From the IMG/VR virus record IMGVR_UViG_3300027996_000014, positions 1 through 64,000 of that record: a DNA stretch of 64,000 bases; one strand, 5' to 3'. The DNA comes from a virus. Shown here piece after piece: positions 1 to 64,000 of this stretch. Made by a program: the position numbers and the translations under genes. The notes beneath the pieces were generated by a model, which saw only the letters and a list, made by a program, of their open reading frames with translations, did no database searches and was not told the origin of the DNA. The number at the start of each line of letters is the position of its first letter. Within the stretch, counting starts at the first letter, position 1.

Positions 1-290
1 GATAAAGGAACGTCTTTTTGAGTATCTACCAAATTGACGCATTCAATACCAAGATCGTTACATAATTTAACCAACCTATTTACAATACCTCTGTTAAATT
101 CGCCTTCGTATAATATTTCTCCGTCAGGCCATAATGGAGAACGTTTACCAGCTGTTTGGTAAACACCGTCAATTATACCTCCATGCCCATTATCAAAAAT
201 CCAAAGATAATTAGACTCTTTATTAGTTGTTGGCTTTACTGTAACATCAAAATTACATTTACAGTTAGGACATTTTACTAACTTACTCAT
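1..290 (-). CDS. N-acetylmuramoyl-L-alanine amidase (Amidase_3-type endolysin), 3' end outside window
   Basis: Manual translation from ATG at 290: MSKLVKCPNC...WIFDNGHGG...GKRSP...YEGEFNRGIV; the DxGHGG and downstream E zinc-ligand motifs of Amidase_3 are present; adjacent to holin-like genes. Confidence 0.85.
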   Translation of the reverse strand, partial: MSKLVKCPNCKCNFDVTVKPTTNKESNYLWIFDNGHGGIIDGVYQTAGKRSPLWPDGEILYEGEFNRGIVNRLVKLCNDLGIECVNLVDTQKDVPL

Positions 291-292
291 CT

Positions 293-487
293 TTATTTAT
301 TTTTAAGAGCCTTAGCAATATGCTCTGTTGCGTTTCCACTTGCGTAAATTCCAAAAACCCACTGCATAAAGCCTATCCACTCGTCAGAACTTGCTTTGTT
401 AAACCAAACAAATACTGTCGCTAATATTGTTAAAATCAACGCAAAAGTTAATTTTCTACCTCCTATAAAATTGTATAATTTATCCAT
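293..487 (-). CDS. putative holin, two hydrophobic segments
   Basis: 64 aa, two TM-like stretches, basic C-terminus, directly upstream of the endolysin. Confidence 0.6.
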   Translation of the reverse strand: MDKLYNFIGGRKLTFALILTILATVFVWFNKASSDEWIGFMQWVFGIYASGNATEHIAKALKNK

Positions 488-489
488 AA

Positions 490-822
490 TTAAATTGTTT
501 TAGTAATAATAGTTACTCTTTTATTTAAACTTTTAATGTCTTTTCCAATAGTTAAAAATTGTTTTTCTGTTGCGTCTTTATTATTATCCATTTCATTTTT
601 AAGGTACTCTATGTTTCTTGCTTGAGTAGTTGCATTTACATCAACCTTGCGATGAATCTCACTAACCTCTTGGCTTAAAGTCATTGCTTCAGGAGTACGA
701 CAATTAACAGCTTTATCAACTTGCTTTAATTTTGTTTTAATATACATGAAAAAACCTAACCCTAAAATTATAGTTGGTAAATCGTATTTCTCTAATAATT
801 CTAAAATTGCGTTTAATTCCAT
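490..822 (-). CDS. membrane protein with coiled coil (lysis-associated?)
   Basis: N-terminal TM segment followed by heptad-rich region; in the lysis cluster. Confidence 0.45.
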   Translation of the reverse strand: MELNAILELLEKYDLPTIILGLGFFMYIKTKLKQVDKAVNCRTPEAMTLSQEVSEIHRKVDVNATTQARNIEYLKNEMDNNKDATEKQFLTIGKDIKSLNKRVTIITKTI

Positions 823-834
823 TTTTTTATTTTT

Positions 835-2592
835 TTAAAATTGATAACCATTTAAAACAAACTCTCTAACTAAAATATTGTTTGGAGTAGAAACCCCACT
901 TGTATTAAACGATTCAAATTCAACGTCAAATACATCTCCAACAACTGCTGATCCTATTACACTAAAACTAAAGTTTTGCGCCCTACCTTGCCTTATTTCA
1001 GGATAACCAATTGCAAAAGGAATAGCCGTACCATTTGAGCGCACTCTACACGCTATAAAACCGTCTCCACTCATTTCAACAGTTCCCGTAATAGATACAA
1101 AGAAATTACCGTTATTTTTATTGTTATAAGTAAAAGAACAATTTGGAACGCTTGTAATAACTCTGTTTGTAACAGGAAAAGTTGGCGTATTTGTGAAAGA
1201 TCCTCCAACATTTGCCTCGTTTAATACTTGTGGGTTTGTAGTTCCTGTATTTAAGTCGTTTAAATTTCCAACTATTGACAAAGTACCTTTAGAGTTAGCG
1301 TTTATTAAACCCTGATTTGCTTGAATAATATAACTGTTTTGTATATCATAATCAAGAATAGAAACTAAACCTGTTGTTAAGCCTATATTAATAAATGTAT
1401 TGCCTGAAATTGTGCCAAACCCTGTTGTACTTGTCGCGCTAATATTTATTCCGTTTTGAGTCTGTTTAGGGTGTAAAATACAACCGCTAATATTAACAGC
1501 TCCGTTTCCGTTTCCTGAGCCGTTAGAAAGTATTTCAACCATTGAAGTAGTTGCGTAACCGCTTGGAGTAGGTATAGTTGACTCATCAAACCAACGTACA
1601 TACTCACAGGAACTTATTTCTAATTTTGATACGTTTCTAAACTGGCAACCAATAGTAGTACTTTTAATATACCAAAAAAGCGTCTGTTGTATGTCAACTA
1701 AATCAAAACCCTCAATATAATGAACATCGAAACAGTTACGAAATTGACAATTTATGATAGTTAGTATTTTTAATCTGCCGTCATTATAAGCTCCATAATT
1801 AAAATTTGTAGCTCTCAAAACAACCTCAGCAGAAGCAGAATTAGTAGAAGAAAGTTTGAGATTTGAAATTTCAAAATTTACATCTGTAACTGTAATAAAA
1901 TCTCCACCTGTGCCTGTATGCTTTAATTCATCTTTGTCCCTGTCCCAACCTAATAAAACTATACCCTCAGTATTTATAACCAGCCTATGGACACAGGAAA
2001 CAATTCCTCTAATAAAATAAGTTGTATTAGTTACTAAAGTAATATTATTGCTACCGTCAGGAGTACCAAAATCAGACTCCTGAGAAACCTCAACCATATT
2101 AGTACTATTAATAGTTGGCGTAAAAACAACGCCACTACTAACAACGCTCAAAGGATCTCCAACCGTTCCGTCACCTGTTAAAGTCGAATCGTGAGCAACT
2201 GAGGTTAAAACGCCTGTCATATCTACAACAACGCCAATAGGGTTTGGATCAAAGTAAAAGCCTGTATTTGTACCTAACCATGTTTCCATAACATCAGCAG
2301 AAACAAAAACAATACCCGTATCAGGGTTTAATGTTTTAGTATAAACAAAAGATTTTTTACCAATTTGTAATTCTTTATTAAATCTATCTACTGAAATACC
2401 TATATTATTTAATGATTCAGTATTTCCTTCATTAATTAATGGAACTGAATTATAAAAAGAAAAATCATCGTTTAAATTTCTTTTCCAACGAACTTGATCT
2501 ATAAAAGTAGAAAAATATTCTTCCCTTGTAGTCGTATCAATTCCTCTAATTGATCGCTTATTAATTATTATTTCAAGTTCATTTGCCATCAA
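835..2592 (-). CDS. tail fibre/spike protein with beta-helix-like central region
   Basis: 585 aa rich in G/N/S/T/I with periodic IxxCxF repeats; within the tail cluster. Confidence 0.6.
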   Translation of the reverse strand: MMANELEIIINKRSIRGIDTTTREEYFSTFIDQVRWKRNLNDDFSFYNSVPLINEGNTESLNNIGISVDRFNKELQIGKKSFVYTKTLNPDTGIVFVSADVMETWLGTNTGFYFDPNPIGVVVDMTGVLTSVAHDSTLTGDGTVGDPLSVVSSGVVFTPTINSTNMVEVSQESDFGTPDGSNNITLVTNTTYFIRGIVSCVHRLVINTEGIVLLGWDRDKDELKHTGTGGDFITVTDVNFEISNLKLSSTNSASAEVVLRATNFNYGAYNDGRLKILTIINCQFRNCFDVHYIEGFDLVDIQQTLFWYIKSTTIGCQFRNVSKLEISSCEYVRWFDESTIPTPSGYATTSMVEILSNGSGNGNGAVNISGCILHPKQTQNGINISATSTTGFGTISGNTFINIGLTTGLVSILDYDIQNSYIIQANQGLINANSKGTLSIVGNLNDLNTGTTNPQVLNEANVGGSFTNTPTFPVTNRVITSVPNCSFTYNNKNNGNFFVSITGTVEMSGDGFIACRVRSNGTAIPFAIGYPEIRQGRAQNFSFSVIGSAVVGDVFDVEFESFNTSGVSTPNNILVREFVLNGYQF

Positions 2593-2601
2593 CTTATTAT
2601 T

Positions 2602-2892
2602 TTAAACGGGCCCACTATTAGCAGATGTAAAAAATGTCATTCCATTTGCTATTTGACCATTTGTTAAAGATACATTTGATGCTGTTGCACCCCATTGAGT
2701 AGAAGCAAAATTATTACCTCCAGAAAAACCTTCTATAATATCTCCACTACTGTTTTTATAGTGTACAAGCTTATCTGCCAATTCATAGAAATAAGTATCA
2801 TTAGCTACTGCTGACCAGTCGGCAGATGTGTCTGTTGTTACCGTATAGTTTACTCCTTGTGCTGGTGTTCCTATTACTGTTGTTATTGCCAT
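2602..2892 (-). CDS. short tail-associated protein, possibly internally deleted
   Basis: 96 aa ORF within the tail cluster. Confidence 0.45.
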   Translation of the reverse strand: MAITTVIGTPAQGVNYTVTTDTSADWSAVANDTYFYELADKLVHYKNSSGDIIEGFSGGNNFASTQWGATASNVSLTNGQIANGMTFFTSANSGPV

Positions 2893-2893
2893 G

Positions 2894-3187
2894 TTATAAT
2901 GTTTGTATATGTATTATAAACTCATCAAATATAACTTTCTGTTCAGCAGTCATATCTGTATAATCTAAAATTATAAAACTTTCTGGTACTGATTCAGTTA
3001 TTGCATAGAACTTTACAAGTCTTGCTAAAGGATCAGTAATGTTTACCGTTAATAAGTCTTGGGTATCTGAAAACTCATTCATAAAAGCATCTACTCCACT
3101 TAAGGGATATATTACTCTTTCATCAGTTTGTTCATTATAGCAAACTATTTGTTGCTCTATAATGTCTATTTTAGTTACGTTTTCCAT
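2894..3187 (-). CDS. hypothetical protein (tail fibre chaperone-like position)
   Basis: Acidic 97 aa ORF coupled to the upstream fibre gene. Confidence 0.5.
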   Translation of the reverse strand: MENVTKIDIIEQQIVCYNEQTDERVIYPLSGVDAFMNEFSDTQDLLTVNITDPLARLVKFYAITESVPESFIILDYTDMTAEQKVIFDEFIIHIQTL

Positions 3188-4467
3188 TATAAAAATATAT
3201 TACCTTGTGAATCTTCTGTTGTTGCTATGGCTTGTGTTAAATTAACATTGAAAGCACCACCACCTTTATAAGTATTACCTCTTGTTGATATTGCTTGAGC
3301 AATATTGGCAGCATATAAATATGGTGCTGATGCGTTTGATAATAAAAATGTGCAATTTAATATAGTTCTAGCTATGTTTCCACCATTCCCTATTATACCA
3401 TAACCAAGAGCATTGTTCCAATCAGCAAATATGATTGAGTTATGCACTTCGCTACTTGGAATACCAGCTAACATTGATGAGTTACTTGTTGATCTTGACA
3501 TAGCATTATATGTTTTACCATTAGCCAAATAAAAACCTTTATTTGATGAACTAATACCAGTGCAATTAAAGGATCTTTGATTTAGTTGATAAAAACCACG
3601 ACCACTGACAGAAATTCCTATACATCCAACAACTGATAAACCATTTGTTAGATTTATACCATCTCCAGAAATTGACCTTCCAACACAATTACTAGCATTG
3701 CCAAGTGCATACAAACCTACTCCAGATGTTGATATTCCAGTGCAATTATCTGCAAATCTACTTACGATTATGCCATAGCCAGAATCAGATATGCCAACAC
3801 AATTTTGTAAATGACCACCAGATATTCCATTTCCAGTTGTAGAATATCCAGTACAATGGCTTATGTTTGCATAAGGTGTAGCACTATAAATTGCACTAGA
3901 AGTTGCTCTTGCTACTGCATGGCTTACTGTATTTCCATTATTAGAATTAAAAGTTATTCCAGTACCTCCACCAGTATTTTTAAATGTAGAACCAGATAAA
4001 TTATTTGTTCCTGAACCGTTAATACCAAATAATAAAGCACAATTATCAAAAGGGTTAGTTCCAACAGCACCAGTTCTTACAACAATTAGATTTAATATAT
4101 CACAAGATGTTGTTACTGAATTTGCTGTTATTAATGCGTGGATTGATGTAGCGTTATCAAGTGTGTATGTATGACCGTTACCATTGATATTTACACCATC
4201 TTTTAAAGTAACGGTAACTGCTCCAGTTTCTACAACATCTGCAAACATTTCAATTGTTTGACCAGCTATAGCTGCAAGCATTGCTAAAGTTAAAGTACTA
4301 TAGTAAGTGTATGTTCCTGTTGCATCTGCTATTCCGAATACACCACTTGCACCTCCACCTCCACCTGCATCAGCTATTGTAGCAAATGGATTAAGTGCTG
4401 TAGGCGCATTAGCATTTATAGCAGCTTGATATTCATTATTTGGTAAAGTTCTTTCTATATTTGACAT
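3187..4467 (-). CDS. tail spike/fibre with parallel beta-helix repeats
   Basis: Tandem ~20-22 aa repeats of the form NCxGxSxSGxG. Confidence 0.65.
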   Translation of the reverse strand: MSNIERTLPNNEYQAAINANAPTALNPFATIADAGGGGGASGVFGIADATGTYTYYSTLTLAMLAAIAGQTIEMFADVVETGAVTVTLKDGVNINGNGHTYTLDNATSIHALITANSVTTSCDILNLIVVRTGAVGTNPFDNCALLFGINGSGTNNLSGSTFKNTGGGTGITFNSNNGNTVSHAVARATSSAIYSATPYANISHCTGYSTTGNGISGGHLQNCVGISDSGYGIIVSRFADNCTGISTSGVGLYALGNASNCVGRSISGDGINLTNGLSVVGCIGISVSGRGFYQLNQRSFNCTGISSSNKGFYLANGKTYNAMSRSTSNSSMLAGIPSSEVHNSIIFADWNNALGYGIIGNGGNIARTILNCTFLLSNASAPYLYAANIAQAISTRGNTYKGGGAFNVNLTQAIATTEDSQGNIFL

Positions 4468-4474
4468 AATATAA

Positions 4475-4789
4475 TTATCTTATTTGATTAATAACTAAAT
4501 CAGTAACTCCTGTTGCATCATACGAAAGTTCATTTAATATATTATCGTTTGCATCAAAGGTAACTGTTTCTCCAGGTTTAAGTATTGCACCTTGTACATT
4601 AACTATATTAATATTACCTGCATTAAAAAAAGATACGTTCGATGCACCTGCCGCAACAGTACCAATAGTATCTGTAACTCTAAGTAAAGAAGCTGTTTTT
4701 AATGTTGTATTTTTTGTTGTAAATAATTCATTATTATCACTAACATTTACTGCAGTTCCGTTTTTATTTATTATTTGAAATTTACTCAT
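4475..4789 (-). CDS. hypothetical virion protein
   Basis: 104 aa ORF in the tail cluster. Confidence 0.5.
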   Translation of the reverse strand: MSKFQIINKNGTAVNVSDNNELFTTKNTTLKTASLLRVTDTIGTVAAGASNVSFFNAGNINIVNVQGAILKPGETVTFDANDNILNELSYDATGVTDLVINQIR

Positions 4790-4814
4790 TATAATTATTT
4801 TTTTTTATTTTATT

Positions 4815-5783
4815 TTAAACGGGTCCCCCGTCAGTTATTGTCCATAGGTCAGTAATCAATCCTGCTTTTGCCGTTGCTGGTGCTCCAGCATTATATTTAG
4901 CATTTCCTGCTGAAAAGGATACACCATTATTGTGTGCTTGTGCTTGCCAACTAACTAATAACAAGTCATAGTTAGCTGTTGAAAACGATGAGCCAAAAAA
5001 CATAGATGCCGCATTTGTTAAACTTGAAATATTCCACGCTGAGATATCTTGGTCAAAAGCACCAGCATATAAAAACATTGAAGCAAAACTTGTTGCGCTT
5101 GAAGTGTCAAGGTTGAGAGGTTGATTAAAAACGGGGCAACCTTGAAACATACCAGACATTTGTGTTACGTTTGAAGTATCAGCCAAAATTATATTAGAAT
5201 TTAAAACAGTATTTGCATAAAACATATTACGCATATCTAAAACGTTTGACATATTTGTAAACTTAATATCACTATTAAATGAACTACAACCTAAAAACAT
5301 TTGATACATAGTTGTAACAGCTGAACAATCAAATGTTAATGGACTGTTAAAACTTGAACAATTTGCAAATGTTAAATACATATTTGTTACTAATGAAGTG
5401 TCAGGACTATCAGTATAAGTTCCAACCATATTAGTACAATTATAAAATGCAAATTGCATATTACCCCATTGATTTGTACCCCAATTATCAATAGATGAAA
5501 GTTTTAATCTGTCCCCAGCACCAGCAAATCTAATTCCATAAAAAGAGCCGTCACAAGAAATCTGATACGTTCCACTTGAAGCGTAAACGTGAGTAAGTTC
5601 GGCTTGATTGTAAGTCGTAATAACGTCAGAATTACCATCTCCCCAATATACAGTCATTGAAGTAGTGCCAACTTGTAAAGGTAATACAAAAGTATCTGAC
5701 GCACTTCCTGCCTGAGTTGTATCTACAGTAAATATAAATTCAGAAGCAGTAGTAGAACCGTATATGTAAGAATTGATAAGCAT
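4815..5783 (-). CDS. receptor-binding protein with PKD-like domain and DUF285/BspA-like ~25-aa repeats
   Basis: VYWGDG PKD-like motif; repeats like DTSxVTxMxxMFxxCxxFN; start reassigned to MLINSYIY at 5783, just past the stop of the upstream gene. Confidence 0.75.
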   Translation of the reverse strand: MLINSYIYGSTTASEFIFTVDTTQAGSASDTFVLPLQVGTTSMTVYWGDGNSDVITTYNQAELTHVYASSGTYQISCDGSFYGIRFAGAGDRLKLSSIDNWGTNQWGNMQFAFYNCTNMVGTYTDSPDTSLVTNMYLTFANCSSFNSPLTFDCSAVTTMYQMFLGCSSFNSDIKFTNMSNVLDMRNMFYANTVLNSNIILADTSNVTQMSGMFQGCPVFNQPLNLDTSSATSFASMFLYAGAFDQDISAWNISSLTNAASMFFGSSFSTANYDLLLVSWQAQAHNNGVSFSAGNAKYNAGAPATAKAGLITDLWTITDGGPV

Positions 5784-5784
5784 A

Positions 5785-6048
5785 TTAATATTTTTGTGAT
5801 GGTGGTTGAAACTTTTCGCTTTGACTTTCAACAGCATCTTTATAATAGTTTTCTCCAGCAATATTATCTAAATAAGTTTCTAATTCGTCCTCTGTTAAGT
5901 ATGAAAGTATATTTGGCTGTCCTGTTACTAATTCGTTTACATCTATAGGTCCAACATAACCAAAAAGGACAAAGCCTGATTCTCCTGGATCATTATCGTA
6001 AACAAGAAACCATCTGTTTACATCGTCTTTATGTATTCCGTGACTCAT
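5785..6048 (-). CDS. hypothetical protein
   Basis: 87 aa ORF coupled to the downstream gene. Confidence 0.55.
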   Translation of the reverse strand: MSHGIHKDDVNRWFLVYDNDPGESGFVLFGYVGPIDVNELVTGQPNILSYLTEDELETYLDNIAGENYYKDAVESQSEKFQPPSQKY

Positions 6049-6069
6049 AATTTTATATTCAATTTCTTT

Positions 6070-6276
6070 TTAAAATAATAAAGGAGTATCAACTGGTACA
6101 AATTCAATCAAAGGTAATTCTTTAACCCAGTCAATACTACATTGTTCAACTTCTTGAAGTGATATTATCCACGTTCCATTTATATCTTGAATAGGGTTAA
6201 AGTAACTGTCAGGTGCGTATAGTTGACCGACTAATTCATCTTTTTGTTCTATGCTTAATTCTGCTACTAATATCAT
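6070..6276 (-). CDS. hypothetical protein (tail accessory)
   Basis: 68 aa ORF overlapping the stop of 6273..7046. Confidence 0.55.
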   Translation of the reverse strand: MILVAELSIEQKDELVGQLYAPDSYFNPIQDINGTWIISLQEVEQCSIDWVKELPLIEFVPVDTPLLF

Positions 6277-7046
6277 ACGTTTCTGCTTAAAGTTGTTTGA
6301 AAATCTTGTACTACTGTTTCAAAGTCATTTGCCTCTGTATCTGTTAACCCTTCACCAATAGTAGCAAAGGCGCATTCTTTTGCTGAAAATTGAGCGGCTG
6401 AGGAATTACTGCCAATTTTCACATAATTAATAGTAGGGGGAATTGCTACACTATTTACGGTTAAATTATCAGTTAATACCCCTTGATGATAATACTTTTC
6501 TACTGTTGAATTAATTCGACTACCGATTAGCATTCCTGTTGTTGGTGTAAATAATGAGCCTCTAATAGTTTGTGATGAGTTGAACGCCTTATACGCACTA
6601 CTTCCATATCTATATAAAAGATACAACGCATCATTACCAATTTCAGTTTGATTGCCAATCGCATCAGTTCTTGAATAAAAAGATAAGTGAGCGTTATTTG
6701 TTGAAAGTATATCGTAAGGATTTAAAAAACTATTCGCCCAAGTATTTGTTCCGTTACCTAATGCGCCAGTACTTGAATGAGTCCAACCACCACTAAAAGT
6801 TAAACGAAAAGCGCCATCAGTATCTAAAGGGTTTTTTAAATTGTATTTATGTGTCGTTGCTGTACCACCTACCATTGGATAAATCGCGTCCATTTTAGCC
6901 CATAAACTATAATTTTTCAAGTCAACAACTAAAGTATTAATAGCTGACATTTGAGTTGGATCTGTTATTCCAGTTGCTGAAATAAATGCGTCCGCGTCAG
7001 GATCTGTGGAGGCAGCACTAGCATATATAAAAGGGTTTATAAGCAT
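6273..7046 (-). CDS. tail tip/receptor-binding protein, possibly lectin/LamG-like
   Basis: 257 aa beta-rich; N-terminal MLINPFIY peptide. Confidence 0.55.
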   Translation of the reverse strand: MLINPFIYASAASTDPDADAFISATGITDPTQMSAINTLVVDLKNYSLWAKMDAIYPMVGGTATTHKYNLKNPLDTDGAFRLTFSGGWTHSSTGALGNGTNTWANSFLNPYDILSTNNAHLSFYSRTDAIGNQTEIGNDALYLLYRYGSSAYKAFNSSQTIRGSLFTPTTGMLIGSRINSTVEKYYHQGVLTDNLTVNSVAIPPTINYVKIGSNSSAAQFSAKECAFATIGEGLTDTEANDFETVVQDFQTTLSRNV

Positions 7047-7048
7047 GC

Positions 7049-7654
7049 TTATGTTCTTATACCATTTAATGTAATTTGTAATCCTGCTTCTGTTCCTCCA
7101 GTTGTAAGAGTTGTAATGTTTGTACTTATTCTATCTCCTTTTGATATAATAGGATTAGCAATAGATGGTTGAGTAGCGGCTGTTAAACTTGTAGCTTCTC
7201 CAGAATCAATAGTTAACTCAGTTAATGCACCACTAAAAATACTAACTCCATTTACTAAGATATCTATATCTGTAATTCCTCCTCCACTACCTACAATAGC
7301 AACCCCTGCAAATACAGAATCTATAGTCATATCATGTGTTGCAAACATACCTCCAATATTATTAGCTACAACTAAAGGTGTTGTTGCATCTGATGAAGCA
7401 TAACTCATTTCAACAGCTACATCAATAAGAGGTACTGGTACTACTCCTAAAGGACTAAGAACTGTTCCAGCTCCTGATAATGTTGCATTTGATGTAACTG
7501 AAGCTAAACCACCAGAATCTAATGGTATTACTCTTCCATTAATATCTTTATAATAAAGTAAATTATCAGTATCATCTTGATAAATTTCTAAACCATTATT
7601 AGTTGCTTTATCAATTTTACTTTTATTTGATCTTCTTACGTTTTTAGTTGACAT
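7049..7654 (-). CDS. tail fibre adaptor protein
   Basis: Carries the hinge motif SVTSNATLSGAGT also seen in 835..2592; beta-rich C-terminal domain. Confidence 0.5.
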   Translation of the reverse strand: MSTKNVRRSNKSKIDKATNNGLEIYQDDTDNLLYYKDINGRVIPLDSGGLASVTSNATLSGAGTVLSPLGVVPVPLIDVAVEMSYASSDATTPLVVANNIGGMFATHDMTIDSVFAGVAIVGSGGGITDIDILVNGVSIFSGALTELTIDSGEATSLTAATQPSIANPIISKGDRISTNITTLTTGGTEAGLQITLNGIRT

Positions 7655-7661
7655 GATTAAT

Positions 7662-8297
7662 TTAATTTAATTTTGTAAGTATATTTTGAATTTCAGTATA
7701 TGTTATAATATTATAATTAGTAGTATTATAATAAATGTCATTAGGATTATAATTATTTAAAACTTGTAATCCGTACATTTCTATTTGTAAATCATTTAAA
7801 CTACAAGTACTTGGAATTCCATAAGATAGATTATTAAAATAAGTCTCAACTTTTTTTGCAAAACTACATTGAAGCTTCCATACTTGTATACGATAACAAT
7901 TTTTTTGTTCTTCTATTTCAGCTTCTACTAATGCGCCTGGACAATCTAACGATACTGTAATAGTGTTGTAAAAATTAGCAATCGGAGTTTTAGTACTGAA
8001 TGTCCAAAATGTTAATGGAACACTTATTTCGTAACCTGGGCAATTTATATTATCTGTAAAATATGCAATATCTGTTTCAACTGCACCAACAATTTTAACC
8101 ATTGTCCATCTTAATTGAACATTGTCCCAAAAAATTATTCTATCTAAAACACCATCATTCCAAAAATATGAACTTTTACCATTTCTAATACCAGTAGAAG
8201 CCATTGTAATATTATAATTAATAAACGGTCCAACGCCTCCAGGAGTACCTGAAGCATTGTATCCATATTTAATATTTATATCACAAGTACAATTCAT
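7662..8297 (-). CDS. virion/tail protein
   Basis: 211 aa ORF in the structural operon. Confidence 0.5.
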   Translation of the reverse strand: MNCTCDINIKYGYNASGTPGGVGPFINYNITMASTGIRNGKSSYFWNDGVLDRIIFWDNVQLRWTMVKIVGAVETDIAYFTDNINCPGYEISVPLTFWTFSTKTPIANFYNTITVSLDCPGALVEAEIEEQKNCYRIQVWKLQCSFAKKVETYFNNLSYGIPSTCSLNDLQIEMYGLQVLNNYNPNDIYYNTTNYNIITYTEIQNILTKLN

Positions 8298-8308
8298 TGT
8301 TTATTTTA

Positions 8309-9955
8309 TTATGATTGTATTTCTGTAATTGCTGCAATTATTTGTGCTTCTGTTACAGTTTGACCTAATGGATAATTACATCCAAAAGGTATAATAATTC
8401 CTCCAAATGTCGATACATCTAATCCATCAAATGTTGCAGGATAAGTTGTATTAGATACTGAAATAACTCTATCGTCTGTATAAGCTGTAATATTTATTTT
8501 AATACTAGCTTTAGTAGTTCCTGTACCTATTGAAGTATTTCCACTACCATCATCTAATGAAATAGTTTCTCCAGTTATATATCCTGTACCTGCAGTAGTT
8601 TGAGTTACTGATATGATTTTACTAGCATCTATAACAACTGTAAATATTTTACCTGCACCTCCACTTATATCAGAAGTTGTAGTAACTCCAGTATGAGTAC
8701 CATCTGTATATCCAAAACCTAAATCTATTATTTCAAAAGTTGTACTTCCTGTAGTATATTGTTGTTTATAATTTTGATGGTTAATAACTTCTTCTCCTGC
8801 ATCTACATTCATTATAGTAGTATGTAATGGAGAATTATAAGTAGCAGGTCCTCCAGAAGCAGAATCCATTGCATCTTTTAAACTACTCATTACTATTTTT
8901 CCACTTGTATATATTTGTATAATAGGTAAAAGGGTACTAAGTATTAAATCTCCTGCAACTGAACCTACTGGCGCAGCTTGAGAAAGAGTACCTTCAACTA
9001 GTCTTAATACTGTTTCCATATGTTCAACTCTATGATTGACAGTAGGTCTTAAATCAGTAGGCATGATAGGAGAATTACTTACTAAACTGCCAACACTAGA
9101 ATTTACAAAAAATCCTCCTTCAGTACCAGTGAATACTTGAGTATTAGCTTTTTGTACAGTAGGATAAACTGATTCATCTACAAGTAATACACTTGGTGCA
9201 GCTGAAGTAGCCATAGGAATTAAAACTCTTCCTTCTATATAAACATGTCTTCCAATTACTCTAATTTTAGGATGTAACCAATTAGTAAATGATGGAAAAC
9301 CATAACCTTTTGCAATAGTATAATCATTCATGTCTATCCATCCACTATCATAAAGATCTGTAGCATTTGTTCCATTAGTTCCATTAGTACCATTAACACC
9401 AGCTGCTCCATTATTTACAAAAGAAACTATACAAGGATCATTATTAGTAAATGATCCATTAGAAGCAACGTGTGTAAGTGTAACATCATATTGATCTCCT
9501 AAATCAGCATTAGCTGTAATTATTCCCATCCAAAATATATTTGAATCAGATTTTTTACTAATTCTTAATAATCCAAAATTTCCAGAATTAGTAAACCCTG
9601 CTAAAAAAGCATTAAAATTTGTAGCATCTGCATTTGTTTCATTAATAATTATACCAGTTACAGCAGAAAGAGTAGCATTATTAAATCTAAAATCTCCTGC
9701 TGCTGTAACAGGAGTGGGAGTAGTACCATTATCAAATAACCATTCACTAGAATATCCTCCATATACACCGTTTATACCATTTCCTAATACAAAGGTTTGA
9801 GTAGTAGCATTAGTATAAGTTATAGTATATGTATCAGTAGTATTAGCAGTTCCTTGAGGAGAACCTCCAGAATTACTAGTCCAAAGAATACTTACTATAC
9901 CATTACCATCTTCTCCGCTAAATAGAGTTAGTGTATCACAACATTCATTTCCCAT
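8309..9955 (-). CDS. tail fibre protein
   Basis: GEDGNGIVSI...DTYTITYTN fibre motif and collagen-like GVNGTNGTNGTN. Confidence 0.7.
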   Translation of the reverse strand: MGNECCDTLTLFSGEDGNGIVSILWTSNSGGSPQGTANTTDTYTITYTNATTQTFVLGNGINGVYGGYSSEWLFDNGTTPTPVTAAGDFRFNNATLSAVTGIIINETNADATNFNAFLAGFTNSGNFGLLRISKKSDSNIFWMGIITANADLGDQYDVTLTHVASNGSFTNNDPCIVSFVNNGAAGVNGTNGTNGTNATDLYDSGWIDMNDYTIAKGYGFPSFTNWLHPKIRVIGRHVYIEGRVLIPMATSAAPSVLLVDESVYPTVQKANTQVFTGTEGGFFVNSSVGSLVSNSPIMPTDLRPTVNHRVEHMETVLRLVEGTLSQAAPVGSVAGDLILSTLLPIIQIYTSGKIVMSSLKDAMDSASGGPATYNSPLHTTIMNVDAGEEVINHQNYKQQYTTGSTTFEIIDLGFGYTDGTHTGVTTTSDISGGAGKIFTVVIDASKIISVTQTTAGTGYITGETISLDDGSGNTSIGTGTTKASIKINITAYTDDRVISVSNTTYPATFDGLDVSTFGGIIIPFGCNYPLGQTVTEAQIIAAITEIQS

Positions 9956-9968
9956 TGTTTCTTAATTT

Positions 9969-10583
9969 TTAACAGTCTCCACATCCACAATCGCATAAAT
10001 TATCACATATAGTTTTAGAAGTAGCAATTAATTCGTCTACTCTAGTTATATTTAAACATGAAAATGCTGATTGAATACCGTATAATAGTATTTCTAATTG
10101 ATTTATTTTATCTTTTATTTTTTCTAAAGTATTACTATCACACTCAGTAACAGATTTATTCTTTAGTTTTAGAATGCAATTTTTTAAAGTGCAAGTATTT
10201 AACATATACTGATCTTTATTAGTATATATGTTTGAGGCACTTGTTAATGTATACATTAATGAATACACACCATCTCCTATTGTCCATCCAGCTTGAGATA
10301 TAGCTAAAAATTCAGAAGGTAGGGGTGCCCCTGCTACTCCTGAATACACATCTATTACACCATTATATAATATAAAATTACTATATAAGGTAGTTTTACT
10401 ATAATCGTAAATTTCTAAATTTGCAGTTAATATTTCAGATGTATCAATATTACTTGCAACACTTCCACTATTAACCCACCCTTCAGGATTAGATGTAACG
10501 TTGTATGGTCCTGTTTGCTCATAAATATCAACTTTATCGCATTTATTAGAGATACATACTTTTATTTTTGGAACGAGAGCCAT
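9969..10583 (-). CDS. virion structural protein with Cys-rich C-terminus
   Basis: 204 aa ending CDNLCDCGCGDC; position in the structural block. Confidence 0.5.
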   Translation of the reverse strand: MALVPKIKVCISNKCDKVDIYEQTGPYNVTSNPEGWVNSGSVASNIDTSEILTANLEIYDYSKTTLYSNFILYNGVIDVYSGVAGAPLPSEFLAISQAGWTIGDGVYSLMYTLTSASNIYTNKDQYMLNTCTLKNCILKLKNKSVTECDSNTLEKIKDKINQLEILLYGIQSAFSCLNITRVDELIATSKTICDNLCDCGCGDC

Positions 10584-10606
10584 ACATTAAATTTTTAATT
10601 TCTATT

Positions 10607-10614
10607 CAAAAGTA
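10607..10614 (-). promoter_or_regulatory. Bacteroidota sigma70-type -7 element (TACTTTTG)
   Basis: Matches TAnnTTTG, about 24 nt upstream of the 10583 start and just after a terminator. Confidence 0.5.
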
Positions 10615-10635
10615 GTAAATATTATTGACAATTAA

Positions 10636-10682
10636 TAAAAAAAGTAGCCCATCACTGACAGCAATGTTGTGACAGGCTACTG
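10636..10682 (-). terminator. intrinsic terminator after 10719..12050
   Basis: Minus strand AGTAGCC...GGGCTACT hairpin followed by a T-run. Confidence 0.7.
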
Positions 10683-10718
10683 AGTTTTCGAGAGAGAAAA
10701 CATTTTTTTTATAAACTT

Positions 10719-12050
10719 TTATGCATCAAAGTCTGCAGCAGTCAATCCCATTGCAACAACTAATGTTTCTGCAGTTGAACCTGAAGTTGCTAGAACACCA
10801 GCAGCATCTAAGTTTGTATAAAGAACTACATTTCCTTTAGCACCTGATTGTGATACAAGACCAGTAATAGTTTCTGTCCATGAAATATTCAAAGTAGAAT
10901 ATCTAGAAAGTGCAGCTGTTGCTCCACTTACTCCTGGAATCTTAACAGTTTGATCTCTCATTGTTGGTGGAACACCTATCATTCCGTTTTGACCTTCAAA
11001 TCCATAAGACATATACTCATCCATTGCAACTTGTTGCCATACTCCTGAACCATTTCTAGCTCCTTGGATAGTTGTAATTAAAGTAGCAGTATCTGAGAAA
11101 GATGCTGTGAAACGGTTTGAATAGTAATTTCTAAATGCGTTAACATCGAAATCAGCAACATTACCTGTAACTCTAACTCCACATTCAGCAAGTATAGATG
11201 CTGCTGCTAAAATTCTTCGAGCAGTTCCTATAGCTACTGTAGCAGTTGCTTCTTGAAAAGCGTAAGTTAAAGTAATTTTAGTTTTAGTAGTTGCAGTTCC
11301 TAATACTACTGATTTTATTTTGTAAATAGAACTAGTAGTTGCGGCTGCTACTTTAATCACATCTCCTGCAGCAAGAGCAATACCTCCACTAGTAAGGGTA
11401 GCTGTTACTCCTACTAAAGCTGATTCTACTACTCTGCTTCCTTTAGTAAATACTAAATTAGCAACTGCGCCTGCACCTGTAGCAGCTAGTGCTGCACCTG
11501 CTTCATCACAAAGAGCACTAAAAGTTAAATAGCGATTAGCTGGTTCATCTATCATATTTACAATACCATTTTCAACTAATCCTAAAGCTAACTCTTCTTG
11601 TGTAGCTGTTGCATCAGTTTTAAATTGTGCAAATAAACTAGCTGGTTGGCTTCTATTAGCTGCATCACTATCATTCTTTTGTAATTTAATAAAGTATGAA
11701 GTATCATTTGCAGATGGTAAAGAACCTGCTGTTCCATTATAACCAATAGTTGATATTTGTTGTACTGCAGGTAAATGCTTTTGAATAGAAGTAGCATAAG
11801 CTCCTTTGGTAATTACAGGTGATTTCATTAAAGGTGAACTTGTACCTTTGCCTTGTATTAGCATAAATTTATCAGTAGCTGATAAAGCTGTAAAAGCTGC
11901 TGCACTTAATCTTACTAATCCTTCGTTTACTAGAACTACTGCTCCATTTCCTAAATTAGCTGATGTCACCACTACACCTTCTGCTGGTAACGTTGTTACT
12001 GTTTCGTCATCTAACACTACAGAAAACACATTGTTTGCGGGTCTTAACAT
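10719..12050 (-). CDS. abundant structural protein (auxiliary capsid-like)
   Basis: 443 aa, Ala/Thr/Gly-rich, has its own terminator, downstream of MCP as in crAss-like gene order. Confidence 0.55.
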   Translation of the reverse strand: MLRPANNVFSVVLDDETVTTLPAEGVVVTSANLGNGAVVLVNEGLVRLSAAAFTALSATDKFMLIQGKGTSSPLMKSPVITKGAYATSIQKHLPAVQQISTIGYNGTAGSLPSANDTSYFIKLQKNDSDAANRSQPASLFAQFKTDATATQEELALGLVENGIVNMIDEPANRYLTFSALCDEAGAALAATGAGAVANLVFTKGSRVVESALVGVTATLTSGGIALAAGDVIKVAAATTSSIYKIKSVVLGTATTKTKITLTYAFQEATATVAIGTARRILAAASILAECGVRVTGNVADFDVNAFRNYYSNRFTASFSDTATLITTIQGARNGSGVWQQVAMDEYMSYGFEGQNGMIGVPPTMRDQTVKIPGVSGATAALSRYSTLNISWTETITGLVSQSGAKGNVVLYTNLDAAGVLATSGSTAETLVVAMGLTAADFDA

Positions 12051-12103
12051 TTTGTTTGTTTTAAATTATTATTTATTATTATTTATTTACTATTTACTAT
12101 TTA

Positions 12104-12847
12104 CTATTCTAAGTCTTTAAATGACTCAACGGTTACTAATTCTTGTTCTTTTACTCTTTCTAACATTAAACTAGTTGCAATATCTACAATTGCATTATGA
12201 GTAGAATCATCAAGTATAGAATTTCTCATATTTGATGGAGTTGTATTATCTACTGTAATTCCTCTAGGTTGTATAAGATAACTCATACCATATGAAGTTA
12301 TTCCAAAAGTTCCATCTGTAACTAACTGATGACGTTTTTGTGTTCTTCCTGATACCCATCCATCATTATATCTTGAATACACTAATCTCCATACTAATGC
12401 AGCTCCATAAGATTTAAAAAAAGGTTTTTTATATTTATTATTTTTTAATCTAGAAAACTCATCATGTGAAATTACACTTACGCTTGCTTCTATTGGTAAA
12501 TTATTACAATCTTCTTTATCAATAACAATATCTTCATTAATAGTATACATAAAATTTTTAGGTAAATCATAAAATATACCATTTGTTAAAACTCCAGCTT
12601 GATAAGTAGAAACATCAAGGGAAGAAATTCTTTTAATAAGTGCACTAAGCCCTTGATTTCTAACCTCTGTTTCTTCAAAACTTTCACTTTTACGGTTATT
12701 TTTTCCGTCAATAAATTTTTTTACATATAACATTTCAGCTTCAGTAAGAACACTAGATAATTCAAAATCTTCATATCCAGGTGAACCATAACTAGATGAT
12801 CTATCTAATTTAAGTTCTAATAATTGTCCCATACTGTTTCCGTCCAT
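12104..12847 (-). CDS. crAss-like head-tail ring/adaptor protein
   Basis: PGYEDFELSSVLTEAE N-terminal and HNAIVDIA C-terminal motifs resemble crAss ring proteins; gene order. Confidence 0.55.
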   Translation of the reverse strand: MDGNSMGQLLELKLDRSSSYGSPGYEDFELSSVLTEAEMLYVKKFIDGKNNRKSESFEETEVRNQGLSALIKRISSLDVSTYQAGVLTNGIFYDLPKNFMYTINEDIVIDKEDCNNLPIEASVSVISHDEFSRLKNNKYKKPFFKSYGAALVWRLVYSRYNDGWVSGRTQKRHQLVTDGTFGITSYGMSYLIQPRGITVDNTTPSNMRNSILDDSTHNAIVDIATSLMLERVKEQELVTVESFKDLE

Positions 12848-12849
12848 TA

Positions 12850-13803
12850 TTATTTCTTTTTAAACATTTCTACTCGTGACTTAACTCTAGCTTTTACTTC
12901 TTGATTTTCTACATCAGCAAGATAATTAATAGTTGAATTAAGATCTCCTAGTTCAATGCCATTATCTGAAACATAACGATTCTTGTTCATTCTTTTAATA
13001 GCTCCTGCCTCAACTGCATCTTGGATAAATATCTTAGATGCATATGATGGATCATTAACTAATGCTAAAAATGTACTAGCGTTATTTTCTAATACGTTTA
13101 AAACTTCTCCTTTTAACCAATCATCATCATGTTTAATTGGAATTACTCTACCTAATGATTTAATAAAGTCAATCATTGTAGATTTACTTCTTGTAATTTC
13201 TGCGTATTTAATATATGCAGCTGACTGAATTTCAGCTTCTTCAAGTTTACGAGAAACAATTTTTCCTTCAGTTACAATCATAAATTCATATGTAGCTTTT
13301 AACTTACGGTCATCAAATGATGGTGCAATATGCATAGTATTAATTATTAAAATTTTATACTTTAACATATCCATTATCCTATTCAAGTTAAGAGTTAATC
13401 CTTTTTTAGTCAAAGTAACTCTTGCCTTTTTACTATTTTTCCAAAAGTTAGTATCATGTCCATTATAAGGATTCATGTCTTCACCTAATTCTTTTTCAAA
13501 GAACTCTTGTTCTGTCATTCCCGTAGGAAAATCTGCTATGTATTTTTCGATAAATACTCGTTTAGTATTATCTAAAATTACTTTTACTCCACCTCCATTT
13601 CTTTCGTTATTAAGAGGTACTTGAAAACTTCGTTTTACTTTATTATAAATAAAAGGATCTTTTTTCATTTCTTGACCTTTTACTAATAAAGTTTTCCATT
13701 TACCTGATGACTCAACAGGCTTAACATCTACAACTCTATCTTCTAAAAAACTACCATAAACAATAGTAGTTTTTTTCTTTTCTTTTATTACTGTGCTGTC
13801 CAT
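12850..13803 (-). CDS. conserved crAss-like protein downstream of MCP
   Basis: 317 aa; position directly after MCP. Confidence 0.55.
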   Translation of the reverse strand: MDSTVIKEKKKTTIVYGSFLEDRVVDVKPVESSGKWKTLLVKGQEMKKDPFIYNKVKRSFQVPLNNERNGGGVKVILDNTKRVFIEKYIADFPTGMTEQEFFEKELGEDMNPYNGHDTNFWKNSKKARVTLTKKGLTLNLNRIMDMLKYKILIINTMHIAPSFDDRKLKATYEFMIVTEGKIVSRKLEEAEIQSAAYIKYAEITRSKSTMIDFIKSLGRVIPIKHDDDWLKGEVLNVLENNASTFLALVNDPSYASKIFIQDAVEAGAIKRMNKNRYVSDNGIELGDLNSTINYLADVENQEVKARVKSRVEMFKKK

Positions 13804-13835
13804 AATTTTTATTTATTTTTTCTCTCGTTTATTAA

Positions 13836-13864
13836 TAAATCCCCCTACCGAAGCAGGGGGATAT
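13836..13864 (-). terminator. hairpin terminator after MCP
   Basis: Minus strand TCCCCCTGC-TTCG-GTAGGGGGA followed by TTTATT. Confidence 0.7.
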
Positions 13865-13879
13865 TATATTTATATTTAT

Positions 13880-15388
13880 TTATCTTGCGACATTTAATCT
13901 TAAATCAACTACTTTAGTTGGATCTTCAATCATCATACCACCCCACTTTTGCAAGTGAACTTCATATCCATCAATAGCTGATGCTACTAATTTTGGTGCT
14001 TTTTTACCACCTGCTGAAAAAGGATCTCTCATTCCTGGGATATATGCCCAATTATAATCTGGAACACCTTTTGGCTTAACTCTATAAATTCCAGCATCAT
14101 CACCGTAATCAAGTGCTAAAATTCTATGTGACTCAGTTCCTCCTAATCCATCTGGATGACGTTGTGGAAAATATACATCATCATCAAAGAAATCAAGGAT
14201 TTCAACTACAATACGTACACCATTATACCATTCATAGATATTGTACTGAGGCTCCATTGCCATTTTAGTATTATTACCACCAATGTTTCCTGCTTTAGAA
14301 TTACCTGTTAAAAATTTATCAGATACAATAGTAATGTTATTACCACTTTTAGCTTGGATTTGCTTAGAGATTTCAATTGCTCCAAATTCACCTGTTAACA
14401 AGTGGATTGTACGCTTACCTCTTTCAATTTTACCAATACCCATATCTAATAGTAACTCAAGATGCCAATCTAAATCATATGAGTTATAATAGTGAACGTT
14501 TGATGGAGCAATTTGCTCAAAGAAACCTGCACCTGACTCAATAGCATATTTAGTCTTATCATCTTTGTTTAAATACTTATGATCAGATGTCCAGTTACGC
14601 TTACCATATACACACATACGAGCAAACATTTCTTCACACTGATGATGAGCAACCATATCTTGATAGTTGATCCATACTTTTTCTTCAACACCTTGATAGT
14701 TAAATCCAAACTCTAATGGTTCGTTTTTACCTTTATTAATAGTGTTACCTGCAACCTTGTACTCCATACGTAATGTAGAAGGACGGTTTTCCATTCTCCA
14801 AGGAGAAGTAAAATAAGGTTCAGCACCTTGGTAAGATAAAGTAGAAGGAGAAAGAGAATAAAATTTAGACCATCTTGTTCCAATAGCTAATTCCTCAGAA
14901 GGAACAGTCATAGTAGCGTCAGATGTAACTAACTCAACTTCATATTTATAACGAGAACCTGCATCCATTGATTTCTTAACAAGTAAATGATATGCATCAT
15001 TTTCTCCTTTAAGTACATTAGACTCTTCAAATAAAGGCTCATCGAAAATTAAGAAAAATCTTTCACCGTTTGCTCCAATGTTAGCTGGGAACGAAGCACC
15101 AGAAATAGTATCTCCTGAAATAGTTTCAGCATCTACTAAAGGTAGATTTTTATCATGTTGCCCTTGCAACATCCAGTTATAGAATCCGTTTTCTTGATCA
15201 ACTTCCTTTACAGGAAAACGATCAACAAATTCACGTAATTTACCTTGAAGATTAGTTTTGTAAATTTGTTTAATTACAGAACTAATAAGTTCAGGCTTTT
15301 GCATGTAAAGCGCATGAAAATGATTGTCTGTTACCAAACCATTATAATCTGTTGCTTCATACTTTTGTAAAGGAAGTAATTGTCCCAT
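13880..15388 (-). CDS. major capsid protein (crAss-like)
   Basis: 502 aa; N-terminal GLVTDNH motif similar to crAss MCPs; terL-portal-scaffold-MCP order; followed by a strong terminator. Confidence 0.85.
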   Translation of the reverse strand: MGQLLPLQKYEATDYNGLVTDNHFHALYMQKPELISSVIKQIYKTNLQGKLREFVDRFPVKEVDQENGFYNWMLQGQHDKNLPLVDAETISGDTISGASFPANIGANGERFFLIFDEPLFEESNVLKGENDAYHLLVKKSMDAGSRYKYEVELVTSDATMTVPSEELAIGTRWSKFYSLSPSTLSYQGAEPYFTSPWRMENRPSTLRMEYKVAGNTINKGKNEPLEFGFNYQGVEEKVWINYQDMVAHHQCEEMFARMCVYGKRNWTSDHKYLNKDDKTKYAIESGAGFFEQIAPSNVHYYNSYDLDWHLELLLDMGIGKIERGKRTIHLLTGEFGAIEISKQIQAKSGNNITIVSDKFLTGNSKAGNIGGNNTKMAMEPQYNIYEWYNGVRIVVEILDFFDDDVYFPQRHPDGLGGTESHRILALDYGDDAGIYRVKPKGVPDYNWAYIPGMRDPFSAGGKKAPKLVASAIDGYEVHLQKWGGMMIEDPTKVVDLRLNVAR

Positions 15389-15417
15389 TTTTTGTTTTTG
15401 TTTATTTATTTAACAAT

Positions 15418-16566
15418 TTATTTATTTTTACTCGCATTCTCTAACATATCTAATATACTTTTAGTTCTTTCAGAACCTTCAGTAGCAGCTCTCCCAACTC
15501 CTCTTTCATTATTAGCAGCAATAACTTTATCCATTTCACTTACGGCTTTTGTCTTAGCTACATTTTTTAATTTACTAATATTAGGTTTAAATGTTCCTTC
15601 TTTAGTTGAATCAAATAATCCTATAGAATCATAATAATTAATAAGCATTTCAAATTCAGAAGGATTTTTCATTTGTTTATACATTAAACTAGTATAAGCT
15701 TTTCCATTATCATCTGTATATACAGTATTAGTAATATTATTTTTTAATTTTTCTTTTCCTATTTTATTAATACTAAGACCATCTACAAAAGAATCTTTTT
15801 CATCAATAGTATTTAATAATGTATTAAACATTTCTTGATTTCTTGCTTGCTCATTTTGTATATTAGCATTGTTTTGTGCTCTTGTATGTTCAACTTTATC
15901 AGTTAAATCTTGTTTTAAAACTGGAGCATATTTTAAAGCTTTGTCTTTAACATTACCTAAAGAAACTGCTTCTTGTACCGCTTCTATTGCATCGTTATCA
16001 GAAAAATTCTTTGACTTTAAATAGTCAAAGTATATATTTTGCTGAAGATTTGTATCTCCCGATATAGTATCTTCAGTCAATGTGTCAAAGAACTCTAATT
16101 GTTGTGCAGTTTGCACAGCGTTATCAGCGTTAGTAAAAGCATCTTCAATTTCTAAGAATCTTTTCTTAGCTCCTGAAAAACCACTTTTCCAATTTTTTTG
16201 TTTCTCTTCAATATTTGTATCAATTGTAGATGCCATTAATTTTTTAATGGTATCAGCAGAAGCATTTTTTAATAATTCAGTTAACTTTTCTTCGTCTTCT
16301 TCATTATTAATTACTCCGTCTTTCATTAAATCTTTAATGATTGCGGAATACATATTATTACTAACAGGCTCATTACTTGAAGAACTTTCTTCAACTTCCT
16401 TGTTTGTAACTGGCTCAATTGTCAAATTATTATTAAGTACACCGTTGTCTACTTCTTTGTTATCTTCTCCCTCACTTTCCTCATTAGAATTACCTGTTAA
16501 ATTGTTTTCAATTTCTTGAGGTGACAATATTGTAATTCCTTCAAATAAATTTTCTTTTTCACTCAT
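15418..16566 (-). CDS. acidic scaffold-like protein
   Basis: Acidic low-complexity N-terminus and helical body; between portal and MCP. Confidence 0.6.
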   Translation of the reverse strand: MSEKENLFEGITILSPQEIENNLTGNSNEESEGEDNKEVDNGVLNNNLTIEPVTNKEVEESSSSNEPVSNNMYSAIIKDLMKDGVINNEEDEEKLTELLKNASADTIKKLMASTIDTNIEEKQKNWKSGFSGAKKRFLEIEDAFTNADNAVQTAQQLEFFDTLTEDTISGDTNLQQNIYFDYLKSKNFSDNDAIEAVQEAVSLGNVKDKALKYAPVLKQDLTDKVEHTRAQNNANIQNEQARNQEMFNTLLNTIDEKDSFVDGLSINKIGKEKLKNNITNTVYTDDNGKAYTSLMYKQMKNPSEFEMLINYYDSIGLFDSTKEGTFKPNISKLKNVAKTKAVSEMDKVIAANNERGVGRAATEGSERTKSILDMLENASKNK

Positions 16567-16652
16567 GTTGCTGTCTTATTAATACAATATTAAAAATATT
16601 TTTATAAATTATTTAATTATCGTTTATTATAATTATCTATAATGCTATAGCG

Positions 16653-19082
16653 TTATTTTAATTTTGCATTTGGTTTATTAATTATTTGTTTTATTTTTAT
16701 TCCCTCGTTTACCAGATTAGAACGTTTCTTCTCTGCTTGATCTTCTTCTTTTAAGTTAATTTGTTTATTCTTATAATTTTCATCAATATCTGTTCTTCTT
16801 AAATCAAGACTATCATTTATTCCATTCTTATCTGAATCAACTCTTATATTTTCTCGATCTTCTCGATCTACAGAATATGATTCTGTAGTATGAATAGCTC
16901 TATCTTTTTGTTCTATTTCAGCATATTTAACATCACGATCTTTTTGATTTTCATTAGCTTTAAATTGTCGATCTTGTTGTTTATCTTGCATTTGCATTTG
17001 TTGCATTTTCTGCGAACTTTCTTCTGCTTGTTGCTGTTGTTGTTTTTGTTCTTCTGCAATTTTTTCTGCAGAATCTCTTAATTTTCTAGCAATCTCTTGT
17101 ACAGATTCAGATTGAGTAATTGAAATTAAATCTTCAATTTTAGCTTGACCGTTTTGGATAGCTGCTTGAGATAATTGTTTCATCTCTTGGTATAATTGCG
17201 TATCCTCTGTAGAATTAGAAATATGTATATCCATTTCAGAAAAAACGAATTCATCAAATTGATCAACCATTTCCATTCCCATATCATCTAATAAGTATTG
17301 AGCTTTTTTAGGATTTTGTTTATATGCGTATTTACAGCATTCTAAAAACTTAGTCAATGCTCTTTTTCTAAAATTAGCATCCATTGCAAACCATTTTTCA
17401 GTAATATGAGAAGTTTGTGCAACTTCTCTTTCTACATTTCCTACTGCTTGCCTGTTTTGTATTTGCCCTTCTCTTGCTCCAGAAACACCAGCTACTTTAC
17501 CTAAAGTACTTTCAATATCTAATAATAAATTAGTATACATTTGAATAGCATTAGGATCTCCTACTTGTACACTAGTTGCTGTAACTGTATTGTAAGCTCC
17601 TGCAGATTTACCTTGAGCAGGTCCTTTTAATATTTCATTTGTTGGATCCAACCATGCAATTTTATTAATGGTTGCATATCTTATCCATTCTTTTGGATCC
17701 CATCCTGAAGGAACCATTGATGAATTAATAGCGGCAAAAGAACCTTTATATGTAGCTATTTCTAATTCTCGTTTATAATATGCAATATCATAAGAGAATG
17801 TTAAAGGTTTCATTATATCAGTTAATGATTGTACAGCATATCCATTTGTACTATTAACTGTTCCTATATAAGGAGGAGTTCCTTTAGATTTGTTTACTAA
17901 TGATTTACCTGAATAAGGAATAGGTTTCATTCCAACATAAATATCATCACCAATTTTAGTTCCTTCTAACCATTCATTAATCCATTTCCATTCTACCTCT
18001 TCACCCATCTCATCATTACGTACATAATTTTCATCTACGTAATCATATTGTTCATCTCCATCTTTATCGTAATATTTTCGTTTTCCAATCTTACGCCTTG
18101 ATCGCCAGCATACTTTTAATACTCTAATTTTACCTTGAGTATCAAATGCTCCACCAAAAGTTCTAGTTCCCATAGAATTAGGATGAAATATTTCTAACTC
18201 ATCTGCTGAACCATAATATTCATTAATTCCAATATCTCTATTTAATCCAAGATTAGTATCAGATGATCCTTTTTCTAAAAAATCAATATCTTTAGTTTGC
18301 AACTCATCCCAATAATCATCGATTACTTTACCAATAGAAGAATATCCATACTCAACAATAATGTCTGAGTTTTCAATATTCATATCATTACCACCAAATG
18401 TATAAAGATTCATTGTATTTACTCTACGCATTACTGGTTCTCCACCAAGCACACCACAATAAACAATTTGTTCTCCTCCAACAAGAAGATCTTCAAAAGT
18501 ACGTAAGAATAAAAAGTCTAAATTTTGTTCTTTATATTCTCTTTTTAATATTTTATTAGCTGTTATCTCTGCAATATCTTGATAATCATATTTAGTATAT
18601 TTTGAAAATGCCGCTAAATCTTTTTGAATTTCTTCTTCAGACTTTTTTGAATTAGTAATACTATCATTAACAATAGTTCTTAATTTATCCATTAGTACTC
18701 CTTCTTTTCTAGAAATACCTTCTTGATCATTAGATGATAAAAATGCTCTATATTCTTTTTTTCTTTTTGAATATTCACCTATTAATAAATTAAGCTTACT
18801 ATTCTCAATTCCTACATGTTGAAAGTTTGCAGGTAATGTAGATAAGTCTAAATTATCAGGGTTTATATATTGTTGGAAGTCATTAACATTTATAATATTA
18901 GCTCGAAGATCGTAATTAGTTTTTTTATTTTTAAAACTATTTCTTAGATCACTATCTGAGATTAATATATTCTCAGCAAAGTCAATATTATTTTTGTACC
19001 ACTTATCATTTTTTTTAGAATCAGCTAACTTCTGTCTAGGAAAATTAGTAAAAGCTTGCATTTTAGATGAACTTTGTCCCAT
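16653..19082 (-). CDS. portal protein
   Basis: 809 aa; FPRQKL N-terminus, GVSGAREGQI motif, Gln-rich coiled C-terminus; follows terL. Confidence 0.85.
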   Translation of the reverse strand: MGQSSSKMQAFTNFPRQKLADSKKNDKWYKNNIDFAENILISDSDLRNSFKNKKTNYDLRANIINVNDFQQYINPDNLDLSTLPANFQHVGIENSKLNLLIGEYSKRKKEYRAFLSSNDQEGISRKEGVLMDKLRTIVNDSITNSKKSEEEIQKDLAAFSKYTKYDYQDIAEITANKILKREYKEQNLDFLFLRTFEDLLVGGEQIVYCGVLGGEPVMRRVNTMNLYTFGGNDMNIENSDIIVEYGYSSIGKVIDDYWDELQTKDIDFLEKGSSDTNLGLNRDIGINEYYGSADELEIFHPNSMGTRTFGGAFDTQGKIRVLKVCWRSRRKIGKRKYYDKDGDEQYDYVDENYVRNDEMGEEVEWKWINEWLEGTKIGDDIYVGMKPIPYSGKSLVNKSKGTPPYIGTVNSTNGYAVQSLTDIMKPLTFSYDIAYYKRELEIATYKGSFAAINSSMVPSGWDPKEWIRYATINKIAWLDPTNEILKGPAQGKSAGAYNTVTATSVQVGDPNAIQMYTNLLLDIESTLGKVAGVSGAREGQIQNRQAVGNVEREVAQTSHITEKWFAMDANFRKRALTKFLECCKYAYKQNPKKAQYLLDDMGMEMVDQFDEFVFSEMDIHISNSTEDTQLYQEMKQLSQAAIQNGQAKIEDLISITQSESVQEIARKLRDSAEKIAEEQKQQQQQAEESSQKMQQMQMQDKQQDRQFKANENQKDRDVKYAEIEQKDRAIHTTESYSVDREDRENIRVDSDKNGINDSLDLRRTDIDENYKNKQINLKEEDQAEKKRSNLVNEGIKIKQIINKPNAKLK

Positions 19083-19103
19083 ATGTCATTATAGTTTAAT
19101 AAA

Positions 19104-19111
19104 CAAATTTA
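19104..19111 (-). promoter_or_regulatory. Bacteroidota -7 element (TAAATTTG) upstream of portal
   Basis: Matches TAnnTTTG about 22 nt before the ATG. Confidence 0.5.
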
Positions 19112-19134
19112 CACATAATAATTAATATTAACAA

Positions 19135-21312
19135 TTAGAATCCTATAAGACCTTCTTTTAAGCTTCTGCTATCATTAACAGTTTTCTTTACTTTCATTTT
19201 ATCAAAATATGGATCATCTAAAAATCCTTTTACTTCATTTATTCTATTATCTATAGTGTTTCTAGTAGTAGCATCATGCCACAATACCATACCTAATGAT
19301 GAAACCCTATCAAAGTTACCTTGAGGATTCCACATAATAAGTTCTCTAAGTAATGCAGGAGAATAAATAGTTTCAAGAACTCTAGTCTCACTGTTAGTAG
19401 ATACTTTTTCTAATAACCAAGATTTTATATAATCTCTAGCTGTAGAATTTACTTTTTGAGATGCATTAATTCCTTTAGATGTATTACTTCCTGTTTTATA
19501 TGTATCTGAATTACGTAATTGGTAAGGCGTATCAGCTAATAAATATAAACATTTATGTTTTTCAAAATACGTAAACATTCCTGGAAGATTTTGCTCATAC
19601 ATTCCTGTAGCGTTATAATATAATAATAATTTTCTGCAGATTTCGTAAAAATCATTAGGGTCATCTGTTCTCCCTGTATACTCAGCAACTATTTGCCTAG
19701 TATATTTATTCATTATAAATATAGAAGGTAGTGAATTAGTTGTAGATTTTGCTTTATCTACAACATCCATTCCTGCTATGTATGTACCGTAAGGAATTAT
19801 ACCTTCTTCATTACGTTGTGGTTTTACCCATATCTCTATACAACCTTCTTTTTTTTCGTGTTTCCCTAAAGGATAATTACGAATAGGCATCATATCTTGA
19901 ATGGTATCAAAATCTGGCTTATCGTCTTTATCAAATATAATGTTTCCTCTAAACGAAGATTCTAAATATTTTTTAAATTTACCTCCTTCAAGTTCACCAA
20001 GCTGATCTTTAAGATATAACGTTGGAAAGTAAGAACCTTCTAATACTAAGAATGCTTCTGAAGGAAGTACTGGACCATTAATTATTTCTGTCTGGTATAC
20101 TGTTGGATCAGTAGACTTTTTTGCTTTCTTTCTTTGATATTCAATTTGCAACCTAGCTTTAGACTCATCTGTTATAAGATCAGGTTTAACCTTATGTTCA
20201 TTTAAAGTTTTCCAATAAGGAACAAAATAACCAATTCTTCCTCTATTTTCAAAAATATCATCAAACTCTACACAATTATAATCTGCAGGGTTTCTAAATA
20301 TTCCTTCAGCATATAAAGCCGCTCTTCCAGATACAAGTCCTCCTGTACCTAAAGCCCATATTACTAAATTCTTTTTAGTTTTTGATGCTTGGGTAGCTTC
20401 AATTGCTCCCCATGATTCTTTAATATTATACATAAATCCAATCTCATCTAATGCAACAAGGTTTGGACGAGTACTATTGGCAGCTAATGGATTATCTCTA
20501 AATGTTCTGTGACGTAACAATGAACCTGTTTTAGATTCATATTCTCTATTAGGTGCTAATGACCCAGTATAAGTAGTCATCAACGGAGATGGGTAAAAAT
20601 CTTCTCCTATTCTATAAGAACCTTCTAAATGTTTAAACCCAGTTCTACATTTTTTAATTAATGGTTCAGTATATTTAGTATCAATGGCTCCTATAATAGT
20701 ATCAGATGCGATATAATCTTTAGTTTTCTTACGTTCTAAATAATTATCATAATCTGTTGCCCCATCAAATAAAAAATTATGATTAATAATTCCTGATGTA
20801 GCATATGACTTACCTCCACCTCTGGCCTGTATACTCATTAAATGCTTTGCTGAATTTTTATATAACGGCTTTCCTAAATCCTTACCGTGATTTTTACGTA
20901 AGTATTCTCTAGCTGGTATGTACGTCATAGACTTTACTTGCACTGCAGTAACTCTTCCTAACTGTAATGCTAGTTCTTTTTCTGGCCCAAACTTTCTGTC
21001 GCATGTATATGTACTATCATTAGTAAAACCTGAAAATCCTCTACACTCTTCATAGATTAGAAATAGTTCCCAATCAATATCTCTTAACCAAGGAAGCCCC
21101 GTTGCCTGTGCAACAGAGCTATCGTCTTCAAATAGAATTTTATGAAAATTAATATAATAATACAGCGGACCTGGCATCCATTTACCTCCTGACCATTTAC
21201 CCTCAATACAATAACGTTTTTGTTCTCCCCAAAAAGTAATACGTTCATAGTATTCTAATTCAGGGTGATGATTAGGTATTTCTGTAAGTTTAAAATTACT
21301 ATTGTTTACCAT
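19135..21312 (-). CDS. terL: terminase large subunit
   Basis: Walker A ARGGGKS, Walker B VALDE, GTGG coupling motif, RNase H-like IAGMD and FDRVSS. Confidence 0.9.
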   Translation of the reverse strand: MVNNSNFKLTEIPNHHPELEYYERITFWGEQKRYCIEGKWSGGKWMPGPLYYYINFHKILFEDDSSVAQATGLPWLRDIDWELFLIYEECRGFSGFTNDSTYTCDRKFGPEKELALQLGRVTAVQVKSMTYIPAREYLRKNHGKDLGKPLYKNSAKHLMSIQARGGGKSYATSGIINHNFLFDGATDYDNYLERKKTKDYIASDTIIGAIDTKYTEPLIKKCRTGFKHLEGSYRIGEDFYPSPLMTTYTGSLAPNREYESKTGSLLRHRTFRDNPLAANSTRPNLVALDEIGFMYNIKESWGAIEATQASKTKKNLVIWALGTGGLVSGRAALYAEGIFRNPADYNCVEFDDIFENRGRIGYFVPYWKTLNEHKVKPDLITDESKARLQIEYQRKKAKKSTDPTVYQTEIINGPVLPSEAFLVLEGSYFPTLYLKDQLGELEGGKFKKYLESSFRGNIIFDKDDKPDFDTIQDMMPIRNYPLGKHEKKEGCIEIWVKPQRNEEGIIPYGTYIAGMDVVDKAKSTTNSLPSIFIMNKYTRQIVAEYTGRTDDPNDFYEICRKLLLYYNATGMYEQNLPGMFTYFEKHKCLYLLADTPYQLRNSDTYKTGSNTSKGINASQKVNSTARDYIKSWLLEKVSTNSETRVLETIYSPALLRELIMWNPQGNFDRVSSLGMVLWHDATTRNTIDNRINEVKGFLDDPYFDKMKVKKTVNDSRSLKEGLIGF

Positions 21313-21313
21313 G

Positions 21314-21835
21314 TTATATTACATCATCATCTGACAAAGATGCTATTTTAGTTCCTTTTTTATGAGTTTTTTCTTCTTCAAAAGATTGTTTAATTTTTTT
21401 ATAATCATCAAACATCTTAGGAGTTAAAGATAACATTTTATCAATTTTAACCAACTCATCAGTATCTTTTTCTTTAATAGCATCTCTGTATAAATCTTTA
21501 ATAGCGTTATCTCTAAGTATTATTATTTCATCCCAATTTTGAAGAGCTCGTTCAGCGGGACTTAATGCAGTAGCTTTATATTCAGATACTATATCTTTTA
21601 TACTATTCCATTTAAAACTAACATCTTTAAGAAAAGATTTAGCTAATATACTTAACTTGTCAGGATTATTATAAAATTTAGATTCAGGGTGTTCAGCCAT
21701 ATGAATGGCCCACATTACTAAAGAACTTTTTGTTTTATCTTTAGATTTATCAGCAGTATAGTATTTATTTAATGCTTCTGGTATTGTGAGCTCTGGGTAT
21801 ATTTTCCAGAAGTTATTTTTAAAATCAGCTACCAT
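21314..21835 (-). CDS. putative terminase small subunit or conserved protein
   Basis: 173 aa helical ORF immediately upstream of terL. Confidence 0.4.
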   Translation of the reverse strand: MVADFKNNFWKIYPELTIPEALNKYYTADKSKDKTKSSLVMWAIHMAEHPESKFYNNPDKLSILAKSFLKDVSFKWNSIKDIVSEYKATALSPAERALQNWDEIIILRDNAIKDLYRDAIKEKDTDELVKIDKMLSLTPKMFDDYKKIKQSFEEEKTHKKGTKIASLSDDDVI

Positions 21836-22088
21836 TGTTTTTCTTTTTTTGTTCTAAGCACATGTTAGCATGATTAATATTTCTTTTATTAGGAATAAAT
21901 TTACCAAAGTTATCTACATGTATAATCTTAAATTTTTCAGAATCATACACACCATTTACCATCTTATCTTTTTTTGATATTTCATAAAATACTTTGTCCG
22001 TAAGCAATTTCCATATTTCTTCAGCTTGCTGAATTTGAAGACCATGTTCTTTTGCTATACGGACTAGTATTTCTTTTTGTTTAGTCAT
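21825..22088 (-). CDS. HU/IHF-like DNA-binding protein
   Basis: IAKEHGL...AEEI helices and IHVDNFGKF, matching the HU/IHF xxxGFGxF motif. Confidence 0.7.
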   Translation of the reverse strand: MTKQKEILVRIAKEHGLQIQQAEEIWKLLTDKVFYEISKKDKMVNGVYDSEKFKIIHVDNFGKFIPNKRNINHANMCLEQKKKNNGS

Positions 22089-22603
22089 GAAATAGTAATA
22101 TTAGAAAAATCTTTATTTTCAGTAATTATATTATCTTTTCCATTAGAAGGTTTAGCTAATTTAGTAGTAGGTACTTTTTCTTCTTTTTCAATTTTCTTTT
22201 TTTCTTTTTTAACAGAAGGTTTACTAATAGTATTAATTAAATTAATTTCAATTTGAAATCCTTCATCATCTGGTTTAAATAACAACCCTTCATGAACTAC
22301 ATTATCTTCATTCAATATAGGGGCCCCTAAATAAGTTTTCTTTTTTAATTTATAAACTACAACATTAAATTGCTTTTCTTCAATTTCTAAAAACTCTCTC
22401 ATTTCTTTACGCATATCAGTACTAAGTATAAACTTAGCTCTTTTGTCAACAGGGAGAGCAATGTACTCGTGATTTAATTTAATTAACTCAGCTAATACAT
22501 TTCTTTCTTGATTAGATATATCTAATATAAAATTTAAGAATGCTAATATTTGTTTATAAACTAAACTATTATTTGTCGGTAATGTTATTATCTTTTTTTT
22601 CAT
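22085..22603 (-). CDS. hypothetical protein, possibly HTH
   Basis: Probable start MKKKIITL at 22603. Confidence 0.5.
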   Translation of the reverse strand: MKKKIITLPTNNSLVYKQILAFLNFILDISNQERNVLAELIKLNHEYIALPVDKRAKFILSTDMRKEMREFLEIEEKQFNVVVYKLKKKTYLGAPILNEDNVVHEGLLFKPDDEGFQIEINLINTISKPSVKKEKKKIEKEEKVPTTKLAKPSNGKDNIITENKDFSNITIS

Positions 22604-22988
22604 TATCATTATTTCTAAGAACCTCTCTTGCAACTTCTTGTAATTGAGGATCTGTATTTAAAGCTTTTCCTAATTCGTTCCAAGTTAATATTGAAGTTTC
22701 CATTGAAGAAGATAATACTGATACTAATACATTATATTCCATATTATAAACATCAATATTATCAGGTCTATTGAAACGTAGTTCTTGAATAACTCTTTCA
22801 CCATGACCTAATTCAAAAATAGAAATAGAAAAGATCCATCCTTTAAAATTATCAAGTTCAACAGGTTCACTTTTATACTTGACAATTTCATTAATTCCAG
22901 ATTTACTATTTTTAGTATTAAGTCCAGCAATTATAATAGCCATTGTAGCTCTTAGTAACTCAACTTTATTTTTCATTTTCAATATCAT
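22569..22988 (-). CDS. hypothetical protein
   Basis: ORF coupled within the operon. Confidence 0.55.
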   Translation of the reverse strand: MILKMKNKVELLRATMAIIIAGLNTKNSKSGINEIVKYKSEPVELDNFKGWIFSISIFELGHGERVIQELRFNRPDNIDVYNMEYNVLVSVLSSSMETSILTWNELGKALNTDPQLQEVAREVLRNNDNEKKDNNITDK

Positions 22989-23199
22989 TATTAACTATAA
23001 ATACTTGAGAAACTATACGCTCATCATTCATTGTCAGTTGTGCTTTAAGAATACAATTATATTTCATAAGAACTGTTTGTACTTCTTTAGTACAATTTTC
23101 TTTAGCAATAATTAATTCTTCTCTTACTACTGCTTCCTCTCTCTTATCCCCAGTAGCCTTATTTGTTTTTTCTTCTTTTACTTCTTTTACTTTTTCCAT
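22966..23199 (-). CDS. hypothetical protein
   Basis: 77 aa ORF coupled within the operon. Confidence 0.55.
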   Translation of the reverse strand: MEKVKEVKEEKTNKATGDKREEAVVREELIIAKENCTKEVQTVLMKYNCILKAQLTMNDERIVSQVFIVNNDIENEK

Positions 23200-23214
23200 G
23201 TTATTCGTTTTTAT

Positions 23215-23490
23215 TTATATTGAAAATATTTCACTATTTAATTTATACCTACCTCTTGTTATTTCTCTAATTATTAATTCTCGTTTTTTTAATGATGCAA
23301 TATGTTTATCTAAAGTAGTAATAGTAATATCTAAATTATTCATTATTTCTTTTTTATGAATCTTATCAGCATACCATATTCCACTTTCTTCATCTATTTG
23401 ATTTAATATAATATGCAACACTTTAAAAGTTGTATCATTAGCTTTTAATAGAATCGATTCTTTAATATCTAAATATGCTAATACTATCAT
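23215..23490 (-). CDS. winged-HTH protein (RepL-like)
   Basis: IMNNLDITITTLDKHIASLKKRELI...RGRYKLN wHTH pattern. Confidence 0.65.
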   Translation of the reverse strand: MIVLAYLDIKESILLKANDTTFKVLHIILNQIDEESGIWYADKIHKKEIMNNLDITITTLDKHIASLKKRELIIREITRGRYKLNSEIFSI

Positions 23491-23789
23491 AATGTAATTA
23501 ATCTTTTATTCAATCTAAATTTTCCTCTTACTTCTGTAACAGATATTAATTCTAACTCTTTTAGTATTTTTAAATGTCCTTCAAGTGTAGACCTACTAAT
23601 TTCTAATTTACTCATTATTGATTCTCTATTAGTTTTATCTGAATGCCAACAATAATCATTTGGGTTAGCATCCCTTAATACATAATGAAGTACTTTCAAG
23701 GGACTACTGTTTAGCTTTAAAAGAATACTTGAATTGTTTAATTCAAAACTCAATGTTGCTTTTTTCTTTTTATAATAACCTCTTTTCAA
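23487..23789 (-). CDS. winged-HTH protein (RepL-like), paralog of 23215..23490
   Basis: IMSKLEISRSTLEGHLKILKELELI...RGKFRLN; TTG start. Confidence 0.65.
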   Translation of the reverse strand: MKRGYYKKKKATLSFELNNSSILLKLNSSPLKVLHYVLRDANPNDYCWHSDKTNRESIMSKLEISRSTLEGHLKILKELELISVTEVRGKFRLNKRLITL

Positions 23790-23824
23790 TACAAATATAT
23801 AATAAATTCATAAAACTAACAGTA

Positions 23825-23854
23825 CAAAGGTAATAAATTATTGTTACTATCAAA
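23825..23854 (-). promoter_or_regulatory. Bacteroidota sigma70-type promoter (TTTG-N18-TACCTTTG); second -7 box TATATTTG at 23792-23799
   Basis: Matches -33 TTTG and -7 TAnnTTTG upstream of the leftward operon. Confidence 0.55.
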
Positions 23855-23931
23855 ATGATTCTAGTATAAAGTTAAATAAAAGTTAAATAAAGTTAGGATA
23901 TCAATTTATTATAACAGTAGTAAATGCTCTA

Positions 23932-24018
23932 TTACGGTTTAAACCGTAACGCTGTTATGGGTACAGCCGTAACGTTGTTATGGTTCTAGCCGTAATAGTG
24001 GTCAGGCTAAAGCCGTAA
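23932..24018. repeat. four tandem 23-bp-period imperfect palindromes TTAYGG-N6-CCGTAA (iteron/operator-like)
   Basis: CCGTAA at 23944, 23967, 23990 and 24013; left arms TTACGG, TTATGG, TTATGG, GTCAGG. Confidence 0.9.
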
Positions 24019-24329
24019 TAGGAATGGACGTTATTTATTAGGAGTCAGTTAGTTACGTGTTTGAATATCACTCCGAATTCCCCCTATAAGATAAACTTTA
24101 TAGTTTCTAACGAATATCATCATATTTTAAAATAACTTTTTTATTATTTTTTTAAAACACTCAACTAACCGTGTGAACTTAAAAAAATTATAGACCCCCC
24201 CCTTACCTTTTATTATTTAAAAATACTTAGCGAGTATTTAAGCTGAGACCACCTATAATTTAACCCCTACTAAAAATGGGCAAGGGGAAAGTAGTCCCCC
24301 GTAAAAAATAACCCTTAAAAACTTAGGAC

Positions 24330-24638
24330 ATGAAAAATTTAAAATTAGACAGGTTAGCAAATCTGGTACAGACTTACGGAGCTAAGTTGTACAAGCAAGG
24401 AGAATCATTGGGTACCGTTGTCGTAGGACAAGAAGGCGTTACCATTGACGGAGAAGCATTAGTAATACCTAACGGTGAAGAAGGTACAATGTATATACCA
24501 TTCAGACGAGGTATAGTAGGTGAAGAAGGTAAGACGTACGAACTTCACGTATTCACAGCAGAACGTGATGCCAATGGTACGTACAACGGTGAAGCATGGT
24601 CAGTAACCAAAGGTCACGAGAAGGTATTTGCGTCATAA
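24330..24638 (+). CDS. first early gene, hypothetical
   Basis: 102 aa, less AT-rich than its flanks, followed by a terminator. Confidence 0.7.
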   Translation: MKNLKLDRLANLVQTYGAKLYKQGESLGTVVVGQEGVTIDGEALVIPNGEEGTMYIPFRRGIVGEEGKTYELHVFTAERDANGTYNGEAWSVTKGHEKVFAS

Positions 24639-24644
24639 TAGTAC

Positions 24645-24677
24645 ACCCACAATGTCGAAAGATGTTGTGGGTTTTTT
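24645..24677 (+). terminator. intrinsic terminator
   Basis: ACCCACAATGTC-GAAA-GATGTTGTGGGT followed by a T-run. Confidence 0.85.
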
Positions 24678-25268
24678 ATAACTATGTAATATACTTACAA
24701 CTTACAGTTATTTGGTCCTATTCTAACACTAATTAACTGAACTCTCAGTACTCAAGTAGTACTTGCATATGAACACGCTAAGATATTCATTATTAATACC
24801 TTATAATCATGAAAAATGATGACAATGTTGTTGTTAACGGTTGTTGTACTACACTCGCATGGCTTCTAAATCCTAATGGATAAAGCCACAATATCAATTT
24901 GATATAATATTTATAGCTCAATATTAATTACACAGGATATGTAGAGACTTCCACGTACTCGAACGGCTTATGTAACAATAATCTATAATATACAGTACAA
25001 CACCTTAACTCATAAGAACTCAGTGAATAATAGTAGCTGAGTTCTTTATTATTAACATTAAACTCTCATACAATAGTAGCATTACCCTTGGTAGATTGAC
25101 CTCTCATATTAGAATTAAACAGTCAATCCACACGGAAAATCCCTTTAATTATCTATTTAATCATTAAAAGATTAATAAGATAACAGGATATGCATCAAGG
25201 ATTAGAACCTTGTGAGAGCTTATTATTTAATGACAAAAACATAAGTTTTAACCATTAAATATATTAAA

Positions 25269-25391
25269 ATGATAGTAGTAAAAACAGGAAAAGAGCTTGA
25301 TAAACTCTGGAACGAATTAATGCAAAAATCAAGGTGCAACCTTGTAGAGAAGATATTGATATATACTCACGAGGTATATATTATAGAGTAA
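25269..25391 (+). CDS. small hypothetical protein (40 aa)
   Basis: Manual translation MIVVKTGKELDKLWNELMQK...; A-rich leader. Confidence 0.4.
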   Translation: MIVVKTGKELDKLWNELMQKSRCNLVEKILIYTHEVYIIE

Positions 25392-26158
25392 TAGGTACTG
25401 CAGTACTGATAAGTGAGACTAGCGACAGCCCTTAGCCCTTGTTACAACAAGGTGGTCTAAGACGGAATATGAAGAAGTTTTATTTTACTTGTACTTATTA
25501 AAAACATTACCTTCTGAAGAGTTACCTCAAGCACATAGAAGATGTAAAACTGCGCAGGATGAACCTGCTGAGTTAGCTCACTCTTAGAGGTGGGCAGGTA
25601 ATAATATTGGTCAAACCTATGACCATGTGACTATAACCGTATCCTGTGAAATTCAGTATAAATATAGAAAACCGACTTTAATCACAAAAGAAAGGTAAGG
25701 GAAAGTGTGACCTCTGTTAGATACAAGTTAAGATGCATATAACCTTATCCAGTGTACCCTTGAAATGCCATTTGAGAGGGAATCGTAAGCGTTAACTATA
25801 ACGTGCTTTAAGCAATATAATAGTACACTGAGGAGTTGGCGGCAAGAGATAAATCGGCTCATGGTCCAGTTGCCGAGTGCCTAATAAGAGAGTCTGGAGT
25901 ACCAGTAGAAATAAGCACTTATTTATCTCGTGACCATTGAAAGATGGTACTAATACATAATAAAGCTAACCTCTTGACAATGTTAGGACTTGTAAAGTCA
26001 AGTATAAAAGCATACTAACAAGGTATGGTGGTGTATATAACACGTAATAAACTCCTACTAAGATGAAAGCACCTTGTTTATTTATTAATAAATTACTTTA
26101 TATAATAATGTGGTTTCACCCTATTGGCTTAGCTCTGTGTAAATCCCACATTTATTAT
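25389..26158 (+). ncRNA. candidate large structured ncRNA or cluster of structured RNAs
   Basis: No ORF of 60 aa or more, raised GC, series of nested long-range helices and T-loop-like TGAAA hairpins; strand inferred from flanking genes. Confidence 0.55.
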
Positions 26159-26184
26159 ATTATTAACCCTTTAAACTTATAACA

Positions 26185-26352
26185 ATGAAAAATTTAATAA
26201 CATTTATATTGATGATTACATTAGTATCATGCGGTACTTCTAAACATAAATCATGTACTAAAACAAAAACTTATCGAGTTAAAACTAATAAACAAAAGTT
26301 TAACTCAAATAAAAATAATAGTTCTTTTAATAAAAAAAGACATAACTTATAA
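26185..26352 (+). CDS. small basic lipoprotein (55 aa)
   Basis: Manual translation MKNLITFILMITLVSCGTSK...; lipobox LVSC. Confidence 0.6.
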   Translation: MKNLITFILMITLVSCGTSKHKSCTKTKTYRVKTNKQKFNSNKNNSSFNKKRHNL

Positions 26353-26391
26353 TAAATTATGTCTTAAATTAACCCTTTAAATACTTATATT

Positions 26392-26718
26392 ATGAACAGA
26401 TTTAACCTCATTTGCAAGTTCTTACGTGGTAAAAACATGCTATCAATCGAAACAATTAATCATTATTTAGATAATCCACATTTAATGGATGATATTGAAT
26501 TAATGCTATATCCTACTATACAAAAGAAAATTAAAGATTTCATTAAGCTTAACATGAAGCTTAATAAACATATTGATGTTATGTCAATAGTAAATTGTAT
26601 AGATTTTAGACCAGATATAGTTGTTGAAAATCTTACTTACTTAATTAATACAGGTCAAGTTAAAAAAGAAATAATTGGATTTAATAGTTCTTACAAGTTA
26701 ATTAATCACTCACTTTAG
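26392..26718 (+). CDS. hypothetical protein, possible wHTH C-terminus
   Basis: 108 aa ORF with A-rich leader. Confidence 0.55.
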   Translation: MNRFNLICKFLRGKNMLSIETINHYLDNPHLMDDIELMLYPTIQKKIKDFIKLNMKLNKHIDVMSIVNCIDFRPDIVVENLTYLINTGQVKKEIIGFNSSYKLINHSL

Positions 26719-26742
26719 AGTAATTTATAGCTTTAACTTAAT

Positions 26743-26782
26743 TATAATCATTTGTAATATCATATTATTACAAATGATTATA
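26743..26782. repeat. perfect 17-bp inverted repeat
   Basis: TATAATCATTTGTAATA-tcatat-TATTACAAATGATTATA. Confidence 0.8.
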
Positions 26783-26801
26783 TTATTAAAACAATAGAAA
26801 T

Positions 26802-26990
26802 ATGAATTGGAAACATTTAATATTCAGTATTATTATGGTAATAATATGGATAATAATCTTTTTATGGATGATATTTAAATTTGCTGATAATAATAAGAAA
26901 AAAAGATATCAGTTTTTAAGAGAATCATTCTCACCAATGTCTAATAATATTGAAATTCAAAAAGCTTACGATATAATAAGAAATAAATAG
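26802..26990 (+). CDS. small membrane protein
   Basis: N-terminal TM segment; preceded by TAAAACAATAGAAATATG, a variant of the junction motif. Confidence 0.6.
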   Translation: MNWKHLIFSIIMVIIWIIIFLWMIFKFADNNKKKRYQFLRESFSPMSNNIEIQKAYDIIRNK

Positions 26991-26994
26991 TACT

Positions 26995-27147
26995 ATGAAA
27001 GAAATAATGGACGAAATTAGAAATAAATTTAATAAAGAAATACAAGAGTATCATTCTTTAGAAAATGCTGCAATAATAATAATTTATGATCGTATTGCAT
27101 CAGAAGTATACTTAGAAAAACTATCACAAATGATGGATAGGAATTAA
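26995..27147 (+). CDS. small hypothetical protein (50 aa)
   Basis: Manual translation MKEIMDEIRNKF...MMDRN. Confidence 0.45.
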   Translation: MKEIMDEIRNKFNKEIQEYHSLENAAIIIIYDRIASEVYLEKLSQMMDRN

Positions 27148-27171
27148 TCACATTTAAAAACCATTTACATT

Positions 27172-27621
27172 ATGAAAAATATTTTATTAATAATTACCTT
27201 ATTTGTAAGCCTAGTAGGGTTTACACAAAACACTAATAACTTTAGTAATACAGATTTTGTTATAAATGGTCAAATTGAAAATGCAACTAACTGTAACTAT
27301 ATCATATATGACATAGATAAAAATGGACTATGGAGATTTCTTGAAAAAGTATCTATTAGTTCAAAATTTAAAATTACTGTTAAAGCTTATAAAAGTTATT
27401 TTATAATTTTTAAGACTAAAAATAAAGCAAAACATTTGTATTTAAATTTAGCAAGTGCTTCAACTGAAAATTCAATTATAGACTTTGAATATGATTCTCA
27501 TATTGTAATGTATTATGATGTGAAATATAGTAAATATTCATTTTACTTAGTTGATGATAATAATCCTACAATACTTAGAAATAAAATGTATGAACAGGAT
27601 AATTTATATAAAAATAATTAA
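27172..27621 (+). CDS. secreted protein
   Basis: Signal peptide MKNILLIITLFVSLVGFT followed by Q. Confidence 0.6.
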   Translation: MKNILLIITLFVSLVGFTQNTNNFSNTDFVINGQIENATNCNYIIYDIDKNGLWRFLEKVSISSKFKITVKAYKSYFIIFKTKNKAKHLYLNLASASTENSIIDFEYDSHIVMYYDVKYSKYSFYLVDDNNPTILRNKMYEQDNLYKNN

Positions 27622-27871
27622 AAAAATGGTGCTTGGCAGAGTACTATACCCAAAAAGAATAGTTTTAGACTTGGGGAAGTCACATAAACTAAGTTAAAAT
27701 CTTTTACCGTTGTATATTGTTAAATTATATATAATAGGTTTTTCGTTAGCTTATCGTGTTGTATAGTAATAGCGGCAGTTAGAACTATGCAATATAAAAA
27801 TGTTATGGGGGGAGTATGAGAATTTACTTAGAAACCCCCACAACTTTATCAATCTTTTAATCACACATATT

Positions 27872-28225
27872 ATGAAAATATTATACACATGCCTTATCAT
27901 GTTATTGACAACAACTATGGTAAAAGCTCAGATAGCAGACTTTGAACTGCAAGAATTAAAAATAGATATGAAACAACGTGTATTCAAATGTGAACTTACA
28001 TTAATCGTTGATGATATTTATTACCCTATTACTCCACCAAATTTTAGTGGAGATATTATTACTTTTTTGTTAGCAGAAAATCAAGACTATCATATAATAG
28101 TAAATAATGAAATCTATATAAACATCTCTCAATTATCGAGAGAAGTAATAGATGAACGAGACTTAGATATATCATCTGATGTTTTGTATAAATTTGAAAA
28201 AGGAATATTAGTGTTTAACTATTAA
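27872..28225 (+). CDS. secreted protein
   Basis: Start reassigned to MKILYTCLIMLLTTTMVKA-Q, a signal peptide. Confidence 0.6.
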   Translation: MKILYTCLIMLLTTTMVKAQIADFELQELKIDMKQRVFKCELTLIVDDIYYPITPPNFSGDIITFLLAENQDYHIIVNNEIYINISQLSREVIDERDLDISSDVLYKFEKGILVFNY

Positions 28226-28493
28226 ATACTTAACATTCATGAAATTTCCACAATAAAACATTATAGAGGGGGAGCCCTCCTTATGTTTAAAGGGAGAGAG
28301 GCTGGTAGAAGTACCAGCCTTTCGTTTATTTAAAATAATACAATTACTATAAAACCTTGGTAATTGTACAAACTTATAATCTATCTATAGATTCGTCAGA
28401 ATTAAATTCAGTACGCAATTGTTATACATATTAAAGTTTAAATAAAAAAAAGGTAAAATTTAAATCATATAAAAATCTAAAAATTAAATTATT

Positions 28494-29042
28494 ATGAAAA
28501 AAGTAGATGAATTACAAGCAGGAGAATTACTATTGGTAAGTGCTAAAAGAGTAAGCGGAGATAAAGTTTCGTTATGTTTTGCACAACAAGTAGTTAATCC
28601 TAATTCTCGTCCTCAAGCGATTACGAGTTTATTAAATAAATCAGATGATCGATTTACACAAACTGCAAATGCCCGTTATGCGTGGATTACTGGTGCAGAG
28701 GCTGATATTTTAGCACAGTTTGAAATAGATTGTTCTGACATCCCTGAAAAAGGAGATGAAAAAGAAGTTGGTATGCTTAACCCAAAAGTTAATGGAGAAT
28801 ACTGTAATATTCAAATTACAGAAACAACTGATGGAAATAAATATGAAGTTGAAAACAGTGAGAAAACTGCAAAACGTGCAGGTAAAGATGGAGATTTCAT
28901 CTATTCTGCTGATGGTAAACATATTTTTACTAGAGCTACTGTAGTATTAGGAAAAGCACAACATGTATTTATGAAAGATACACAACGTGGTCAATTAGCA
29001 TCTTCAGATGTTGATTCAGCAATTGATGATGCAATTGCATAA
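28494..29042 (+). CDS. hypothetical protein with acidic tail
   Basis: 182 aa, followed by a terminator. Confidence 0.7.
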   Translation: MKKVDELQAGELLLVSAKRVSGDKVSLCFAQQVVNPNSRPQAITSLLNKSDDRFTQTANARYAWITGAEADILAQFEIDCSDIPEKGDEKEVGMLNPKVNGEYCNIQITETTDGNKYEVENSEKTAKRAGKDGDFIYSADGKHIFTRATVVLGKAQHVFMKDTQRGQLASSDVDSAIDDAIA

Positions 29043-29064
29043 TTTATAAGCTGAGAATATTAAG

Positions 29065-29098
29065 AAAAAGGGGGAAGTTTTACTTTCTCCTTTTTTTA
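29065..29098 (+). terminator. intrinsic terminator
   Basis: AAAAGGGGGAAG-tttta-CTTTCTCCTTTTTTTT. Confidence 0.75.
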
Positions 29099-29304
29099 TA
29101 CTTTAAAACAAATTAAAATATAAGTTATTTAAAAATAATAATAATTTATAATTATATTTATAAAACAAGATATGAAAAAATTAAATTTAGTAGTAATAGG
29201 TACACGATTTGGGTGTCTAGGAATAATATTAGTTGCTATCATTTGGACAGCTTTATTGGTAAAACTATTTATATCATTAATATAAACAATCAAAAGCTAA
29301 ACAA

Positions 29305-29487
29305 ATGAAAGCAAATAGAAAATTTAATGAAGAACATTGGAGGTTAAAGAGACATTTACGTTCTATACAAGCAGAACTGCTTAATTGCTACGCTATTAAT
29401 CATAAGTTCAGCTATGGTAGAAATCCTCACTATTTCCGTGAACAAATAAAAATAACTACACAAAAACTTAAGCCTTATGGAAAATAG
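29305..29487 (+). CDS. hypothetical protein
   Basis: 60 aa ORF overlapping the next gene. Confidence 0.55.
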   Translation: MKANRKFNEEHWRLKRHLRSIQAELLNCYAINHKFSYGRNPHYFREQIKITTQKLKPYGK

Positions 29488-30157
29488 AAAAAGACATCAG
29501 GTACACATGTTACCTACAGAAGATAAGAGTCAGATAGGCTTATGTAAGTACAATGAAAGGAAAGGTATATTTTATGGTGAGACACCAACAATTGAAGACA
29601 GTTTAATTGACCAACACCTCTACTTCACAAATGATGAAGAGATTAAGGAAGGTGATTGGGTGTTATGGTTTTGGGATGGTGGTCAAATAGGAGTTACTGA
29701 GCCTCAACAGTACTTAGGAGGGGAACAGGTGTTGAATAATGGACATAGAAAAATCACAGCATCAACAGACCCTTATCTGATTAATCAGATTAAACCTTAT
29801 GACACAAGTAAACCTTATGGGATTGAGTTTCCTCAACCATCTCAAGCATTCATCAAAGCTTATTGTGAACAAGGTGGAATAGATGAGGTTGATGTTGAGT
29901 ATGTTAAATTTACCAACAGCATTCCTGAGTGTGACTATGACCCAACACTAGGAATGTGTTCAGTATGTAGTGATGTAGCTGATTGTATTCACGACACATA
30001 TACATACAAACTCAAACTAAACCCAGACAACACTGTAATCACTCACTTGATTGAGGAGAAGATGTATAGCATAGATGATATTGAGTCTTATTGTGAGAAG
30101 TATCCAAATGATACTGAGTTAGGTAGAGAGATTAGAAAGCTTAAATATAAACAATAG
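29477..30157 (+). CDS. hypothetical phage protein
   Basis: 226 aa, ends in junction repeat A. Confidence 0.7.
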   Translation: MENRKRHQVHMLPTEDKSQIGLCKYNERKGIFYGETPTIEDSLIDQHLYFTNDEEIKEGDWVLWFWDGGQIGVTEPQQYLGGEQVLNNGHRKITASTDPYLINQIKPYDTSKPYGIEFPQPSQAFIKAYCEQGGIDEVDVEYVKFTNSIPECDYDPTLGMCSVCSDVADCIHDTYTYKLKLNPDNTVITHLIEEKMYSIDDIESYCEKYPNDTELGREIRKLKYKQ

Positions 30158-30161
30158 AGAT

Positions 30162-30323
30162 ATGATATTAGATATAATAAGTGTGACAATGTACAAAGAC
30201 CATAGAGAATACGCCCTAAAGAATTACCTAGAGGTTATTGATTGGTATAGAATGCCATTCTATAAGCGTTGGTTCATTAAGAAACCTATATGTGAATATG
30301 TCAAGTTAACCCCTAAACAATAG
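30162..30323 (+). CDS. cassette mini-gene (53 aa)
   Basis: Manual translation MILDIISVTMYK...LTPKQ; bounded by two A repeats. Confidence 0.65.
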   Translation: MILDIISVTMYKDHREYALKNYLEVIDWYRMPFYKRWFIKKPICEYVKLTPKQ

Positions 30324-30327
30324 AGAT

Positions 30328-30519
30328 ATGAAAGCACAATATTTTAAAAGAGCTGAAGATGTATTACATCTATTTAATCCAATAACAAGGTTTTTGATTA
30401 AGCATAATATAGTTTCTGCTGAAACAACTGTAATTAAATGTAAAGAATGTAAACGAATACCTACCGAAGTTTTTGGTAGTTATTGTTGGGATTGTTTACC
30501 TAGACCAATTAAACAATAG
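30328..30519 (+). CDS. cassette mini-gene, Zn-finger-like (CxxC...CxxC)
   Basis: CKEC and CWDC; bounded by A repeats. Confidence 0.65.
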   Translation: MKAQYFKRAEDVLHLFNPITRFLIKHNIVSAETTVIKCKECKRIPTEVFGSYCWDCLPRPIKQ

Positions 30520-30523
30520 AGAT

Positions 30524-30652
30524 ATGAAAAAGAAAATAAAAGAATGGTTAGAGAATGACCATTATCAAGTATTTAACTCCTTAATGTCTGTAATATTGGG
30601 AAGTATAATAGCTTTTGTTATTCTTTATTTATGGGGTACTAAGGGGTATTAA
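30524..30652 (+). CDS. cassette mini-gene, single TM (42 aa)
   Basis: Manual translation MKKKIKEWLEND...VILYLWGTKGY; bounded by A repeats. Confidence 0.6.
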   Translation: MKKKIKEWLENDHYQVFNSLMSVILGSIIAFVILYLWGTKGY

Positions 30653-30663
30653 ACAATAGAGAT

Positions 30664-30756
30664 ATGACTGAATTATTCTACTGGATTTGTAGTATAGGAT
30701 TTATGACAACAGTTATAGTTATAGTATTTAACGATAACATATTTAAAGATGATTAA
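30664..30756 (+). CDS. cassette mini-gene, single TM (30 aa)
   Basis: Manual translation MTELFYWICSIGFMTTVIVIVFNDNIFKDD. Confidence 0.5.
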   Translation: MTELFYWICSIGFMTTVIVIVFNDNIFKDD

Positions 30757-30931
30757 TAGTACTAAAGAATGGGATTTTATGGATGATAAAGAAAAAAAGA
30801 GGAGTATGTTTGACGATATAGAAGAAGGTAAAAACCGATTCACATTAGATGACCCTATGGGTAAACTAGTTAAAGAAGCTTTTGATATTATAAAAGTTGT
30901 TAAGAAATTAAACAAAAATAAAGATGAGTAA
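30749..30931 (+). CDS. cassette mini-gene
   Basis: Ends LNKNKDE within a repeat B variant. Confidence 0.6.
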   Translation: MINSTKEWDFMDDKEKKRSMFDDIEEGKNRFTLDDPMGKLVKEAFDIIKVVKKLNKNKDE

Positions 30932-31115
30932 AGAAGATAACATAACAGTACAATGGGAAAAGGAATATGAAAAATGCAAAGACCCTGTATATTTCTATTC
31001 TCATTATCTTATGATAAAAAATACAGATGGTACTATGTCTGTACCACCACCTCTTAGTGATAAAGCTAAAGAAAATATGAGAAAATGGATAGGATTTAAA
31101 CCAAAACAAAGATGA
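30924..31115 (+). CDS. cassette mini-gene resembling a terminase N-terminal helix
   Basis: EYEKCKDPVYFYSHY. Confidence 0.55.
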   Translation: MSKEDNITVQWEKEYEKCKDPVYFYSHYLMIKNTDGTMSVPPPLSDKAKENMRKWIGFKPKQR

Positions 31116-31333
31116 AAAGAAATAAAAAGCTATTAATTGCTTTGTTATTACTAACACCAGCAATTATATACATAATATATTTTACAGATAGTTTATCTGT
31201 AAAATATTCATATGTAAGATTAAAGAATAGAACTGAATTTAGAGATGTTCCTGTAAAACGTGTTGACGATATAGGATTTAGAATAAATGGAACCTATTAT
31301 ACAGAATTTGATATTGATAGTTTAGCATATTAA
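31112..31333 (+). CDS. cassette mini-gene, N-terminal TM
   Basis: 73 aa between repeat B and a repeat A variant. Confidence 0.6.
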   Translation: MKRNKKLLIALLLLTPAIIYIIYFTDSLSVKYSYVRLKNRTEFRDVPVKRVDDIGFRINGTYYTEFDIDSLAY

Positions 31334-31345
31334 AACAATAGAGAT

Positions 31346-31615
31346 ATGAAAAAGATAATGTTAGGTCTAGGTTATTTAACCTGGACAATGTGCAACATTT
31401 TGTGCATTTATGGATTTGGGGTAGGGTTATATAAGTTATTCCAATTAGAGAGTGTAGGAACTATACTTACTTTTTTAGCTTTAGGATTATTTTTCCTATT
31501 AATGGCTGCAATATTAAGCATGTTATGCTTAGGGTTAGTATCTATTGCATTTGGTGATGAAAAGTTAGCAGAAAAAGTAAATAAAGCGCTTCCTTCTTTT
31601 ATGAGAGAACTTTAA
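31346..31615 (+). CDS. cassette mini-gene, two TM
   Basis: 89 aa, hydrophobic. Confidence 0.65.
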   Translation: MKKIMLGLGYLTWTMCNILCIYGFGVGLYKLFQLESVGTILTFLALGLFFLLMAAILSMLCLGLVSIAFGDEKLAEKVNKALPSFMREL

Positions 31616-31630
31616 ACCAAAACAAAGAAG

Positions 31631-31810
31631 ATGAAAAAAGCTGAAGAAATTTTTGTAAGAATAGGGTTTGAAGATATTATAGTACCAATTAAAGATGCTG
31701 ATGCTGTAATAGAAACACCTACACCACAATACTTGGTAGGATATGAAGATGCAGAAGGTAATGAATGTGAAGAAGATGGTACTTATTTAAACCAAAACAA
31801 AGATGAGTGA
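31631..31810 (+). CDS. cassette mini-gene, acidic (59 aa)
   Basis: Manual translation MKKAEEIF...DGTYLNQNKDE. Confidence 0.6.
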   Translation: MKKAEEIFVRIGFEDIIVPIKDADAVIETPTPQYLVGYEDAEGNECEEDGTYLNQNKDE

Positions 31811-31982
31811 TAAGAAACTATGTTGGTTTTGTAGCTCAACTTTAATAGACAACAAGGATAGAAGAAACTGTCCAAAATGTTTATGGGAAGAACGTGTTTA
31901 CAAAAAGCTTACTAAATCAGATTTTGATAATTTTATTAAAGAAACTAACAAGATATTAAACCAAAACAAAGAAGATGAGTAA
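31803..31982 (+). CDS. cassette mini-gene, Zn-ribbon-like (59 aa)
   Basis: Manual translation MSDKKLCWFC...CPKC...ILNQNKEDE. Confidence 0.6.
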   Translation: MSDKKLCWFCSSTLIDNKDRRNCPKCLWEERVYKKLTKSDFDNFIKETNKILNQNKEDE

Positions 31983-32223
31983 AATAATTTTCACAACAAA
32001 AGATGGGTATGATATAACAGAAGGAATAAAATACTATTCTGTTAGAGTAAAAGAATATAAAACAACTAAATCACCATTATGGAGTATGTGTGGACCTTAT
32101 ATTAATCCTAAAGCACATGAACCAACAGGTGAGATTGAATACTTTTACAAGAAAGAAAATGCAATAGAATTTATAAACCAAAACAAAGATGATGAAGGAA
32201 TACTACGTAAAAGAAATACTTGA
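31975..32223 (+). CDS. cassette mini-gene
   Basis: 82 aa, reads through repeat B (INQNKDDE). Confidence 0.6.
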   Translation: MSKIIFTTKDGYDITEGIKYYSVRVKEYKTTKSPLWSMCGPYINPKAHEPTGEIEYFYKKENAIEFINQNKDDEGILRKRNT

Positions 32224-32371
32224 AGCTACAAAAACTCAAGTTAAAGGTTTTGATAATTCAAGATTAATCATGGCTATTTTAGATAAATTTGAAGCAGAGG
32301 TTAGAGTTGACCAATGTGATAAAGATAAAGAGATGGCTATGAACATATTAAACCAAAACAAAGATGAGTAA
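32189..32371 (+). CDS. cassette mini-gene
   Basis: 60 aa ending ILNQNKDE. Confidence 0.6.
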   Translation: MMKEYYVKEILEATKTQVKGFDNSRLIMAILDKFEAEVRVDQCDKDKEMAMNILNQNKDE

Positions 32372-32696
32372 GAGAAAAGAAATAACAACTATGTTGATTG
32401 ATATTTTTGATAGAATCAATATAGATACTCCAAATAACTTTGATAACATTTTAGAATTTGTTGTTGAAGATGTAGAAGAAACCGCTGATAAAGAAAATTG
32501 GCATGATGGAGATGTAGCAATAGCATTTAGAAGATGGATAGAATTAAACCAAAACAAAAAAGTAAGTATAATCCACGATTGCTATGGTACTTATTTAAAC
32601 AGAAATAACAATAATATAATTGAATTTTATTGTAAAAAATATTCAAATGATACTGAATTAGGTAAAGCAATAAGAAAATTTAAATATAAACAATAA
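32364..32696 (+). CDS. cassette gene with mosaic C-terminus
   Basis: Internal LNQNK repeat remnant; C-terminus duplicates that of 29477..30157. Confidence 0.55.
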   Translation: MSKRKEITTMLIDIFDRINIDTPNNFDNILEFVVEDVEETADKENWHDGDVAIAFRRWIELNQNKKVSIIHDCYGTYLNRNNNNIIEFYCKKYSNDTELGKAIRKFKYKQ

Positions 32697-32700
32697 AAAT

Positions 32701-34560
32701 ATGGATAGAGTAGTATATGATTTGGAACAATTTCCAAATTTTCATTCAGGTGTTTTTTATGACATAGACCTAAAAACTAAAAAAGTATTTGCACTTCATC
32801 AAGAAAGAGATGAACGAATAGAATATTTTAATTATTTAATAGAGGCAAGTAAAACCATTGGAATGATAGGATTTAATAATCTTGATTATGACTATCCAAT
32901 GCTTCATTATATCCTCACTAACACAAAGAAATTATTATCTATTCCAATTGAAGAATGTCTTACTTTAATGTATGCAAAAAGTCAATGTATAATAGATTCA
33001 GAATATCCTGCAATATCACATTGGAATGTACGTATTAAACAATTAGATTTATTTAGAATACATCATTTTAATAATGTTGCAAGATATACATCATTAAAAC
33101 ATCTTCAAATGGCTATGCATTGGCATAATTTACAAGAAATGCCTTTTCATTATACTCATATGGTAACTAAAAAAGAAATTTCTGAAGTATTAGAATATAA
33201 TGATAATGATGTAATGAGTACTTATCAGTTTTATCTTGAATCTTCTAAAGAAATACAATTTAGGAAAAGAATTAGTAAACAATACAATATTAATTGTATG
33301 AATTATCCTGATGTAAAAATTGGAGAAGAGATATTAATTATTGAAAATGCTAAAGCATTAAATATTCCAATAAAAGAATTTAGAAAATTACGTACAGAAA
33401 GAGATTTTATTAAATTAAAAGAATGCGTATTACCATCTATAAAATTTAAATCTAAAGAATTTAATAAAGCGTTAGATTATTTTAAATCTAAGACTGTTCA
33501 TGCGATGAATACTAAAGGTGTATTAGATCATACTATTATTTATGGTGGTGTAAAATATGACTTTGGAGGAGGAGGTATTCACGGAACATGTGGTTCTGGA
33601 GTATTTAGAACTGATGATGAAGGAGAATTAATCCTTGTTGATGTAAGTTCATACTATCCTAATTTAGCAATTAAAAATAAATTTTACCCTAAGCATCTTT
33701 CAGTGAAGTTTTGTGAAGTTGGTGATAATCTTTATCAACAAAGAATGAAAGCTAAAGAAGAAGGTGATAAACAAATGGTAGATGCTATTAAATTAGCATT
33801 AAATGGTGCATTATTTGGAAAAAGTAATGATGAATATAGCCCTATGTATGATACTAAATTTATGTTTGATATTACTATTAATGGACAATTGTTATTATGC
33901 ATGTTAGCAGAAAGAATTACAGATGCTGGCATTAAAATAATACAAATTAATACTGATGGTATATTAGTAAAAGTTAGTAAAACTATGCAAACAAAACTAA
34001 AAGAAATGTGTAAAAAATGGGAAAACTTAACAAAATTGAAATTAGATTATGATTTATTTAAAGTAATCATTCAACGTGATGTTAATAATTATTCAGGCAC
34101 ATTTACTGATAATACAACTAAAGAAAAAGGAGCATTTGCTATTGATAAACCTTGGAATAAAAATCATTCAATGAAGGTAGTATCTATAGCTGTTGCAAAA
34201 TATTTTGTAAATGGAATACCTGTAGAAGATACTATTAAAAATCATAATGAAATATTTGATTTTTGTATTAGTCAAAAAGTAGGTAAACAATATACAGTAG
34301 AACATCATTATCTTAAAGATAACAATTTAATAAAAGAAAAAGTTCAACAATTGAATAGATTTTTTATCACCAATACTGGTGGAGCACTTGTTAAAGTTAA
34401 AGAAGATAGTTCAGTAAGTAGATTAACAGCAGGTCACAGTATTGGTCTGTTTAACAAATTTTATAAATCTGACAATTACGATTTAAAGTATAATTATTAT
34501 ATAGCTGAAGCTAATAAATTAATTAATGCTGTCGATAATGGTCAAATATCAATGTTTTAA
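32701..34560 (+). CDS. polB: DNA polymerase family B
   Basis: Exo motifs YDLE and GFNNLDYD; polymerase motifs DVSSYYPN, KLALNGALFGK, QINTDGI. Confidence 0.92.
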   Translation: MDRVVYDLEQFPNFHSGVFYDIDLKTKKVFALHQERDERIEYFNYLIEASKTIGMIGFNNLDYDYPMLHYILTNTKKLLSIPIEECLTLMYAKSQCIIDSEYPAISHWNVRIKQLDLFRIHHFNNVARYTSLKHLQMAMHWHNLQEMPFHYTHMVTKKEISEVLEYNDNDVMSTYQFYLESSKEIQFRKRISKQYNINCMNYPDVKIGEEILIIENAKALNIPIKEFRKLRTERDFIKLKECVLPSIKFKSKEFNKALDYFKSKTVHAMNTKGVLDHTIIYGGVKYDFGGGGIHGTCGSGVFRTDDEGELILVDVSSYYPNLAIKNKFYPKHLSVKFCEVGDNLYQQRMKAKEEGDKQMVDAIKLALNGALFGKSNDEYSPMYDTKFMFDITINGQLLLCMLAERITDAGIKIIQINTDGILVKVSKTMQTKLKEMCKKWENLTKLKLDYDLFKVIIQRDVNNYSGTFTDNTTKEKGAFAIDKPWNKNHSMKVVSIAVAKYFVNGIPVEDTIKNHNEIFDFCISQKVGKQYTVEHHYLKDNNLIKEKVQQLNRFFITNTGGALVKVKEDSSVSRLTAGHSIGLFNKFYKSDNYDLKYNYYIAEANKLINAVDNGQISMF

Positions 34561-34570
34561 TAATAATAAT

Positions 34571-34837
34571 ATGAAGTTTAAACCATTAGCAACAAGAGTA
34601 ATAGTATTAGTTAATCCTGATGAGGTAGAACTAGTAAAAGGAGTTATGTCATTTATACCTGAAAAAGTATTAAGAGGTGTAGTACAAGCAGTTGGACCAG
34701 GTACTAAAAAAGAACCAATGGAAATTAAAATTGGAGATGAAATATCTTATGGTAAAAATTCAGGAACAGAAGTTGAAATTGAAGGTGGAAAATACCTAAT
34801 AATGAGACAATCTGCAATTGATGGAATTATTCGATGA
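34571..34837 (+). CDS. groES: GroES-like co-chaperonin
   Basis: MKFKPLATRV...GVVQAVGPG...IKIGD...SGTEVEIEGGKYLIMRQSAI; start reassigned to 34571. Confidence 0.88.
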   Translation: MKFKPLATRVIVLVNPDEVELVKGVMSFIPEKVLRGVVQAVGPGTKKEPMEIKIGDEISYGKNSGTEVEIEGGKYLIMRQSAIDGIIR

Positions 34838-35139
34838 AAGATTTATCCAAGTATCATTATAGCGATTTTAGTAATGTAGTTACTATTTATGATAATAAAA
34901 AAAGAGCAATTATTAATGCTTTATGTATAACTATTACTTTAAAACATGCATCACTTGAATTAGGAATATCAGAAAGATGTTTACGTGATTTTATGAGTGA
35001 ATGTAATATTACAACTGAAGATGTACATGTAATGCGTAAGAGATTCGTATTATCTAAAATAAAAATAAAATTACAATATAAATTTATATTAAATGGCAAA
35101 AAAACAAATTACTGTAAAAATTCTAAAATCAAAAACTGA
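34834..35139 (+). CDS. HTH DNA-binding protein (Fis-like)
   Basis: IINAL...KHASLELGISERCL. Confidence 0.5.
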   Translation: MKDLSKYHYSDFSNVVTIYDNKKRAIINALCITITLKHASLELGISERCLRDFMSECNITTEDVHVMRKRFVLSKIKIKLQYKFILNGKKTNYCKNSKIKN

Positions 35140-35275
35140 TGTAATGTGGTATAGAGATAGAATAGGTAATACTTTTAAAGTTATGAAAATTGAAGGTAAA
35201 GATTATTATGAAATATCTACAGGAAAAAGTAGTAGTAAAATAATTTTTAAAGAAGATTGTAAAGAACTAAAATAA
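35093..35275 (+). CDS. small hypothetical protein
   Basis: 60 aa ORF in the operon. Confidence 0.55.
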   Translation: MAKKQITVKILKSKTDVMWYRDRIGNTFKVMKIEGKDYYEISTGKSSSKIIFKEDCKELK

Positions 35276-35289
35276 ATAAATAAATAAAT

Positions 35290-36363
35290 ATGAGTTATTC
35301 AGAGAGAATTTATAAAAAAGATTCTAAAAATAGAGTACGTTTATTACACGTATATGTTGAAGGGGCTGATCTAATTTCATTATCAGGTTTAATTGATGGA
35401 AAATTAAAAGAAGATAGAAGTACATGTATTTCTAAAAATATTGGAAAATCTAATGAAACTAGTCCTAATACACAAGCTGAATTTGAAGCAAGAGCAAAAA
35501 TTCAATCTAAAATGTCTGAAGGATATTTTAAAACAATTAAAGAAGCTGAGAATAATGAGGTGATTCTACCTATGTTGGCAAAAGACTATAATAAAGAAAA
35601 AAAGAAAGTAATCTTTCCTTGTTTTATACAACCTAAATTAGATGGACAACGTGCATTAGGAAACAAAATGGTACCAATGATTTCTCGTAAAGGAAAAATA
35701 ATTGATACTATGAGTCATATTCAAAAAGAATTAGATATTCTTGATAAAGAAAATGAAGTTTATCTTGATGGAGAATTATATGCTCATGGAAAAACATTTC
35801 AAGAAAATATGAGACTTATTAAAAAATATCGTCCAAGAGAATCTGAAACAGTTAAATATCATGTATATGATTTAATTATGGATGCTCCATTTGAAATAAG
35901 ATATGCAGAATTAAAAGCATTAGTAGTAAGTATGACTGAAATTAAAATAGTTCCTACTTATAAAATAGAAAATGAAGAACAATTAAAAAAATTTCATCTA
36001 CAGTTTATAGCTAGTGGTTATGAAGGAACAATTATAAGACACAGTAACGCAGGATACAGTATTAATAAAAGAGATAGTCAATTATTAAAGTATAAAGATT
36101 TTATTGATGAAGCGTATGAAGTTATAGATATCTTGCCTAGTGATAAGAATCCAGATCAAGGTGTTGTACGCTGTACTATTGGTGGTGGATATGCAAATGT
36201 GACTTTTGGTTGTGGAATGAAGTTTTCTCATAAAGAACGTGAAGAAATGTTAATTAATAAATCTGATTACATAGGTAAAATAGCAGAAATACGTTTCTTT
36301 GAATATACTGATGATGGTATACCAAGATTTCCTGTATGTCACGGATTTAGAAACGATAAATAA
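35290..36363 (+). CDS. lig: ATP-dependent DNA ligase
   Basis: PKLDG, LDGELY, EGTIIR, LLKYK and PRFP motifs. Confidence 0.92.
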   Translation: MSYSERIYKKDSKNRVRLLHVYVEGADLISLSGLIDGKLKEDRSTCISKNIGKSNETSPNTQAEFEARAKIQSKMSEGYFKTIKEAENNEVILPMLAKDYNKEKKKVIFPCFIQPKLDGQRALGNKMVPMISRKGKIIDTMSHIQKELDILDKENEVYLDGELYAHGKTFQENMRLIKKYRPRESETVKYHVYDLIMDAPFEIRYAELKALVVSMTEIKIVPTYKIENEEQLKKFHLQFIASGYEGTIIRHSNAGYSINKRDSQLLKYKDFIDEAYEVIDILPSDKNPDQGVVRCTIGGGYANVTFGCGMKFSHKEREEMLINKSDYIGKIAEIRFFEYTDDGIPRFPVCHGFRNDK

Positions 36364-36427
36364 TTAAAAATTAGAAATAATGGCCAAACCTACAGCCAGA
36401 AAAGTAGGTAACAATTAAACTATTATT

Positions 36428-36550
36428 ATGTCAGAAAAAGACAACAAAAACAACAAAGAAGAAGAGCCTATGGGTACAGTACAAATGTTATTAGGTATTG
36501 CATCATTTGTAGCAGCAATCTATGTATTGTATGTAGTATTTGCAGGGTAG
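36428..36550 (+). CDS. small single-TM protein (40 aa)
   Basis: Manual translation MSEKDNKNNKEEEPMGTVQMLLGIASFVAAIYVLYVVFAG. Confidence 0.5.
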   Translation: MSEKDNKNNKEEEPMGTVQMLLGIASFVAAIYVLYVVFAG

Positions 36551-36558
36551 TATTATTA

Positions 36559-36767
36559 AATTCTTAATACAAAGTAACGCCAGTGATTATGGTTCTGGAT
36601 CCAGGTCTGCAATGCGAACAGTAAAGAGTAAACCCTGGGAGGAGTAGCTATGAAGACATTAAATAAAGTGAGAGCTTTTGCTGAAAAGTGGTCAATATGA
36701 ACATGAAACGGAGCAATCCCTGACATGAGAAGGCGGTCCATAAAGTTAGGTTACTATATTAAGAATT
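36559..36767 (+). ncRNA. candidate structured ncRNA 1 (~210 nt)
   Basis: 11-bp closing stem AATTCTTAATA/TATTAAGAATT plus GTAAC/GTTAC; GC-richer interior with hairpins. Confidence 0.5.
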
Positions 36768-36772
36768 AAATT

Positions 36773-36971
36773 TTGAAGTCTTAGTATGTGGTAGGGCAAT
36801 GTTACTTGTTAGCAACCCACCAGTCACAATCATACGGGAAAACGTACTTAGATTTTGCTGTTAATAGGCAAGACATGGGGCTTGGTACGAAGTCTTAAAC
36901 TAATCAAGGAAGCAAGGAGTACCTTGGAATAGGGAAACGGAGGTAGATGCTCTGGTTTAGGATTACTTCAA
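36773..36971 (+). ncRNA. candidate structured ncRNA 2 (~200 nt, raiA-motif-like)
   Basis: Closing stem TTGAAGT/ACTTCAA; internal helices TGTGG/TCACA, TACG-GGAAAA-CGTA, GGCTT/AAGTC, CAAGG/CCTTG. Confidence 0.5.
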
Positions 36972-37003
36972 TTTTTTATTAACAATCTAAAACTAAACAA
37001 AAG

Positions 37004-37249
37004 ATGAGTAAATATCAAACTGAAAAACGTAAAAATAAAGAACTTCGTATAATAATATTATCTAAAGAAGAAGCAATGAAATTACAAATTAAAGAGTATA
37101 CTATTATTAAAAGAAAGTTAGATATGATAATTCATTGGTTAGGGAATCATACAGGTATTGCACCTGCTTCTTTAGAAAGTCACATGAAAAATATAGATAG
37201 AGTATTAATTAAAACATTTAAAAATGAGAAGTCTAATATTATTAATTAG
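37004..37249 (+). CDS. hypothetical protein
   Basis: 81 aa ORF. Confidence 0.55.
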   Translation: MSKYQTEKRKNKELRIIILSKEEAMKLQIKEYTIIKRKLDMIIHWLGNHTGIAPASLESHMKNIDRVLIKTFKNEKSNIIN

Positions 37250-37661
37250 AGGTTTAGCAGTTCGTACATCATTTAATGATTGGGACTGGGCCACATTACA
37301 ACTTATTCAAATTAATAAAACAAGTGAACCATTTAATAAATGGGTGCTTATGGAAATTACATTTGAAGGAGAAATAAATAAAGGAATTCCTGCTGATATA
37401 GAAGTTACTCATGAAGGAGAAGAATTAATATTAACGTGTTATGAAAAAGAAGTATTTGGTGAAATTAAACTAAAAGCTACTTATGATGAAGAAATGTTTC
37501 ATGAAGCTCATTCACCTAAATATATTCCTACATATGAAATTTTAGAAATAACTATATGTGGTGAAAATGTAAAAAAACTTAATTTATCAAAAGAATTAAA
37601 AACTAATATTCAATCAGTAGCAGAATCTTATAGAGATAAAATGATTGAAGAACTTATATAA
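37224..37661 (+). CDS. hypothetical protein
   Basis: 145 aa ORF. Confidence 0.55.
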   Translation: MRSLILLIRGLAVRTSFNDWDWATLQLIQINKTSEPFNKWVLMEITFEGEINKGIPADIEVTHEGEELILTCYEKEVFGEIKLKATYDEEMFHEAHSPKYIPTYEILEITICGENVKKLNLSKELKTNIQSVAESYRDKMIEELI

Positions 37662-37664
37662 ATT

Positions 37665-38030
37665 ATGAAATGGACTAATAAAGATATGCTTGAATTTGCT
37701 AGAGTAGCAAGTGAAGGTGCTTATGGAAATTACAGAGGTTGTAAAACTCTTATAAGTAAATTAAATAAATATAAAGAATTAAATGAAATGAGTAGATATG
37801 TAAAAGAATTGGAAGATGGTAATTATATAAGTTATGGTTTTGACAATGCATTGGGTTATTTTTTTGATTTATGTACAGCTTCTGATGAAGATGGTGATAG
37901 TGAACTTTTAATAGAAGAATCTAGCATATTATCTGGAATGAATAATGGCAAAATGATAGGATTAATGAGTATCTTTAAGCTACCTGAATCACACATTGAA
38001 ATGGTAGCTATGGATGTTCCAATAGTATAA
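37665..38030 (+). CDS. hypothetical protein
   Basis: 121 aa ORF. Confidence 0.55.
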   Translation: MKWTNKDMLEFARVASEGAYGNYRGCKTLISKLNKYKELNEMSRYVKELEDGNYISYGFDNALGYFFDLCTASDEDGDSELLIEESSILSGMNNGKMIGLMSIFKLPESHIEMVAMDVPIV

Positions 38031-38041
38031 AATAAATTAAT

Positions 38042-38230
38042 ATGGTAGATGACTGGGAAGATCAAAAGTTTAAAGGAACTATTTATGGTTCAAGTAAACC
38101 TATTGATAAAAATGATAAACTAGCTATTAAAAAACGTAAATTATATATAAAATTTAATTTATGTACTAGTAATGAAGAAAGGAAAAGATTAATTGAAAAA
38201 GAAATTAAACTTAATAAGAGGAGTAAGTAG
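38042..38230 (+). CDS. hypothetical protein
   Basis: 62 aa ORF. Confidence 0.5.
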   Translation: MVDDWEDQKFKGTIYGSSKPIDKNDKLAIKKRKLYIKFNLCTSNEERKRLIEKEIKLNKRSK

Positions 38231-38267
38231 CTCCTCTTTTTCACATATAAAATTAACACATTTAATT

Positions 38268-38699
38268 ATGTATACTACAGAACAAAGATTAGTTATTTAT
38301 ATAAAAAGAATGAGGTTAGATAAACCTAATAGAAGACCATTTGTTTCAGATCAACGTTTTTATGCAATAGGTTTATTATATTATAAATTTGGATGGACAG
38401 AATCAAAAATAGCAAGATTACTTGATAAAAATCGTACTTCAATATGGTATGCTAAAGTAAAACCTTATGAATTTTTAAGTATGAATGATGAAAAATTTAA
38501 ATTTCATTGTAAAAAAATAATGAATATTTTTCCATACACTTTTCCAAAACCATTACATTATAATCAACCTAATCATCGAAGAGTTTATCATAATTTAAAT
38601 AAAGAAAGAGAAAATAAATTATTAGAATTTAAATCGTTGTATCCTAGATTACAAGATTTAAATGAAACAATGAATCTTTTAATAGATACATTTTTATAA
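38268..38699 (+). CDS. HTH protein (DnaA C-terminal-like)
   Basis: TESKIARLLDKNRTSIWY HTH pattern; probable start MYTTEQ. Confidence 0.5.
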   Translation: MYTTEQRLVIYIKRMRLDKPNRRPFVSDQRFYAIGLLYYKFGWTESKIARLLDKNRTSIWYAKVKPYEFLSMNDEKFKFHCKKIMNIFPYTFPKPLHYNQPNHRRVYHNLNKERENKLLEFKSLYPRLQDLNETMNLLIDTFL

Positions 38700-38707
38700 C
38701 ATTAACT

Positions 38708-39817
38708 ATGGATAAGAGAAAGAAAATACAAACACTTGGAACAAAAAGTATTATTGATAATAAATTTAAAGGTATATTATTTGTTGCACCAAGAGTTGGA
38801 AAGTGTAAAATTGTAATTGATGCTCTTAATACTAAATCAATGGTTTCAAGAGATATTTCAATATTAGTGCTAGCACCAAAAAAAGAAATATTTAAAGGTT
38901 GGAAAACTGATATTAAGAAATGGAATTTACATGATGGATTTGAAATTGAATACGTTTGGAGCAATAGTTTAAAAAAGATTGATAAAAAATATGATCTAAT
39001 AATAGCTGATGAAATTCACGAATATAATTTAAAAGTACTTGAATTACTTGCTTTACATAAAGCAAAAGGTTCACGTATACTTGGACTTACTGGTACGTTA
39101 GATAGTGATTCAAAATTCCTAATACAACATGTTGTAGGTATTTCACCAATTTATACGTATACAGTTGATGAAGCAATTACAGATAAAATTGTTGCTGATT
39201 ACCGTATTTATTGTGTCGAATGTGATCTTGACGATAAAGATAAATATGTTGAAGCTGGAAGTGAAGAAAAACCTTTTATGCAAACAGAAGCTGAAGCTTA
39301 TAAATATTGGAATAATAAATATAACACTGCTGTATCTAATATGAGGTATTCTCAAATGAGATTTCCTATGATGCGTAGAAAAAATATTATTTATAATTCA
39401 AAAACTAAAATTAATCTTACTAAAAAAATAGTAGCTAATATTGATAGATGTTTAATATTTACAGGTTTTCAAAAAATAGCTGATTCTATTGGCGATGCAT
39501 CATTTCATTCAAAGTCTAGTAAAGATACTCTTGAACAATTAAAATTAGGAGCTATAAACAAGTGTTCTGTGGTATCAATGGTATCAATGGGAGTAACTAT
39601 ACCAAATTTAAAAGTAACTGTCTTTAATCAACTAAAAAGTGGTGAAAATACAGCAGTTCAACAAGCAATGAGAGCTATGAACTTAGATGGTGATAAAATA
39701 GCTACAATAATCATTGTGTATTTAAAAAATACTCGTGATGAAATATGGATGAAATCTGCACTTAAAGGATTTAATTCTAATAAAATTACATTTTGTAAAT
39801 TTAAAGATTTGCCTTAA
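38708..39817 (+). CDS. superfamily 2 helicase
   Basis: APRVGK, IIADEIH, GLTGT, GVTIP and QQAMRAM motifs. Confidence 0.85.
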   Translation: MDKRKKIQTLGTKSIIDNKFKGILFVAPRVGKCKIVIDALNTKSMVSRDISILVLAPKKEIFKGWKTDIKKWNLHDGFEIEYVWSNSLKKIDKKYDLIIADEIHEYNLKVLELLALHKAKGSRILGLTGTLDSDSKFLIQHVVGISPIYTYTVDEAITDKIVADYRIYCVECDLDDKDKYVEAGSEEKPFMQTEAEAYKYWNNKYNTAVSNMRYSQMRFPMMRRKNIIYNSKTKINLTKKIVANIDRCLIFTGFQKIADSIGDASFHSKSSKDTLEQLKLGAINKCSVVSMVSMGVTIPNLKVTVFNQLKSGENTAVQQAMRAMNLDGDKIATIIIVYLKNTRDEIWMKSALKGFNSNKITFCKFKDLP

Positions 39818-39839
39818 AAATAAATAAAATTTAAATAAT

Positions 39840-40406
39840 ATGAATGCTGAAATTGATTTAAATCGATTAGTTAGATCAAAGTTAGATGCAAATCAATATA
39901 TAATTTTGTATTTGATATATCATAAAAACTTTAAGCTAGCAAAAGAATTATTTGGTGCTGAAAAAGCATTAAATATTCGTAATTCTTTGATAAATACTAA
40001 ATATATTTTAGATAAATCGAATACTCAATTGTTTACACAAACTACTATTAGTACAGCTAATGTGTCTAAACTATTAGGTATTCGTTCTGATAAAATAAAT
40101 TTTTTAGAATTCTATAGTAGCTATCCTATTAGAGTGCAAAATAGAATTTTAAGAGCATCTAATATAGATACTGTACAAGGAAATAAGCACGAAAAAAAGT
40201 ATTTACTTAAAATAAAAACTTATGCTGACCATAAAGCAGCAGTCAAAGCAATAAAAGCATTTGTTGAAAAACAAAAAGTAGCAGGTCAATTAGAATTTTT
40301 ACCTAATATAGAAACTGTACTTAATAATGCTTTATGGGAAACATGGTCTGAATTCGTTAGTGAATTTGGACAAGAAGGTGCTAAGTGGCAAGAAGATTCA
40401 ATATAA
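39840..40406 (+). CDS. putative replication initiator/helicase loader
   Basis: FLEFYSSYP and ETVLNNALWE motifs; directly upstream of DnaB. Confidence 0.5.
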   Translation: MNAEIDLNRLVRSKLDANQYIILYLIYHKNFKLAKELFGAEKALNIRNSLINTKYILDKSNTQLFTQTTISTANVSKLLGIRSDKINFLEFYSSYPIRVQNRILRASNIDTVQGNKHEKKYLLKIKTYADHKAAVKAIKAFVEKQKVAGQLEFLPNIETVLNNALWETWSEFVSEFGQEGAKWQEDSI

Positions 40407-40411
40407 AAACT

Positions 40412-41473
40412 ATGGCAAAAATTGATTATTGGGGACAACTCCAAAATAACATTCAACGTGGAATTGATGGGTATAACGCAGGTTTACCTACAGGTTTTAA
40501 ACGATTGAACGCTCACATTAGTAATATACAGCAAAAACGATATACTACTATTGGAGGAGCAACTGGTACTGGTAAAACTGCTTATGTAGATTCTGCATAT
40601 TTGTTTAACCCTTACGAATATTTAATGGCTAATCCAGATTATCATCATTCACTTGAAATAATCTATTATTCATTAGAGATACCACCTGAAGAGAAATTAG
40701 CAAAGTTTGCTTGTTTTAAATTATGGGAAAATCATGGAATTAATATTGACATTAAAGTATTATATAGTGAAGGTGAATTTAAAATTCCTCCTGAAATAAT
40801 TCCTCTTATTGATAAAATGGGTCCGTATTTTAGTAAATTACAAGAAAAGGTATTGACTTTTAGAAGTTCAATGAGTCCTAATTTTATGTATAAGGATATA
40901 ATGAGCTATGCTGAGAAAAGAGGTAAGGTTATACGTAAAGATGGAATAATCGTTGATTATATACCTAATGATCCAAATTTGATTACTGAAATCATTATTG
41001 ATCATGCTAATCTTATTACTCCTAATGCAGAAGATAAGAATCAAAAAGCAGCAATTGATAGAGCGTCTAAGATGCTTGTGTTCTTTAGAAATATGTTTAA
41101 GTTTAGTCCTATTGTAGTATCTCAATTTAATAGAGGTATTGAAGGAATGGACAGAAAACAAATGGATTCTCAAGAACCATTACTATCAGATTTTAAAGAA
41201 ACTGGTGCTACTCAAGAAGATGCTAATGTTGTAATTGGATTATTTAATCCTTTTAGATATGGTATTAAAGAGCATAGAGGTTACCCAGTAAGTAAATTAA
41301 AACGTAGATATCGTTCTGCTCATGTTCTTAAAAATAGAGGTGGTGCTGATGGATTACAAGTAGGTCTTCATTTTATGGGAGAAATTGGTAAGTTTAGAGA
41401 ACTTCCTAGTGCTAAAGATTTACAAAATAACCCTACACTATTAGATAAAATCTTAAAAATAGGAATGATATGA
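40412..41473 (+). CDS. dnaB: DnaB-like replicative helicase
   Basis: GGATGTGKT, YSLE, IIDH, SQFNR, QEDAN, KNRGG. Confidence 0.88.
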   Translation: MAKIDYWGQLQNNIQRGIDGYNAGLPTGFKRLNAHISNIQQKRYTTIGGATGTGKTAYVDSAYLFNPYEYLMANPDYHHSLEIIYYSLEIPPEEKLAKFACFKLWENHGINIDIKVLYSEGEFKIPPEIIPLIDKMGPYFSKLQEKVLTFRSSMSPNFMYKDIMSYAEKRGKVIRKDGIIVDYIPNDPNLITEIIIDHANLITPNAEDKNQKAAIDRASKMLVFFRNMFKFSPIVVSQFNRGIEGMDRKQMDSQEPLLSDFKETGATQEDANVVIGLFNPFRYGIKEHRGYPVSKLKRRYRSAHVLKNRGGADGLQVGLHFMGEIGKFRELPSAKDLQNNPTLLDKILKIGMI

Positions 41474-41769
41474 TAGTAGAATTAAAAGATTGGGTAAAAG
41501 AAAAATTAATTTCTAATTCAAAATTACGTGATAGTAATGAGAAACTTTATTATTTATACCTTAAAGATGTTCTTAAATATGACATAAATAATAAGTCAAT
41601 TAAAGATTTCCTTCAAGATATGAGTAAACGTAAAATTCCTTATTTAGATTCTGTGGCTAGAGCGTCAAGATTAATACAATCTGATAATCCTTATTTAAGA
41701 GGAAAATATTGGGGAAAAAGAAAGAGTAAAAGTGTAGAAGTTAAGCATGAAATTCTTGCTAATAAGTAA
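41470..41769 (+). CDS. hypothetical protein
   Basis: 99 aa ORF. Confidence 0.6.
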   Translation: MIVELKDWVKEKLISNSKLRDSNEKLYYLYLKDVLKYDINNKSIKDFLQDMSKRKIPYLDSVARASRLIQSDNPYLRGKYWGKRKSKSVEVKHEILANK

Positions 41770-41830
41770 GCAATTTCGTATATTTAGTACTTCTAACGAG
41801 AGAAAAATAAATCAATAAATCAATAAATAT

Positions 41831-42499
41831 ATGGGACAATTAATTTTTGTCGTTGCCAAATCTGGTATGGGTAAAAGTACGTCATTACGTAACTTAAACC
41901 CTGACGAAACTGTGATAGTGAACACAGATCAAAAACCACTACCTTTTCCTAAGTCAAAAGAACTTTATAGTGAAGAAAAGGGTAATTATATAAAAAGTTC
42001 AGATACCACTAAAGTACTTAATAGACTTAAGCAAGCACACAAAGAACCAAAGATTAAAACTTTTGTCATTGATACTTGGTCAAGAGTTATGACTGATTTT
42101 ATAATGAGTGGAGCTTTTAGATCTAGTACAGGATTTGATAAGTGGAATAACCTTAGTGGTTCACAGTATGATTTACTTAATACCATTAATGAAAAAGTAA
42201 GAGATGATTTAAATGTATATCTATTTGCTCATCCTGAAACTATTCAAGATGAAAATGGATTTTTACGTGAAAGAATAGCTGTTCAAGGTAAACAATTAGA
42301 AAAGTTTGCACCTGAAAGTTTTAGTTCAGTAGTATTATATGCTGAAATTAAAGCTTCTCCTGGTAAACCTAATGAACATATATTTAGAACTAGAAATTCT
42401 GGAGCTGATACATGTAAAACGCCTATGGGAATGTTTGAAGATGCTGAAATTTCTAATGACTTAGTACTTGTTAACGAAGCAGTTAACGCATATTTTTAA
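41831..42499 (+). CDS. AAA ATPase (Sak4/AAA_24-like)
   Basis: AKSGMGKSTSLRNL, VIDT, FAH, CKTPMGMF. Confidence 0.8.
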   Translation: MGQLIFVVAKSGMGKSTSLRNLNPDETVIVNTDQKPLPFPKSKELYSEEKGNYIKSSDTTKVLNRLKQAHKEPKIKTFVIDTWSRVMTDFIMSGAFRSSTGFDKWNNLSGSQYDLLNTINEKVRDDLNVYLFAHPETIQDENGFLRERIAVQGKQLEKFAPESFSSVVLYAEIKASPGKPNEHIFRTRNSGADTCKTPMGMFEDAEISNDLVLVNEAVNAYF

Positions 42500-42535
42500 T
42501 AAGAGTAATAATTAGTATAAATAAAAATCACAAAA

Positions 42536-43072
42536 ATGAGTGAAGTAACATGGGGAGTGCCAACCCAACAAAAAAGAGCAAAAGTAGAAATGTTTACAAC
42601 TCCAGTTGTAACAATGGGAGCATTAAATAAACCAGGAGCAGGACGTAAGTTAAGTTTTAATCAAGCTGCTCAAAAAATGATGGGACTTGAAAAAGGAGAA
42701 TCTTATGTAGCAATTGGTTTTGGTGATGATAATAGTATCTTTATTCAAGCTTTCGCAAAAGAAGTAGATCACGGATTTGCACTTACTAAAACTTGTAGTT
42801 TTAGTAATAAAAGAGTATTTGAATACATTGCTAAAATTCAAAAATTAGATGTTAATTTAGAAAACTATTTACATTTAGAAGAAGTTGAAGGAGCTGGATT
42901 AGTAACTGTTAATAAAATTACTACAAGTGTAAGTACAGATACAGATCCTAAAATTTCTGAAGAAATGGTAAGTGAACAAGTATTTTCTTCTTCTGAAGAA
43001 GTAGAAGAAATATTAGATGAAGTATTAGATGTAAAAAAGACTGAAGAAGGAGAGCAGTCAGCTGAATGGTAA
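42536..43072 (+). CDS. hypothetical protein with acidic tail
   Basis: 178 aa ORF. Confidence 0.6.
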   Translation: MSEVTWGVPTQQKRAKVEMFTTPVVTMGALNKPGAGRKLSFNQAAQKMMGLEKGESYVAIGFGDDNSIFIQAFAKEVDHGFALTKTCSFSNKRVFEYIAKIQKLDVNLENYLHLEEVEGAGLVTVNKITTSVSTDTDPKISEEMVSEQVFSSSEEVEEILDEVLDVKKTEEGEQSAEW

Positions 43073-43095
43073 AAATAATAAAATAAAAGTAAATT

Positions 43096-43680
43096 ATGAG
43101 TATAAATTTAAATGATGATTCGTACAACATCAAGGAAGGTGTTGCGATTTTTAACAGTGGTACAGCTGGTATTTCAGAAAATGTAACTTTAAGTGTTGAG
43201 AAGCGTAAAGCTGATGACAAAGATACAGCTCCTGATTATAAACTAATGTTTACCGATGAAACTGGGGCAACTTGTAATACTGCTTTTTGGCATATTACTA
43301 AAGATACTCAGTATGATACAATAGATGAACAAACAGTAAAGAAAGGTAAAGTGTTTAAGCACCTTATTCATGCAATGTATGGAGCAGATTTTCAAATTCC
43401 TAATTTTAAAGATGCAGAGGAAATGTTAAATGGTACTATGAAGCTTCTTCGTGAAGGTTCAGCTAGTGCAGGTAAGTTTAGAATTTTTGCTAATTATGGT
43501 ACATCAAGTAAGCCTAGAGCTTATATTCAACCACGTTCTTGGGTTCCATTTATAGAACCAATGACTGTTGATATTGATAATACTAGACTTATAAAAGGTG
43601 ATTTTGATGCAATGGAAAGATTGCAAGCAGATAAACCTACTATGGCATCGACATCTGATAATGGTGATGATGAATGGTAG
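43096..43680 (+). CDS. putative single-stranded DNA-binding protein
   Basis: Acidic aromatic C-terminus DNGDDEW; between the Sak4-like ATPase and primase. Confidence 0.55.
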   Translation: MSINLNDDSYNIKEGVAIFNSGTAGISENVTLSVEKRKADDKDTAPDYKLMFTDETGATCNTAFWHITKDTQYDTIDEQTVKKGKVFKHLIHAMYGADFQIPNFKDAEEMLNGTMKLLREGSASAGKFRIFANYGTSSKPRAYIQPRSWVPFIEPMTVDIDNTRLIKGDFDAMERLQADKPTMASTSDNGDDEW

Positions 43681-43699
43681 ATAGTAATTATTAACTAAT

Positions 43700-43731
43700 T
43701 AAAAGGGAAGTTTAACGGCTTCCCTTTTTTA
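43700..43731 (+). terminator. intrinsic terminator
   Basis: AAAAGGGAAG-tttaacgg-CTTCCCTTTTT. Confidence 0.75.
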
Positions 43732-43741
43732 ATTTTTTTAT

Positions 43742-44746
43742 ATGAGAGAAATTAATTTAAATTCATTTGTTTATAATGAACAAATTACTAGAGATGATAT
43801 ACTTAATGTATTGATACAAGAAGATATTTATTCTCATTATATAGGAGAACCAATACGACAAGGAATCAGAATAAATAGTCCTTTAAGAGATGATAATGTT
43901 CCTTCTTTTTCATTTTATTATCATAAAAGTGGAAATGGAAGCTTAATGTTTTTTGATTATGCTACTAAGGAGAGTGGAGATTGTATAGTGTTTGTATGTA
44001 AATTATTTGGTATAGATTATAAAAAAGCATTATTTAAAATTACTTATGATTTTAATTTATCAATTGTAAAAATTACAGAAGAACGTAAAAAAATTATAAA
44101 AAGTAAAAAAATTATAACAAAAGAACAAGTTAAAATTGAAATTAAACGCAGATCGTGGAAAAAACGTGATGCTAATTTCTGGAAAGCTTTTGGTATTACT
44201 AAAAATACATTAATTAAATATAATGTAATACCTGTAAAGTATGTATTCTTTAATGAAAATTCTACAGAGTTAGCTGCTTTAGCCTATGCATATCTTGAAT
44301 TTAAAGATGATTTAATATCTTATAAAATATATCAACCTTTAAGTTCACAATATAAATGGATTAATAATGCTAATTATAGTGTACATCAAGGATATACCCA
44401 GTTGCCTAAAAATGGAGAATTATTAATTATTACTAAATCATTAAAAGATGTAATGAGTATCAGGGATGTTATGAATATTCCTAGTGTTGGATTACAATCA
44501 GAGTCTGTTATGATGAAACAATCAGTAATGGATGAATATAAAAAACGTTTTAAGAAAGTAATATGTTTATTTGATAATGATAAAGCTGGTAAAAGTTTGT
44601 CTATTCAATTTACAAAAGAATATTCTATACCTCATTTTTTCGTATCTGAATTAGAAGGAGTCACTGACTTTTCTGATTTAGTTAAGAAAGTAGGTAAAAT
44701 TAAAGCTAAAGAAGAATTTATAAATAAAATAAAAAAATATGAATAA
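43742..44746 (+). CDS. DNA primase (Toprim)
   Basis: SPLRDDNVPSF, ITKSLKDVM, LFDNDKAG, TDFSD motifs. Confidence 0.85.
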   Translation: MREINLNSFVYNEQITRDDILNVLIQEDIYSHYIGEPIRQGIRINSPLRDDNVPSFSFYYHKSGNGSLMFFDYATKESGDCIVFVCKLFGIDYKKALFKITYDFNLSIVKITEERKKIIKSKKIITKEQVKIEIKRRSWKKRDANFWKAFGITKNTLIKYNVIPVKYVFFNENSTELAALAYAYLEFKDDLISYKIYQPLSSQYKWINNANYSVHQGYTQLPKNGELLIITKSLKDVMSIRDVMNIPSVGLQSESVMMKQSVMDEYKKRFKKVICLFDNDKAGKSLSIQFTKEYSIPHFFVSELEGVTDFSDLVKKVGKIKAKEEFINKIKKYE

Positions 44747-45905
44747 AGTAGAATCATTAGCTAAAGTAAGCAAAGAGCTTATGTTAAAAGAACCATATTA
44801 TGGATTCTTTTTAATTATGTTAAATAAATTATGGAGCGATAAGATATCAACTGCATGTGTAGGTAAACAAGGTATTAATTATCAGTTACTTATTAATACT
44901 GAATTTTGGGAAAATTTGAATCATTTAAAACAAATGGGTCTTTTAAAACATGAGTTATTACACATAGCATTCAAGCATTTAAGTATTGTATTTAAATTTG
45001 CTGATAGAAAGCTTGCTAATATAGCAATGGATATGGAAATCAATCAATATATAGAAAAAGATTGGTTACCTGAAGGCGGTATAGATATAGATGATTATTC
45101 AGAGTTAAATCTTGATCGTAAAGCAGGATGTACATATTATTATAATAAACTACAAGAAGCTAAAGAAGAAAAAGAAGAAAAAGGTACTTGTGGATGTCCT
45201 AATATGGATAAAGTATTAGATGGTATTGGAAATCCAGATCATTCAGGATGGGACGAATTTGAAGAAATATCAGAAATTGAACATAATCTTATTGAACGTC
45301 AAACTAATAGATTATTAAAAGAAGCTCGTGATCAAACATTAAAGAAAAGAGGTACGATACCTGGTGAGATTACAAGTATAATTGAAATGGCTGAAATTAC
45401 AAAACCTAAATTTAATTGGAAGAAATATATTAGAAGATTTACAGGAGCTTCAACAAAAGTTTTTACAAAAAAACAAAGAAGAAAAGAAAATCGTAGATAT
45501 GAAGATAATCCAGGATTAAAGGTTAAAATGAGACAAAAAATGCTATTAGCAATTGATACATCAGGTTCAGTAAACGATACTGAATTACTTGAATTTATGA
45601 ATGAAATTTATCATATTTATAAAGCAGGTGTAGAAGTTGTAATTATACAATGTGATACTGTAATCAATAGTATATTAGAATATAAAGGAAAGTTTGAATT
45701 AGAAATTACAGGTAGAGGAGGAACAGAATTTGATCCTGTCTTAGAATATTATGCTAAACATCCTGAATATACAAGTCTTGTATATTTTACAGATGGAGAA
45801 TGCAGTGCTTCAGTAAAACCAAAGAAAAAGGTTTTATGGGTCTTATCAGAAAGATCACAAATAAATGATTCCTTACCTGGAAAAGTTATTAAGTTAGAAA
45901 TTTAA
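44739..45905 (+). CDS. metallopeptidase-VWA domain protein (DUF2201-like)
   Basis: HELLH zincin motif; MIDAS DTSGS; GRGGT; YFTDG. Confidence 0.85.
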   Translation: MNKVESLAKVSKELMLKEPYYGFFLIMLNKLWSDKISTACVGKQGINYQLLINTEFWENLNHLKQMGLLKHELLHIAFKHLSIVFKFADRKLANIAMDMEINQYIEKDWLPEGGIDIDDYSELNLDRKAGCTYYYNKLQEAKEEKEEKGTCGCPNMDKVLDGIGNPDHSGWDEFEEISEIEHNLIERQTNRLLKEARDQTLKKRGTIPGEITSIIEMAEITKPKFNWKKYIRRFTGASTKVFTKKQRRKENRRYEDNPGLKVKMRQKMLLAIDTSGSVNDTELLEFMNEIYHIYKAGVEVVIIQCDTVINSILEYKGKFELEITGRGGTEFDPVLEYYAKHPEYTSLVYFTDGECSASVKPKKKVLWVLSERSQINDSLPGKVIKLEI

Positions 45906-45917
45906 AAATTAAATAAA

Positions 45918-47087
45918 ATGGGACAAGTTAAATTAAATGTTGAAGAATTAAGTGATTTTATTAAGCATATGATTACTAATAATCAACATATTCAAAAGAA
46001 AGGAATGGTTCCTGTAACTATAAATGTAGAAGGTGAAGCTGGACTAGGTAAAACTTCATCTATCATACAACTTGGTGAAGAATTAGGACTACAAGTAGAA
46101 AAATTAAATCTATCACAATTTGAAGAATTAGGAGATCTAATAGGTTTTCCTGTTAAAGAATATAAAATTAAAAATACTGAAGGTAAAGTATTATGGATAA
46201 CTGAGCATGAAATTACAAAAGCTAGTGAAAAAGGATATAGAGTTGTAGATAAAAGAATGGCTCATGCTAAACCTGCTTGGATTCAAGATAAGGAAGATGG
46301 AGGTATTTTAATACTTGATGATTTTACAAGAGCTGATACTAGATTTATGCAAGCTGTAATGGAAATTTGCGATAGACAAGAATATGTTTCGTGGAAACTT
46401 CCTAAGAACTGGCATGTAATTCTTACTACTAATCCTGATAATGGCGATTATAATGTAACAAGTTTAGATGTTGCACAACAAACTCGTTTTATTTCTGTTG
46501 ATTTAAAGTTTGATGAAAAAGTGTGGGCAAAGTGGGCAGAATCTGTAAATATAGATAGTAGATGTATTAATTTTCTACTTATGCATCCAGAATTAGTAAC
46601 GCAAAAAGTTAATCCTAGAAGTTTTACTACATTTTTTAATTCAATAAGTTCAATAGAAAAGTTTGATGAAAATTTACCAATTATTCAAATGATTGGTGAA
46701 GGGTCAGTTGGATTAGATTTTTCAAGTATGTTTACAATGTTTATTAATAACAAACTTGATAAGATTATATCACCAGAAGCTATCATTAATAAAGATAAAG
46801 GATATGTATTTGGTCAATTAACAGATATAATTGGAACAGCTGATGATTTTAGAGCTGATATATCAAGTGTTATTTCAACAAGAATTGTAAATTACTTATT
46901 GAATTTTGCAAAAACTAATCCTATTTCAGGAGAAATATTAACAAGAATTGAAGATTTATTTATTGATTGTGAATCGTTTACTACTGATTTAAAATACTAC
47001 ATTATTAAAGAAGTACTAAATGGTAATAAACAAAAATTTAGTAAATTAATGATGAATCCAAAAATTGCTAAACTAATAATAAAATAA
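45918..47087 (+). CDS. MoxR-like AAA+ ATPase
   Basis: GEAGLGKT, ILILDDFTRA, TTNP, NPRS. Confidence 0.85.
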   Translation: MGQVKLNVEELSDFIKHMITNNQHIQKKGMVPVTINVEGEAGLGKTSSIIQLGEELGLQVEKLNLSQFEELGDLIGFPVKEYKIKNTEGKVLWITEHEITKASEKGYRVVDKRMAHAKPAWIQDKEDGGILILDDFTRADTRFMQAVMEICDRQEYVSWKLPKNWHVILTTNPDNGDYNVTSLDVAQQTRFISVDLKFDEKVWAKWAESVNIDSRCINFLLMHPELVTQKVNPRSFTTFFNSISSIEKFDENLPIIQMIGEGSVGLDFSSMFTMFINNKLDKIISPEAIINKDKGYVFGQLTDIIGTADDFRADISSVISTRIVNYLLNFAKTNPISGEILTRIEDLFIDCESFTTDLKYYIIKEVLNGNKQKFSKLMMNPKIAKLIIK

Positions 47088-47088
47088 T

Positions 47089-48228
47089 ATGGAAAATTAC
47101 TTACACCTTACTGTAGATATAAGAAGAAATAATAATACAATATTAGATATTGATTTATATTTTGAAAATAAATTTATTGTTGAGGCAGAAGATTTTTTAA
47201 TCTCTAAAAACAAATATAAATTAAAAAAAAATGATAAAATTTTCTTTTTACCTGGGGTTAATATACCAAGAGTAAAAATTAAAAATTTAACATTTACTCA
47301 AGGGATTAAAAGTATACGTGATGTTAAAAAAGCAGATGCTGTTTTTATGAGTGATTTAACTTTTGGTAAAATGGTAGAAAATGATTTTACTTATACTATG
47401 CCAGTAACTATATTTAAAAATTATATTGAAATTATAGAAAATGAATTAAGTTCTGAACAAATAGAATATGTAATAAAATCATTAGAGTCTTATAAATTTG
47501 ATAATATAATTATGACTGGAAATACTTATAGAAGTATGGCAAATGATAATTTAAATGTTATTAAAAATAATCCTAAAATTTATAATGAAATTGTAGATAA
47601 TGTTAGTTCATCATATCTTAAAATTTTAAAAGAAGAACATATTGACACATATAATTATTTAATTGGTAAAGAAATATTTGATGAATCATGTATAATTGAA
47701 ATGTTAAATGGAAATGACGCATTAACTATTGATAAAAAAGTATTTCAACAATTAGAGTCTATGCTTGATAGTGATGATTCTGAAAATCATACAATTGCTA
47801 TGGAAATAATGGCAAATTGTGAATATAAAAGTAGTCTTTTACATTTAATGATTTTGTTTGAAAAATTTAATGATATTTTTTCTAGAAGTAAATTTAAAAA
47901 TCACATTAATTTTAAATCATTGTTATCGTATTTAGATATGACACCTAGTAATATACATGTTCGTTTAGATACTGTAATTGAATTATTTATTAAAAGAGAA
48001 GCATTAACTGAAGAATGGGCAGATGTAATATTAAAAAATTATGATTATAGAATCAGAATGGGAGAATCTAAATATTTTAAATGTCATACAGTAACTCTTG
48101 ATAATGAAGCATTAAAATTTTTAAATATTAATTATAAAAGACAATTAACAGATGATTTTGTTCCTGTTGTTGTAGAAAAAGTAGAAGAAGTAGAAGAAAC
48201 CGTTTCTTCTAGTATAGTATGGATATAA
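47089..48228 (+). CDS. hypothetical protein of the MoxR/VWA cluster
   Basis: 379 aa, coupled to the ATPase. Confidence 0.6.
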   Translation: MENYLHLTVDIRRNNNTILDIDLYFENKFIVEAEDFLISKNKYKLKKNDKIFFLPGVNIPRVKIKNLTFTQGIKSIRDVKKADAVFMSDLTFGKMVENDFTYTMPVTIFKNYIEIIENELSSEQIEYVIKSLESYKFDNIIMTGNTYRSMANDNLNVIKNNPKIYNEIVDNVSSSYLKILKEEHIDTYNYLIGKEIFDESCIIEMLNGNDALTIDKKVFQQLESMLDSDDSENHTIAMEIMANCEYKSSLLHLMILFEKFNDIFSRSKFKNHINFKSLLSYLDMTPSNIHVRLDTVIELFIKREALTEEWADVILKNYDYRIRMGESKYFKCHTVTLDNEALKFLNINYKRQLTDDFVPVVVEKVEEVEETVSSSIVWI

Positions 48229-48238
48229 ATTAAATAAA

Positions 48239-48760
48239 ATGGAAATAAAATGGATTTTTAGCAGGAGTTTGTCTAATGAACTTAAATTAGAATTTCCTGA
48301 ATTTATTACACATATTCCTCAAACTAAAAAAAAATGGATAAAAATTGGATATAATAAATTATATGCAAGTGGTCATTTCTCTATGCGAGCAGCATTAGTT
48401 GCTACAATGCATAGATATATAGAAAAGAATATTCCAGACAATTTAATAATTAGATCACCTATTGAAACATCATTAATCGTTTACGCTCCCATTAATTTTG
48501 GGAATGTAAAACGATTAACTGATAAAAAAACAGGTAATAAGTATATAAGTTGGAAACCTGCTAGAGATGATTATGAACCTAATTGGGACATTGGAAACTT
48601 AGCACTAGTTTGGTTAAAGTGTTTAGATGATGTAGTTGTAAAAAAGAATATTATTAAAGATGATAGTATTGCATATTTAACAAAAACATCATATGAATTT
48701 AGAGAAGTAAAAACGATGAAAGAAAGAAAATTAGTATACACTTTAAAAACTATAAAATAA
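48239..48760 (+). CDS. RusA-like Holliday junction resolvase
   Basis: WDIGNL...KCLDD...IIKDDS matches the RusA DxDN..K...D...DD pattern. Confidence 0.65.
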   Translation: MEIKWIFSRSLSNELKLEFPEFITHIPQTKKKWIKIGYNKLYASGHFSMRAALVATMHRYIEKNIPDNLIIRSPIETSLIVYAPINFGNVKRLTDKKTGNKYISWKPARDDYEPNWDIGNLALVWLKCLDDVVVKKNIIKDDSIAYLTKTSYEFREVKTMKERKLVYTLKTIK

Positions 48761-48761
48761 T

Positions 48762-49778
48762 ATGGAAGAAAATTATAGAAAAATTAAAAAAGTTAACCAG
48801 AGTACTTTAAAAAAAATACTGGTTAGTCCTCAAGCATATATTAGAGCTAGAGATAAAGTCGATGAGGAGGGAGTAACACCTGAACATTTTGTATTTGGTA
48901 GAATGGTGGATGATATGTTGCTGAATCCCTCTGAAATTGACAATCTTTATTATGTAATGGATGATGTAGGAACAAGTAATGCAATTAAAGAGATTATTAG
49001 AAATGTTTATGATTTTGCAAAACTAGAAAATAATATTACATTAATTGTTGATCCAAAATTAGAAGATGCTATTTTAAACGCATGTGAAATGTATAATTAT
49101 CAACCTAGGTATAAACCAGAAACTAAAATTAGTAAGATTCAAGAATTAGGAGGAACTTATTTTAATTCATTAAATAACGCAGGAAAAAAAACTATTGTTT
49201 CTAAAGAAGATTATAATAGTGCAACTATTTGCGTAGCTGCTTTAAAAACTGATAAATATATAAGTAAGTATTTTTCAAAAGCAAAAGAAGTTGAAAATTT
49301 AGATAGATTTATTATGGAATTTGAACTAAAAGGAATACCTTGTAAAGGAGAACTTGATAGAATACATATTAATCATTCAGAAAAGATTATTCGACCTATT
49401 GATTTTAAATATACTGGTAAATCAGTTCTAGGGTTTAAATTTGATTTCTGGAAATATAGATATGATTTCCAAGGTGCATTTTATACAATGGGTATATTAA
49501 GGAATGATAAAATTAAAGCTTTAGTATTAGAAGGTTATAAATTATTACCCTTTCAATATATTGTTGTAGAAAAAGATATGAATAATTTGCCGATGATTTT
49601 TGAATTTACAGATAGCATTATTAGTATGGGTCAACTTGGCGGAACATTTCCTAATGGTAAAGTCATAGAAGGTATTTCTCAAGCATTAGAAAAATATGTA
49701 TATCATAATAAAACTGATAATTGGGATTATTCAAAAGAGTATATTGATAGTGGAGGAAAAGTAATGCTAACTTTATAA
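48762..49778 (+). CDS. PD-(D/E)XK exonuclease (RecE/DUF3799-like)
   Basis: NQSTLK, FGRMVD, KGELD, IDFK, YDFQGAFY. Confidence 0.8.
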   Translation: MEENYRKIKKVNQSTLKKILVSPQAYIRARDKVDEEGVTPEHFVFGRMVDDMLLNPSEIDNLYYVMDDVGTSNAIKEIIRNVYDFAKLENNITLIVDPKLEDAILNACEMYNYQPRYKPETKISKIQELGGTYFNSLNNAGKKTIVSKEDYNSATICVAALKTDKYISKYFSKAKEVENLDRFIMEFELKGIPCKGELDRIHINHSEKIIRPIDFKYTGKSVLGFKFDFWKYRYDFQGAFYTMGILRNDKIKALVLEGYKLLPFQYIVVEKDMNNLPMIFEFTDSIISMGQLGGTFPNGKVIEGISQALEKYVYHNKTDNWDYSKEYIDSGGKVMLTL

Positions 49779-49792
49779 AATGATAATTAAAA

Positions 49793-50410
49793 ATGAGCTA
49801 TGTAAAATATACAAAAACCTCTACTTTCTTATTTCCTTTATTGGACATAAGTAAATCATTATTTAAATGTGACATTAAAAAGAATGATAAGCAAATAATG
49901 ACTACTAGGTTTTTAAATGCTTTTTTAAATGATAAAGATTTAAATAATACTTTATACAATGATGGACCATTTGTTTTCATTGTAATTAAACCATATCAAG
50001 ATATAGATTTTGATAAATTTCATTCAGATCTTATAGTTTTAGACAACTATGTAGATGAATATATTAAAAACAATTACCTAGTCATGTTATTTAAAATTAA
50101 AGATAAATACATGAAAGACTATGAATTAATTCTTAAAGGAAAATATTCAAAAGTTTCAAAAGCTGGTAAAAAAATAATAAACAATAATTCTTATTTTTCT
50201 GGACAATCGCATATTGTTCCATTAATCTTACGAAAAGCAGAAGAACTAAAAGAAAGTTGGCAAAGACGCTTAACTGCAGACAATAAAATAATAGATCTTG
50301 GCGATCAAGAGGTATGGGGAATATTAGATATGGAAAAAGAGAATTTGACAAAAGAAATAATAATGGAATACTCTTATTCAAAAATAAGTACTGTAGCTAT
50401 TAAATTATAA
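49793..50410 (+). CDS. conserved hypothetical protein
   Basis: TKTSTFLFPLL...GKYSK; 205 aa. Confidence 0.6.
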   Translation: MSYVKYTKTSTFLFPLLDISKSLFKCDIKKNDKQIMTTRFLNAFLNDKDLNNTLYNDGPFVFIVIKPYQDIDFDKFHSDLIVLDNYVDEYIKNNYLVMLFKIKDKYMKDYELILKGKYSKVSKAGKKIINNNSYFSGQSHIVPLILRKAEELKESWQRRLTADNKIIDLGDQEVWGILDMEKENLTKEIIMEYSYSKISTVAIKL

Positions 50411-50413
50411 TCT

Positions 50414-51100
50414 ATGGCTAATAAGAAAGAATTTTGGATAGAAAAACTAGGTAAAAAATGGACTATGCAACTAAAAAATATGTTGCGTAGTCCTTACTCT
50501 ACTAAATTAATGAACTTTATTACTATAGAATATGCAATGAATGATATTGAACCTTATAAGGTAGATATGTTTAATGCTTATAAATTATGTAAATGGGAAG
50601 ATTTAAAAATTGTAATCATTGGTGATAAACCTTATACTACTACAACATCTAATGGATTAGCGTATAGTAATAAGTTTCTTTCTCAGTTTTATTCTGCAGA
50701 AATAAGTATAATCCACGATTGCTTAGAAAAAGAGTATTATAAAGATGGGTTTTATTTAGATTTTGATTTTAGTTTAGAAAATTGGGCAAAACAAGGAGTA
50801 TTTCTCATTAATAAACAATTGACTACTAGAATTAAAGATGATGAAAACATTCATAAAAAACCTTGGAGTAAATTTATATCTGCAACATTAAATGCAATAG
50901 TAGAATATAAACCAGGTACTATTTTTATATTATGGGGAAAAGAAGCTCAATTATTAGAACCACATTTAAAAAATATGTATATTCTAAAATATGATCATCC
51001 TTCTAAATATGTAGATAGTAATAAAGATTGGAATTGTCCAAACTTTAAAGAAGCTGATAAAATCTTAATAGATTTATACGGAGAAACAGTTAAATGGTAA
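50414..51100 (+). CDS. uracil-DNA glycosylase family 1-like, atypical active site
   Basis: KIVIIGDKPY, NGLAY, WAKQGVFLIN, FILWGKEAQ, HPS. Confidence 0.8.
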   Translation: MANKKEFWIEKLGKKWTMQLKNMLRSPYSTKLMNFITIEYAMNDIEPYKVDMFNAYKLCKWEDLKIVIIGDKPYTTTTSNGLAYSNKFLSQFYSAEISIIHDCLEKEYYKDGFYLDFDFSLENWAKQGVFLINKQLTTRIKDDENIHKKPWSKFISATLNAIVEYKPGTIFILWGKEAQLLEPHLKNMYILKYDHPSKYVDSNKDWNCPNFKEADKILIDLYGETVKW

Positions 51101-51130
51101 AAAAAGGAACACTTAAGTTCCTTTTTTTTA
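51099..51130. terminator. bidirectional terminator between convergent operons
   Basis: A-run GGAAC-actta-aGTTCC T-run. Confidence 0.8.
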
Positions 51131-51131
51131 T

Positions 51132-54100
51132 TTACCATACTTTATCTCCAGTTCTATATAATCTAATTGCTTGTGAAACACCAGGAATTGCTTCTCCTGT
51201 ATGTACAAGTGCTTTATTACGTCCTTTAAAAGGTCCTGATATAAAATCTTCATTATCAATATCATCATCATAAAACTTTTGTACATCACCACCTATTTTA
51301 TATACATCAGTTACTATTTGAAATACAGGTAACATTGTTTGACTAATTTTATCAAACTGCATAGGGTTAGTATAAAAACTAATATCAGTTTGTAATCTAT
51401 TTATTTGATTCATCAAAAAGTTTGATACAAAATTCTTCTTTTCATCATCATCTCCTCCAGATATTGCTCTTAGTAATAAACCAAAACCTGCTAATGCTAA
51501 CATTAAATAAAGTTCAGTCATATTCTTACGCATATTTGCTGCATCAGTTTTAGTAAATTTATTTGTACCAACATATTTGTCATCAAACTGAGTTTTTTGA
51601 AATAATGCTTTTCTTGCTAATTGTTTAATTGTAAATAATGTATCATTAATTACACTACCTTCAGTCTGCATACCAAAAATTTTACCCCCCAGATAACCAG
51701 CTCCAGCTCCAATAGCAGTTCCTATTCCAGGAAGAAACATTGTACCCACAGTAGCTCCTGTAGCTACTAGTTGTCCTTTTGTATAACTTTTATATCTACC
51801 TTTACGTATAAATGGTTCATCCATACCGTAACTAAGTGCCCAATCTGTTTTTTCAGTTTCAAATCTATTTGCAAATCCTTCAAACATCCATGTACGGAAT
51901 TGAGAAATAGCTCTTCCAAAAACAGTAGCTTTTATTTGTAATGCATTATTATAATCACCGTGATTCATTTCAATGACTCTTTTTATCTTTTGAATAAGCT
52001 TAAGTTCATTAAAAGATTTACCTTTAACATCTTTAGCAGTAAATCCTTCTTTTAATTGTCCATCTATACCATAAGCATCCCATAAACTTACTTCTTTACC
52101 ATCTGGATCAGATGCTTTAGATTCAAGCATTAATGCAATCATCACAGGAGCATAATTAAGGTACTCTGAACGTTCTTGCATTGCATATGGTCCAAATCTA
52201 CTTAATGGGTTTTTTTTACCTGGAATACCTTTAAAAAGTTCTTTATTAGTAGTTTGAAGTAAATCCCATTGATCCATCATTGTTCTAATCTTAAGAGCAT
52301 TACCGTTAATGCCTTCCCAAGTGTTAAAAGATGCATTTCTACCAATTGAATTATTAGTCAACATATAAGCTTTTCTTAAAGTAGCCATTGAATAAAGTCT
52401 TCCATCAGATCCTTCTATGATATTTGATATTACACCAAATCCAATATTAGAAAATGCTGAAAATGTATTCCAACCTAATCCTTTTAATGTCATATATTTA
52501 AGAAGCGTATCACCTACACCACTAACTGTAACAACAGCTCCTAGTTTTTCTAATTCTTGTTTAAGAATTTCTTCGTCTTCTTCCGTAATTTCTCCTGCTA
52601 ATAAATTTTCTATTTCTTTTTTACGTGCTGTTTCTTTACTATTATAAACTTTTTTTGTACTAGCACCTTCTACTTTTCTACTTGCAATACCATAAAATGA
52701 TTCATTAACAAAGAAATCAAGTGCAGATTTTAAATTACCTCCACTTTTTTTATCTTCTACAACTTTTCCATCTTTTGTTAATATTTCACCTTTACTATTA
52801 ACTTCACCTGGAGATAATTGATTAAATTTATCAACTGCCATTTCAACTGAAGCTTGAATAGCAGATTTATGTTTATGTGCTAATGTACTTAATGTAAAAG
52901 CTTTCATTAATTTAGCAATATCCCAAGATCTTTCGTTAGATAATGAATTTCTAATTTCATTTTTAAACTTTGAAACTTGTTCTCTACTAGGATTTTCTCC
53001 GTTTTCTTGTTTATATTTAATTATTCGTACTTTAACTAAGTTTGAAACTTTAGATTCTATATCTTCAACAAATGGTACAGCTACATTTTTAGATATTTGT
53101 TTACTATTAGGATTTATATCAGCTTTAACTTCTGTAGCAAAATCAGTTGTAGTAAAAGATTCTTTCATCTTATCCCAAAAAGGAACAACTCCCATCATTA
53201 CACCTTTTTCTGAAAAAGTTTCCATTAAACTTTTTTCAATATACGGAAGTACTCCTACTCCTAATTTAGCTCGTACATCTTTAGGTAATGAATATTTCAA
53301 AGTATTCATTGTTTCAGTAATGTAATTATACCAATTTAAAATATCTTCATTTGCTTCTATTTTTGCAAAATTTGTATCATACCAACCTGTTTCATTATTA
53401 TTAATATCAAATTTCTTAGGTATTTGTACTGAATATTCTCTAATTCCTTTAGGAGCATAAAAACTATCTTTTCTTCCTTCATTTTTTTTCTTACGAAGAG
53501 CAGGATTTTCTTGCATTGCTAATCCATAATAAGGAGAAAATTCTTTTTGTTGTTCTGCAAAAAACTCATCTCTTTCAGCTTGAGATTGATTAGATAAATC
53601 AGTTTGCATTGCTTCATAATATACATCTCGCATCGTTCTATACTTCTCTATCTTCTTCTCTTGTTGTTCCATATAAAACTTAAACCCTTTTTCACCAAGA
53701 TGTGCTTTAAGTTCTTCTATATGTGCTGCTTTTCTTTTTTTTATAACTTCAGCACTTTCATCGTTTTTAAATAGGAATTTATCTGGTAAATTTGATCCGT
53801 CAGCATGAGAGTCTTCAAATAATAATCTAACATCAAAAGTTATAGTATTTTTAGTTACCCAATTAAAAAAAGCATCTACATCTTTTTTATCTTTTTTTGG
53901 TAATCCATTTGGTCCTAATTCTTTAAAAGCTTTTTGTATTAAATTATTACGAGTAGCATAAAATTCATGAGCAAATCTATGAGTCATTCTACTAGTTTCT
54001 AGGCCATCTTTAGTAAGTTGTTTTAATATATCATTACTATTACCTGTAGCTTGATTAAACTTTTTAGATAGCTTATCTATTTTATCCCATTCTACATTTG

Positions 54101-56459
54101 CTTCTTCTTGAGCTTTTGTATTAGCTTCTTGTACACCTAAGAATATAGCTTGTAATAGATTATTATCATGTCTTGCAATGTTTAATACTCTAGAACTTAT
54201 TCCATTTACATCGCTTACTAATTTAAATATTTCTTCGTCAGTTAAATTTTCATCGGTGTATTCTCTTACAAACTCTCCAATATATTTTTTCTGTAAAATA
54301 TTTAATTTTCGTTGAAGATCTTCAGCATTTGATTTTCTAAGTCTAAATGCTGCACGAATAGATTCTGTATTAAATTCATCTTGATCTAACATTAAATGCT
54401 CATTAGGAGCCATTGAAAAATCACCTGCTTTTAACCATAAATCTACTATTCGTTGACCATATTGAACATTGTCAGCACTAATTGCAGAATCATCTAACAT
54501 TCTTCTTACTTCTTCTAATTGTCTATCTGCTATTTTTAAAACACCTTCATGTGAGGAAAGTTCACTACTTAATTTTATAAAACGATCAGCTCCTGTACGT
54601 TCATCATCACGTATATTTTTTAAGTTTACCAATTTACGAGTAATTTTAGCTGACTCTTCTAGATTACCTATATTGTCATTTAATTCTCGTCTTAAACTAA
54701 TAATTTCACTATCAATTTTACGTTTTCTTATAGTCTCAGCATTTACTAATTGACTATTAGCAGTAGGTAATAAAAAATCTATATCATCACTTATATCTTG
54801 AGTCTTTTGATCTAAAGTAACTTCATTCCAAGTATTACCGTGTTCATCAGTAACTTGTTTAGTATCATATAACTTATTAAGAATATTAGTAACTCTATTA
54901 GAATAGAAAGCTTCAATAGGTTTAAGTTTTTCTAAACCCTGAGTTTTCATTTCTGCTTTTCTTGCTTCATCTTTTTTAATTTCTGACTCTAATTCTTTTA
55001 AAGATTGTGTTGGTTCATTAGAACCTTCTTCTTTATACTGTCCCTTTTCTATTCTCTCTTTACCTGCTTTTATAGAATTATCAATTCTAATAATCTCATC
55101 AGCAATAGTTTCATGCCCTTCTACCTTAGCAGCAGTATCACCAGTAGGAAATAGTACTTTTTCATATCCTTTTTTAATACTATCTTGAACAATAGATTCT
55201 ATAAAGAAGTTAACCCAGTTACCTTTTTTGTTTAATAGTTGTAGGAATTGGTTTTGTTGTGAATTAGAATCTTGTGTTTTACCCCATCTTTCTGATTCTT
55301 CCCATTCTCCTGTTTGTTGATTAAAAACACCATCAGATATATCACCTCCAATCAAATCTTTCTTATCCCTCCCTTTCTGAAATAAATCAGATTGTACTTC
55401 TAGTATTCTACGAGTTTTAGTAGGAGTACCCCCCTTAGTAATAGGTCTACCTCTATATACAGGCTCTGGTCTTCCCTCATCATCAAAAGTTAGTTCTTCC
55501 TCTATAAGTTCTCCTTGAACTGTTTTTACAGTTCCCCCTTCAACTTCTTCATCACTTCTAAACCAACCTATACCTTTATCTGTACTAAAACCAGCATGTC
55601 CTTTGATATTAGGAGTAATTCCTGGTGTAGCTATTTCATTTTCTGTATAGTTAGTACCTCCTGGAACTGTTAGATTAGCGTAGTATTTAGCACTTCCTGT
55701 AGGCACTTCCAGCTCATTGTCATCAGCGTAAAAATCATAAGGTTTATCGCTTTTATCTTTAGCAACATTAACCTCAACAACAAAACTATTTTCAGCTAAT
55801 AAAGAAGTAATTATTTCTTCTCTATTGGTTAACTTTTTATCTAAAATAATTTGTTTTTGTGCTTTGGGTATTTGTAGTTCTGTAAGAATTTTATTTAAAT
55901 CCCAACCAGCTTTTTTGCCTTTATTAAATATTTGTATAGCCTTATCAGATGATAAAATATTAGTAGATTTTAAATTATAACTAATAGGTAAATAATCAAT
56001 ATTATCTGCATTTGGTTTAAAATCACCATTTTCATCAAAGTATCCAGATTGTTGTTCAGACAATGATGGCGTAAATGAATCGTAATTTATTTGTGCATCA
56101 TACCCCTCTACTCTAAGAATAGGGTTTTTTCTAGCAAGCTTTTGTCTAGATGCTTCATTTCCTCTTGAAAGATAATTAGGATTAAGTGTTACATCAAAAG
56201 TATTTCCGTAAATACGAGTATGTACGAATGAATGAGCAGTTCCATTCTTAGAATTATATTTAGCTAATCTATCTGCCATTGAGCTAAAATCTTCAGTCTT
56301 TGACTTAAAACCTATAGCTTTTTTAATTTCTGTAATAGTTTTAACATTAGGAATAGTATAATTATTGGCTACAAATGCCATTTTTGCTAATCTTTCTCCT
56401 GATTGAGAAACTAAAATTTTCCATTCTTTACTATTTTTGTTTGGACAATTTGCTGCCAT
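51132..56459 (-). CDS. giant virion (ejected/cargo) protein
   Basis: 1775 aa; N-terminal CPNKNSKEWK typical of crAss giant proteins; QFRTW motif and hydrophobic C-terminal segments; next to vRNAP. Confidence 0.7.
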   Translation of the reverse strand: MAANCPNKNSKEWKILVSQSGERLAKMAFVANNYTIPNVKTITEIKKAIGFKSKTEDFSSMADRLAKYNSKNGTAHSFVHTRIYGNTFDVTLNPNYLSRGNEASRQKLARKNPILRVEGYDAQINYDSFTPSLSEQQSGYFDENGDFKPNADNIDYLPISYNLKSTNILSSDKAIQIFNKGKKAGWDLNKILTELQIPKAQKQIILDKKLTNREEIITSLLAENSFVVEVNVAKDKSDKPYDFYADDNELEVPTGSAKYYANLTVPGGTNYTENEIATPGITPNIKGHAGFSTDKGIGWFRSDEEVEGGTVKTVQGELIEEELTFDDEGRPEPVYRGRPITKGGTPTKTRRILEVQSDLFQKGRDKKDLIGGDISDGVFNQQTGEWEESERWGKTQDSNSQQNQFLQLLNKKGNWVNFFIESIVQDSIKKGYEKVLFPTGDTAAKVEGHETIADEIIRIDNSIKAGKERIEKGQYKEEGSNEPTQSLKELESEIKKDEARKAEMKTQGLEKLKPIEAFYSNRVTNILNKLYDTKQVTDEHGNTWNEVTLDQKTQDISDDIDFLLPTANSQLVNAETIRKRKIDSEIISLRRELNDNIGNLEESAKITRKLVNLKNIRDDERTGADRFIKLSSELSSHEGVLKIADRQLEEVRRMLDDSAISADNVQYGQRIVDLWLKAGDFSMAPNEHLMLDQDEFNTESIRAAFRLRKSNAEDLQRKLNILQKKYIGEFVREYTDENLTDEEIFKLVSDVNGISSRVLNIARHDNNLLQAIFLGVQEANTKAQEEANVEWDKIDKLSKKFNQATGNSNDILKQLTKDGLETSRMTHRFAHEFYATRNNLIQKAFKELGPNGLPKKDKKDVDAFFNWVTKNTITFDVRLLFEDSHADGSNLPDKFLFKNDESAEVIKKRKAAHIEELKAHLGEKGFKFYMEQQEKKIEKYRTMRDVYYEAMQTDLSNQSQAERDEFFAEQQKEFSPYYGLAMQENPALRKKKNEGRKDSFYAPKGIREYSVQIPKKFDINNNETGWYDTNFAKIEANEDILNWYNYITETMNTLKYSLPKDVRAKLGVGVLPYIEKSLMETFSEKGVMMGVVPFWDKMKESFTTTDFATEVKADINPNSKQISKNVAVPFVEDIESKVSNLVKVRIIKYKQENGENPSREQVSKFKNEIRNSLSNERSWDIAKLMKAFTLSTLAHKHKSAIQASVEMAVDKFNQLSPGEVNSKGEILTKDGKVVEDKKSGGNLKSALDFFVNESFYGIASRKVEGASTKKVYNSKETARKKEIENLLAGEITEEDEEILKQELEKLGAVVTVSGVGDTLLKYMTLKGLGWNTFSAFSNIGFGVISNIIEGSDGRLYSMATLRKAYMLTNNSIGRNASFNTWEGINGNALKIRTMMDQWDLLQTTNKELFKGIPGKKNPLSRFGPYAMQERSEYLNYAPVMIALMLESKASDPDGKEVSLWDAYGIDGQLKEGFTAKDVKGKSFNELKLIQKIKRVIEMNHGDYNNALQIKATVFGRAISQFRTWMFEGFANRFETEKTDWALSYGMDEPFIRKGRYKSYTKGQLVATGATVGTMFLPGIGTAIGAGAGYLGGKIFGMQTEGSVINDTLFTIKQLARKALFQKTQFDDKYVGTNKFTKTDAANMRKNMTELYLMLALAGFGLLLRAISGGDDDEKKNFVSNFLMNQINRLQTDISFYTNPMQFDKISQTMLPVFQIVTDVYKIGGDVQKFYDDDIDNEDFISGPFKGRNKALVHTGEAIPGVSQAIRLYRTGDKVW

Positions 56460-56470
56460 ATTTTATTTTT

Positions 56471-59400
56471 TTAACAAGTTAATAAAAATTCTTCAAACTG
56501 TCTTTCAAATTCCATATCTTGTACTGAAATTAAGTCGTCTGCTCCTAAATTAGTAGGAGTATTATCATTCTTTTTAATTTCGTTAAGTCTTTCTAAATTT
56601 AATGGTTTAATACTTGTTGGTTTAAAAGTAGGAGAGCTAAAATGTTCAGGATTTGAAGTATTAATTACTAATAATTTTGAAGCTCTTGATAATGCTACAT
56701 AAATTAAAGAATGTTTTTCACTTCCTATTATTTTTGCATCTTGTTTTAATATTGAAGAATTTCCTCTAGGTAATGTATCAGTTTCAAAAAATACATTTTT
56801 AATAGTACTACCTTGAGCTTTATGAATAGTTACAGCATGCCCAAAGTCAATAGCTTTACTTACTCGTAATTCATTTGCTATACCTTTATGTATTAAATAA
56901 TTATATTTTTCCATTTTTTTAGTAGAAGGATTATATATGTAATCACCTCCTATTAATGTATTTTCAAAATATTTAGAAGTAGATTCTACTGCACTATAAT
57001 AAGCTCCCCACATTCTATTATTAGCTAATGCTGCTTGTTTAGCAGAATGTAATTTACTCATTACATTAGATATTTCTTTATTGTTATTTTGAAAATCTTC
57101 TTCATTTAATTCATCAAATATAAAAGAATCATTTTCAGATAATTGCAAATATTTACCACTTGCATATTTACTTACTTTTTTAATACCTAATTTTTCTAAT
57201 TCTTCTAATTTCTTAGAAGTAGCTTCTATTGAATAAGCTGATCCTATTTTTTCTGTTTTAGTAATAGTATATTTCATACTATTTGCAATATTTTGTTTTT
57301 CTATTTGCTTTGAATTATATCCAGCATATCCTACAATTATATCACCAGGTATTAAATCACCAACTCTACCTAAAGTTTTACGAATTCTTAAATTAGATGC
57401 AGTAACACCTTTATTAGTATAACTAATAAGAGTAGATTCTTCTGGTTCTGCTTTAAATGTTTCTACTAATAAATTATTAAATTCAGTTGAAGCTAAATAT
57501 TTTAATTTATTAGAATTTTCTAATCTTGGTATTTTACCATTAGTATTTTTTCTAAGTTCAGTTAATAATTGTAATATTTTATCATCGTCAGTTCTTTTAA
57601 CTTCAGTTAATAATATTTGTTCTGGTGTGCTAAATGATTTAGAAACTTGTTTTACAACAGGATTTGAAACATCTACTTCAGGGATTTGTAAAATATCTCC
57701 CATAAATATAACTTTAACATTATAATTTTTAATAGCATCTTGAAGAATTTTATAATCTTTATTACTTAACATAGATACTTCATCTATTACCATAATATTA
57801 TCACTATATCCAAATTTATCAGTTAATTTTTTTCTTAATACTGATTCTTTTACTCCAGTTATTCTATTTTTAGATTCTCCTATTGCAGACGCTATAGTCA
57901 TAGGTAATTCTTTATTACCTGCTTTTACTGTTGCAGAAGCTAATTCAGTAGTTGCAGCATGTGTAGGAGCAAGATAAACAAATGTTGTATTTGGTAATAA
58001 TTTTTGTAAATATCCTATTACTGCAGTCTTACCTGTTCCAGCAGCTCCTTGTAAAGTAATTGCTTTTTTAGAATTACTATTTTCTACAAATTCAGCTAAT
58101 CTAGTTAATGCTTTATCTTGACCTTCAGTTAATGTAAAATCAGTATCAATAGTTCTATTTTTATAAGTAAATTTATTTTCTTTAACTTCAGGATTAGTCT
58201 CATTACTTGGCTGTGTAGATGGTTGTGTAGAAATAGCACCTGTATCATTATTAAAACCAAATTCTTCTTGTAGTCTTTGTTTTAAATAAGTATACGTCTG
58301 TGGAGCTTTTTCTTTAAGTTTTGCTAAACCAGTACCAAACCCATCTTTAGGGAATACTAATGATCTACCATCAGCTTTTATTTTAGCTATGTCAGAATCA
58401 ATAACGTTTTTGTTTGATTGTAAATCATTGTCAGACATAAATGCAGAAGCATTATTATTAGGTTGAAGCTTAGTAGCTATTCCAAAAGCATTTTCATTAT
58501 TTCTAATTTGAGCTTGTCCACCAGTACCTTTTCTTTGTGTGTTATCTCCAAATACATATATCTTATCAGGGTTAGCTTTTAAGTCAGCACTCGTATATCT
58601 ATTAACTACTTCTATTTTAGGTGTAGAAATTAAATTTGATTTTATAACCTCATTAGCTGGTTGAGAGAATGTTTTTTTATACACATCTCTAATAGCTTGG
58701 TCAGATTTTTTCCATACTTCAGTTGAAGATAAACTTCTTGAACCAATGCCTGCAAAGTTTTTAGTTAATGTAGGAGTATTAGCTGGTACAAAACCCCCTA
58801 ACAAAGAATTTGTTTCTGGATCAAGATGTACTTCTTTAACCCATTCAAACCAAGAATCTTTAGTACCATCATATACATAAACAGTCTTGCCTTCATTAAT
58901 AGCCATCTGTACCGCATACCCTGTACCTCCTTTTACTTGAGGAATTTTAGCTATTTTACCATGATTCATTACTGAATCTTTGTCAATAATTGTACCTACA
59001 GCATATACAGCATCTGAATATTTAACTTGTGCCCAATTTCTAATCATATAATTAGATCTAACTTGGTGAGTAGGAGCAATTCTTCCCATTTGTCTGGCAG
59101 CTATAGTAACTTTTTTCTGACCTTCATCATAATCTTTTTGAGATAGGTTAACAGGCTTGACACCCTTAAGTTCTGGACTGTCTAATTCAGTAGCTCCAGG
59201 TTCTCTATAATGGTTATGCTTTACAACTCTATATTCTCTTCCTATCTTATCCCAAGCTGTATCTCCCCCCTTAGCCCCACCTGAATGATTAGTAAATTCT
59301 GAAGGGCTATTAATCTCACTAACTGGTTGAGTAGATGTTACATCTGATTCTTTATTATTAGATTTAATTAAATTTAAAGATTCTTCAATTGCTGCTGGTA

Positions 59401-62400
59401 ATAAAGAATCAGGATTAATATTGAATCCCATTGTTTCTAAAAGTTCAATTAACATATCTACTAACTTAGTCCAAAAAGGTTTAGCATTTACATCAGTAAT
59501 TTCATTAAGTCTTTCTTGAAATCCTTTATCTGTAAGAGCCATTGTTACAAACTCTTGTAATTTAACAGTACCATAGTATTTACTAAGGTTTTTAGAATCA
59601 CTAAAATCAACAGATGGTAAATTAATGCCAATATCAAGATTATGCTTATCTAAATAATTAGCTAATGATGTTTGTTCGTCTACATTAAGAACTTTATCAC
59701 TACCATCTACATTATCTTTTCTCCATTTCCAAGTCCAATATTTTCTAGTCCAAGAATCTATTCCATCTTTTCCTTCTTTTTTTATTAATGCATCTATATA
59801 TTGTTTTTGTAAATTTTTTAAATTTTCAATAATAGTTATTTGAGCTTTTGTAAGTTGATCTAAATTTCCTTCTTCATACTTATAAATTAAATCAGAAGTA
59901 TAACCATGAATTGTTTCATGTGCAAATGCTGATGCAATAATACTATTATTACTATTATCTAAAGCTACTCCTAATCCTGATTTTTTATTTAAATTTAAAG
60001 TAATTTTACCATTAACATATTGAGCAACTCCCGCATTAACTTCATTTATAAAATTTAATTCTAACTTATCATTACCTTCAATTTGATTAAGCATATCTAA
60101 TAATTCTCTATTGTATGAATTAACATTATCATTAGTGATTAATTTATTCATTAATGATTTAAATGCTTTATTACCTGTTTCTTTTGTAGTAATTTTAATT
60201 TTGTTAACAGCTTTATCATTTTCATTATTAATTATATTAGGAGTAAATTTTTCTACTGGAGTAACTTTTATTGGTGATTTTTTATGAGCAGGATGTACTA
60301 TTGAATTATTATTATCAAAAGATTGAGAATTATATTGAACAAATCCATATTCACCTTTTAACATAGGTATCATTTCATATTTATTTGTTTCATCATTATA
60401 TTCATAAATTGCAAACCCTGCTTTTGATCTTGATAATTTTATACTTAAAAATTTAATAGGACTAACTGTATCAAATTCTTCATAAGTATACATTGATTTC
60501 TTAGTATCTTTAATTGTAAATGAACTAGGTATATCTTCTTTACTATCTATTTCATCTATTTTAATTGTACGAAGTAAATCTGGATTATTTTGAAAAAACT
60601 GTTTAGTAAACCCAGATGGTATACTATAAGAAGGTTCACCATTTTCATCAAGATGTCCATTAAATGTATTAGTAAAACTAAGAGAAGATTCACTTAAAGA
60701 TTTACCAAAGTTCATATTTTGCAAATATACAACAGGAATATATTTAAGATATTGTTTAGCTCCTTGATTACCTCCTTCAAGATAAGCAGCTAATATTAAC
60801 TCTTGAGCTAACATTCTCATAGTATAATCAATTCCATTAAATACACCTATTTTACTTTCTGATTTTAATAAGTAAAGAAATCCATCATAAATATTACTTT
60901 CATCATAATTCTCTGCAGTAGCTGCATCAAAATTAATTCTAGAAATTGTACCATCAATTTTTGGATCAGGTTCTAATTTATTTAAAAAATTATTTTCTCT
61001 ATACCATTGTTCACCTGATAATTGATTTAATATTGTAGCAAGACTTAAATTAGTTCCTGGAACATCTACAAATAACCTATTTCTTTCAATATTTGGATCA
61101 TAGGTCATTAAATTTGTATTAGTATTATTAAACATAAAAGAACGAATTCCTTTAAATATTTTATTAAATATTTCCATTTGTTTAACTGAAGATAAATCAC
61201 TGCCTCTTGGTATATGATTTTGTATTTCTTGATTTACTAAACTTACACCTAATTGTTGATAAGGAAAATATTTCTCATAAATAGTATTCGCAAACATTGC
61301 TCCATATTTTGCAGCAAAACCATTAATAGTAGTAGGTGTAACTAAACCATTTTTGTCATACTCTCCCATTAATTTATCAGCATTATAAATGCTATGGTTA
61401 CTAAGATTATTTACTTGTTTTACTTTAAAATTATTTTCAGTAAGTGAAGTAGGTAAACCTTTTGCTTCTGTATTAACAGCTGATTGAATTTTTTTAATTT
61501 CTTTACCTATTTCAGTAAGATTTCTAAATTTTTCTACTAATAATAATTGTTTAATATTAAAATCACTAGTAGTATTTTTAGAAATTACTAATTTACTTTT
61601 TAAGTTTTCTAGTAATTCTTCTCCTGATTGATTTTCTAAATGAGATAAATCATGCTCATTTACAAGTCTATTAGATTTATCATATTTAAGTAATAAATTA
61701 TCATAAATTACACTTTCAACATCTTGTACAAAAGGAGCTAATGAAGATCTACTATTTGTTAATTCTTCAATATATTCCCATATAATAGGTTGAGTAATTA
61801 ATCCTGAAATCTCAGTTTCTTCAAACCCTAATGAAACCATTGCCCGAATAGCATCAAAAGTTTCATTATTAATATTTAATTTATCTAAAATTTGTGCTTT
61901 TTCATTATCTACTGCAGTTGATTGTAAAGATTTAACAATATTAGACTTAAGTTTTAATGAACTTTTTTCATCTTTTGTTAATTCTCTTTTAGCAATTTTT
62001 GCATTTTGAATAATTTGCTGAGAACGTAAAGTATATTTATTTGATAAATCTCCTTTTGAAGTAATATTCCCAAAAGTAGCAATGTTATTATTATAAGTTA
62101 ATATAGATGATTGTGATGGCTTAGCTCCTTTTTTGAATAAAAATTTAGTATCTTCTTCTGAAAGATTTAAAATAGTTAATTCTTTACCTTGTGTAATTGT
62201 TACAAAAGAGGAATCTAATGAGAATGCACCTACTCCATTTTTACCTGAAGTTGCGTTAATAAATTTATTTCTTTGGTATGCATCAGAAAGAATTGTAACT
62301 CTTTCTTCTAATTCACCATTATCTTTTCTTATTTTATTAACTTTGTCTGCAATGTTTTTGAATTCACCAAATGAATCAATATCCATATTCATAGCAATAA

Positions 62401-64000
62401 TCTCTGGATTATTACTAGTCATAATTTTAATATGAATATCTATAATAGCATTTTGTCTATGTGCTACGTAAGAACGCTTTAACATTTTTAATTCAGCAAC
62501 AGCATCATTGTATTCTTTTTGAACAGTATTATTTAAATTTTTAAATAAATCAGCTATAAAGTCACTTACTTCTTTCTCATATATATCACTATTTTCAAAG
62601 CTTTCTAATAAATCTCTTTCCTCTTTATTAAACCCTAAATCTTTTTTAATATCTAAAATAGTTTCTACTACTTCTTTTATTTTCCCGTCAATTACTTTTT
62701 TACTTTTTAAGAAAGTAGTACTAAGTTTTCCATTTGTATAATGAGTATTGTACATGTACGTGTACAATTTATCAACATCAAAATCAGATCCCATTTGAGC
62801 AACCCAATCTCTTGGCGTTAATAGTAAATCTCCAGATGCTTCTGGTAAAAATCCTACTACTTCAATTGCAGCCATAGAACTCTTTGCTTGATTAGGAATA
62901 CGGAAACCAAATAAAGTTAATACTTTTTGAGGTATTTTTTTAAAATCTAATTTACCATCTGTTATAAAATCATTTATATTTAAAATTTGTCCTTTCTCGT
63001 CACGTATTTTAAACGGCAGCATAATTTGAGCAGGTAACATTTTACCTGTAAGCTTACCTTTTGCATCATATTCTGGACGCAAAGGCTGTAATCCTTTAGC
63101 AGCATCATAATTAGAAGAAAATACTACACCTGATTTAGCTAATTCTGCATCAGCTTCTGCCCCTTCTTTTCTTCTAAATCCTTCTTCAGACCCAAGTACT
63201 CCTGATTGACCAGGGAATTTTTGTTTAATTACTTTTTTACTAACAATTGAAGTAAGAATGCTTTCAAATTTAGTACTATAAGGAGATGACCATAATGGTA
63301 TTTTAAAATCTGTACCCTCTTCGTTTAATTCTAGTGAATCTAACATATTTCTAGGATATCCCTGCCTAGTCTTTACTTCTTCAATTAATATTTCTTGTAA
63401 TTTTTCAATAGGAATTGATTTACGTGAAACTGGATTACCATCTTCATCATATGTAAGTAGTCCTAGCTTCTCAGCAAGCTTCTCTTGTGCATTACCAAAA
63501 AGTTCATGATAATAGTTATCATATTCTTTTTTAAGTTGCTCTCCTGTAACTCCTGGCTCTATTTGTAAATCTAAAATATCTGAAAATAAAAGTTTACGAG
63601 CTTGTGTTCCTATATTAACAGAACTTTTACTACGGTCATAAGGTACATCTTGCTGTATTCTAAAGTTAGTTCTTGGTATAAATAATGCGTTGTCTGTTGT
63701 AATTTCAAGGTTATCTAATACGTTCCCATTATTATCAAATACATCTATAGAGCTTTCAATAGCACCTACTTTAGTTGCTGTACCAAAACTAGCTCTAACT
63801 GTAATGTTACTTTGGCCATTACCCGCATTCTTACTTTCTTTAGTTTCAAATTTTTCTAAAGCTATTCTAATTTTATCAATTTCAAGTTCAGTTGTTAATT
63901 GTGGAATTAATGGAAAACTAGAAGATTTAATATATAATCTTTTATCAATATTTTGTTCAACTGATAAAATATTACCAACATAAACTGGTTTCATCGGCTG
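56471..64000 (-). CDS. virion RNA polymerase polyprotein with zincin, SLOG-like, macro-like and SF1 helicase domains; 5' end outside window
   Basis: FRIP and QMGSDFDVDK catalytic motif (about 62770-62797); HETIH (about 59906-59920); GAAGTGKT, DEVSM, TIHKAQGST, YVALSRA; frame stays open to the window edge. Confidence 0.85.
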   Translation of the reverse strand, partial: QPMKPVYVGNILSVEQNIDKRLYIKSSSFPLIPQLTTELEIDKIRIALEKFETKESKNAGNGQSNITVRASFGTATKVGAIESSIDVFDNNGNVLDNLEITTDNALFIPRTNFRIQQDVPYDRSKSSVNIGTQARKLLFSDILDLQIEPGVTGEQLKKEYDNYYHELFGNAQEKLAEKLGLLTYDEDGNPVSRKSIPIEKLQEILIEEVKTRQGYPRNMLDSLELNEEGTDFKIPLWSSPYSTKFESILTSIVSKKVIKQKFPGQSGVLGSEEGFRRKEGAEADAELAKSGVVFSSNYDAAKGLQPLRPEYDAKGKLTGKMLPAQIMLPFKIRDEKGQILNINDFITDGKLDFKKIPQKVLTLFGFRIPNQAKSSMAAIEVVGFLPEASGDLLLTPRDWVAQMGSDFDVDKLYTYMYNTHYTNGKLSTTFLKSKKVIDGKIKEVVETILDIKKDLGFNKEERDLLESFENSDIYEKEVSDFIADLFKNLNNTVQKEYNDAVAELKMLKRSYVAHRQNAIIDIHIKIMTSNNPEIIAMNMDIDSFGEFKNIADKVNKIRKDNGELEERVTILSDAYQRNKFINATSGKNGVGAFSLDSSFVTITQGKELTILNLSEEDTKFLFKKGAKPSQSSILTYNNNIATFGNITSKGDLSNKYTLRSQQIIQNAKIAKRELTKDEKSSLKLKSNIVKSLQSTAVDNEKAQILDKLNINNETFDAIRAMVSLGFEETEISGLITQPIIWEYIEELTNSRSSLAPFVQDVESVIYDNLLLKYDKSNRLVNEHDLSHLENQSGEELLENLKSKLVISKNTTSDFNIKQLLLVEKFRNLTEIGKEIKKIQSAVNTEAKGLPTSLTENNFKVKQVNNLSNHSIYNADKLMGEYDKNGLVTPTTINGFAAKYGAMFANTIYEKYFPYQQLGVSLVNQEIQNHIPRGSDLSSVKQMEIFNKIFKGIRSFMFNNTNTNLMTYDPNIERNRLFVDVPGTNLSLATILNQLSGEQWYRENNFLNKLEPDPKIDGTISRINFDAATAENYDESNIYDGFLYLLKSESKIGVFNGIDYTMRMLAQELILAAYLEGGNQGAKQYLKYIPVVYLQNMNFGKSLSESSLSFTNTFNGHLDENGEPSYSIPSGFTKQFFQNNPDLLRTIKIDEIDSKEDIPSSFTIKDTKKSMYTYEEFDTVSPIKFLSIKLSRSKAGFAIYEYNDETNKYEMIPMLKGEYGFVQYNSQSFDNNNSIVHPAHKKSPIKVTPVEKFTPNIINNENDKAVNKIKITTKETGNKAFKSLMNKLITNDNVNSYNRELLDMLNQIEGNDKLELNFINEVNAGVAQYVNGKITLNLNKKSGLGVALDNSNNSIIASAFAHETIHGYTSDLIYKYEEGNLDQLTKAQITIIENLKNLQKQYIDALIKKEGKDGIDSWTRKYWTWKWRKDNVDGSDKVLNVDEQTSLANYLDKHNLDIGINLPSVDFSDSKNLSKYYGTVKLQEFVTMALTDKGFQERLNEITDVNAKPFWTKLVDMLIELLETMGFNINPDSLLPAAIEESLNLIKSNNKESDVTSTQPVSEINSPSEFTNHSGGAKGGDTAWDKIGREYRVVKHNHYREPGATELDSPELKGVKPVNLSQKDYDEGQKKVTIAARQMGRIAPTHQVRSNYMIRNWAQVKYSDAVYAVGTIIDKDSVMNHGKIAKIPQVKGGTGYAVQMAINEGKTVYVYDGTKDSWFEWVKEVHLDPETNSLLGGFVPANTPTLTKNFAGIGSRSLSSTEVWKKSDQAIRDVYKKTFSQPANEVIKSNLISTPKIEVVNRYTSADLKANPDKIYVFGDNTQRKGTGGQAQIRNNENAFGIATKLQPNNNASAFMSDNDLQSNKNVIDSDIAKIKADGRSLVFPKDGFGTGLAKLKEKAPQTYTYLKQRLQEEFGFNNDTGAISTQPSTQPSNETNPEVKENKFTYKNRTIDTDFTLTEGQDKALTRLAEFVENSNSKKAITLQGAAGTGKTAVIGYLQKLLPNTTFVYLAPTHAATTELASATVKAGNKELPMTIASAIGESKNRITGVKESVLRKKLTDKFGYSDNIMVIDEVSMLSNKDYKILQDAIKNYNVKVIFMGDILQIPEVDVSNPVVKQVSKSFSTPEQILLTEVKRTDDDKILQLLTELRKNTNGKIPRLENSNKLKYLASTEFNNLLVETFKAEPEESTLISYTNKGVTASNLRIRKTLGRVGDLIPGDIIVGYAGYNSKQIEKQNIANSMKYTITKTEKIGSAYSIEATSKKLEELEKLGIKKVSKYASGKYLQLSENDSFIFDELNEEDFQNNNKEISNVMSKLHSAKQAALANNRMWGAYYSAVESTSKYFENTLIGGDYIYNPSTKKMEKYNYLIHKGIANELRVSKAIDFGHAVTIHKAQGSTIKNVFFETDTLPRGNSSILKQDAKIIGSEKHSLIYVALSRASKLLVINTSNPEHFSSPTFKPTSIKPLNLERLNEIKKNDNTPTNLGADDLISVQDMEFERQFEEFLLTC

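Follow-up and report, generated by a model that had tools for sequence, protein, structure and literature searches.

To our knowledge, there are few large structured RNAs with a conserved core, and almost all classes of them examined so far are ribozymes, riboswitches or components of ribonucleoprotein machines. The known ornate RNAs have variable halves. The closest described systems are GOLLD and ROOL, which in the account of Weinberg et al. (2017, PMC5737381) occur near tRNAs and in prophages, with co-transcription as a possibility, and which a cryo-EM report (10.1101/2024.12.08.627333) describes as multimeric cages. A further point of comparison is the Cellulophaga crAss-like phage phi14:2 (KC821624), by terminase the closest cultured relative of the phage considered here (33% identity). 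As described in 10.1101/2020.03.07.982082, its genome has at the early end two long stretches between genes (g004-g005 and g005-g006) that are transcribed more strongly than most genes; their transcripts are on from the first time point, persist in abundance and are given there as being of unknown function.

The window, which is the whole stretch of 64,000 nt of DNA of a marine crAss-like phage that was analysed, contains at positions 25389-26158 a region that a first-pass annotation had proposed to be an ornate RNA of about 770 nt or an array of small RNAs. Its central idea, a real structured RNA without an Rfam family, held up. Comparative support is lacking for the 214 nt at the start of the region and for the 50 nt at its end. 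Comparison with related loci indicates that positions 25609-25955 on the + strand encode a structured non-coding RNA of about 350 nt, a member of an uncatalogued family that we call M1. The region as a whole is better described as a mosaic of RNA modules.

Content and folding of the stretch at 25389-26158

The region had been called ORF-free and GC-enriched, and both descriptions are borne out. The longest ORFs overlapping it have 44, 40, 39 and 34 aa, none reaching 45 aa, and its GC content is 0.38-0.40 (25400-26000) as compared to 0.19-0.26 downstream. A recoded protein gene was considered and dropped, as neither TAG read as Q, nor TGA read as sense (table 4), nor TAA read as Q opened a credible frame. 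A pseudogene was likewise rejected: six-frame tblastn gave only all-frame, nucleotide-level matches to L003 (24667-25260) and nothing for 25260-26200. The same search of 25260-26200 against 65 terminase-relative loci returned nothing, and neither did 25230-25610 and 26090-26400 against all loci. A conserved micro-ORF of 24 aa lies 700 nt upstream (24809-24883), so that the "ORF-free" zone is not wholly non-coding. The adjoining 102-aa protein, used as a handle for relatives, yielded no confirmed loci.

A covariance-model search, suggested along with the first-pass annotation, returned no Rfam 15 match at gathering score in the whole window or at E<=10 in 23800-26400, and the region is uncatalogued, as had been supposed; group I and II introns and known ribozymes had no Rfam 15 match in the window either. 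ARAGORN called no tRNA or tmRNA gene across the 64 kb, and blastn against 50,697 GenBank phage records gave nothing for 24600-26200 or for M1 alone at E<=1. No described family was found in the literature, the comparison covering sources other than the supplementary motif sheets (DUF805b) of Weinberg et al. (2017), and motif strings met only unrelated primer matches there. A sigma-70-type promoter scan was uninformative (26 found, 24.9 expected), and a terminator scan found none on the + strand within 25389-26158. The string AACCCTTTAAA, tried as a promoter-like repeat, was dropped at 6 matches against 4.6 expected.

The features of the region are as follows.

25389-25500, + strand: D1, hairpin domain closed by TAATAGGTAC/GTACTTATTA (z -1.65, 13 of 200 shuffles equal or better)
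25506-25602, + strand: D2, hairpin domain closed by ATTACCT/AGGTAAT with inner GCAGG/CCTGC (z -2.31, 7 of 200 shuffles)
25609-25955, + strand: predicted M1 RNA, 347 nt, with blocks B1-B6 in fixed order and helices P1-P9
25609-25624, + strand: P1 hairpin (block B1), GGUC/GACC around the conserved loop AAACCUAU
25626-25686, + strand: P2, UGUGA/UCACA closing a variable insert
25694-25700 (GGUAAGG) with 25743-25749 (CCUUAUC), + strand: P3, enclosing P4 and conserved internal-loop strands
25705-25709 with 25736-25740, + strand: P4, inside P3
25750-25830, + strand: P5, CAGUGUA/UACACUG, enclosing P6 and P7
25757-25761 (CCCUU) with 25776-25780 (GAGGG), + strand: P6, with loop GAAAUGCCAUUUGA
25783-25823, + strand: P7, variable insert within P5
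25831-25845, + strand: joint AGGAGUUGGCGGCAA (block B4), conserved and single-stranded; near-invariant, but also a search anchor
25846-25929, + strand: P8, optional domain closed by GAGAUAAAU/AUUUAUCUC
25933-25955, + strand: P9 hairpin and tail (blocks B5 and B6), ACCAU-UGAAAG-AUGGU followed by conserved ACUAAUA
25950-26089, + strand: predicted module M2', with hairpins CUAAC/GUUAG (25966-25986) and ACUUG-UAAAGU-CAAGU (25988-26003), a long helix and a U-rich tail
26017-26078, + strand: long helix of M2', AACAAGGU/ACCUUGUU, closing the module and followed by a U-rich run
26108-26165, + strand: last hairpin, AUGUGG/CCACAU (helix to 26158), followed by a U/A-rich run (z -0.34)

M2' and the last hairpin lie between M1 and the next ORF downstream, which starts at 26185. 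Each of the eight helix pairs named in the first-pass annotation is present where it was placed. On the + strand the stretch as a whole does not fold better than chance (791 nt, -180.3 as compared to -181.0±5.9 in shuffles; z 0.12, 11 of 20 shuffles equal or better), and the - strand of the same 791 nt gives z -2.1. Individual domains, chosen via their closing helices, range from z -0.3 to -2.3 on the + strand.

Members, structure and covariation of M1

Homologues were found in viral and metagenome contigs by exact 17-23-mers taken from conserved blocks, and for this reason the invariance of B3 and B4 is partly due to ascertainment. Eight viral contigs contain an exact 23-mer of the window; a 17-mer anchor occurs in 21 stretches (2 judged chance by eye) and an 18-mer anchor in 96 metagenome stretches. 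B3 blocks are present in 100 of 129 anchor matches; 64 carry B1, B3 and B6, among them 47 unique full-length members (220-589 nt). The order of blocks is constant across the members, with inserts of 2 to 183 nt between them. A third scan, with a 17-mer of B2, gave no unbiased sample of variation in B3 and B4, since five of its seven stretches were known already, L196 lies at a contig end and L197 was rejected as a chance match in a giant-virus MAG. In the window all of B1-B6 are present in order, with 0-2 mismatches each.

A covariance model of the core, R1, matches the window at 25686-25845 (130.6 bits, E 7e-36, model positions 1-161), a match that is partly by construction because the window is among the 18 seed sequences; 79 matches in other loci score at least 60 bits. 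In the 18 core sequences 93.5% of cells are paired as compared to 29-49% with slid partners, and at 10 pairs both partners have changed (4.0±1.1 in shuffles, none of 500 reaching that count). With 70 distinct cores, in an alignment fitted to the model, the figures are 93.0% as compared to 24-49% for pairing and 20 of 25 pairs, as compared to 7.2±1.7 in shuffles (0 of 500), for changes of both partners. Covariation among homologues, which had been proposed as a check on the RNA reading, is thus present and strong in the M1 core. Frequent G-U pairs (P6 pair 5 is U-G in 45 sequences, P4 pair 1 is G-U in 30) place the predicted RNA on the + strand, since they would be A-C pairs on the other strand. 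The clustered neighbouring ORFs are all on the same strand as M1.

The fixed core consists of P1, the stacked P3/P4, P5 enclosing P6, the joints and the terminal hairpin P9, with purine-rich joints UAAAAGAA.., GAAA/AUAA and AGGAGUUGGCAGC; optional or variable are the P2 insert, the tip of P4, P7, P8 and the P9 extension. P1 is paired in 46-47 of 47 members, the sole change being C-G to U-G in seven. Pairing in P3 is complete (100%) in A5 and stands at about 99% in A8; there are changes from G-C to A-U and from G-C to C-G, and all six pairs of P4 change on both sides. P5 and P6 are 93% and 95% paired, respectively, and show C-G to U-A double changes. The stems of P2 covary across members (GTGAAC/GTTCAC, GTGGT/ACCAC, GTTAAC/GTTAAC); its insert is shrunk to a GNRA loop in three members, and in three others P2 is absent altogether. 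P8 occurs in 34 of 47 members, with pairs 1-7 paired in all 34 and pair 7 covarying (A-U 27, G-C 3, U-A 1). Contigs from other samples, one each in X2, X3 and X4, carry a variant in which a 6-nt linker replaces 25779-25823 (joint 25778 to 25824). A pseudoknot is possible between the AGGAGUUGGCGGCAA joint and UGCCA in the loop of P6 (UGCCA:UGGCA), a candidate outside the reach of covariation because its columns do not vary.

Of the helices named in the first-pass annotation, four have comparative support, as has one named hairpin. TGTGA/TCACA corresponds to P2, CAGTGTAC/GTACACTG to P5, GAGATAAAT/ATTTATCTC to P8 and the ACCAT/ATGGT hairpin to P9, each backed by covariation, while AACAAGGT/ACCTTGTT is the closing helix of M2' and invariant in 6 of 6 sequences. 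For TAATAGGTAC/GTACTTATTA, ATTACCT/AGGTAAT with GCAGG/CCTGC, and ATGTGG/CCACAT no homologue was found, hence they are supported neither way. P1, P3, P4 and P6 had been missed. The TGAAA loops described as T-loop-like lack conservation: one belongs to a variable insert, and the other, at the tip of P9, gives way to long hairpins in the 33 of 47 members with an extended P9, where pair 8 covaries (A-U 25, G-C 7).

As to expression, a marine metatranscriptome contig of 247 nt (X24) equals 25631-25877 exactly (0 mismatches, 0 gaps), with strand and ends not given and DNA carry-over possible. The rest of 24300-26700 is uncovered in X24 and a second contig gives a 34-nt match of low identity, which has no bearing on transcription of the flanks either way. 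Depth in the DNA run X3 is higher over 25739-25838; as it consists of per-contig sums, it was not counted as evidence. The facts that bear on the very early expression and the anti-defence decoy suggested in the first-pass annotation are the X24 contig and a likeness in position to the early transcripts of phi14:2.

Distribution, neighbours and the module M2'

The distribution of M1 among uncultured marine phages is patchy. Distant crAss-like phages make up most of the carriers examined; another carrier, a contig of 191 kb, has no related terminase. In five large M1-bearing contigs, the terminase is 26-35% identical to that of the window in four, and none was found in the fifth. R1 detects no M1 in the 65 terminase-relative loci, 32 of which reach at least 4.8 kb on that side and none of which exceeds 21 bits. 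Among 87 genomes of the order Flavobacteriales it gives a single strong match, on a 31.9-kb contig of the linking MAG. By these searches M1 is not a host housekeeping RNA. A 30-bit match in G019, considered as a host-encoded homologue, reads by eye as lysine/glutamate-rich coding sequence and was rejected. R1 also gives a 23-bit match in G030.

M1 has no fixed partner among the neighbouring protein clusters, the largest of which occurs in 10 of 74 contexts, and a tRNA lies within 3 kb (ARAGORN) in 3 of 74. Another non-coding module, not a gene, follows 25 of 64 copies, and L082 carries two tandem copies. Of 45 flanks upstream of M1, 6 have T-arm-like motifs, as compared to 39 of 1846 control segments. 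Directly 5' of B2 in L069 stands a tRNA-like sequence, by eye seemingly replacing P1 and P2, where ARAGORN made no call.

The remaining modules are distributed differently. A second model, R2, built for M2', scores 115.6 bits in the window and 107-161 bits in L011, L018, L021, L022, L024, L029 and L056, all of which are without M1; it finds nothing in phi14:2 or in 21 M1-bearing loci searched. With compensatory changes at 5 of 25 pairs across 6 sequences, M2' is predicted to be a second, independent covarying RNA module unrelated to M1. D1 is without a homologue in about 190 loci (blastn, nhmmer, six-frame tblastn) and is so far seen only in this phage; it may be a leader, a separate RNA or a spacer. 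D2, which ARAGORN does not call as a tRNA, and the last hairpin, which the terminator scan does not list, are also without homologues in the loci searched and so far private to this phage. The last hairpin may be the terminator of the transcript.

That the whole of 25389-26158 is one ornate RNA of about 770 nt, with its domains folding together in a manner comparable to GOLLD and ROOL, we consider unlikely. All domains stand head to tail on one strand with no obvious terminator between them, M1 members elsewhere also carry extra 5' and 3' modules (25 of 64 share a downstream module), and a variable half would be in keeping with known ornate RNAs. However, M2' occurs in seven relatives without M1 and M1 in none of the terminase relatives, the flanking hairpin domains are without any homologue, the smallest family members have only 220 nt, and the whole stretch folds no better than its shuffles. 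The separate distribution of M1 and M2' among phages favours the mosaic, the modules of which lie on the coding strand of the early-side gene block and could be co-transcribed and then trimmed. Hardly credible is the reading in which the stretch is no RNA gene at all and is instead a DNA-level element, such as a recombination hotspot or a protein-binding site, or is tiled by micro-ORFs. The conserved micro-ORF upstream would fit it, as would an indel hotspot between close relatives: L003, the closest (terminase 91% identical), has 146 nt in place of window positions 25230-26368 (1138 nt). Against it, compensatory changes by which G-C, A-U and G-U pairing is preserved on one strand are a signature of RNA and not of a DNA or protein constraint. 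Insert lengths are not multiples of three (residues 0/1/2 in 22/12/13 members), the sole conserved ATG (block B3b) opens just 7 codons in the window, and the six-frame searches were empty.

Possible functions and comparison with described phage RNAs

An M1 RNA gene within a mosaic of modules is in our judgement the likely explanation of the locus as a whole. How it works is a more tentative matter: M1 might act in trans as a compactly folded RNA. A tertiary core, made up of its invariant unpaired nucleotides, would bind a conserved host molecule, be it a protein, an RNA or a small ligand, and M1 would serve as decoy, sponge or modulator during infection; it would not regulate a neighbouring gene. 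The binding of a conserved host factor is our best guess and a tentative one. The analysis turned up no pointer to one specific target, and comparison with a Flavobacteriales rRNA operon revealed no mimicry or complementarity beyond chance (7 ten-mers, 6.6 expected). A ribozyme, in which the junction nucleotides and the possible pseudoknot would make up a catalytic core that processes itself or acts on host RNA, seems to us improbable. About 100 near-invariant nucleotides mainly in junctions and loops, covarying helices and an optional periphery make a pattern typical of large ribozymes; the T-arm-like motifs upstream suggest ends made by processing, and the tRNA-like sequence of L069 in the apparent place of P1 and P2 points the same way. 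Yet the same pattern of conservation is found in aptamers, the invariance of the blocks is partly ascertainment, no Rfam 15 ribozyme family matches, and no conserved context of a cleavage site was identified. Less probable still is a leader acting in cis on the early genes downstream, whether as a riboswitch-like sensor or as an element of translation or antitermination. M1 and its flanking genes always share a strand, and in 18 of 47 contexts an ORF (ATG, at least 50 aa) starts 11-57 nt after the 3' end of M1; since these copies lie within 60 nt of an ORF start, a role in cis is possible in some phages. But these 18 ORFs belong to as many as 15 unrelated clusters, many copies precede another RNA module (in the window M2' and a hairpin stand before the ORF at 26185), the consensus has no expression platform (terminator or start-site sequestering helix) after P9, and tandem copies occur in L082.

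A bolder reading, which we regard as rather unlikely, is that M1 represents a new catalytic or ligand-binding class of RNA passed among phages, either a self-processing ribozyme or a high-copy aptamer sponge for a conserved host molecule. Targets of such a sponge could be, for instance, an immune signalling nucleotide or a translation factor, and it would be the first RNA-only counterpart of the anti-defence protein sponges of phages. The patchy, horizontal spread of M1 suggests an accessory, conflict-related role rather than one in core replication. With at least 70 distinct natural cores, a minimal form of 220 nt, defined optional domains and clear covariation, M1 is ready for structure probing, cryo-EM and activity screens.

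The first-pass annotation had pointed to GOLLD and ROOL, and kinship with them was not found with Rfam models: neither the GOLLD nor the ROOL model matched the window (E<=10 on 23800-26400) or M1 in 22 other loci of the family, where no other Rfam 15 family matched over M1 either. M1 is also smaller (220-589 nt, 347 nt in the window), is found in marine Bacteroidota-type phages whereas GOLLD and ROOL are found in phages of Lactobacillales, rumen or lake, and has a tRNA called by ARAGORN within 3 kb in 3 of 74 contexts. It resembles them in being a stand-alone, large, multi-domain phage RNA with a conserved core, variable or optional domains and no partner protein, and may do so in the T-arm-like sequences upstream of 6 of 45 copies. 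As regards phi14:2, R1 scores no higher than 10.3 bits in the first 12 kb (filters off) and finds nothing across the whole genome, and blocks B1, B3, B3b and B4 are absent at up to 3 mismatches; judged by these searches, its early transcripts are not members of the M1 family. The likeness to phi14:2 is one of position only: in both phages long ORF-poor regions open a rightward early gene block and lie on the strand of its genes. In marine crAss-like phages M1 is part of the early gene block, and the counterpart region of phi14:2 yields the most puzzling transcripts of its infection. A function found for M1 could therefore explain what such "long non-coding RNAs" of phages are for.

Genome setting and the gene-free stretch

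The window spans positions 1-64,000 of an IMG/VR virus record that is 88,208 nt long. Terminase (19135-21312, - strand), portal and major head are encoded on the minus strand and DNA polymerase on the plus strand, with the divergence point of transcription at about 23.8-24.3 kb. By terminase, the nearest cultured relative is the Cellulophaga crAss-like phage phi14:2 (KC821624; 33% identity across 93% of the protein). Exact pieces of the stretch under study, 25389-26158, are present in three seawater metagenome runs, each belonging to a different study.

The first-pass annotation described this stretch as ORF-free, GC-enriched and divided into domains closed by long-range helices. This description holds: from the terminator at 24645-24672 to the ORF at 26185 the longest ORF has at most 46 aa, the GC content of 25400-26000 is 0.38-0.40 versus 0.19-0.26 immediately downstream, and all eight of the eight named helix pairs were located at their coordinates. 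A recoded reading frame across the stretch was rejected, since altered stop codons open no ORF. Folding energy by itself does not set the stretch apart: the + strand of 791 nt folds at -180.3 kcal/mol versus -181.0±5.9 in shuffles (z 0.12), and the - strand of the same 791 nt gives z -2.1. Separate domains reach z-scores of -0.3 to -2.3, which are weak because the domains were picked via their closing helices. Rfam 15 gave nothing at gathering score across the window and nothing at E<=10 in 23800-26400, and ARAGORN reports zero tRNAs in the window.

Further elements lie upstream. At the divergent switch, 23929-24021 carries direct repeats of 23 nt and inverted repeats of 45 nt, nested and built on CTATTACGG...CCGTAATAG, 90% conserved in the related loci L003 and L004 and matching in both orientations; an operator or a cluster of origin-like iterons is a possible identity. 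Within 24330-24672 (+), a 102-aa ORF (GC 0.44 against a background of about 0.25), without PHROG family and without relatives found in viral contigs, is followed by the region's strongest intrinsic terminator (12-bp stem 24645-24672 plus T run). The conserved block M0 (24735-25050, +) looks non-coding and is common to the window, L003 and L151, a carrier of the RNA family M1 (25609-25955, +). M0 holds a conserved 24-aa micro-ORF at 24809-24883, MKNDDNVVVNGCCTTLAWLLNPNG, whose length and stop do not differ between the three phages, and the block's 3' end is an invariant terminator-like hairpin (25013-25046).

Architecture and covariation of M1

A 23-mer of 25757-25779 was found in 8 viral contigs, and the commoner form of the 17-mer from 25827 onward in 21 stretches, two of them GC-rich coding DNA by eye. 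An 18-mer occurred in 96 metagenome stretches and in 7 contigs of species-representative genomes, with other M1 blocks in one of the seven, a 31.9-kb Flavobacteriales MAG contig. Neighbouring blocks accompanied 100 of 129 anchor hits; 64 spanned the whole series of blocks, and among these 64 there were 47 unique sequences (220-589 nt). The order of the six blocks is constant, with spacers of 2-183 nt. P2 is absent altogether in three members and has its insert cut to a GNRA loop in another three, while the P8 domain is present in 34 and a long P9 in 33 of the 47 members.

Helices of M1 in the window (+ strand)
25609-25612 with 25621-25624, helix P1
25626-25630 with 25682-25686, helix P2
25694-25700 with 25743-25749, helix P3
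25705-25709 with 25736-25740, helix P4
25750-25756 with 25824-25830, helix P5
25757-25761 with 25776-25780, helix P6
25846-25854 with 25921-25929, helix P8
25933-25937 with 25944-25948, helix P9

In the first covariation set, an 18-sequence MAFFT alignment of the M1 core with helices drawn by hand, 93.5% of cells were paired versus 29-49% with partners slid by 1-3 columns, and both sides had changed at ten pairs versus 4.0±1.1 in shuffles (0/500 as high). P3 was 100% paired in this set, with exchanges of G-C to A-U and of G-C to C-G. The core covariance model R1, built from this alignment, gave 90 matches at E<=1e-3 in a search of 100 loci, and 80 of these matches reached 60 bits or more. Among 70 distinct cores, in an alignment itself fitted to R1, 93.0% of cells were paired versus 24-49% when slid, and both-side changes occurred in 20 of 25 pairs versus 7.2±1.7. 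The RNA is assigned to the + strand because G-U pairs recur at fixed positions; the neighbouring ORFs are all on M1's strand.

Contigs from three DNA runs and one RNA run were compared with 24300-26700. A marine metatranscriptome contig of 247 nt is identical to 25631-25877. In all three DNA runs one contig joins 25778 to 25824 via six other letters, and contig loose ends at 25739 and 25852 mark a piece that also occurs in other sequence contexts. The variant joint and the loose ends suggest a module common to other genomes.

M1 is also found in tandem, with two strong cores 324 nt apart in L082 (11529-11666, 11778-11990). Weak second copies of 28-29 bits beside a strong one (L080 360-528, L146 14392-14560, L142 7-143) suggest, by sequence, divergent paralogues.

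Distribution of M1 and its flanking modules

R1 scored 130.6 bits in the window, whereas its best score was 20.8 bits across 65 related loci collected via terminase, 32 of which extend at least 4.8 kb toward the site; the nearer relatives of the window's phage are thus without M1. In 87 genomes of the MAG's order, the strong match was solely in the MAG's own contig; the next-best reads as coding sequence and was discarded. Blastn at E<=1 gave no M1 match in GenBank phage records. Five large viral contigs with M1 were compared by terminase: four encode one with 26-35% identity to that of the window, and in the fifth, of 191 kb, no related terminase was found. From R1 scores and terminase comparison we therefore conclude that M1 has a patchy distribution, in distant marine crAss-like phages and in one further lineage or more.

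The closest relative covering the site, L003 (terminase 91% identical), ceases to align at 25230 and resumes at 26368, with 146 unrelated, hairpin-rich bases (2007-2153) facing 1138 nt of the window. These 1138 nt contain a 40-aa ORF, the hairpin domains D1 (25389-25500) and D2 (25506-25602), M1, M2', a hairpin and a 55-aa lipoprotein-like ORF; 25230-26368 is an indel hotspot. The sole part recurring among more distant terminase relatives is 25960-26090, whose copies (L011, L018, L021, L022, L024, L029, L056) are intergenic and 5' of differing small ORFs.

M2' (25950-26089, +) is a module separate from M1. Six sequences show two covarying hairpins, one with the constant loop UAAAGU, and an invariant 8-bp helix AACAAGGU/ACCUUGUU followed by a U-rich run. 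In the window its covariance model R2 scored 115.6 bits; seven relatives without M1 gave 107-161 bits, and there was no match in phi14:2 or among 21 M1-bearing loci searched. Of the two proposals, a single RNA of about 770 nt or an array of small RNAs, the separate occurrence of M1 and M2' favours the array. Homologues of 25389-25602 and 26090-26400 were absent from all loci collected (blastn, six-frame tblastn).

In M2'-bearing terminase relatives, ARAGORN calls a tRNA-like gene some 0.5-0.8 kb 5' of M2', assigned to His and having an unusual anticodon, ATG:
L018 5154-5226, - strand, His(ATG) tRNA-like gene
L021 5444-5516, - strand, His(ATG) tRNA-like gene
L024 699-771, - strand, His(ATG) tRNA-like gene
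L029 1002-1076, - strand, His(ATG) tRNA-like gene

Neighbours, possible function and comparison with phi14:2

No constant partner protein was found for M1, the largest cluster occupying 10 of 74 contexts. An ORF starts 11-57 nt 3' of M1 in 18 of 47 contexts, these ORFs forming 15 clusters, and in 25 of 64 contexts M1 is followed by another shared non-coding module. ARAGORN places a tRNA within 3 kb of M1 in 3 of 74 contexts, and T-arm-like motifs occur in 6 of 45 upstream flanks versus 39 of 1846 control segments. In L069, a sequence that is tRNA-like by eye (ARAGORN calls none) seems to stand in place of P1 and P2.

The same locus carries a phage tmRNA (RF00023, 58.2 bits; 9765-10142, -) about 2 kb from its M1 copy. 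Directly 3' of M1 there is often a small ORF whose N-terminus resembles a signal sequence or lipobox (L107, L137, L100, L151, L114 and the window's 26185-26352 (+), with ...LVSCG). DUF805b, a 35-nt Rfam motif (47 bits), is also seen 3' of M1, at about 230 nt in L073 (62-96, -) and about 130 nt in L168 (1474-1506, +); its apparent place in L073 is close to the 3' end of the module trailing M1 in those 25 contexts.

Tentatively, and with distinctly less than even confidence, M1 best fits a folded RNA acting in trans, with some conserved host component as its binding partner. It may instead be a ribozyme, a cis-leader or a multimeric scaffold. The trans-acting reading is favoured by the strong conservation of unpaired nucleotides, by the finding of neither a partner protein nor a regulated gene, and by horizontal spread together with a place among small early-side genes. 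No particular target emerged from the computations. Complementarity and identity to a Flavobacteriales rRNA operon are at chance level.

With filters off, R1 reached at most 10.3 bits over the first 12 kb of phi14:2; genome-wide it had zero matches, and the M1 blocks are absent. For this phage, Drobysheva et al. (bioRxiv 10.1101/2020.03.07.982082) report two long intergenic regions toward the left end whose rightward transcription exceeds that of most genes, is seen from the first time point and does not fall off; the transcripts are termed long non-coding RNAs of unknown function. By R1, R2 and block searches these transcripts are not homologous to the window's RNA block. The block lies in the same place relative to the gene modules.

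Follow-up and report, generated by a model that had tools for sequence, protein, structure and literature searches.

The DNA examined here (the window) comprises positions 1 to 64,000 of virus record IMGVR_UViG_3300027996_000014, a marine phage record of 88 kb that is 63% complete. The phage is probably crAss-like, and its host would be a Flavobacteriia-type member of the Bacteroidota that initiates translation without Shine-Dalgarno (SD) sequences. The window contains an array of tiny genes chained by two fixed short joints, joint A (TAAACAATAGAGATATG) and joint B (TAAACCAAAACAAAGATGA). From 30162 to 32701, 13 of 14 gene starts lie within joint A or B, far above chance, and the sole joint-free start in the array, at 30749, is a plain ATGA overlap. 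Joint A occurs as four exact copies and three variants (7 matches versus 1.20 expected, a count reached in none of 100 shuffles), and joint B as four exact copies, two copies in which 3 nt (AAG) are inserted ahead of the ATG, one variant and one decayed copy (8 matches versus 0.17 expected). All copies are on the + strand, as are the genes described below. The array of mini-genes bounded by motifs that a first-pass annotation of this DNA had proposed is confirmed by these counts. Neither joint was found before other genes outside the array in the 88-kb record. The statement that core replication genes lack the motif holds in that neither joint precedes core genes, but the gene for the family B DNA polymerase (PolB) starts at a joint A variant. 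Occurrence of the motif throughout the genome, which the first-pass annotation had named as the mark of a pure translation signal, does not speak against its interpretation because the motifs are absent before core genes. An outlying joint A variant with two mismatches (26788..26804) sits at the start of ORF 26802-26990, away from the array.

The left anchor of the array is a gene for a 226-aa protein (29477..30157; phrog_15656), part of which matches a gene of Cellulophaga phage phi4:1 at 79% DNA identity, and the right anchor is the PolB gene (32701..34560; phrog_1252). An 85-nt direct repeat brackets the array. Its left copy (30080..30164) consists of the anchor-gene tail plus joint A and is 82% identical to the right copy (32619..32703), which ends in the joint A variant (32687..32703, two mismatches) that supplies the PolB start. 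Homology of the PolB region to the nearest relative, L177, starts exactly at 32687. The four exact copies of joint A (30148..30164, 30314..30330, 30510..30526 and 30650..30666) precede cassette ORFs of 53 aa (30162..30323), 63 aa with two CxxC pairs (30328..30519), 42 aa with a hydrophobic C-terminal half (30524..30652) and 30 aa, likewise hydrophobic (30664..30756). A contig of run X5 carries the first of these cassettes and diverges from the window beyond 30333. The 60-aa cassette that starts without a joint (30749..30931) contains a joint B variant with two mismatches (30909..30927) and is followed by a 63-aa cassette (30924..31115) ending in an exact joint B (31097..31115), a 73-aa cassette with an N-terminal hydrophobic segment (31112..31333), a joint A variant with one mismatch (31332..31348), and a cassette for an 89-aa membrane protein (31346..31615) with homologs of 42-52% amino acid identity in 10 other loci. 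A joint B with the AAG insert (31613..31634) leads into a 59-aa cassette (31631..31810; phrog_37603) whose product is 55% identical to gp137 of phi4:1 and whose depth in run X2 far exceeds that of the phage.

In the remainder of the array, an exact joint B (31788..31806) precedes a second 59-aa cassette, with two CxxC pairs (31803..31982), and a joint B with the AAG insert (31957..31978) precedes an 82-aa cassette (31975..32223). The latter reads through the next exact joint B (32174..32192) because GTAA, the stop for that frame, is absent there, TGAAGG following instead. A 60-aa cassette (32189..32371) and an exact joint B (32349..32367) lead to a chimeric ORF of 110 aa (32364..32696), in which residues 1-65 are a cassette and the rest is made up of a decayed joint B (32545..32563, three mismatches and no ATG), a patchwork of two copied pieces (32563..32600) and the duplicated anchor-gene tail. 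The first 21 nt of the patchwork equal 50703-50723, inside a UDG-family gene, and the next 17 nt equal 31776-31792, the tail of another cassette with the first bases of joint B. The junction claimed earlier at 32544 is this dead joint, internal to the chimeric ORF. Traces of recombination in the window are the 85-nt repeat around the array, the dead joint and the two copied patches. CxxC pairs and hydrophobic peptides seen in the cassette translations agree with the cargo described earlier, and none of the 10 cassettes searched has a Pfam family.

Joint B in the window is read in different frames: the upstream product ends in LN(Q/K)NK(E)DE* in four cases, in FKPKQR* in one and in L* in one, with a single read-through (31975-32223). 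Among 238 successive joint pairs (from the window and 119 other loci), the stop of the upstream gene is the TAA at positions 1-3 in 32, the TGA of ATGA in 37 and the TAA of ATGAGTAA in 52. Joint stops are used in all three frames, and the claim of selection at the DNA or RNA level rather than on the peptide therefore holds. A logo of 350 joint B copies has sharp conservation from -15 to +4, weaker conservation of GTAAA to +9 and none upstream; since loci were collected by exact match, the logo is inflated within the pattern, the flanks being unaffected. Mixed joint orientation occurs in none of 119 loci. The spacer between the core and the ATG is 0 nt (186 copies), 3 nt (21) or 6 nt (1) in 208 of 209 non-redundant copies, and spacers of 1, 2, 4 or 5 nt were never seen among the 209.

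Adenines at -3, -6, -12 and -13 are reported as measured positive determinants of initiation in Flavobacterium johnsoniae (Baez 2019, PMC6847099), and joint B has every A known to favour SD-free initiation in Flavobacterium. The predicted probability of being unpaired over positions -15 to -1 is 0.71 at the joint versus 0.56 at 300 control starts. In four joint-bearing genomes the frequency of SD-like 4-mers does not exceed that of shuffled sequence (2/57, 19/320, 4/27 and 12/246 genes). The joint is an unpaired A/C-rich stretch of 19-24 nt at which no hairpin and no promoter was found; no strong + strand terminator was found from 28323 to 36500 or at a joint, complementarity of the joint to 16S rRNA is not above shuffles, and there is no Rfam family for it. 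The adenine pattern, the predicted openness and the stops for three frames point to a role in translation, in keeping with the SD-free stop/start signal proposed earlier. The joint is not necessary for expression: other genes of joint-bearing phages start without joints, members of the family of cassette 31346 are preceded across loci by joint A, by joint B variants or by no joint, and no joint accompanies the homolog of cassette 31631 in a Cellulophaga phage.

Joint B is spread across unrelated phages. Exact copies occur in at least 119 stretches on 115 IMG/VR contigs of 4-380 kb, always within tight one-way arrays of small genes, and number up to 28 per genome. A BLASTP comparison at E 1e-4, a threshold at which a diverged common phage factor could be missed, gave no family of proteins spanning at least three genomes of the joint-bearing backbones G000, G001/G004 and G005. 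The sole protein common to G000 and G005 is cassette 30924-31115, and the window differs from G005 in its TerL and portal PHROG families. At most 15 of the 119 joint loci share any one protein family. In 596 Gb of prokaryote genomes the joint B 18-mer is near chance, with only 49 stretches, and of 52 copies there only 17 stand at the start of an ORF that reaches 40 aa. Elsewhere joint A is far less common, with arrays in just two further contexts; the two motifs are not equivalent, joint B being the pan-phage joint. Joints are absent from the examined DNA of PolB relatives L176-L182, and the arrays are therefore sporadic. No published description of these joints was found in the literature.

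Homology between contigs stops at joints, and genes are exchanged one by one between phages within bounds set by joints. Single cassettes of 82-99% identity link phages between which no other common protein family was detected. Cassette 30924-31115 is 99.0% identical over 201 nt in an unrelated complete phage of 33.8 kb (L028/G005), and other window cassettes recur elsewhere with homology ending in joints: 31631..31810 has 82% nucleotide copies in L096 (81.8%) and L025 (82.2%), and the cassette part of the chimeric ORF is found in L008 (92.8%) and L068 (87.8%). The first-pass annotation had predicted that gene content and order would change exactly at the motifs. Block ends between loci do fall in the joint zone for 51% of 229 internal left ends and 45% of 223 internal right ends, the zone making up 2.0% of bases and receiving 3% of random positions; such breakpoints are indistinguishable from gene-boundary breakpoints kept by selection because stop and start both lie within the joint. 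Blocks are joint-bounded at both ends in 66 of 194 cases, 60 of which are a single cassette and 15 of which are at least 95% identical. Two loci on different contigs, L041 and L092, have four common cassettes (96-98%) in differing order. The 331 cassette proteins form 233 families, within which the neighbours vary, and some arrays hold a family more than once (two members of family 54 in L089 and two of family 37 in L036). A median dN/dS of 0.23 over 102 pairs, with values below 0.5 in 94 of them, marks the cassettes as real genes. Rearrangement within one phage population was not seen, the window adjacencies being unchanged in four other seawater runs; the "joints" reported in that comparison have sides of only 20-28 letters, which is the motif itself.

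The joint is probably, though by no means certainly, both a leader for translation stop and restart and a short-homology crossover point, and not an integron site. The array would be a hyperplastic accessory-gene region in a + strand gene run leading into the replication genes. Each joint would act in the mRNA as a compact translational adaptor made of stops for three frames (the first TAA, the TGA of ATGA and the TAA of ATGAGTAA), an unpaired A/C-rich leader and the next ATG, so that any upstream gene is closed and the next restarted. Short-homology recombination at joints may exchange, delete, duplicate and reorder whole genes, both within one genome and between co-infecting phages. The joint is proposed as the place of recombination because identical 19-24 letters separate unrelated genes and joint B occurs in many unrelated phages. 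In this phage, recombination could be served by its own Sak4-like ssDNA annealing protein (41831..42499; phrog_2872, E 3.3e-63), a candidate judged from sequence, and by a PDDEXK-like nuclease domain protein (48762..49778; PF12684, E 6.7e-10) as a possible exonuclease partner. A Sak4-like ATPase and an exonuclease had been suggested earlier as shuffling enzymes, together with an SSB that was not confirmed. As a whole, the earlier interpretation is supported for the stop/start signal and joint-bounded exchange and not for integron membership.

Alternatively, the joint could be a pure translation signal that does not promote exchange, with exchange occurring anywhere and selection keeping the products broken at gene boundaries. 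Selection alone predicts breakpoints at gene boundaries, roughly half of the ends of homology blocks are over 200 nt away from the nearest joint, the window array is stable across five samples, and the joint agrees with the determinants measured in F. johnsoniae and has a predicted open structure. Other genes of joint-bearing phages, however, use varied A-rich leaders, and translation alone therefore leaves 19/19 identical letters across unrelated phages unexplained. Also at odds with this alternative, which we regard as unlikely, are the identical joints flanking gene families diverged to 42-52% amino acid identity, the blocks of 95-99% identity that terminate within joints on both sides, the tandem or repeated family members in arrays, and a spacer that changes only by threes. 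It is less probable still that the joint is an operator or processing site through which a sequence-specific RNA-binding factor of host or phage switches the early mini-genes jointly. Such a factor would resemble T4 RegA, a translational repressor, or T4 RegB, an endonuclease. A letter-perfect asymmetric 19-mer over the start codon, in one orientation and one gene class, suits a factor of this kind, which may be one of the host, and start-associated sequences of Cluster K mycobacteriophages prompted the same suggestion (PMC3203893). Against it stand the lack of any family shared by all three unrelated joint-bearing backbones or exceeding 15 of 119 loci, the results for 16S rRNA and Rfam and, for a host factor, searched host genomes that make no use of the joint of their own.

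It is very improbable that assemblers fused unrelated contigs at a repeat of 19-30 nt and so mimicked shuffling. The repeat with its extension is near small k-mer sizes, and Logan contigs break at joints, but contigs of other runs cross the joints at 30148, 30510, 30650, 30909, 31097, 32545 and 32687 with at least 31 letters on each side. Independent data sets yield one order in L018/L039/L071, and likewise in L048/L060, and a single sequencing read is longer than a joint. Least probable of all is an integron-like system in which cassettes are taken up and released at joints by a dedicated recombinase, despite the co-oriented, apparently promoterless cassettes with one repeated site between them and the direct repeat that brackets the array as after circle insertion. 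The 88-kb record (63% complete) has no match to a tyrosine or serine recombinase, and the first-pass annotation had already seen no site-specific recombinase in the window; there is none among the flanking families of 119 loci, the complete array-bearing genomes G001 and G005 appear to lack one, no family is common to these two and G000, and the joint is non-palindromic, unable to fold and unlike attC. The integron-like membership once suggested is not upheld.

By analogy, the joints are best read as working like the PeSL cassettes of T4-type phages, reportedly a subject of Comeau et al. 2014, and like the "linker" or "boundary sequence" model of modular phage evolution, which is said to stem from Susskind and Botstein 1978. 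In that model, as proposed for the joints, short conserved gene-boundary sequences are homologous crossover points between unrelated modules. The boundary sequences of lambdoid phages, reportedly treated by Clark et al. 2001, are few and weakly conserved, whereas a genome may hold as many as 28 copies of the joint, which has identical letters from phage to phage. Integron cassettes (IntI, attI, attC) resemble the array in their shared orientation, a recombination-prone site per cassette and diverse small cargo, but here there is no integrase, attC hairpin or sign of site-specific chemistry, and the joint site itself would be a translation signal.

PeSLs are promoter-early stem-loop repeats between small ORFs (Arbiol et al. 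2010, PMC2839356). Like the joints, they are reported as short conserved regulatory repeats that separate small, dispensable ORFs of hyperplastic regions, where recombination between repeats shuffles, deletes and replaces whole genes with no dedicated recombinase. As described there, a PeSL combines a sigma-70-like promoter with a terminator hairpin and acts on transcription, whereas the joints hold stop codons and a start codon with neither promoter nor hairpin, and joint B spans unrelated phage backbones from 33.8 kb to 380 kb. The start-associated sequences (SAS) of Cluster K mycobacteriophages (Pope et al. 2011, PMC3203893) are likewise asymmetric short repeats at gene starts, in a single orientation, at non-structural genes only and not in host genomes; the upstream stop is sometimes inside the repeat, and a link to translation was suggested. 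In contrast to the joints, SAS are described as having an SD core 3-7 bp from the start and as confined to one phage cluster, whereas the joints keep a constant distance of 0 nt (rarely 3 or 6 nt), have no SD and occur in different phage types. The available part of Pope et al. 2011 does not describe SAS as breakpoints of gene exchange, which is seen here at the joints. What is new is the pan-phage joint B, the homology stopping at joints and the apparent three-frame stop/restart design, with no integrase or common factor found. The Kozak-like SD-free regions of Bacteroidia also share the adenines at -3, -6, -12 and -13 and low structure, but in host genes these are reported as a statistical preference only (PMC6847099), whereas the joint is a fixed 19-mer unused by host genomes. 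Its 19 exactly conserved letters exceed what an open A-rich leader requires.

Joint A (TAAACAATAGAGATATG) is present in the window as four exact copies and three variants, compared with 1.2 expected, and joint B (TAAACCAAAACAAAGATGA) as four exact copies, two copies with an AAG insert before the ATG, one variant and one decayed copy, compared with 0.17 expected. Copies of both joints lie on the plus strand without exception. The first-pass annotation had described nearly all gene boundaries of the array as joint motifs. There are 14 gene starts between 30162 and 32701, and 13 of them do fall in a joint; the sole array start outside the joints, at 30749, is simply an ATGA overlap. Beyond 30.1-32.7 kb, a single variant of joint A, at 26788, and no copy of joint B at up to two mismatches occur in the record, and the regions 5' of its other genes are A/T-rich, yet varied. 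Equal occurrence of the motif before core genes, which the first-pass annotation had named as refuting its view, is therefore not what the 88-kb record shows. A loose look-alike of joint B, CTAAAACTAAACAAAAGATGAGT at 36980-37010, precedes the start of an ORF at 37004-37249 and occupies the position where L008, a related locus on another contig, has its B array.

A logo of 350 joint B copies has sharp conservation from -15 to +4, a weaker GTAAA to +9, and no conservation further upstream than -16, so that a standard two-box promoter can be excluded. The joint is asymmetric and A/C-rich, is 19-24 nt long and lacks a G-rich core. In 208 of 209 non-redundant copies the ATG follows the 15-letter core after 0 nt (186 copies), 3 nt (21 copies) or 6 nt (one copy), and never after 1, 2, 4 or 5 nt; in the remaining copy no ATG is present within 15 nt. 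In 238 pairs of successive joints, the ORF upstream ends at the TAA of joint positions 1-3 in 32, at the TGA of ATGA in 37 and at the TAA of ATGAGTAA in 52, and in 15 it continues in the third frame to a later stop. Because the stops are spread over three frames, joint B closes every frame. An exception which shows this stop rule is the ORF at 31975-32223, where GTAA is missing from the joint at 32174 and the protein extends 11 residues further. The argument made from the window that the peptide encoded by the joint is not the selected feature agrees with these observations, there being no preferred peptide reading and stops in all three frames.

At least 119 stretches, on 115 different IMG/VR contigs between 4 kb and 380 kb long, carry the exact 19-mer of joint B. 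The 119 stretches listed contain 204 exact copies and 401 copies with up to three mismatches to the 18-mer, and mixed orientation of joints occurs in none of these 119 loci. In whole records joint B is confined to tight one-way arrays, with 22 copies in a 380-kb record (100% complete; at 89.7-92.3 and 375-380 kb), 28 in a 242-kb record (24 within the first 5.5 kb), 14 in a 210-kb record, 15 in a 125-kb record and four in a complete 33.8-kb record. A search of cultured phages with a 36-nt query containing joint B against 50,697 records, weak in that the low-complexity filter was on, returned only chance partial matches. Joint B as a host signal was rejected from its scarcity in bacterial and archaeal genomes, 596 Gb of which hold only 49 stretches with the 18-mer, in scattered taxa; only 17 of the 52 copies there head an ORF of at least 40 aa, and the few multi-copy cases are small MAG contigs resembling binned phage DNA. 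Two to four copies heading small ORFs occur in L145 and L149 (both on a single 32.9-kb contig from a Promethearchaeia MAG), L147 and L172 (from a Campylobacteraceae MAG), L161 and L157. Joint B contigs inside archaeal or bacterial MAGs are probably mis-binned phage DNA.

For joint A, 34 stretches together contain 37 exact copies, most of them single and many redundant, and 32 of the 37 stand at the start of an ORF of 30 aa or more. That it might be another universal joint was rejected, its copies being few and partly redundant and its arrays being limited to L192 and L204/L207. A third joint type, AAAGAAAACTTATAGATATG, read as (W)IKENL followed by a stop, is present at 465-500, 745-778 and 925-957 of L192, downstream of a homolog of the window's anchor gene (the ORF at 29477-30157, to the left of the array); it grades into joint A, and the joints therefore form related families.

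Blocks shared between loci (minimum 100 nt and 80% identity, n=282 across all loci) were compared with the joint zone, defined as -10 to +35 of the joint start and making up 2.0% of bases. Internal block ends lie in this zone in 117 of 229 cases on the left and 100 of 223 on the right, compared with 9 of 282 random positions. Both ends are internal in 194 blocks, 66 of which are joint-bounded at both ends; 60 of the 66 are single cassettes (small genes between joints, named here by window start coordinate) and 15 are at least 95% identical. The blocks that the window has in common with other contigs are one cassette long and end inside joints: 30915-31115 (99.0% identity to L028), 31611-31808 (81.8% to L096), 31613-31820 (82.2% to L025), 32327-32560 (92.8% to L008) and 32346-32558 (87.8% to L068). 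Four cassettes common to a 380-kb contig (L041) and a 156-kb contig (L092) are 96-98% identical and stand in a different order. The 331 cassette proteins form 233 families, 175 of them singletons, and shared families have several different neighbours. That gene content and order change at motif boundaries, as the first-pass annotation anticipated, is thus borne out by the joint-bounded blocks and by the reordering between L041 and L092, and comparison of contigs shows cassette exchange to be bounded by joints. In these data a crossover at the joint is indistinguishable from a crossover at the gene boundary.

The cassettes are real genes, as judged by their low dN/dS (median 0.23 for 102 pairs from 31 families, with 94 pairs below 0.5). 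Pfam matches were obtained for only 8 of 150 family representatives, in seven families, and include thymidylate synthase (two), a C5 methylase and a PDDEXK nuclease. In L008, which is syntenic with the window over eight matched stretches of the replication module (64-82% nucleotide identity), the B array follows the ligase homolog rather than preceding the polymerase, and it contains the same cassette as 32364. The polymerase of L177, the nearest polymerase relative, matches the window PolB at 79% of amino acids over the C-terminal 304 residues; homology between the two starts exactly at 32687, a variant of joint A, and the genes upstream differ in L177. The L177 gene is interrupted at 1904-2903 (about 33645 of the window) by approximately 950 nt with a 235-aa ORF (2058-2765), and the window PolB is uninterrupted. 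This ORF carries a motif which, judged by eye, we take to resemble that of a GIY-YIG homing endonuclease.

The window array is bracketed by an 85-nt direct repeat with 82% identity, one copy of which (30080-30164) consists of the anchor-gene tail and joint A and the other (32619-32703) directly precedes the polymerase start. The repeat may be a remnant of a single crossover with a circle or of an unequal exchange with a diverged relative; it is compatible with the insertion of a circle and is not proof of one. The last ORF of the array, 32364-32696, is a chimera of five pieces, which are, in order, a cassette also present in L008 and L068, a dead joint B, an exact 21-nt copy (32563-32583) of 50703-50723 from within the UDG-family gene, an exact 17-nt copy of the end of cassette 31631 with the first bases of joint B, and the duplicated anchor-gene tail. 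In Logan contigs from four other seawater runs, the adjacencies of the window are reproduced with at least 31 letters on either side of the joint across joints 30148, 30510, 30650, 30909, 31097, 32545 and 32687, which argues against a chimeric assembly. No variation of the array in the window phage was seen in the contigs of these four runs, parts of the window without cover counting as no finding. The apparent junctions there have sides of 20-28 letters that come from other motif-carrying genomes, and so give no evidence of rearrangement in the window phage. In the six bins with joint B copies, depths sum to 9-466, compared with 0-28 elsewhere. A 217-nt contig with cassette 31613-31808 reaches a depth of 48, compared with about 4 for the phage, so that the joint and this cassette must also be present in other genomes, more abundant than the phage in the same water.

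Initiation in Flavobacterium johnsoniae, according to Baez et al. (PMC6847099), is favoured by adenines at -3, -6, -12 and -13 and by low structure. In joint B all four positions are A, and joint A shows G at -3 and A at the other three, -6, -12 and -13; both thus resemble the Shine-Dalgarno-free initiation region of Bacteroidia. The predicted mean probability of being unpaired over -15 to -1 is 0.71 for 313 joint starts compared with 0.56 for 300 control starts from the same loci. In four joint-bearing genomes, Shine-Dalgarno-like 4-mers precede 2 of 57, 19 of 320, 4 of 27 and 12 of 246 genes of at least 100 aa, with no excess over shuffled upstream regions, and upstream regions in joint-bearing genomes are enriched for A at -3, -12 and -13. 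From the sequence and its predicted openness we infer that the joint acts as a Shine-Dalgarno-free stop/restart translation signal. Pairing of the joints with 16S rRNA was considered and rejected, the best A and B duplexes with three Bacteroidota genomes being no better than those of 200 shuffles each, and known RNA families gave nothing relevant in 24000-38000 at E values up to 0.1. Strong plus-strand terminators are absent between 28323 and 36500 and from every joint, and sigma-70-like promoter sites are at chance level (82 found, 86.5 expected). The box TAnnTTTG, which we take to be the Bacteroidota-type -7 consensus, occurs four times in the array and never coincides with a joint. Since there are no terminators or promoters at the joints, the array looks like part of one long transcript in which every gene needs a restart.

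The joint is dispensable for expression in that the family of cassette 31346 is preceded by joint A, by variants of joint B or by no joint, and Cellulophaga phage phi4:1, which has no joint B copy, carries a homolog of cassette 31631 without a joint. This counts against reading the joint as a restart signal that also serves for exchange, as does the fact that the 19 fixed letters are more than an open A-rich leader requires. A tentative proposal, which we hold to be rather less probable than not, is that joint B works as a universal adaptor in a gene commons that needs no recombinase and that its letter-perfect identity is selected for exchangeability itself, beyond translation. Unrelated marine Bacteroidota phages (a tape-measure-bearing one of 33.8 kb, one of at least 88 kb that is probably crAss-like, and jumbo phages of 240-380 kb) would then keep the same 19-24 letters between accessory mini-genes. 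Joint B would close any reading frame and restart translation without a Shine-Dalgarno site, and co-infecting phages would gain, drop or reorder single genes at it by short-homology annealing.

The integron-like nature that had been proposed for the array is not supported in the features that define integrons. Matches to the tyrosine (as in IntI) and serine recombinase families PF00589 and PF00239 are absent from the 88-kb record (63% complete). In place of attC sites, imperfect palindromes that fold as hairpins, there is an asymmetric joint that is predicted to be unpaired and has unconserved flanks. Cassettes do resemble those of integrons in being co-oriented (one strand in 119 of the 119 loci listed) with no promoter signal at the joints. 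The commonest protein family of at least 90 aa occurs in no more than 15 of the 119 loci listed, and by Pfam the ten commonest flanking families of these loci include UDG, helicases, a Toprim-like primase candidate, AAA_24 and a clamp-loader-like ATPase, with no recombinase among them. When all ORFs of at least 40 aa from the window's own record (G000) and three further whole records were compared by BLASTP, no family was common to three or more of G000, the jumbo phages G001 and G004, and the complete 33.8-kb phage G005, and thus none to G000, G001 and G005. The window record has no protein in common with the two jumbo records and exactly one with G005, cassette 30924-31115; G001 and G005 also have one common protein, likewise an array member. 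A tape-measure-like match is present in G005, whose terminase and portal fall into PHROG families other than those of the window; a search for the window major head protein in G001-G005 was blank and, having no positive control, shows little. Because no family is shared across the joint-bearing genomes, a common phage-encoded recombinase or RNA-binding regulator is unlikely at BLASTP sensitivity, and a host factor could still act at the joints.

Gene gain, loss and reordering between repeats, as in the hyperplastic regions of T4-type phages with PeSL repeats, is also seen in joint arrays. PeSL cassettes can also form mini-circles when adjacent repeats recombine, a process with which the bracketing 85-nt repeat is compatible. 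The joints differ from PeSLs in lacking both a strong early promoter and a stem-loop terminator, having no terminator-like site and being predicted to be unpaired. As with the start-associated sequences (SAS) of Cluster K mycobacteriophages, the joint is an asymmetric repeat of one orientation before the starts of non-structural genes and is absent from the host, and it differs from SAS in having no Shine-Dalgarno core and in not being restricted to one phage cluster. By analogy, the joint system works like PeSL cassettes and the linker model and looks like SAS, and the features that define integrons, PeSLs and SAS are lacking in it. No printed description of joint B was found in a search of main texts. 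Minot et al. 2012 (PMC3416800), rejected as a prior description, concerns functional gene cassettes and not joints, and the bS21-phage paper (PMC9723584) does not mention a motif in the passages covered.

Joint arrays allow the old 'linker' idea of phage mosaicism to be tested cleanly on a natural example, with a crossover site known to the letter and recurring hundreds of times. In raw metagenomes, joints mark the beginnings and ends of accessory genes. They suggest a route to translational coupling where host ribosomes ignore Shine-Dalgarno sites and are a possible ready-made part for polycistronic expression in Bacteroidota. The cassettes, which are under purifying selection, make up a large common pool of small genes and are natural candidates for host-takeover or counter-defence functions in phages of ocean Bacteroidota.

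The window makes up the first 64 kb of its parent record in IMG/VR, which is 88,208 bp long with 28.8% G+C and is 63% complete by CheckV. The window encodes a major head protein, portal, large terminase, family B DNA polymerase, DNA ligase, helicases, primase, a Sak4-like annealing protein, a UDG-family protein and a PDDEXK-like protein, and has giant ORFs on the minus strand. The phage is probably crAss-like, because short stretches of its polymerase gene are similar to crAssphage polymerase genes and one stretch of the ORF at 29477-30157 is similar to Cellulophaga phage phi4:1, and it is probably marine. The runs that contain it are seawater metagenomes, with no RNA run among those listed. 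Ahead of the gene run of the array are two strong plus-strand terminator-like hairpins of 12 pairs each, at 24645-24672 and 28296-28323. An AACCCTT(T)AAA box lies approximately 10-17 nt before the ATG of three plus-strand genes (24305-24329, 26160-26184 and 26367-26391, with starts at 24330, 26185 and 26392), and this box upstream of the array may be a phage promoter or another type of leader.

Follow-up and report, generated by a model that had tools for sequence, protein, structure and literature searches.

Positions 36773-36971 of a marine phage sequence carry, on the + strand, a genuine structured RNA of about 199 nt, from a family outside Rfam. Its predicted fold is a four-way junction, in which P1, a closing stem of 7 bp, meets three arms. 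P1, arm C and a 25-nt tail are nearly invariant; of arms A and B (36782-36890) there are two alleles or more, with 57-71% identity where the arms could be compared, and their pairs are kept by compensation. The RNA behaves as a horizontal cassette, the same A/B allele being present in close strains and in a distant phage. Taken as a whole, the reading of this locus as a structured, exchanged phage RNA that accumulates as a discrete small RNA has, in our estimate, a probability of about 0.55.

The window, meaning the whole stretch of DNA that was analysed, covers the opening 64 kb of an IMG/VR virus record with a length of 88,208 bp and 28.8% GC. The capsid, portal and terminase of the record match phage families, and near-identical DNA is found in metagenome runs from seawater, marine and sediment samples. 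No RNA run with the stretch appears among the 21 runs listed, which speaks neither for nor against expression. With about 29% identity to its counterparts in the crAss-like phages of Bacteroides, Flavobacterium and Cellulophaga, the capsid protein is crAss-like, in agreement with the Bacteroidota-type phage that had been guessed from the letters alone. The host is probably a marine member of the Flavobacteriia. Positions 1-125 of the window recur at 88084-88208, the end of the record, with 97.6% identity. By this recurrence the genome may be complete and terminally repeated, although IMG/VR has the record as linear and 63% complete.

The candidate RNA, which we call module 2, sits inside the rightward replication block of the phage, in the following order.

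32701-34560: PolB, in the rightward replication block
34526-34837: GroES-like gene, in the same block
35290-36363, + strand: ATP-dependent DNA ligase, the upstream anchor (PHROG 114 at 1.6e-74; Pfam DNA_ligase_A_M)
36428-36550: 40-aa membrane-type ORF, between the ligase and the ORF-free gap
36551-37003: ORF-free gap, GC 37-39% against about 25% around it
36559-36767, + strand: module 1, a neighbouring stem-closed candidate RNA of about 209 nt with a perfect 11-bp terminal helix
36773-36971, + strand: module 2
37004-37249, + strand: 81-aa ORF (ORF81) directly downstream of the RNA, without family match
after the 81-aa ORF and before the helicase: 145-aa ORF (ORF145), in the rightward block
at 38708: helicase, in the rightward block

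The ORF-free gap contains two stem-closed units, separated by 5 nt, of which module 1 is the upstream one. The region is unlikely to be a decayed gene, as its six frames show only short stop-to-stop stretches. We found neither a Bacteroidota-type -7 box near this island nor a consensus promoter or classic terminator at its ends. The fold z-score of module 1 is -1.66, and that of the two modules folded together is -0.35. Module 1 is covered by the contigs X3 and X8 with few differences, and so gives no covariation information. It has a 16-codon ORF (36650-36700) behind a GGAGG word; this word is probably structural, since ORF81, the one gene checked, is not preceded by a Shine-Dalgarno sequence. 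The two modules were compared with each other and with the remaining GC-rich gaps, and no paralogy came to light. Further GC-raised stretches without ORFs of at least 80 aa lie at 25282-26016 and 23880-24330; neither holds a copy of module 2 by the covariance model R1, described below.

Contigs from four runs were compared with the window, and a variant allele of module 2 occurs in two of them, from close strains, X2 (6936 nt) and X3 (307 nt), which are near-identical to the window except at 36782-36890, where the differences are dense. The same variant is borne by L027, a TARA scaffold from the metagenome scan that begins inside module 2. The fold was derived with RNAalifold and manual refinement from a two-sequence alignment of the window with L027, so that two alleles make up the structural evidence; in the 5' half of arm A the listed X2/X3 differences are the sole source for the variant, with pairs assigned by hand. 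The elements of the modelled four-way junction, with their identity between the window and L027 where compared, are these.

36773-36779, + strand: 5' strand of P1 (TTGAAGT), paired with 36965-36971; no variation seen
36784-36835, + strand: arm A, with helices 36784-88/36831-35, 36789-92/36819-22 and 36794-96/36816-18 and a hairpin 36800-04/36810-14; 3' part 71% identical
36843-36889, + strand: arm B, with outer helices 36843-47/36885-89 and 36849-51/36882-84 and an inner hairpin 36853-59/36867-73; 57% identical
36891-36964, + strand: arm C, the conserved platform, with a 12-bp basal helix 36891-902/36953-64 and an apical hairpin 36920-25/36940-45; 92% identical
36965-36971, + strand: 3' strand of P1 (ACTTCAA); 100% identical
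36972-36996, + strand: conserved 3' tail, a T6 run followed by ATTAACAATCTAAAACTAA; 100% identical over these 25 nt
36822-36882, + strand: possible alternative or pseudoknot pairing, 36822-25/36879-82 and 36830-33/36875-78

Every one of the 60 pairs of the model is standard in the window, and so are all 36 that can be tested in L027. The alignment of the two holds six double-sided and four one-sided pair changes, against no double change and 33-44% pairing in six slid controls. Stems with at least three double changes arose in 0.5% of column shuffles (n=200); the real alignment has two such stems, each in arm B. Compensation keeps the helices of arms A and B: double changes number 10 in total (6 in arm B, 4 in arm A), and none of the pairs tested is broken. 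In arm B all 15 pairs survive in L027 despite the low identity and a 10-nt insertion, with six double-sided and three one-sided changes. The double changes of arm A, seen in X2/X3 and partly in L027, are U-A to C-G at 36785/36834, G-C to C-G at 36788/36831, G-C to A-U at 36790/36821 and G-C to U-G at 36791/36820; they are accompanied by a one-sided U-A to U-G at 36789/36822. The remaining listed changes are unpaired, at 36798, 36805, 36808 and 36825 in arm A and at 36782 in the linker between P1 and arm A.

The other half of the molecule hardly varies. Arm C shows a single one-sided change (U-G to U-A at 36895/36960), positions 36773-36781 are unchanged in X2/X3 among the differences listed, and the two alleles display no covariation in P1 or arm C. 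The tail is identical in L027 at 25 of 25 positions, and beyond it the phages diverge into different ORFs; it is possibly the 3' end or terminator tail of the RNA, or else a recombination joint or leader. P1 and arm C could stack coaxially in the model, because the 3' strand of arm C continues directly into that of P1. With 9 of the 60 pairs being G-U, which would become A-C on the opposite strand, the RNA strand is the + strand, and the antisense strand is ruled out as the RNA.

The scaffold L027 comes from a different phage, sharing with the window only the ligase (54% identical in amino acids, 66% in nucleotides) and the helicase (31% in amino acids). Its copy of the RNA lies about 9 kb before the ligase, and that of the window after the ligase. 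In the syntenic relatives L006 and L007, the gap from ligase to ORF145 is occupied by small ORFs. Contig X8 fuses 36363 directly to 37833, skipping the region; contig X5 matches only from 36984 onward, with unrelated DNA before; and other relatives diverge at 36361/36366 and at 36984. The slot behind the ligase stop codon is highly variable among relatives, which carry ORFs, junctions or unrelated DNA there, and the RNA is a cassette exchanged horizontally between phages. The L007 slot, equivalent to 36364-37832, has small membrane and zinc-ribbon ORFs. Recombination has occurred inside the RNA cassette as well, and the divergent block of module 2 is flanked by a direct repeat of 9 nt, GAAGTCTTA, with copies at 36775-83 and 36889-97. 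The last 50 bases of L027 (11487-11536) are 94% identical to a junction in the mini-gene array of the window, at 30745-30793.

The family is small in the material searched. A blastn search of 50,697 phage records and an nhmmer search of 25 ligase-relative loci returned no homologue. The covariance model R1, built from the window and L027, found on the window and 26 loci only these two source sequences; it had no match in 24 complete ligase-relative records or in 3 + 151 bacterial genomes, the 151 being Bacteroidia. Pattern scans of viral contigs gave seven hits, all judged to be chance: three have no R1 match, three of the other four match the short hairpin alone, L153 none, and two (L151 and L154) look protein-coding by eye.

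What had drawn attention to this stretch was a set of short landmarks like those of the raiA motif RNA of Bacillota and Actinomycetota. Most of them are in place: TTGAAGT (36773-36779) and ACTTCAA (36965-36971) of the closing stem, TGTGGT (36787-36792), CCAGTCACA (36820-36828), CATGG (36874-36878) and GGCTT-N6-AAGTC (36879-36894). ATCCA, also claimed, has no copy on either strand of 36604-38010, and ATCAT stands at that spot. By themselves these elements lie within chance expectation: perfect 7-bp inverted repeats with a span of 150-250 nt number 1128 in the window, and the fold z-scores of module 2 are unremarkable (-1.16 on the + strand, -0.77 on the - strand). What does exceed chance is a different helix set from the one proposed, backed by the compensatory changes in arms A and B. 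Of the helices proposed at the outset, P1 shows no variation and the GGCTT/AAGTC hairpin keeps only two of its five pairs in the L027 allele; in the refined fold its bases belong to the 3' strand of arm B and the 5' strand of arm C.

The words ascribed to raiA were accurate, since a word scan of genome contigs retrieved true raiA, many matches having an identical 41-nt span, in Clostridia and Negativicutes; all 16 word-scan loci tested scored 155-206 bits with the Rfam raiA model. The same model (RF03072) gave nothing at E<=10 on 226 nt or 1001 nt around module 2 and no first-look candidates in the 88-kb genome, and Rfam 15 run on the whole window gave no raiA at the gathering threshold (101.3 bits). 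We also built a raiA model from 16 members picked by word pattern, with an imperfect RNAalifold structure that differs from that of Rfam. Applied with filters off to 36500-37100, its best score was 1.6 bits, in module 1; within or overlapping module 2 it gave negative local scores only, from -0.9 to -3.1 bits. Local alignment of the candidate to the 16 raiA sequences had a mean score of 20.8, compared with 20.0 +/- 1.4 for dinucleotide shuffles, 76 of 300 of which reached that score, and the long invariant tracts of the 16-member alignment are absent from the candidate.

The word order itself deserves a closer account, as five of the six words do occur in the raiA order, in an RNA that is likewise of about 200 nt, closed by pairing of its 5' and 3' ends and multi-stemmed. 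The words of true raiA sit at positions 13, 31, 49, about 80, about 88 and about 99; the candidate has the first two at 15 and 48, lacks the third, and has the others at 102, 107 and 118. The offset of TGTGGT from the 5' end is thus alike, and the GGCTT-N6-AAGTC spacing is that of 8 of the 16 true raiA. The collinear word chain of the candidate scores 52, which 69 of 1000 shuffles reach, and at least 10 of 2554 other phage windows score 58-64. Averaged over the 16 raiA, the chain stands out more against the shuffles, 4 of 1000 of which reach its score of 42.8.

Architecture separates the two further. The raiA family has about 51 highly conserved nucleotides, helices P1-P6(8) and two pseudoknots, according to PMC10861870 and PMC12968392, and most of the 51 positions given in PMC10861870 are absent from the phage RNA. 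The P1 of raiA, as described in PMC12968392, is made up of P1a, P1b and P1c, all conserved, with bulges of GU and GGU; its 3' tract is conserved too. The P1 of the candidate is a plain 7-bp helix that lacks the P1b/P1c 3' tract and the bulges. The words pair with other partners, too. In the Rfam consensus the raiA UGUGG pairs with the 3'-terminal CCAGG tract (P1b), and the candidate's UGGU pairs with a nearby ACCA, backed by two double changes. RNAalifold on the 16 true raiA pairs UGUGG with the nearby CCAGUCGCAG and not with the 3'-terminal partner of Rfam; this local pairing is the same as that of the phage RNA. A bipartite helix (AGUC/GGCU plus UCAU/AUGG) with a 4-nt one-sided loop is possible and recalls P3a-P3b; it would pair 8/8 in both alleles and competes with covarying pairs of arms A and B. 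The host range is also wrong, raiA being known from Bacillota and Actinomycetota, that is from Gram-positive chromosomes (PMC10861870), and the carrier here being a crAss-like marine phage. A further trait of raiA is its binding by KhpA/KhpB. On covariance models, alignment, word chains and closing-stem architecture, the phage RNA is not a member of the raiA family. A divergent raiA, or a shared raiA core, is hardly credible, and a convergent raiA-like core barely possible. The proposal, either a divergent raiA-like RNA borne by a phage or a new class with the raiA core, therefore holds for a structured RNA outside Rfam 15 and fails for the link to raiA.

Other known classes were considered in turn. 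Rfam 15, at gathering thresholds on the window and at E<=10 on 1001 nt and 226 nt, offers no family for module 2. A retron msr-msd RNA was set aside, there being no RVT_1 at E<=1 in the 88-kb genome, a search that a very divergent reverse transcriptase could escape. A bacterial Y RNA of the YrlA type was rejected, with no TROVE match and no Rfam match, and a tRNA or tRNA-like gene likewise, as ARAGORN finds 0 genes in the window; a 7-bp P1 that runs on into the last arm gives the junction no more than a cloverleaf-like topology.

Two alternative pairings bear on whether the RNA acts in cis. The bipartite helix 36822-25/36879-82 and 36830-33/36875-78 keeps eight of eight pairs in both alleles with three double changes, compared with 0-1 in slid controls. 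Such a helix would compete with part of arm A and, together with arm B, create a pseudoknot. Because stems with at least two double changes arise in 33% of column shuffles, we regard its formation as no more than possible. In the other pairing, the 3' strand of arm C (36953-36964) can pair at 11 of 12 positions with the A-rich leader 36984-36995, both strands being conserved in L027. The 5' strand of arm C at 36891-36903 (AGTCTTAAACTAA) and the leader after the RNA at 36984-36996 (AATCTAAAACTAA) are two letters apart, and the 5' copy of GAAGTCTTA at 36775-83 is a third partial copy of this word. The likeness between arm C, leader and repeat could reflect either alternative pairing or repeated recombination joints. 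Near-matches to the leader word number 28 in the window, where 16 are expected, which makes its likeness to arm C weakly significant.

Such pairings would be at home in a cis-acting leader or switch, with module 2 as the sensor and the arm C 3' strand re-pairing with the leader to control translation of, or read-through into, the next ORF. The full-length RNA forced into the arm C/leader fold is only about 3 kcal/mol worse (-46.6 vs -49.3), the bipartite helix supplies the second, mutually exclusive long-range pairing with double changes that a switch would show, and the RNA directly precedes an ORF in both phages. These ORFs differ between the two phages, however, so that control of this kind would lack gene specificity; in isolation the alternative hairpin is weak (-5.1 vs -18.9 kcal/mol for arm C), the near-matches of the leader word in the window are numerous, and no Rfam riboswitch matches. 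We consider a leader or switch unlikely, while granting it the best standing after the favoured reading. An element acting as DNA, which might be a hotspot of recombination, a joint between cassettes, a signal for replication or packaging, or an insert of the MITE type, would require no functional RNA at all. The place in the replication module, at a variable spot behind the ligase, the 9-nt direct repeat around the divergent block and the terminal inverted repeats would suit it. Yet the G-U pairs and the U-G to U-A change fit an RNA of the + strand and not DNA cruciforms, the structure consists of many local hairpins and not of one long palindrome, and no transposase or reverse transcriptase was found, which together leave a DNA element improbable. 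Chance structure in non-functional spacer DNA is more improbable still: the unremarkable fold z-scores and the tiny family speak for it, but the ten compensatory double changes without a broken pair speak against it, as do an arm C and tail that are 92-100% identical between phages though their ligase genes are 66% identical in DNA.

According to the reading that we favour, a trans-acting structured RNA, module 2 would be co-transcribed with the rightward replication-gene block and would accumulate as a discrete small RNA with a 3' end set by the P1/arm C stack and the U run. Arm C would be the platform for binding, while the variable arms would provide the specificity for action in trans in the course of infection. 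Within that reading, co-transcription, persistence as a discrete RNA, a 3' end set by the stack and U6, and action in trans together have somewhat less than an even chance, the role in trans being conjectural.

Phage T4 makes small stable RNAs of a comparable description: RNAC and RNAD (species 1 and 2) are stem-closed, about 140 nt long, cut from longer transcripts and encoded in the tRNA cluster. They resemble module 2, by description alone, in being phage-encoded and stem-closed; they differ in their place in a tRNA cluster, the present window having no tRNA and its RNA lying in the replication module. For the exchange, PeSL of T4-type phages offer a parallel: these short conserved sequences at cassette borders reportedly let unrelated phages exchange single units. 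In the same way, the 25-nt tail of the phage RNA is letter-identical while the next ORF differs. Here, however, the unit exchanged is an RNA with internal covariation instead of a protein mini-gene, and neither a PeSL-like promoter nor a PeSL-like stem-loop was seen there. It is conceivable, though doubtful, that module 2 represents a new modular class of phage RNA, in which a near-invariant platform (P1, arm C and tail) carries an A/B specificity block, swapped among phages through recombination. Such an RNA might toggle between two mutually exclusive folds, each kept by compensation, and would work as a trans decoy or guide in the conflict of phage and host, or as a new kind of switch.

Structured RNAs of crAss-like phages are essentially undescribed; in the literature on Crassvirales and crAss-like phages we found only the RT-linked ncRNAs of gut phages (PMC9226505). 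The present analysis removes a tempting link to raiA, whose function is a long-standing open question. In its place, module 2 brings compensatory evidence from natural alleles, and the exchange of an RNA, and of a part of an RNA, between distant ocean phages. Two natural variants are at hand for probing, binding and reporter work. Exchange and compensation together point to a selectable function in infection.
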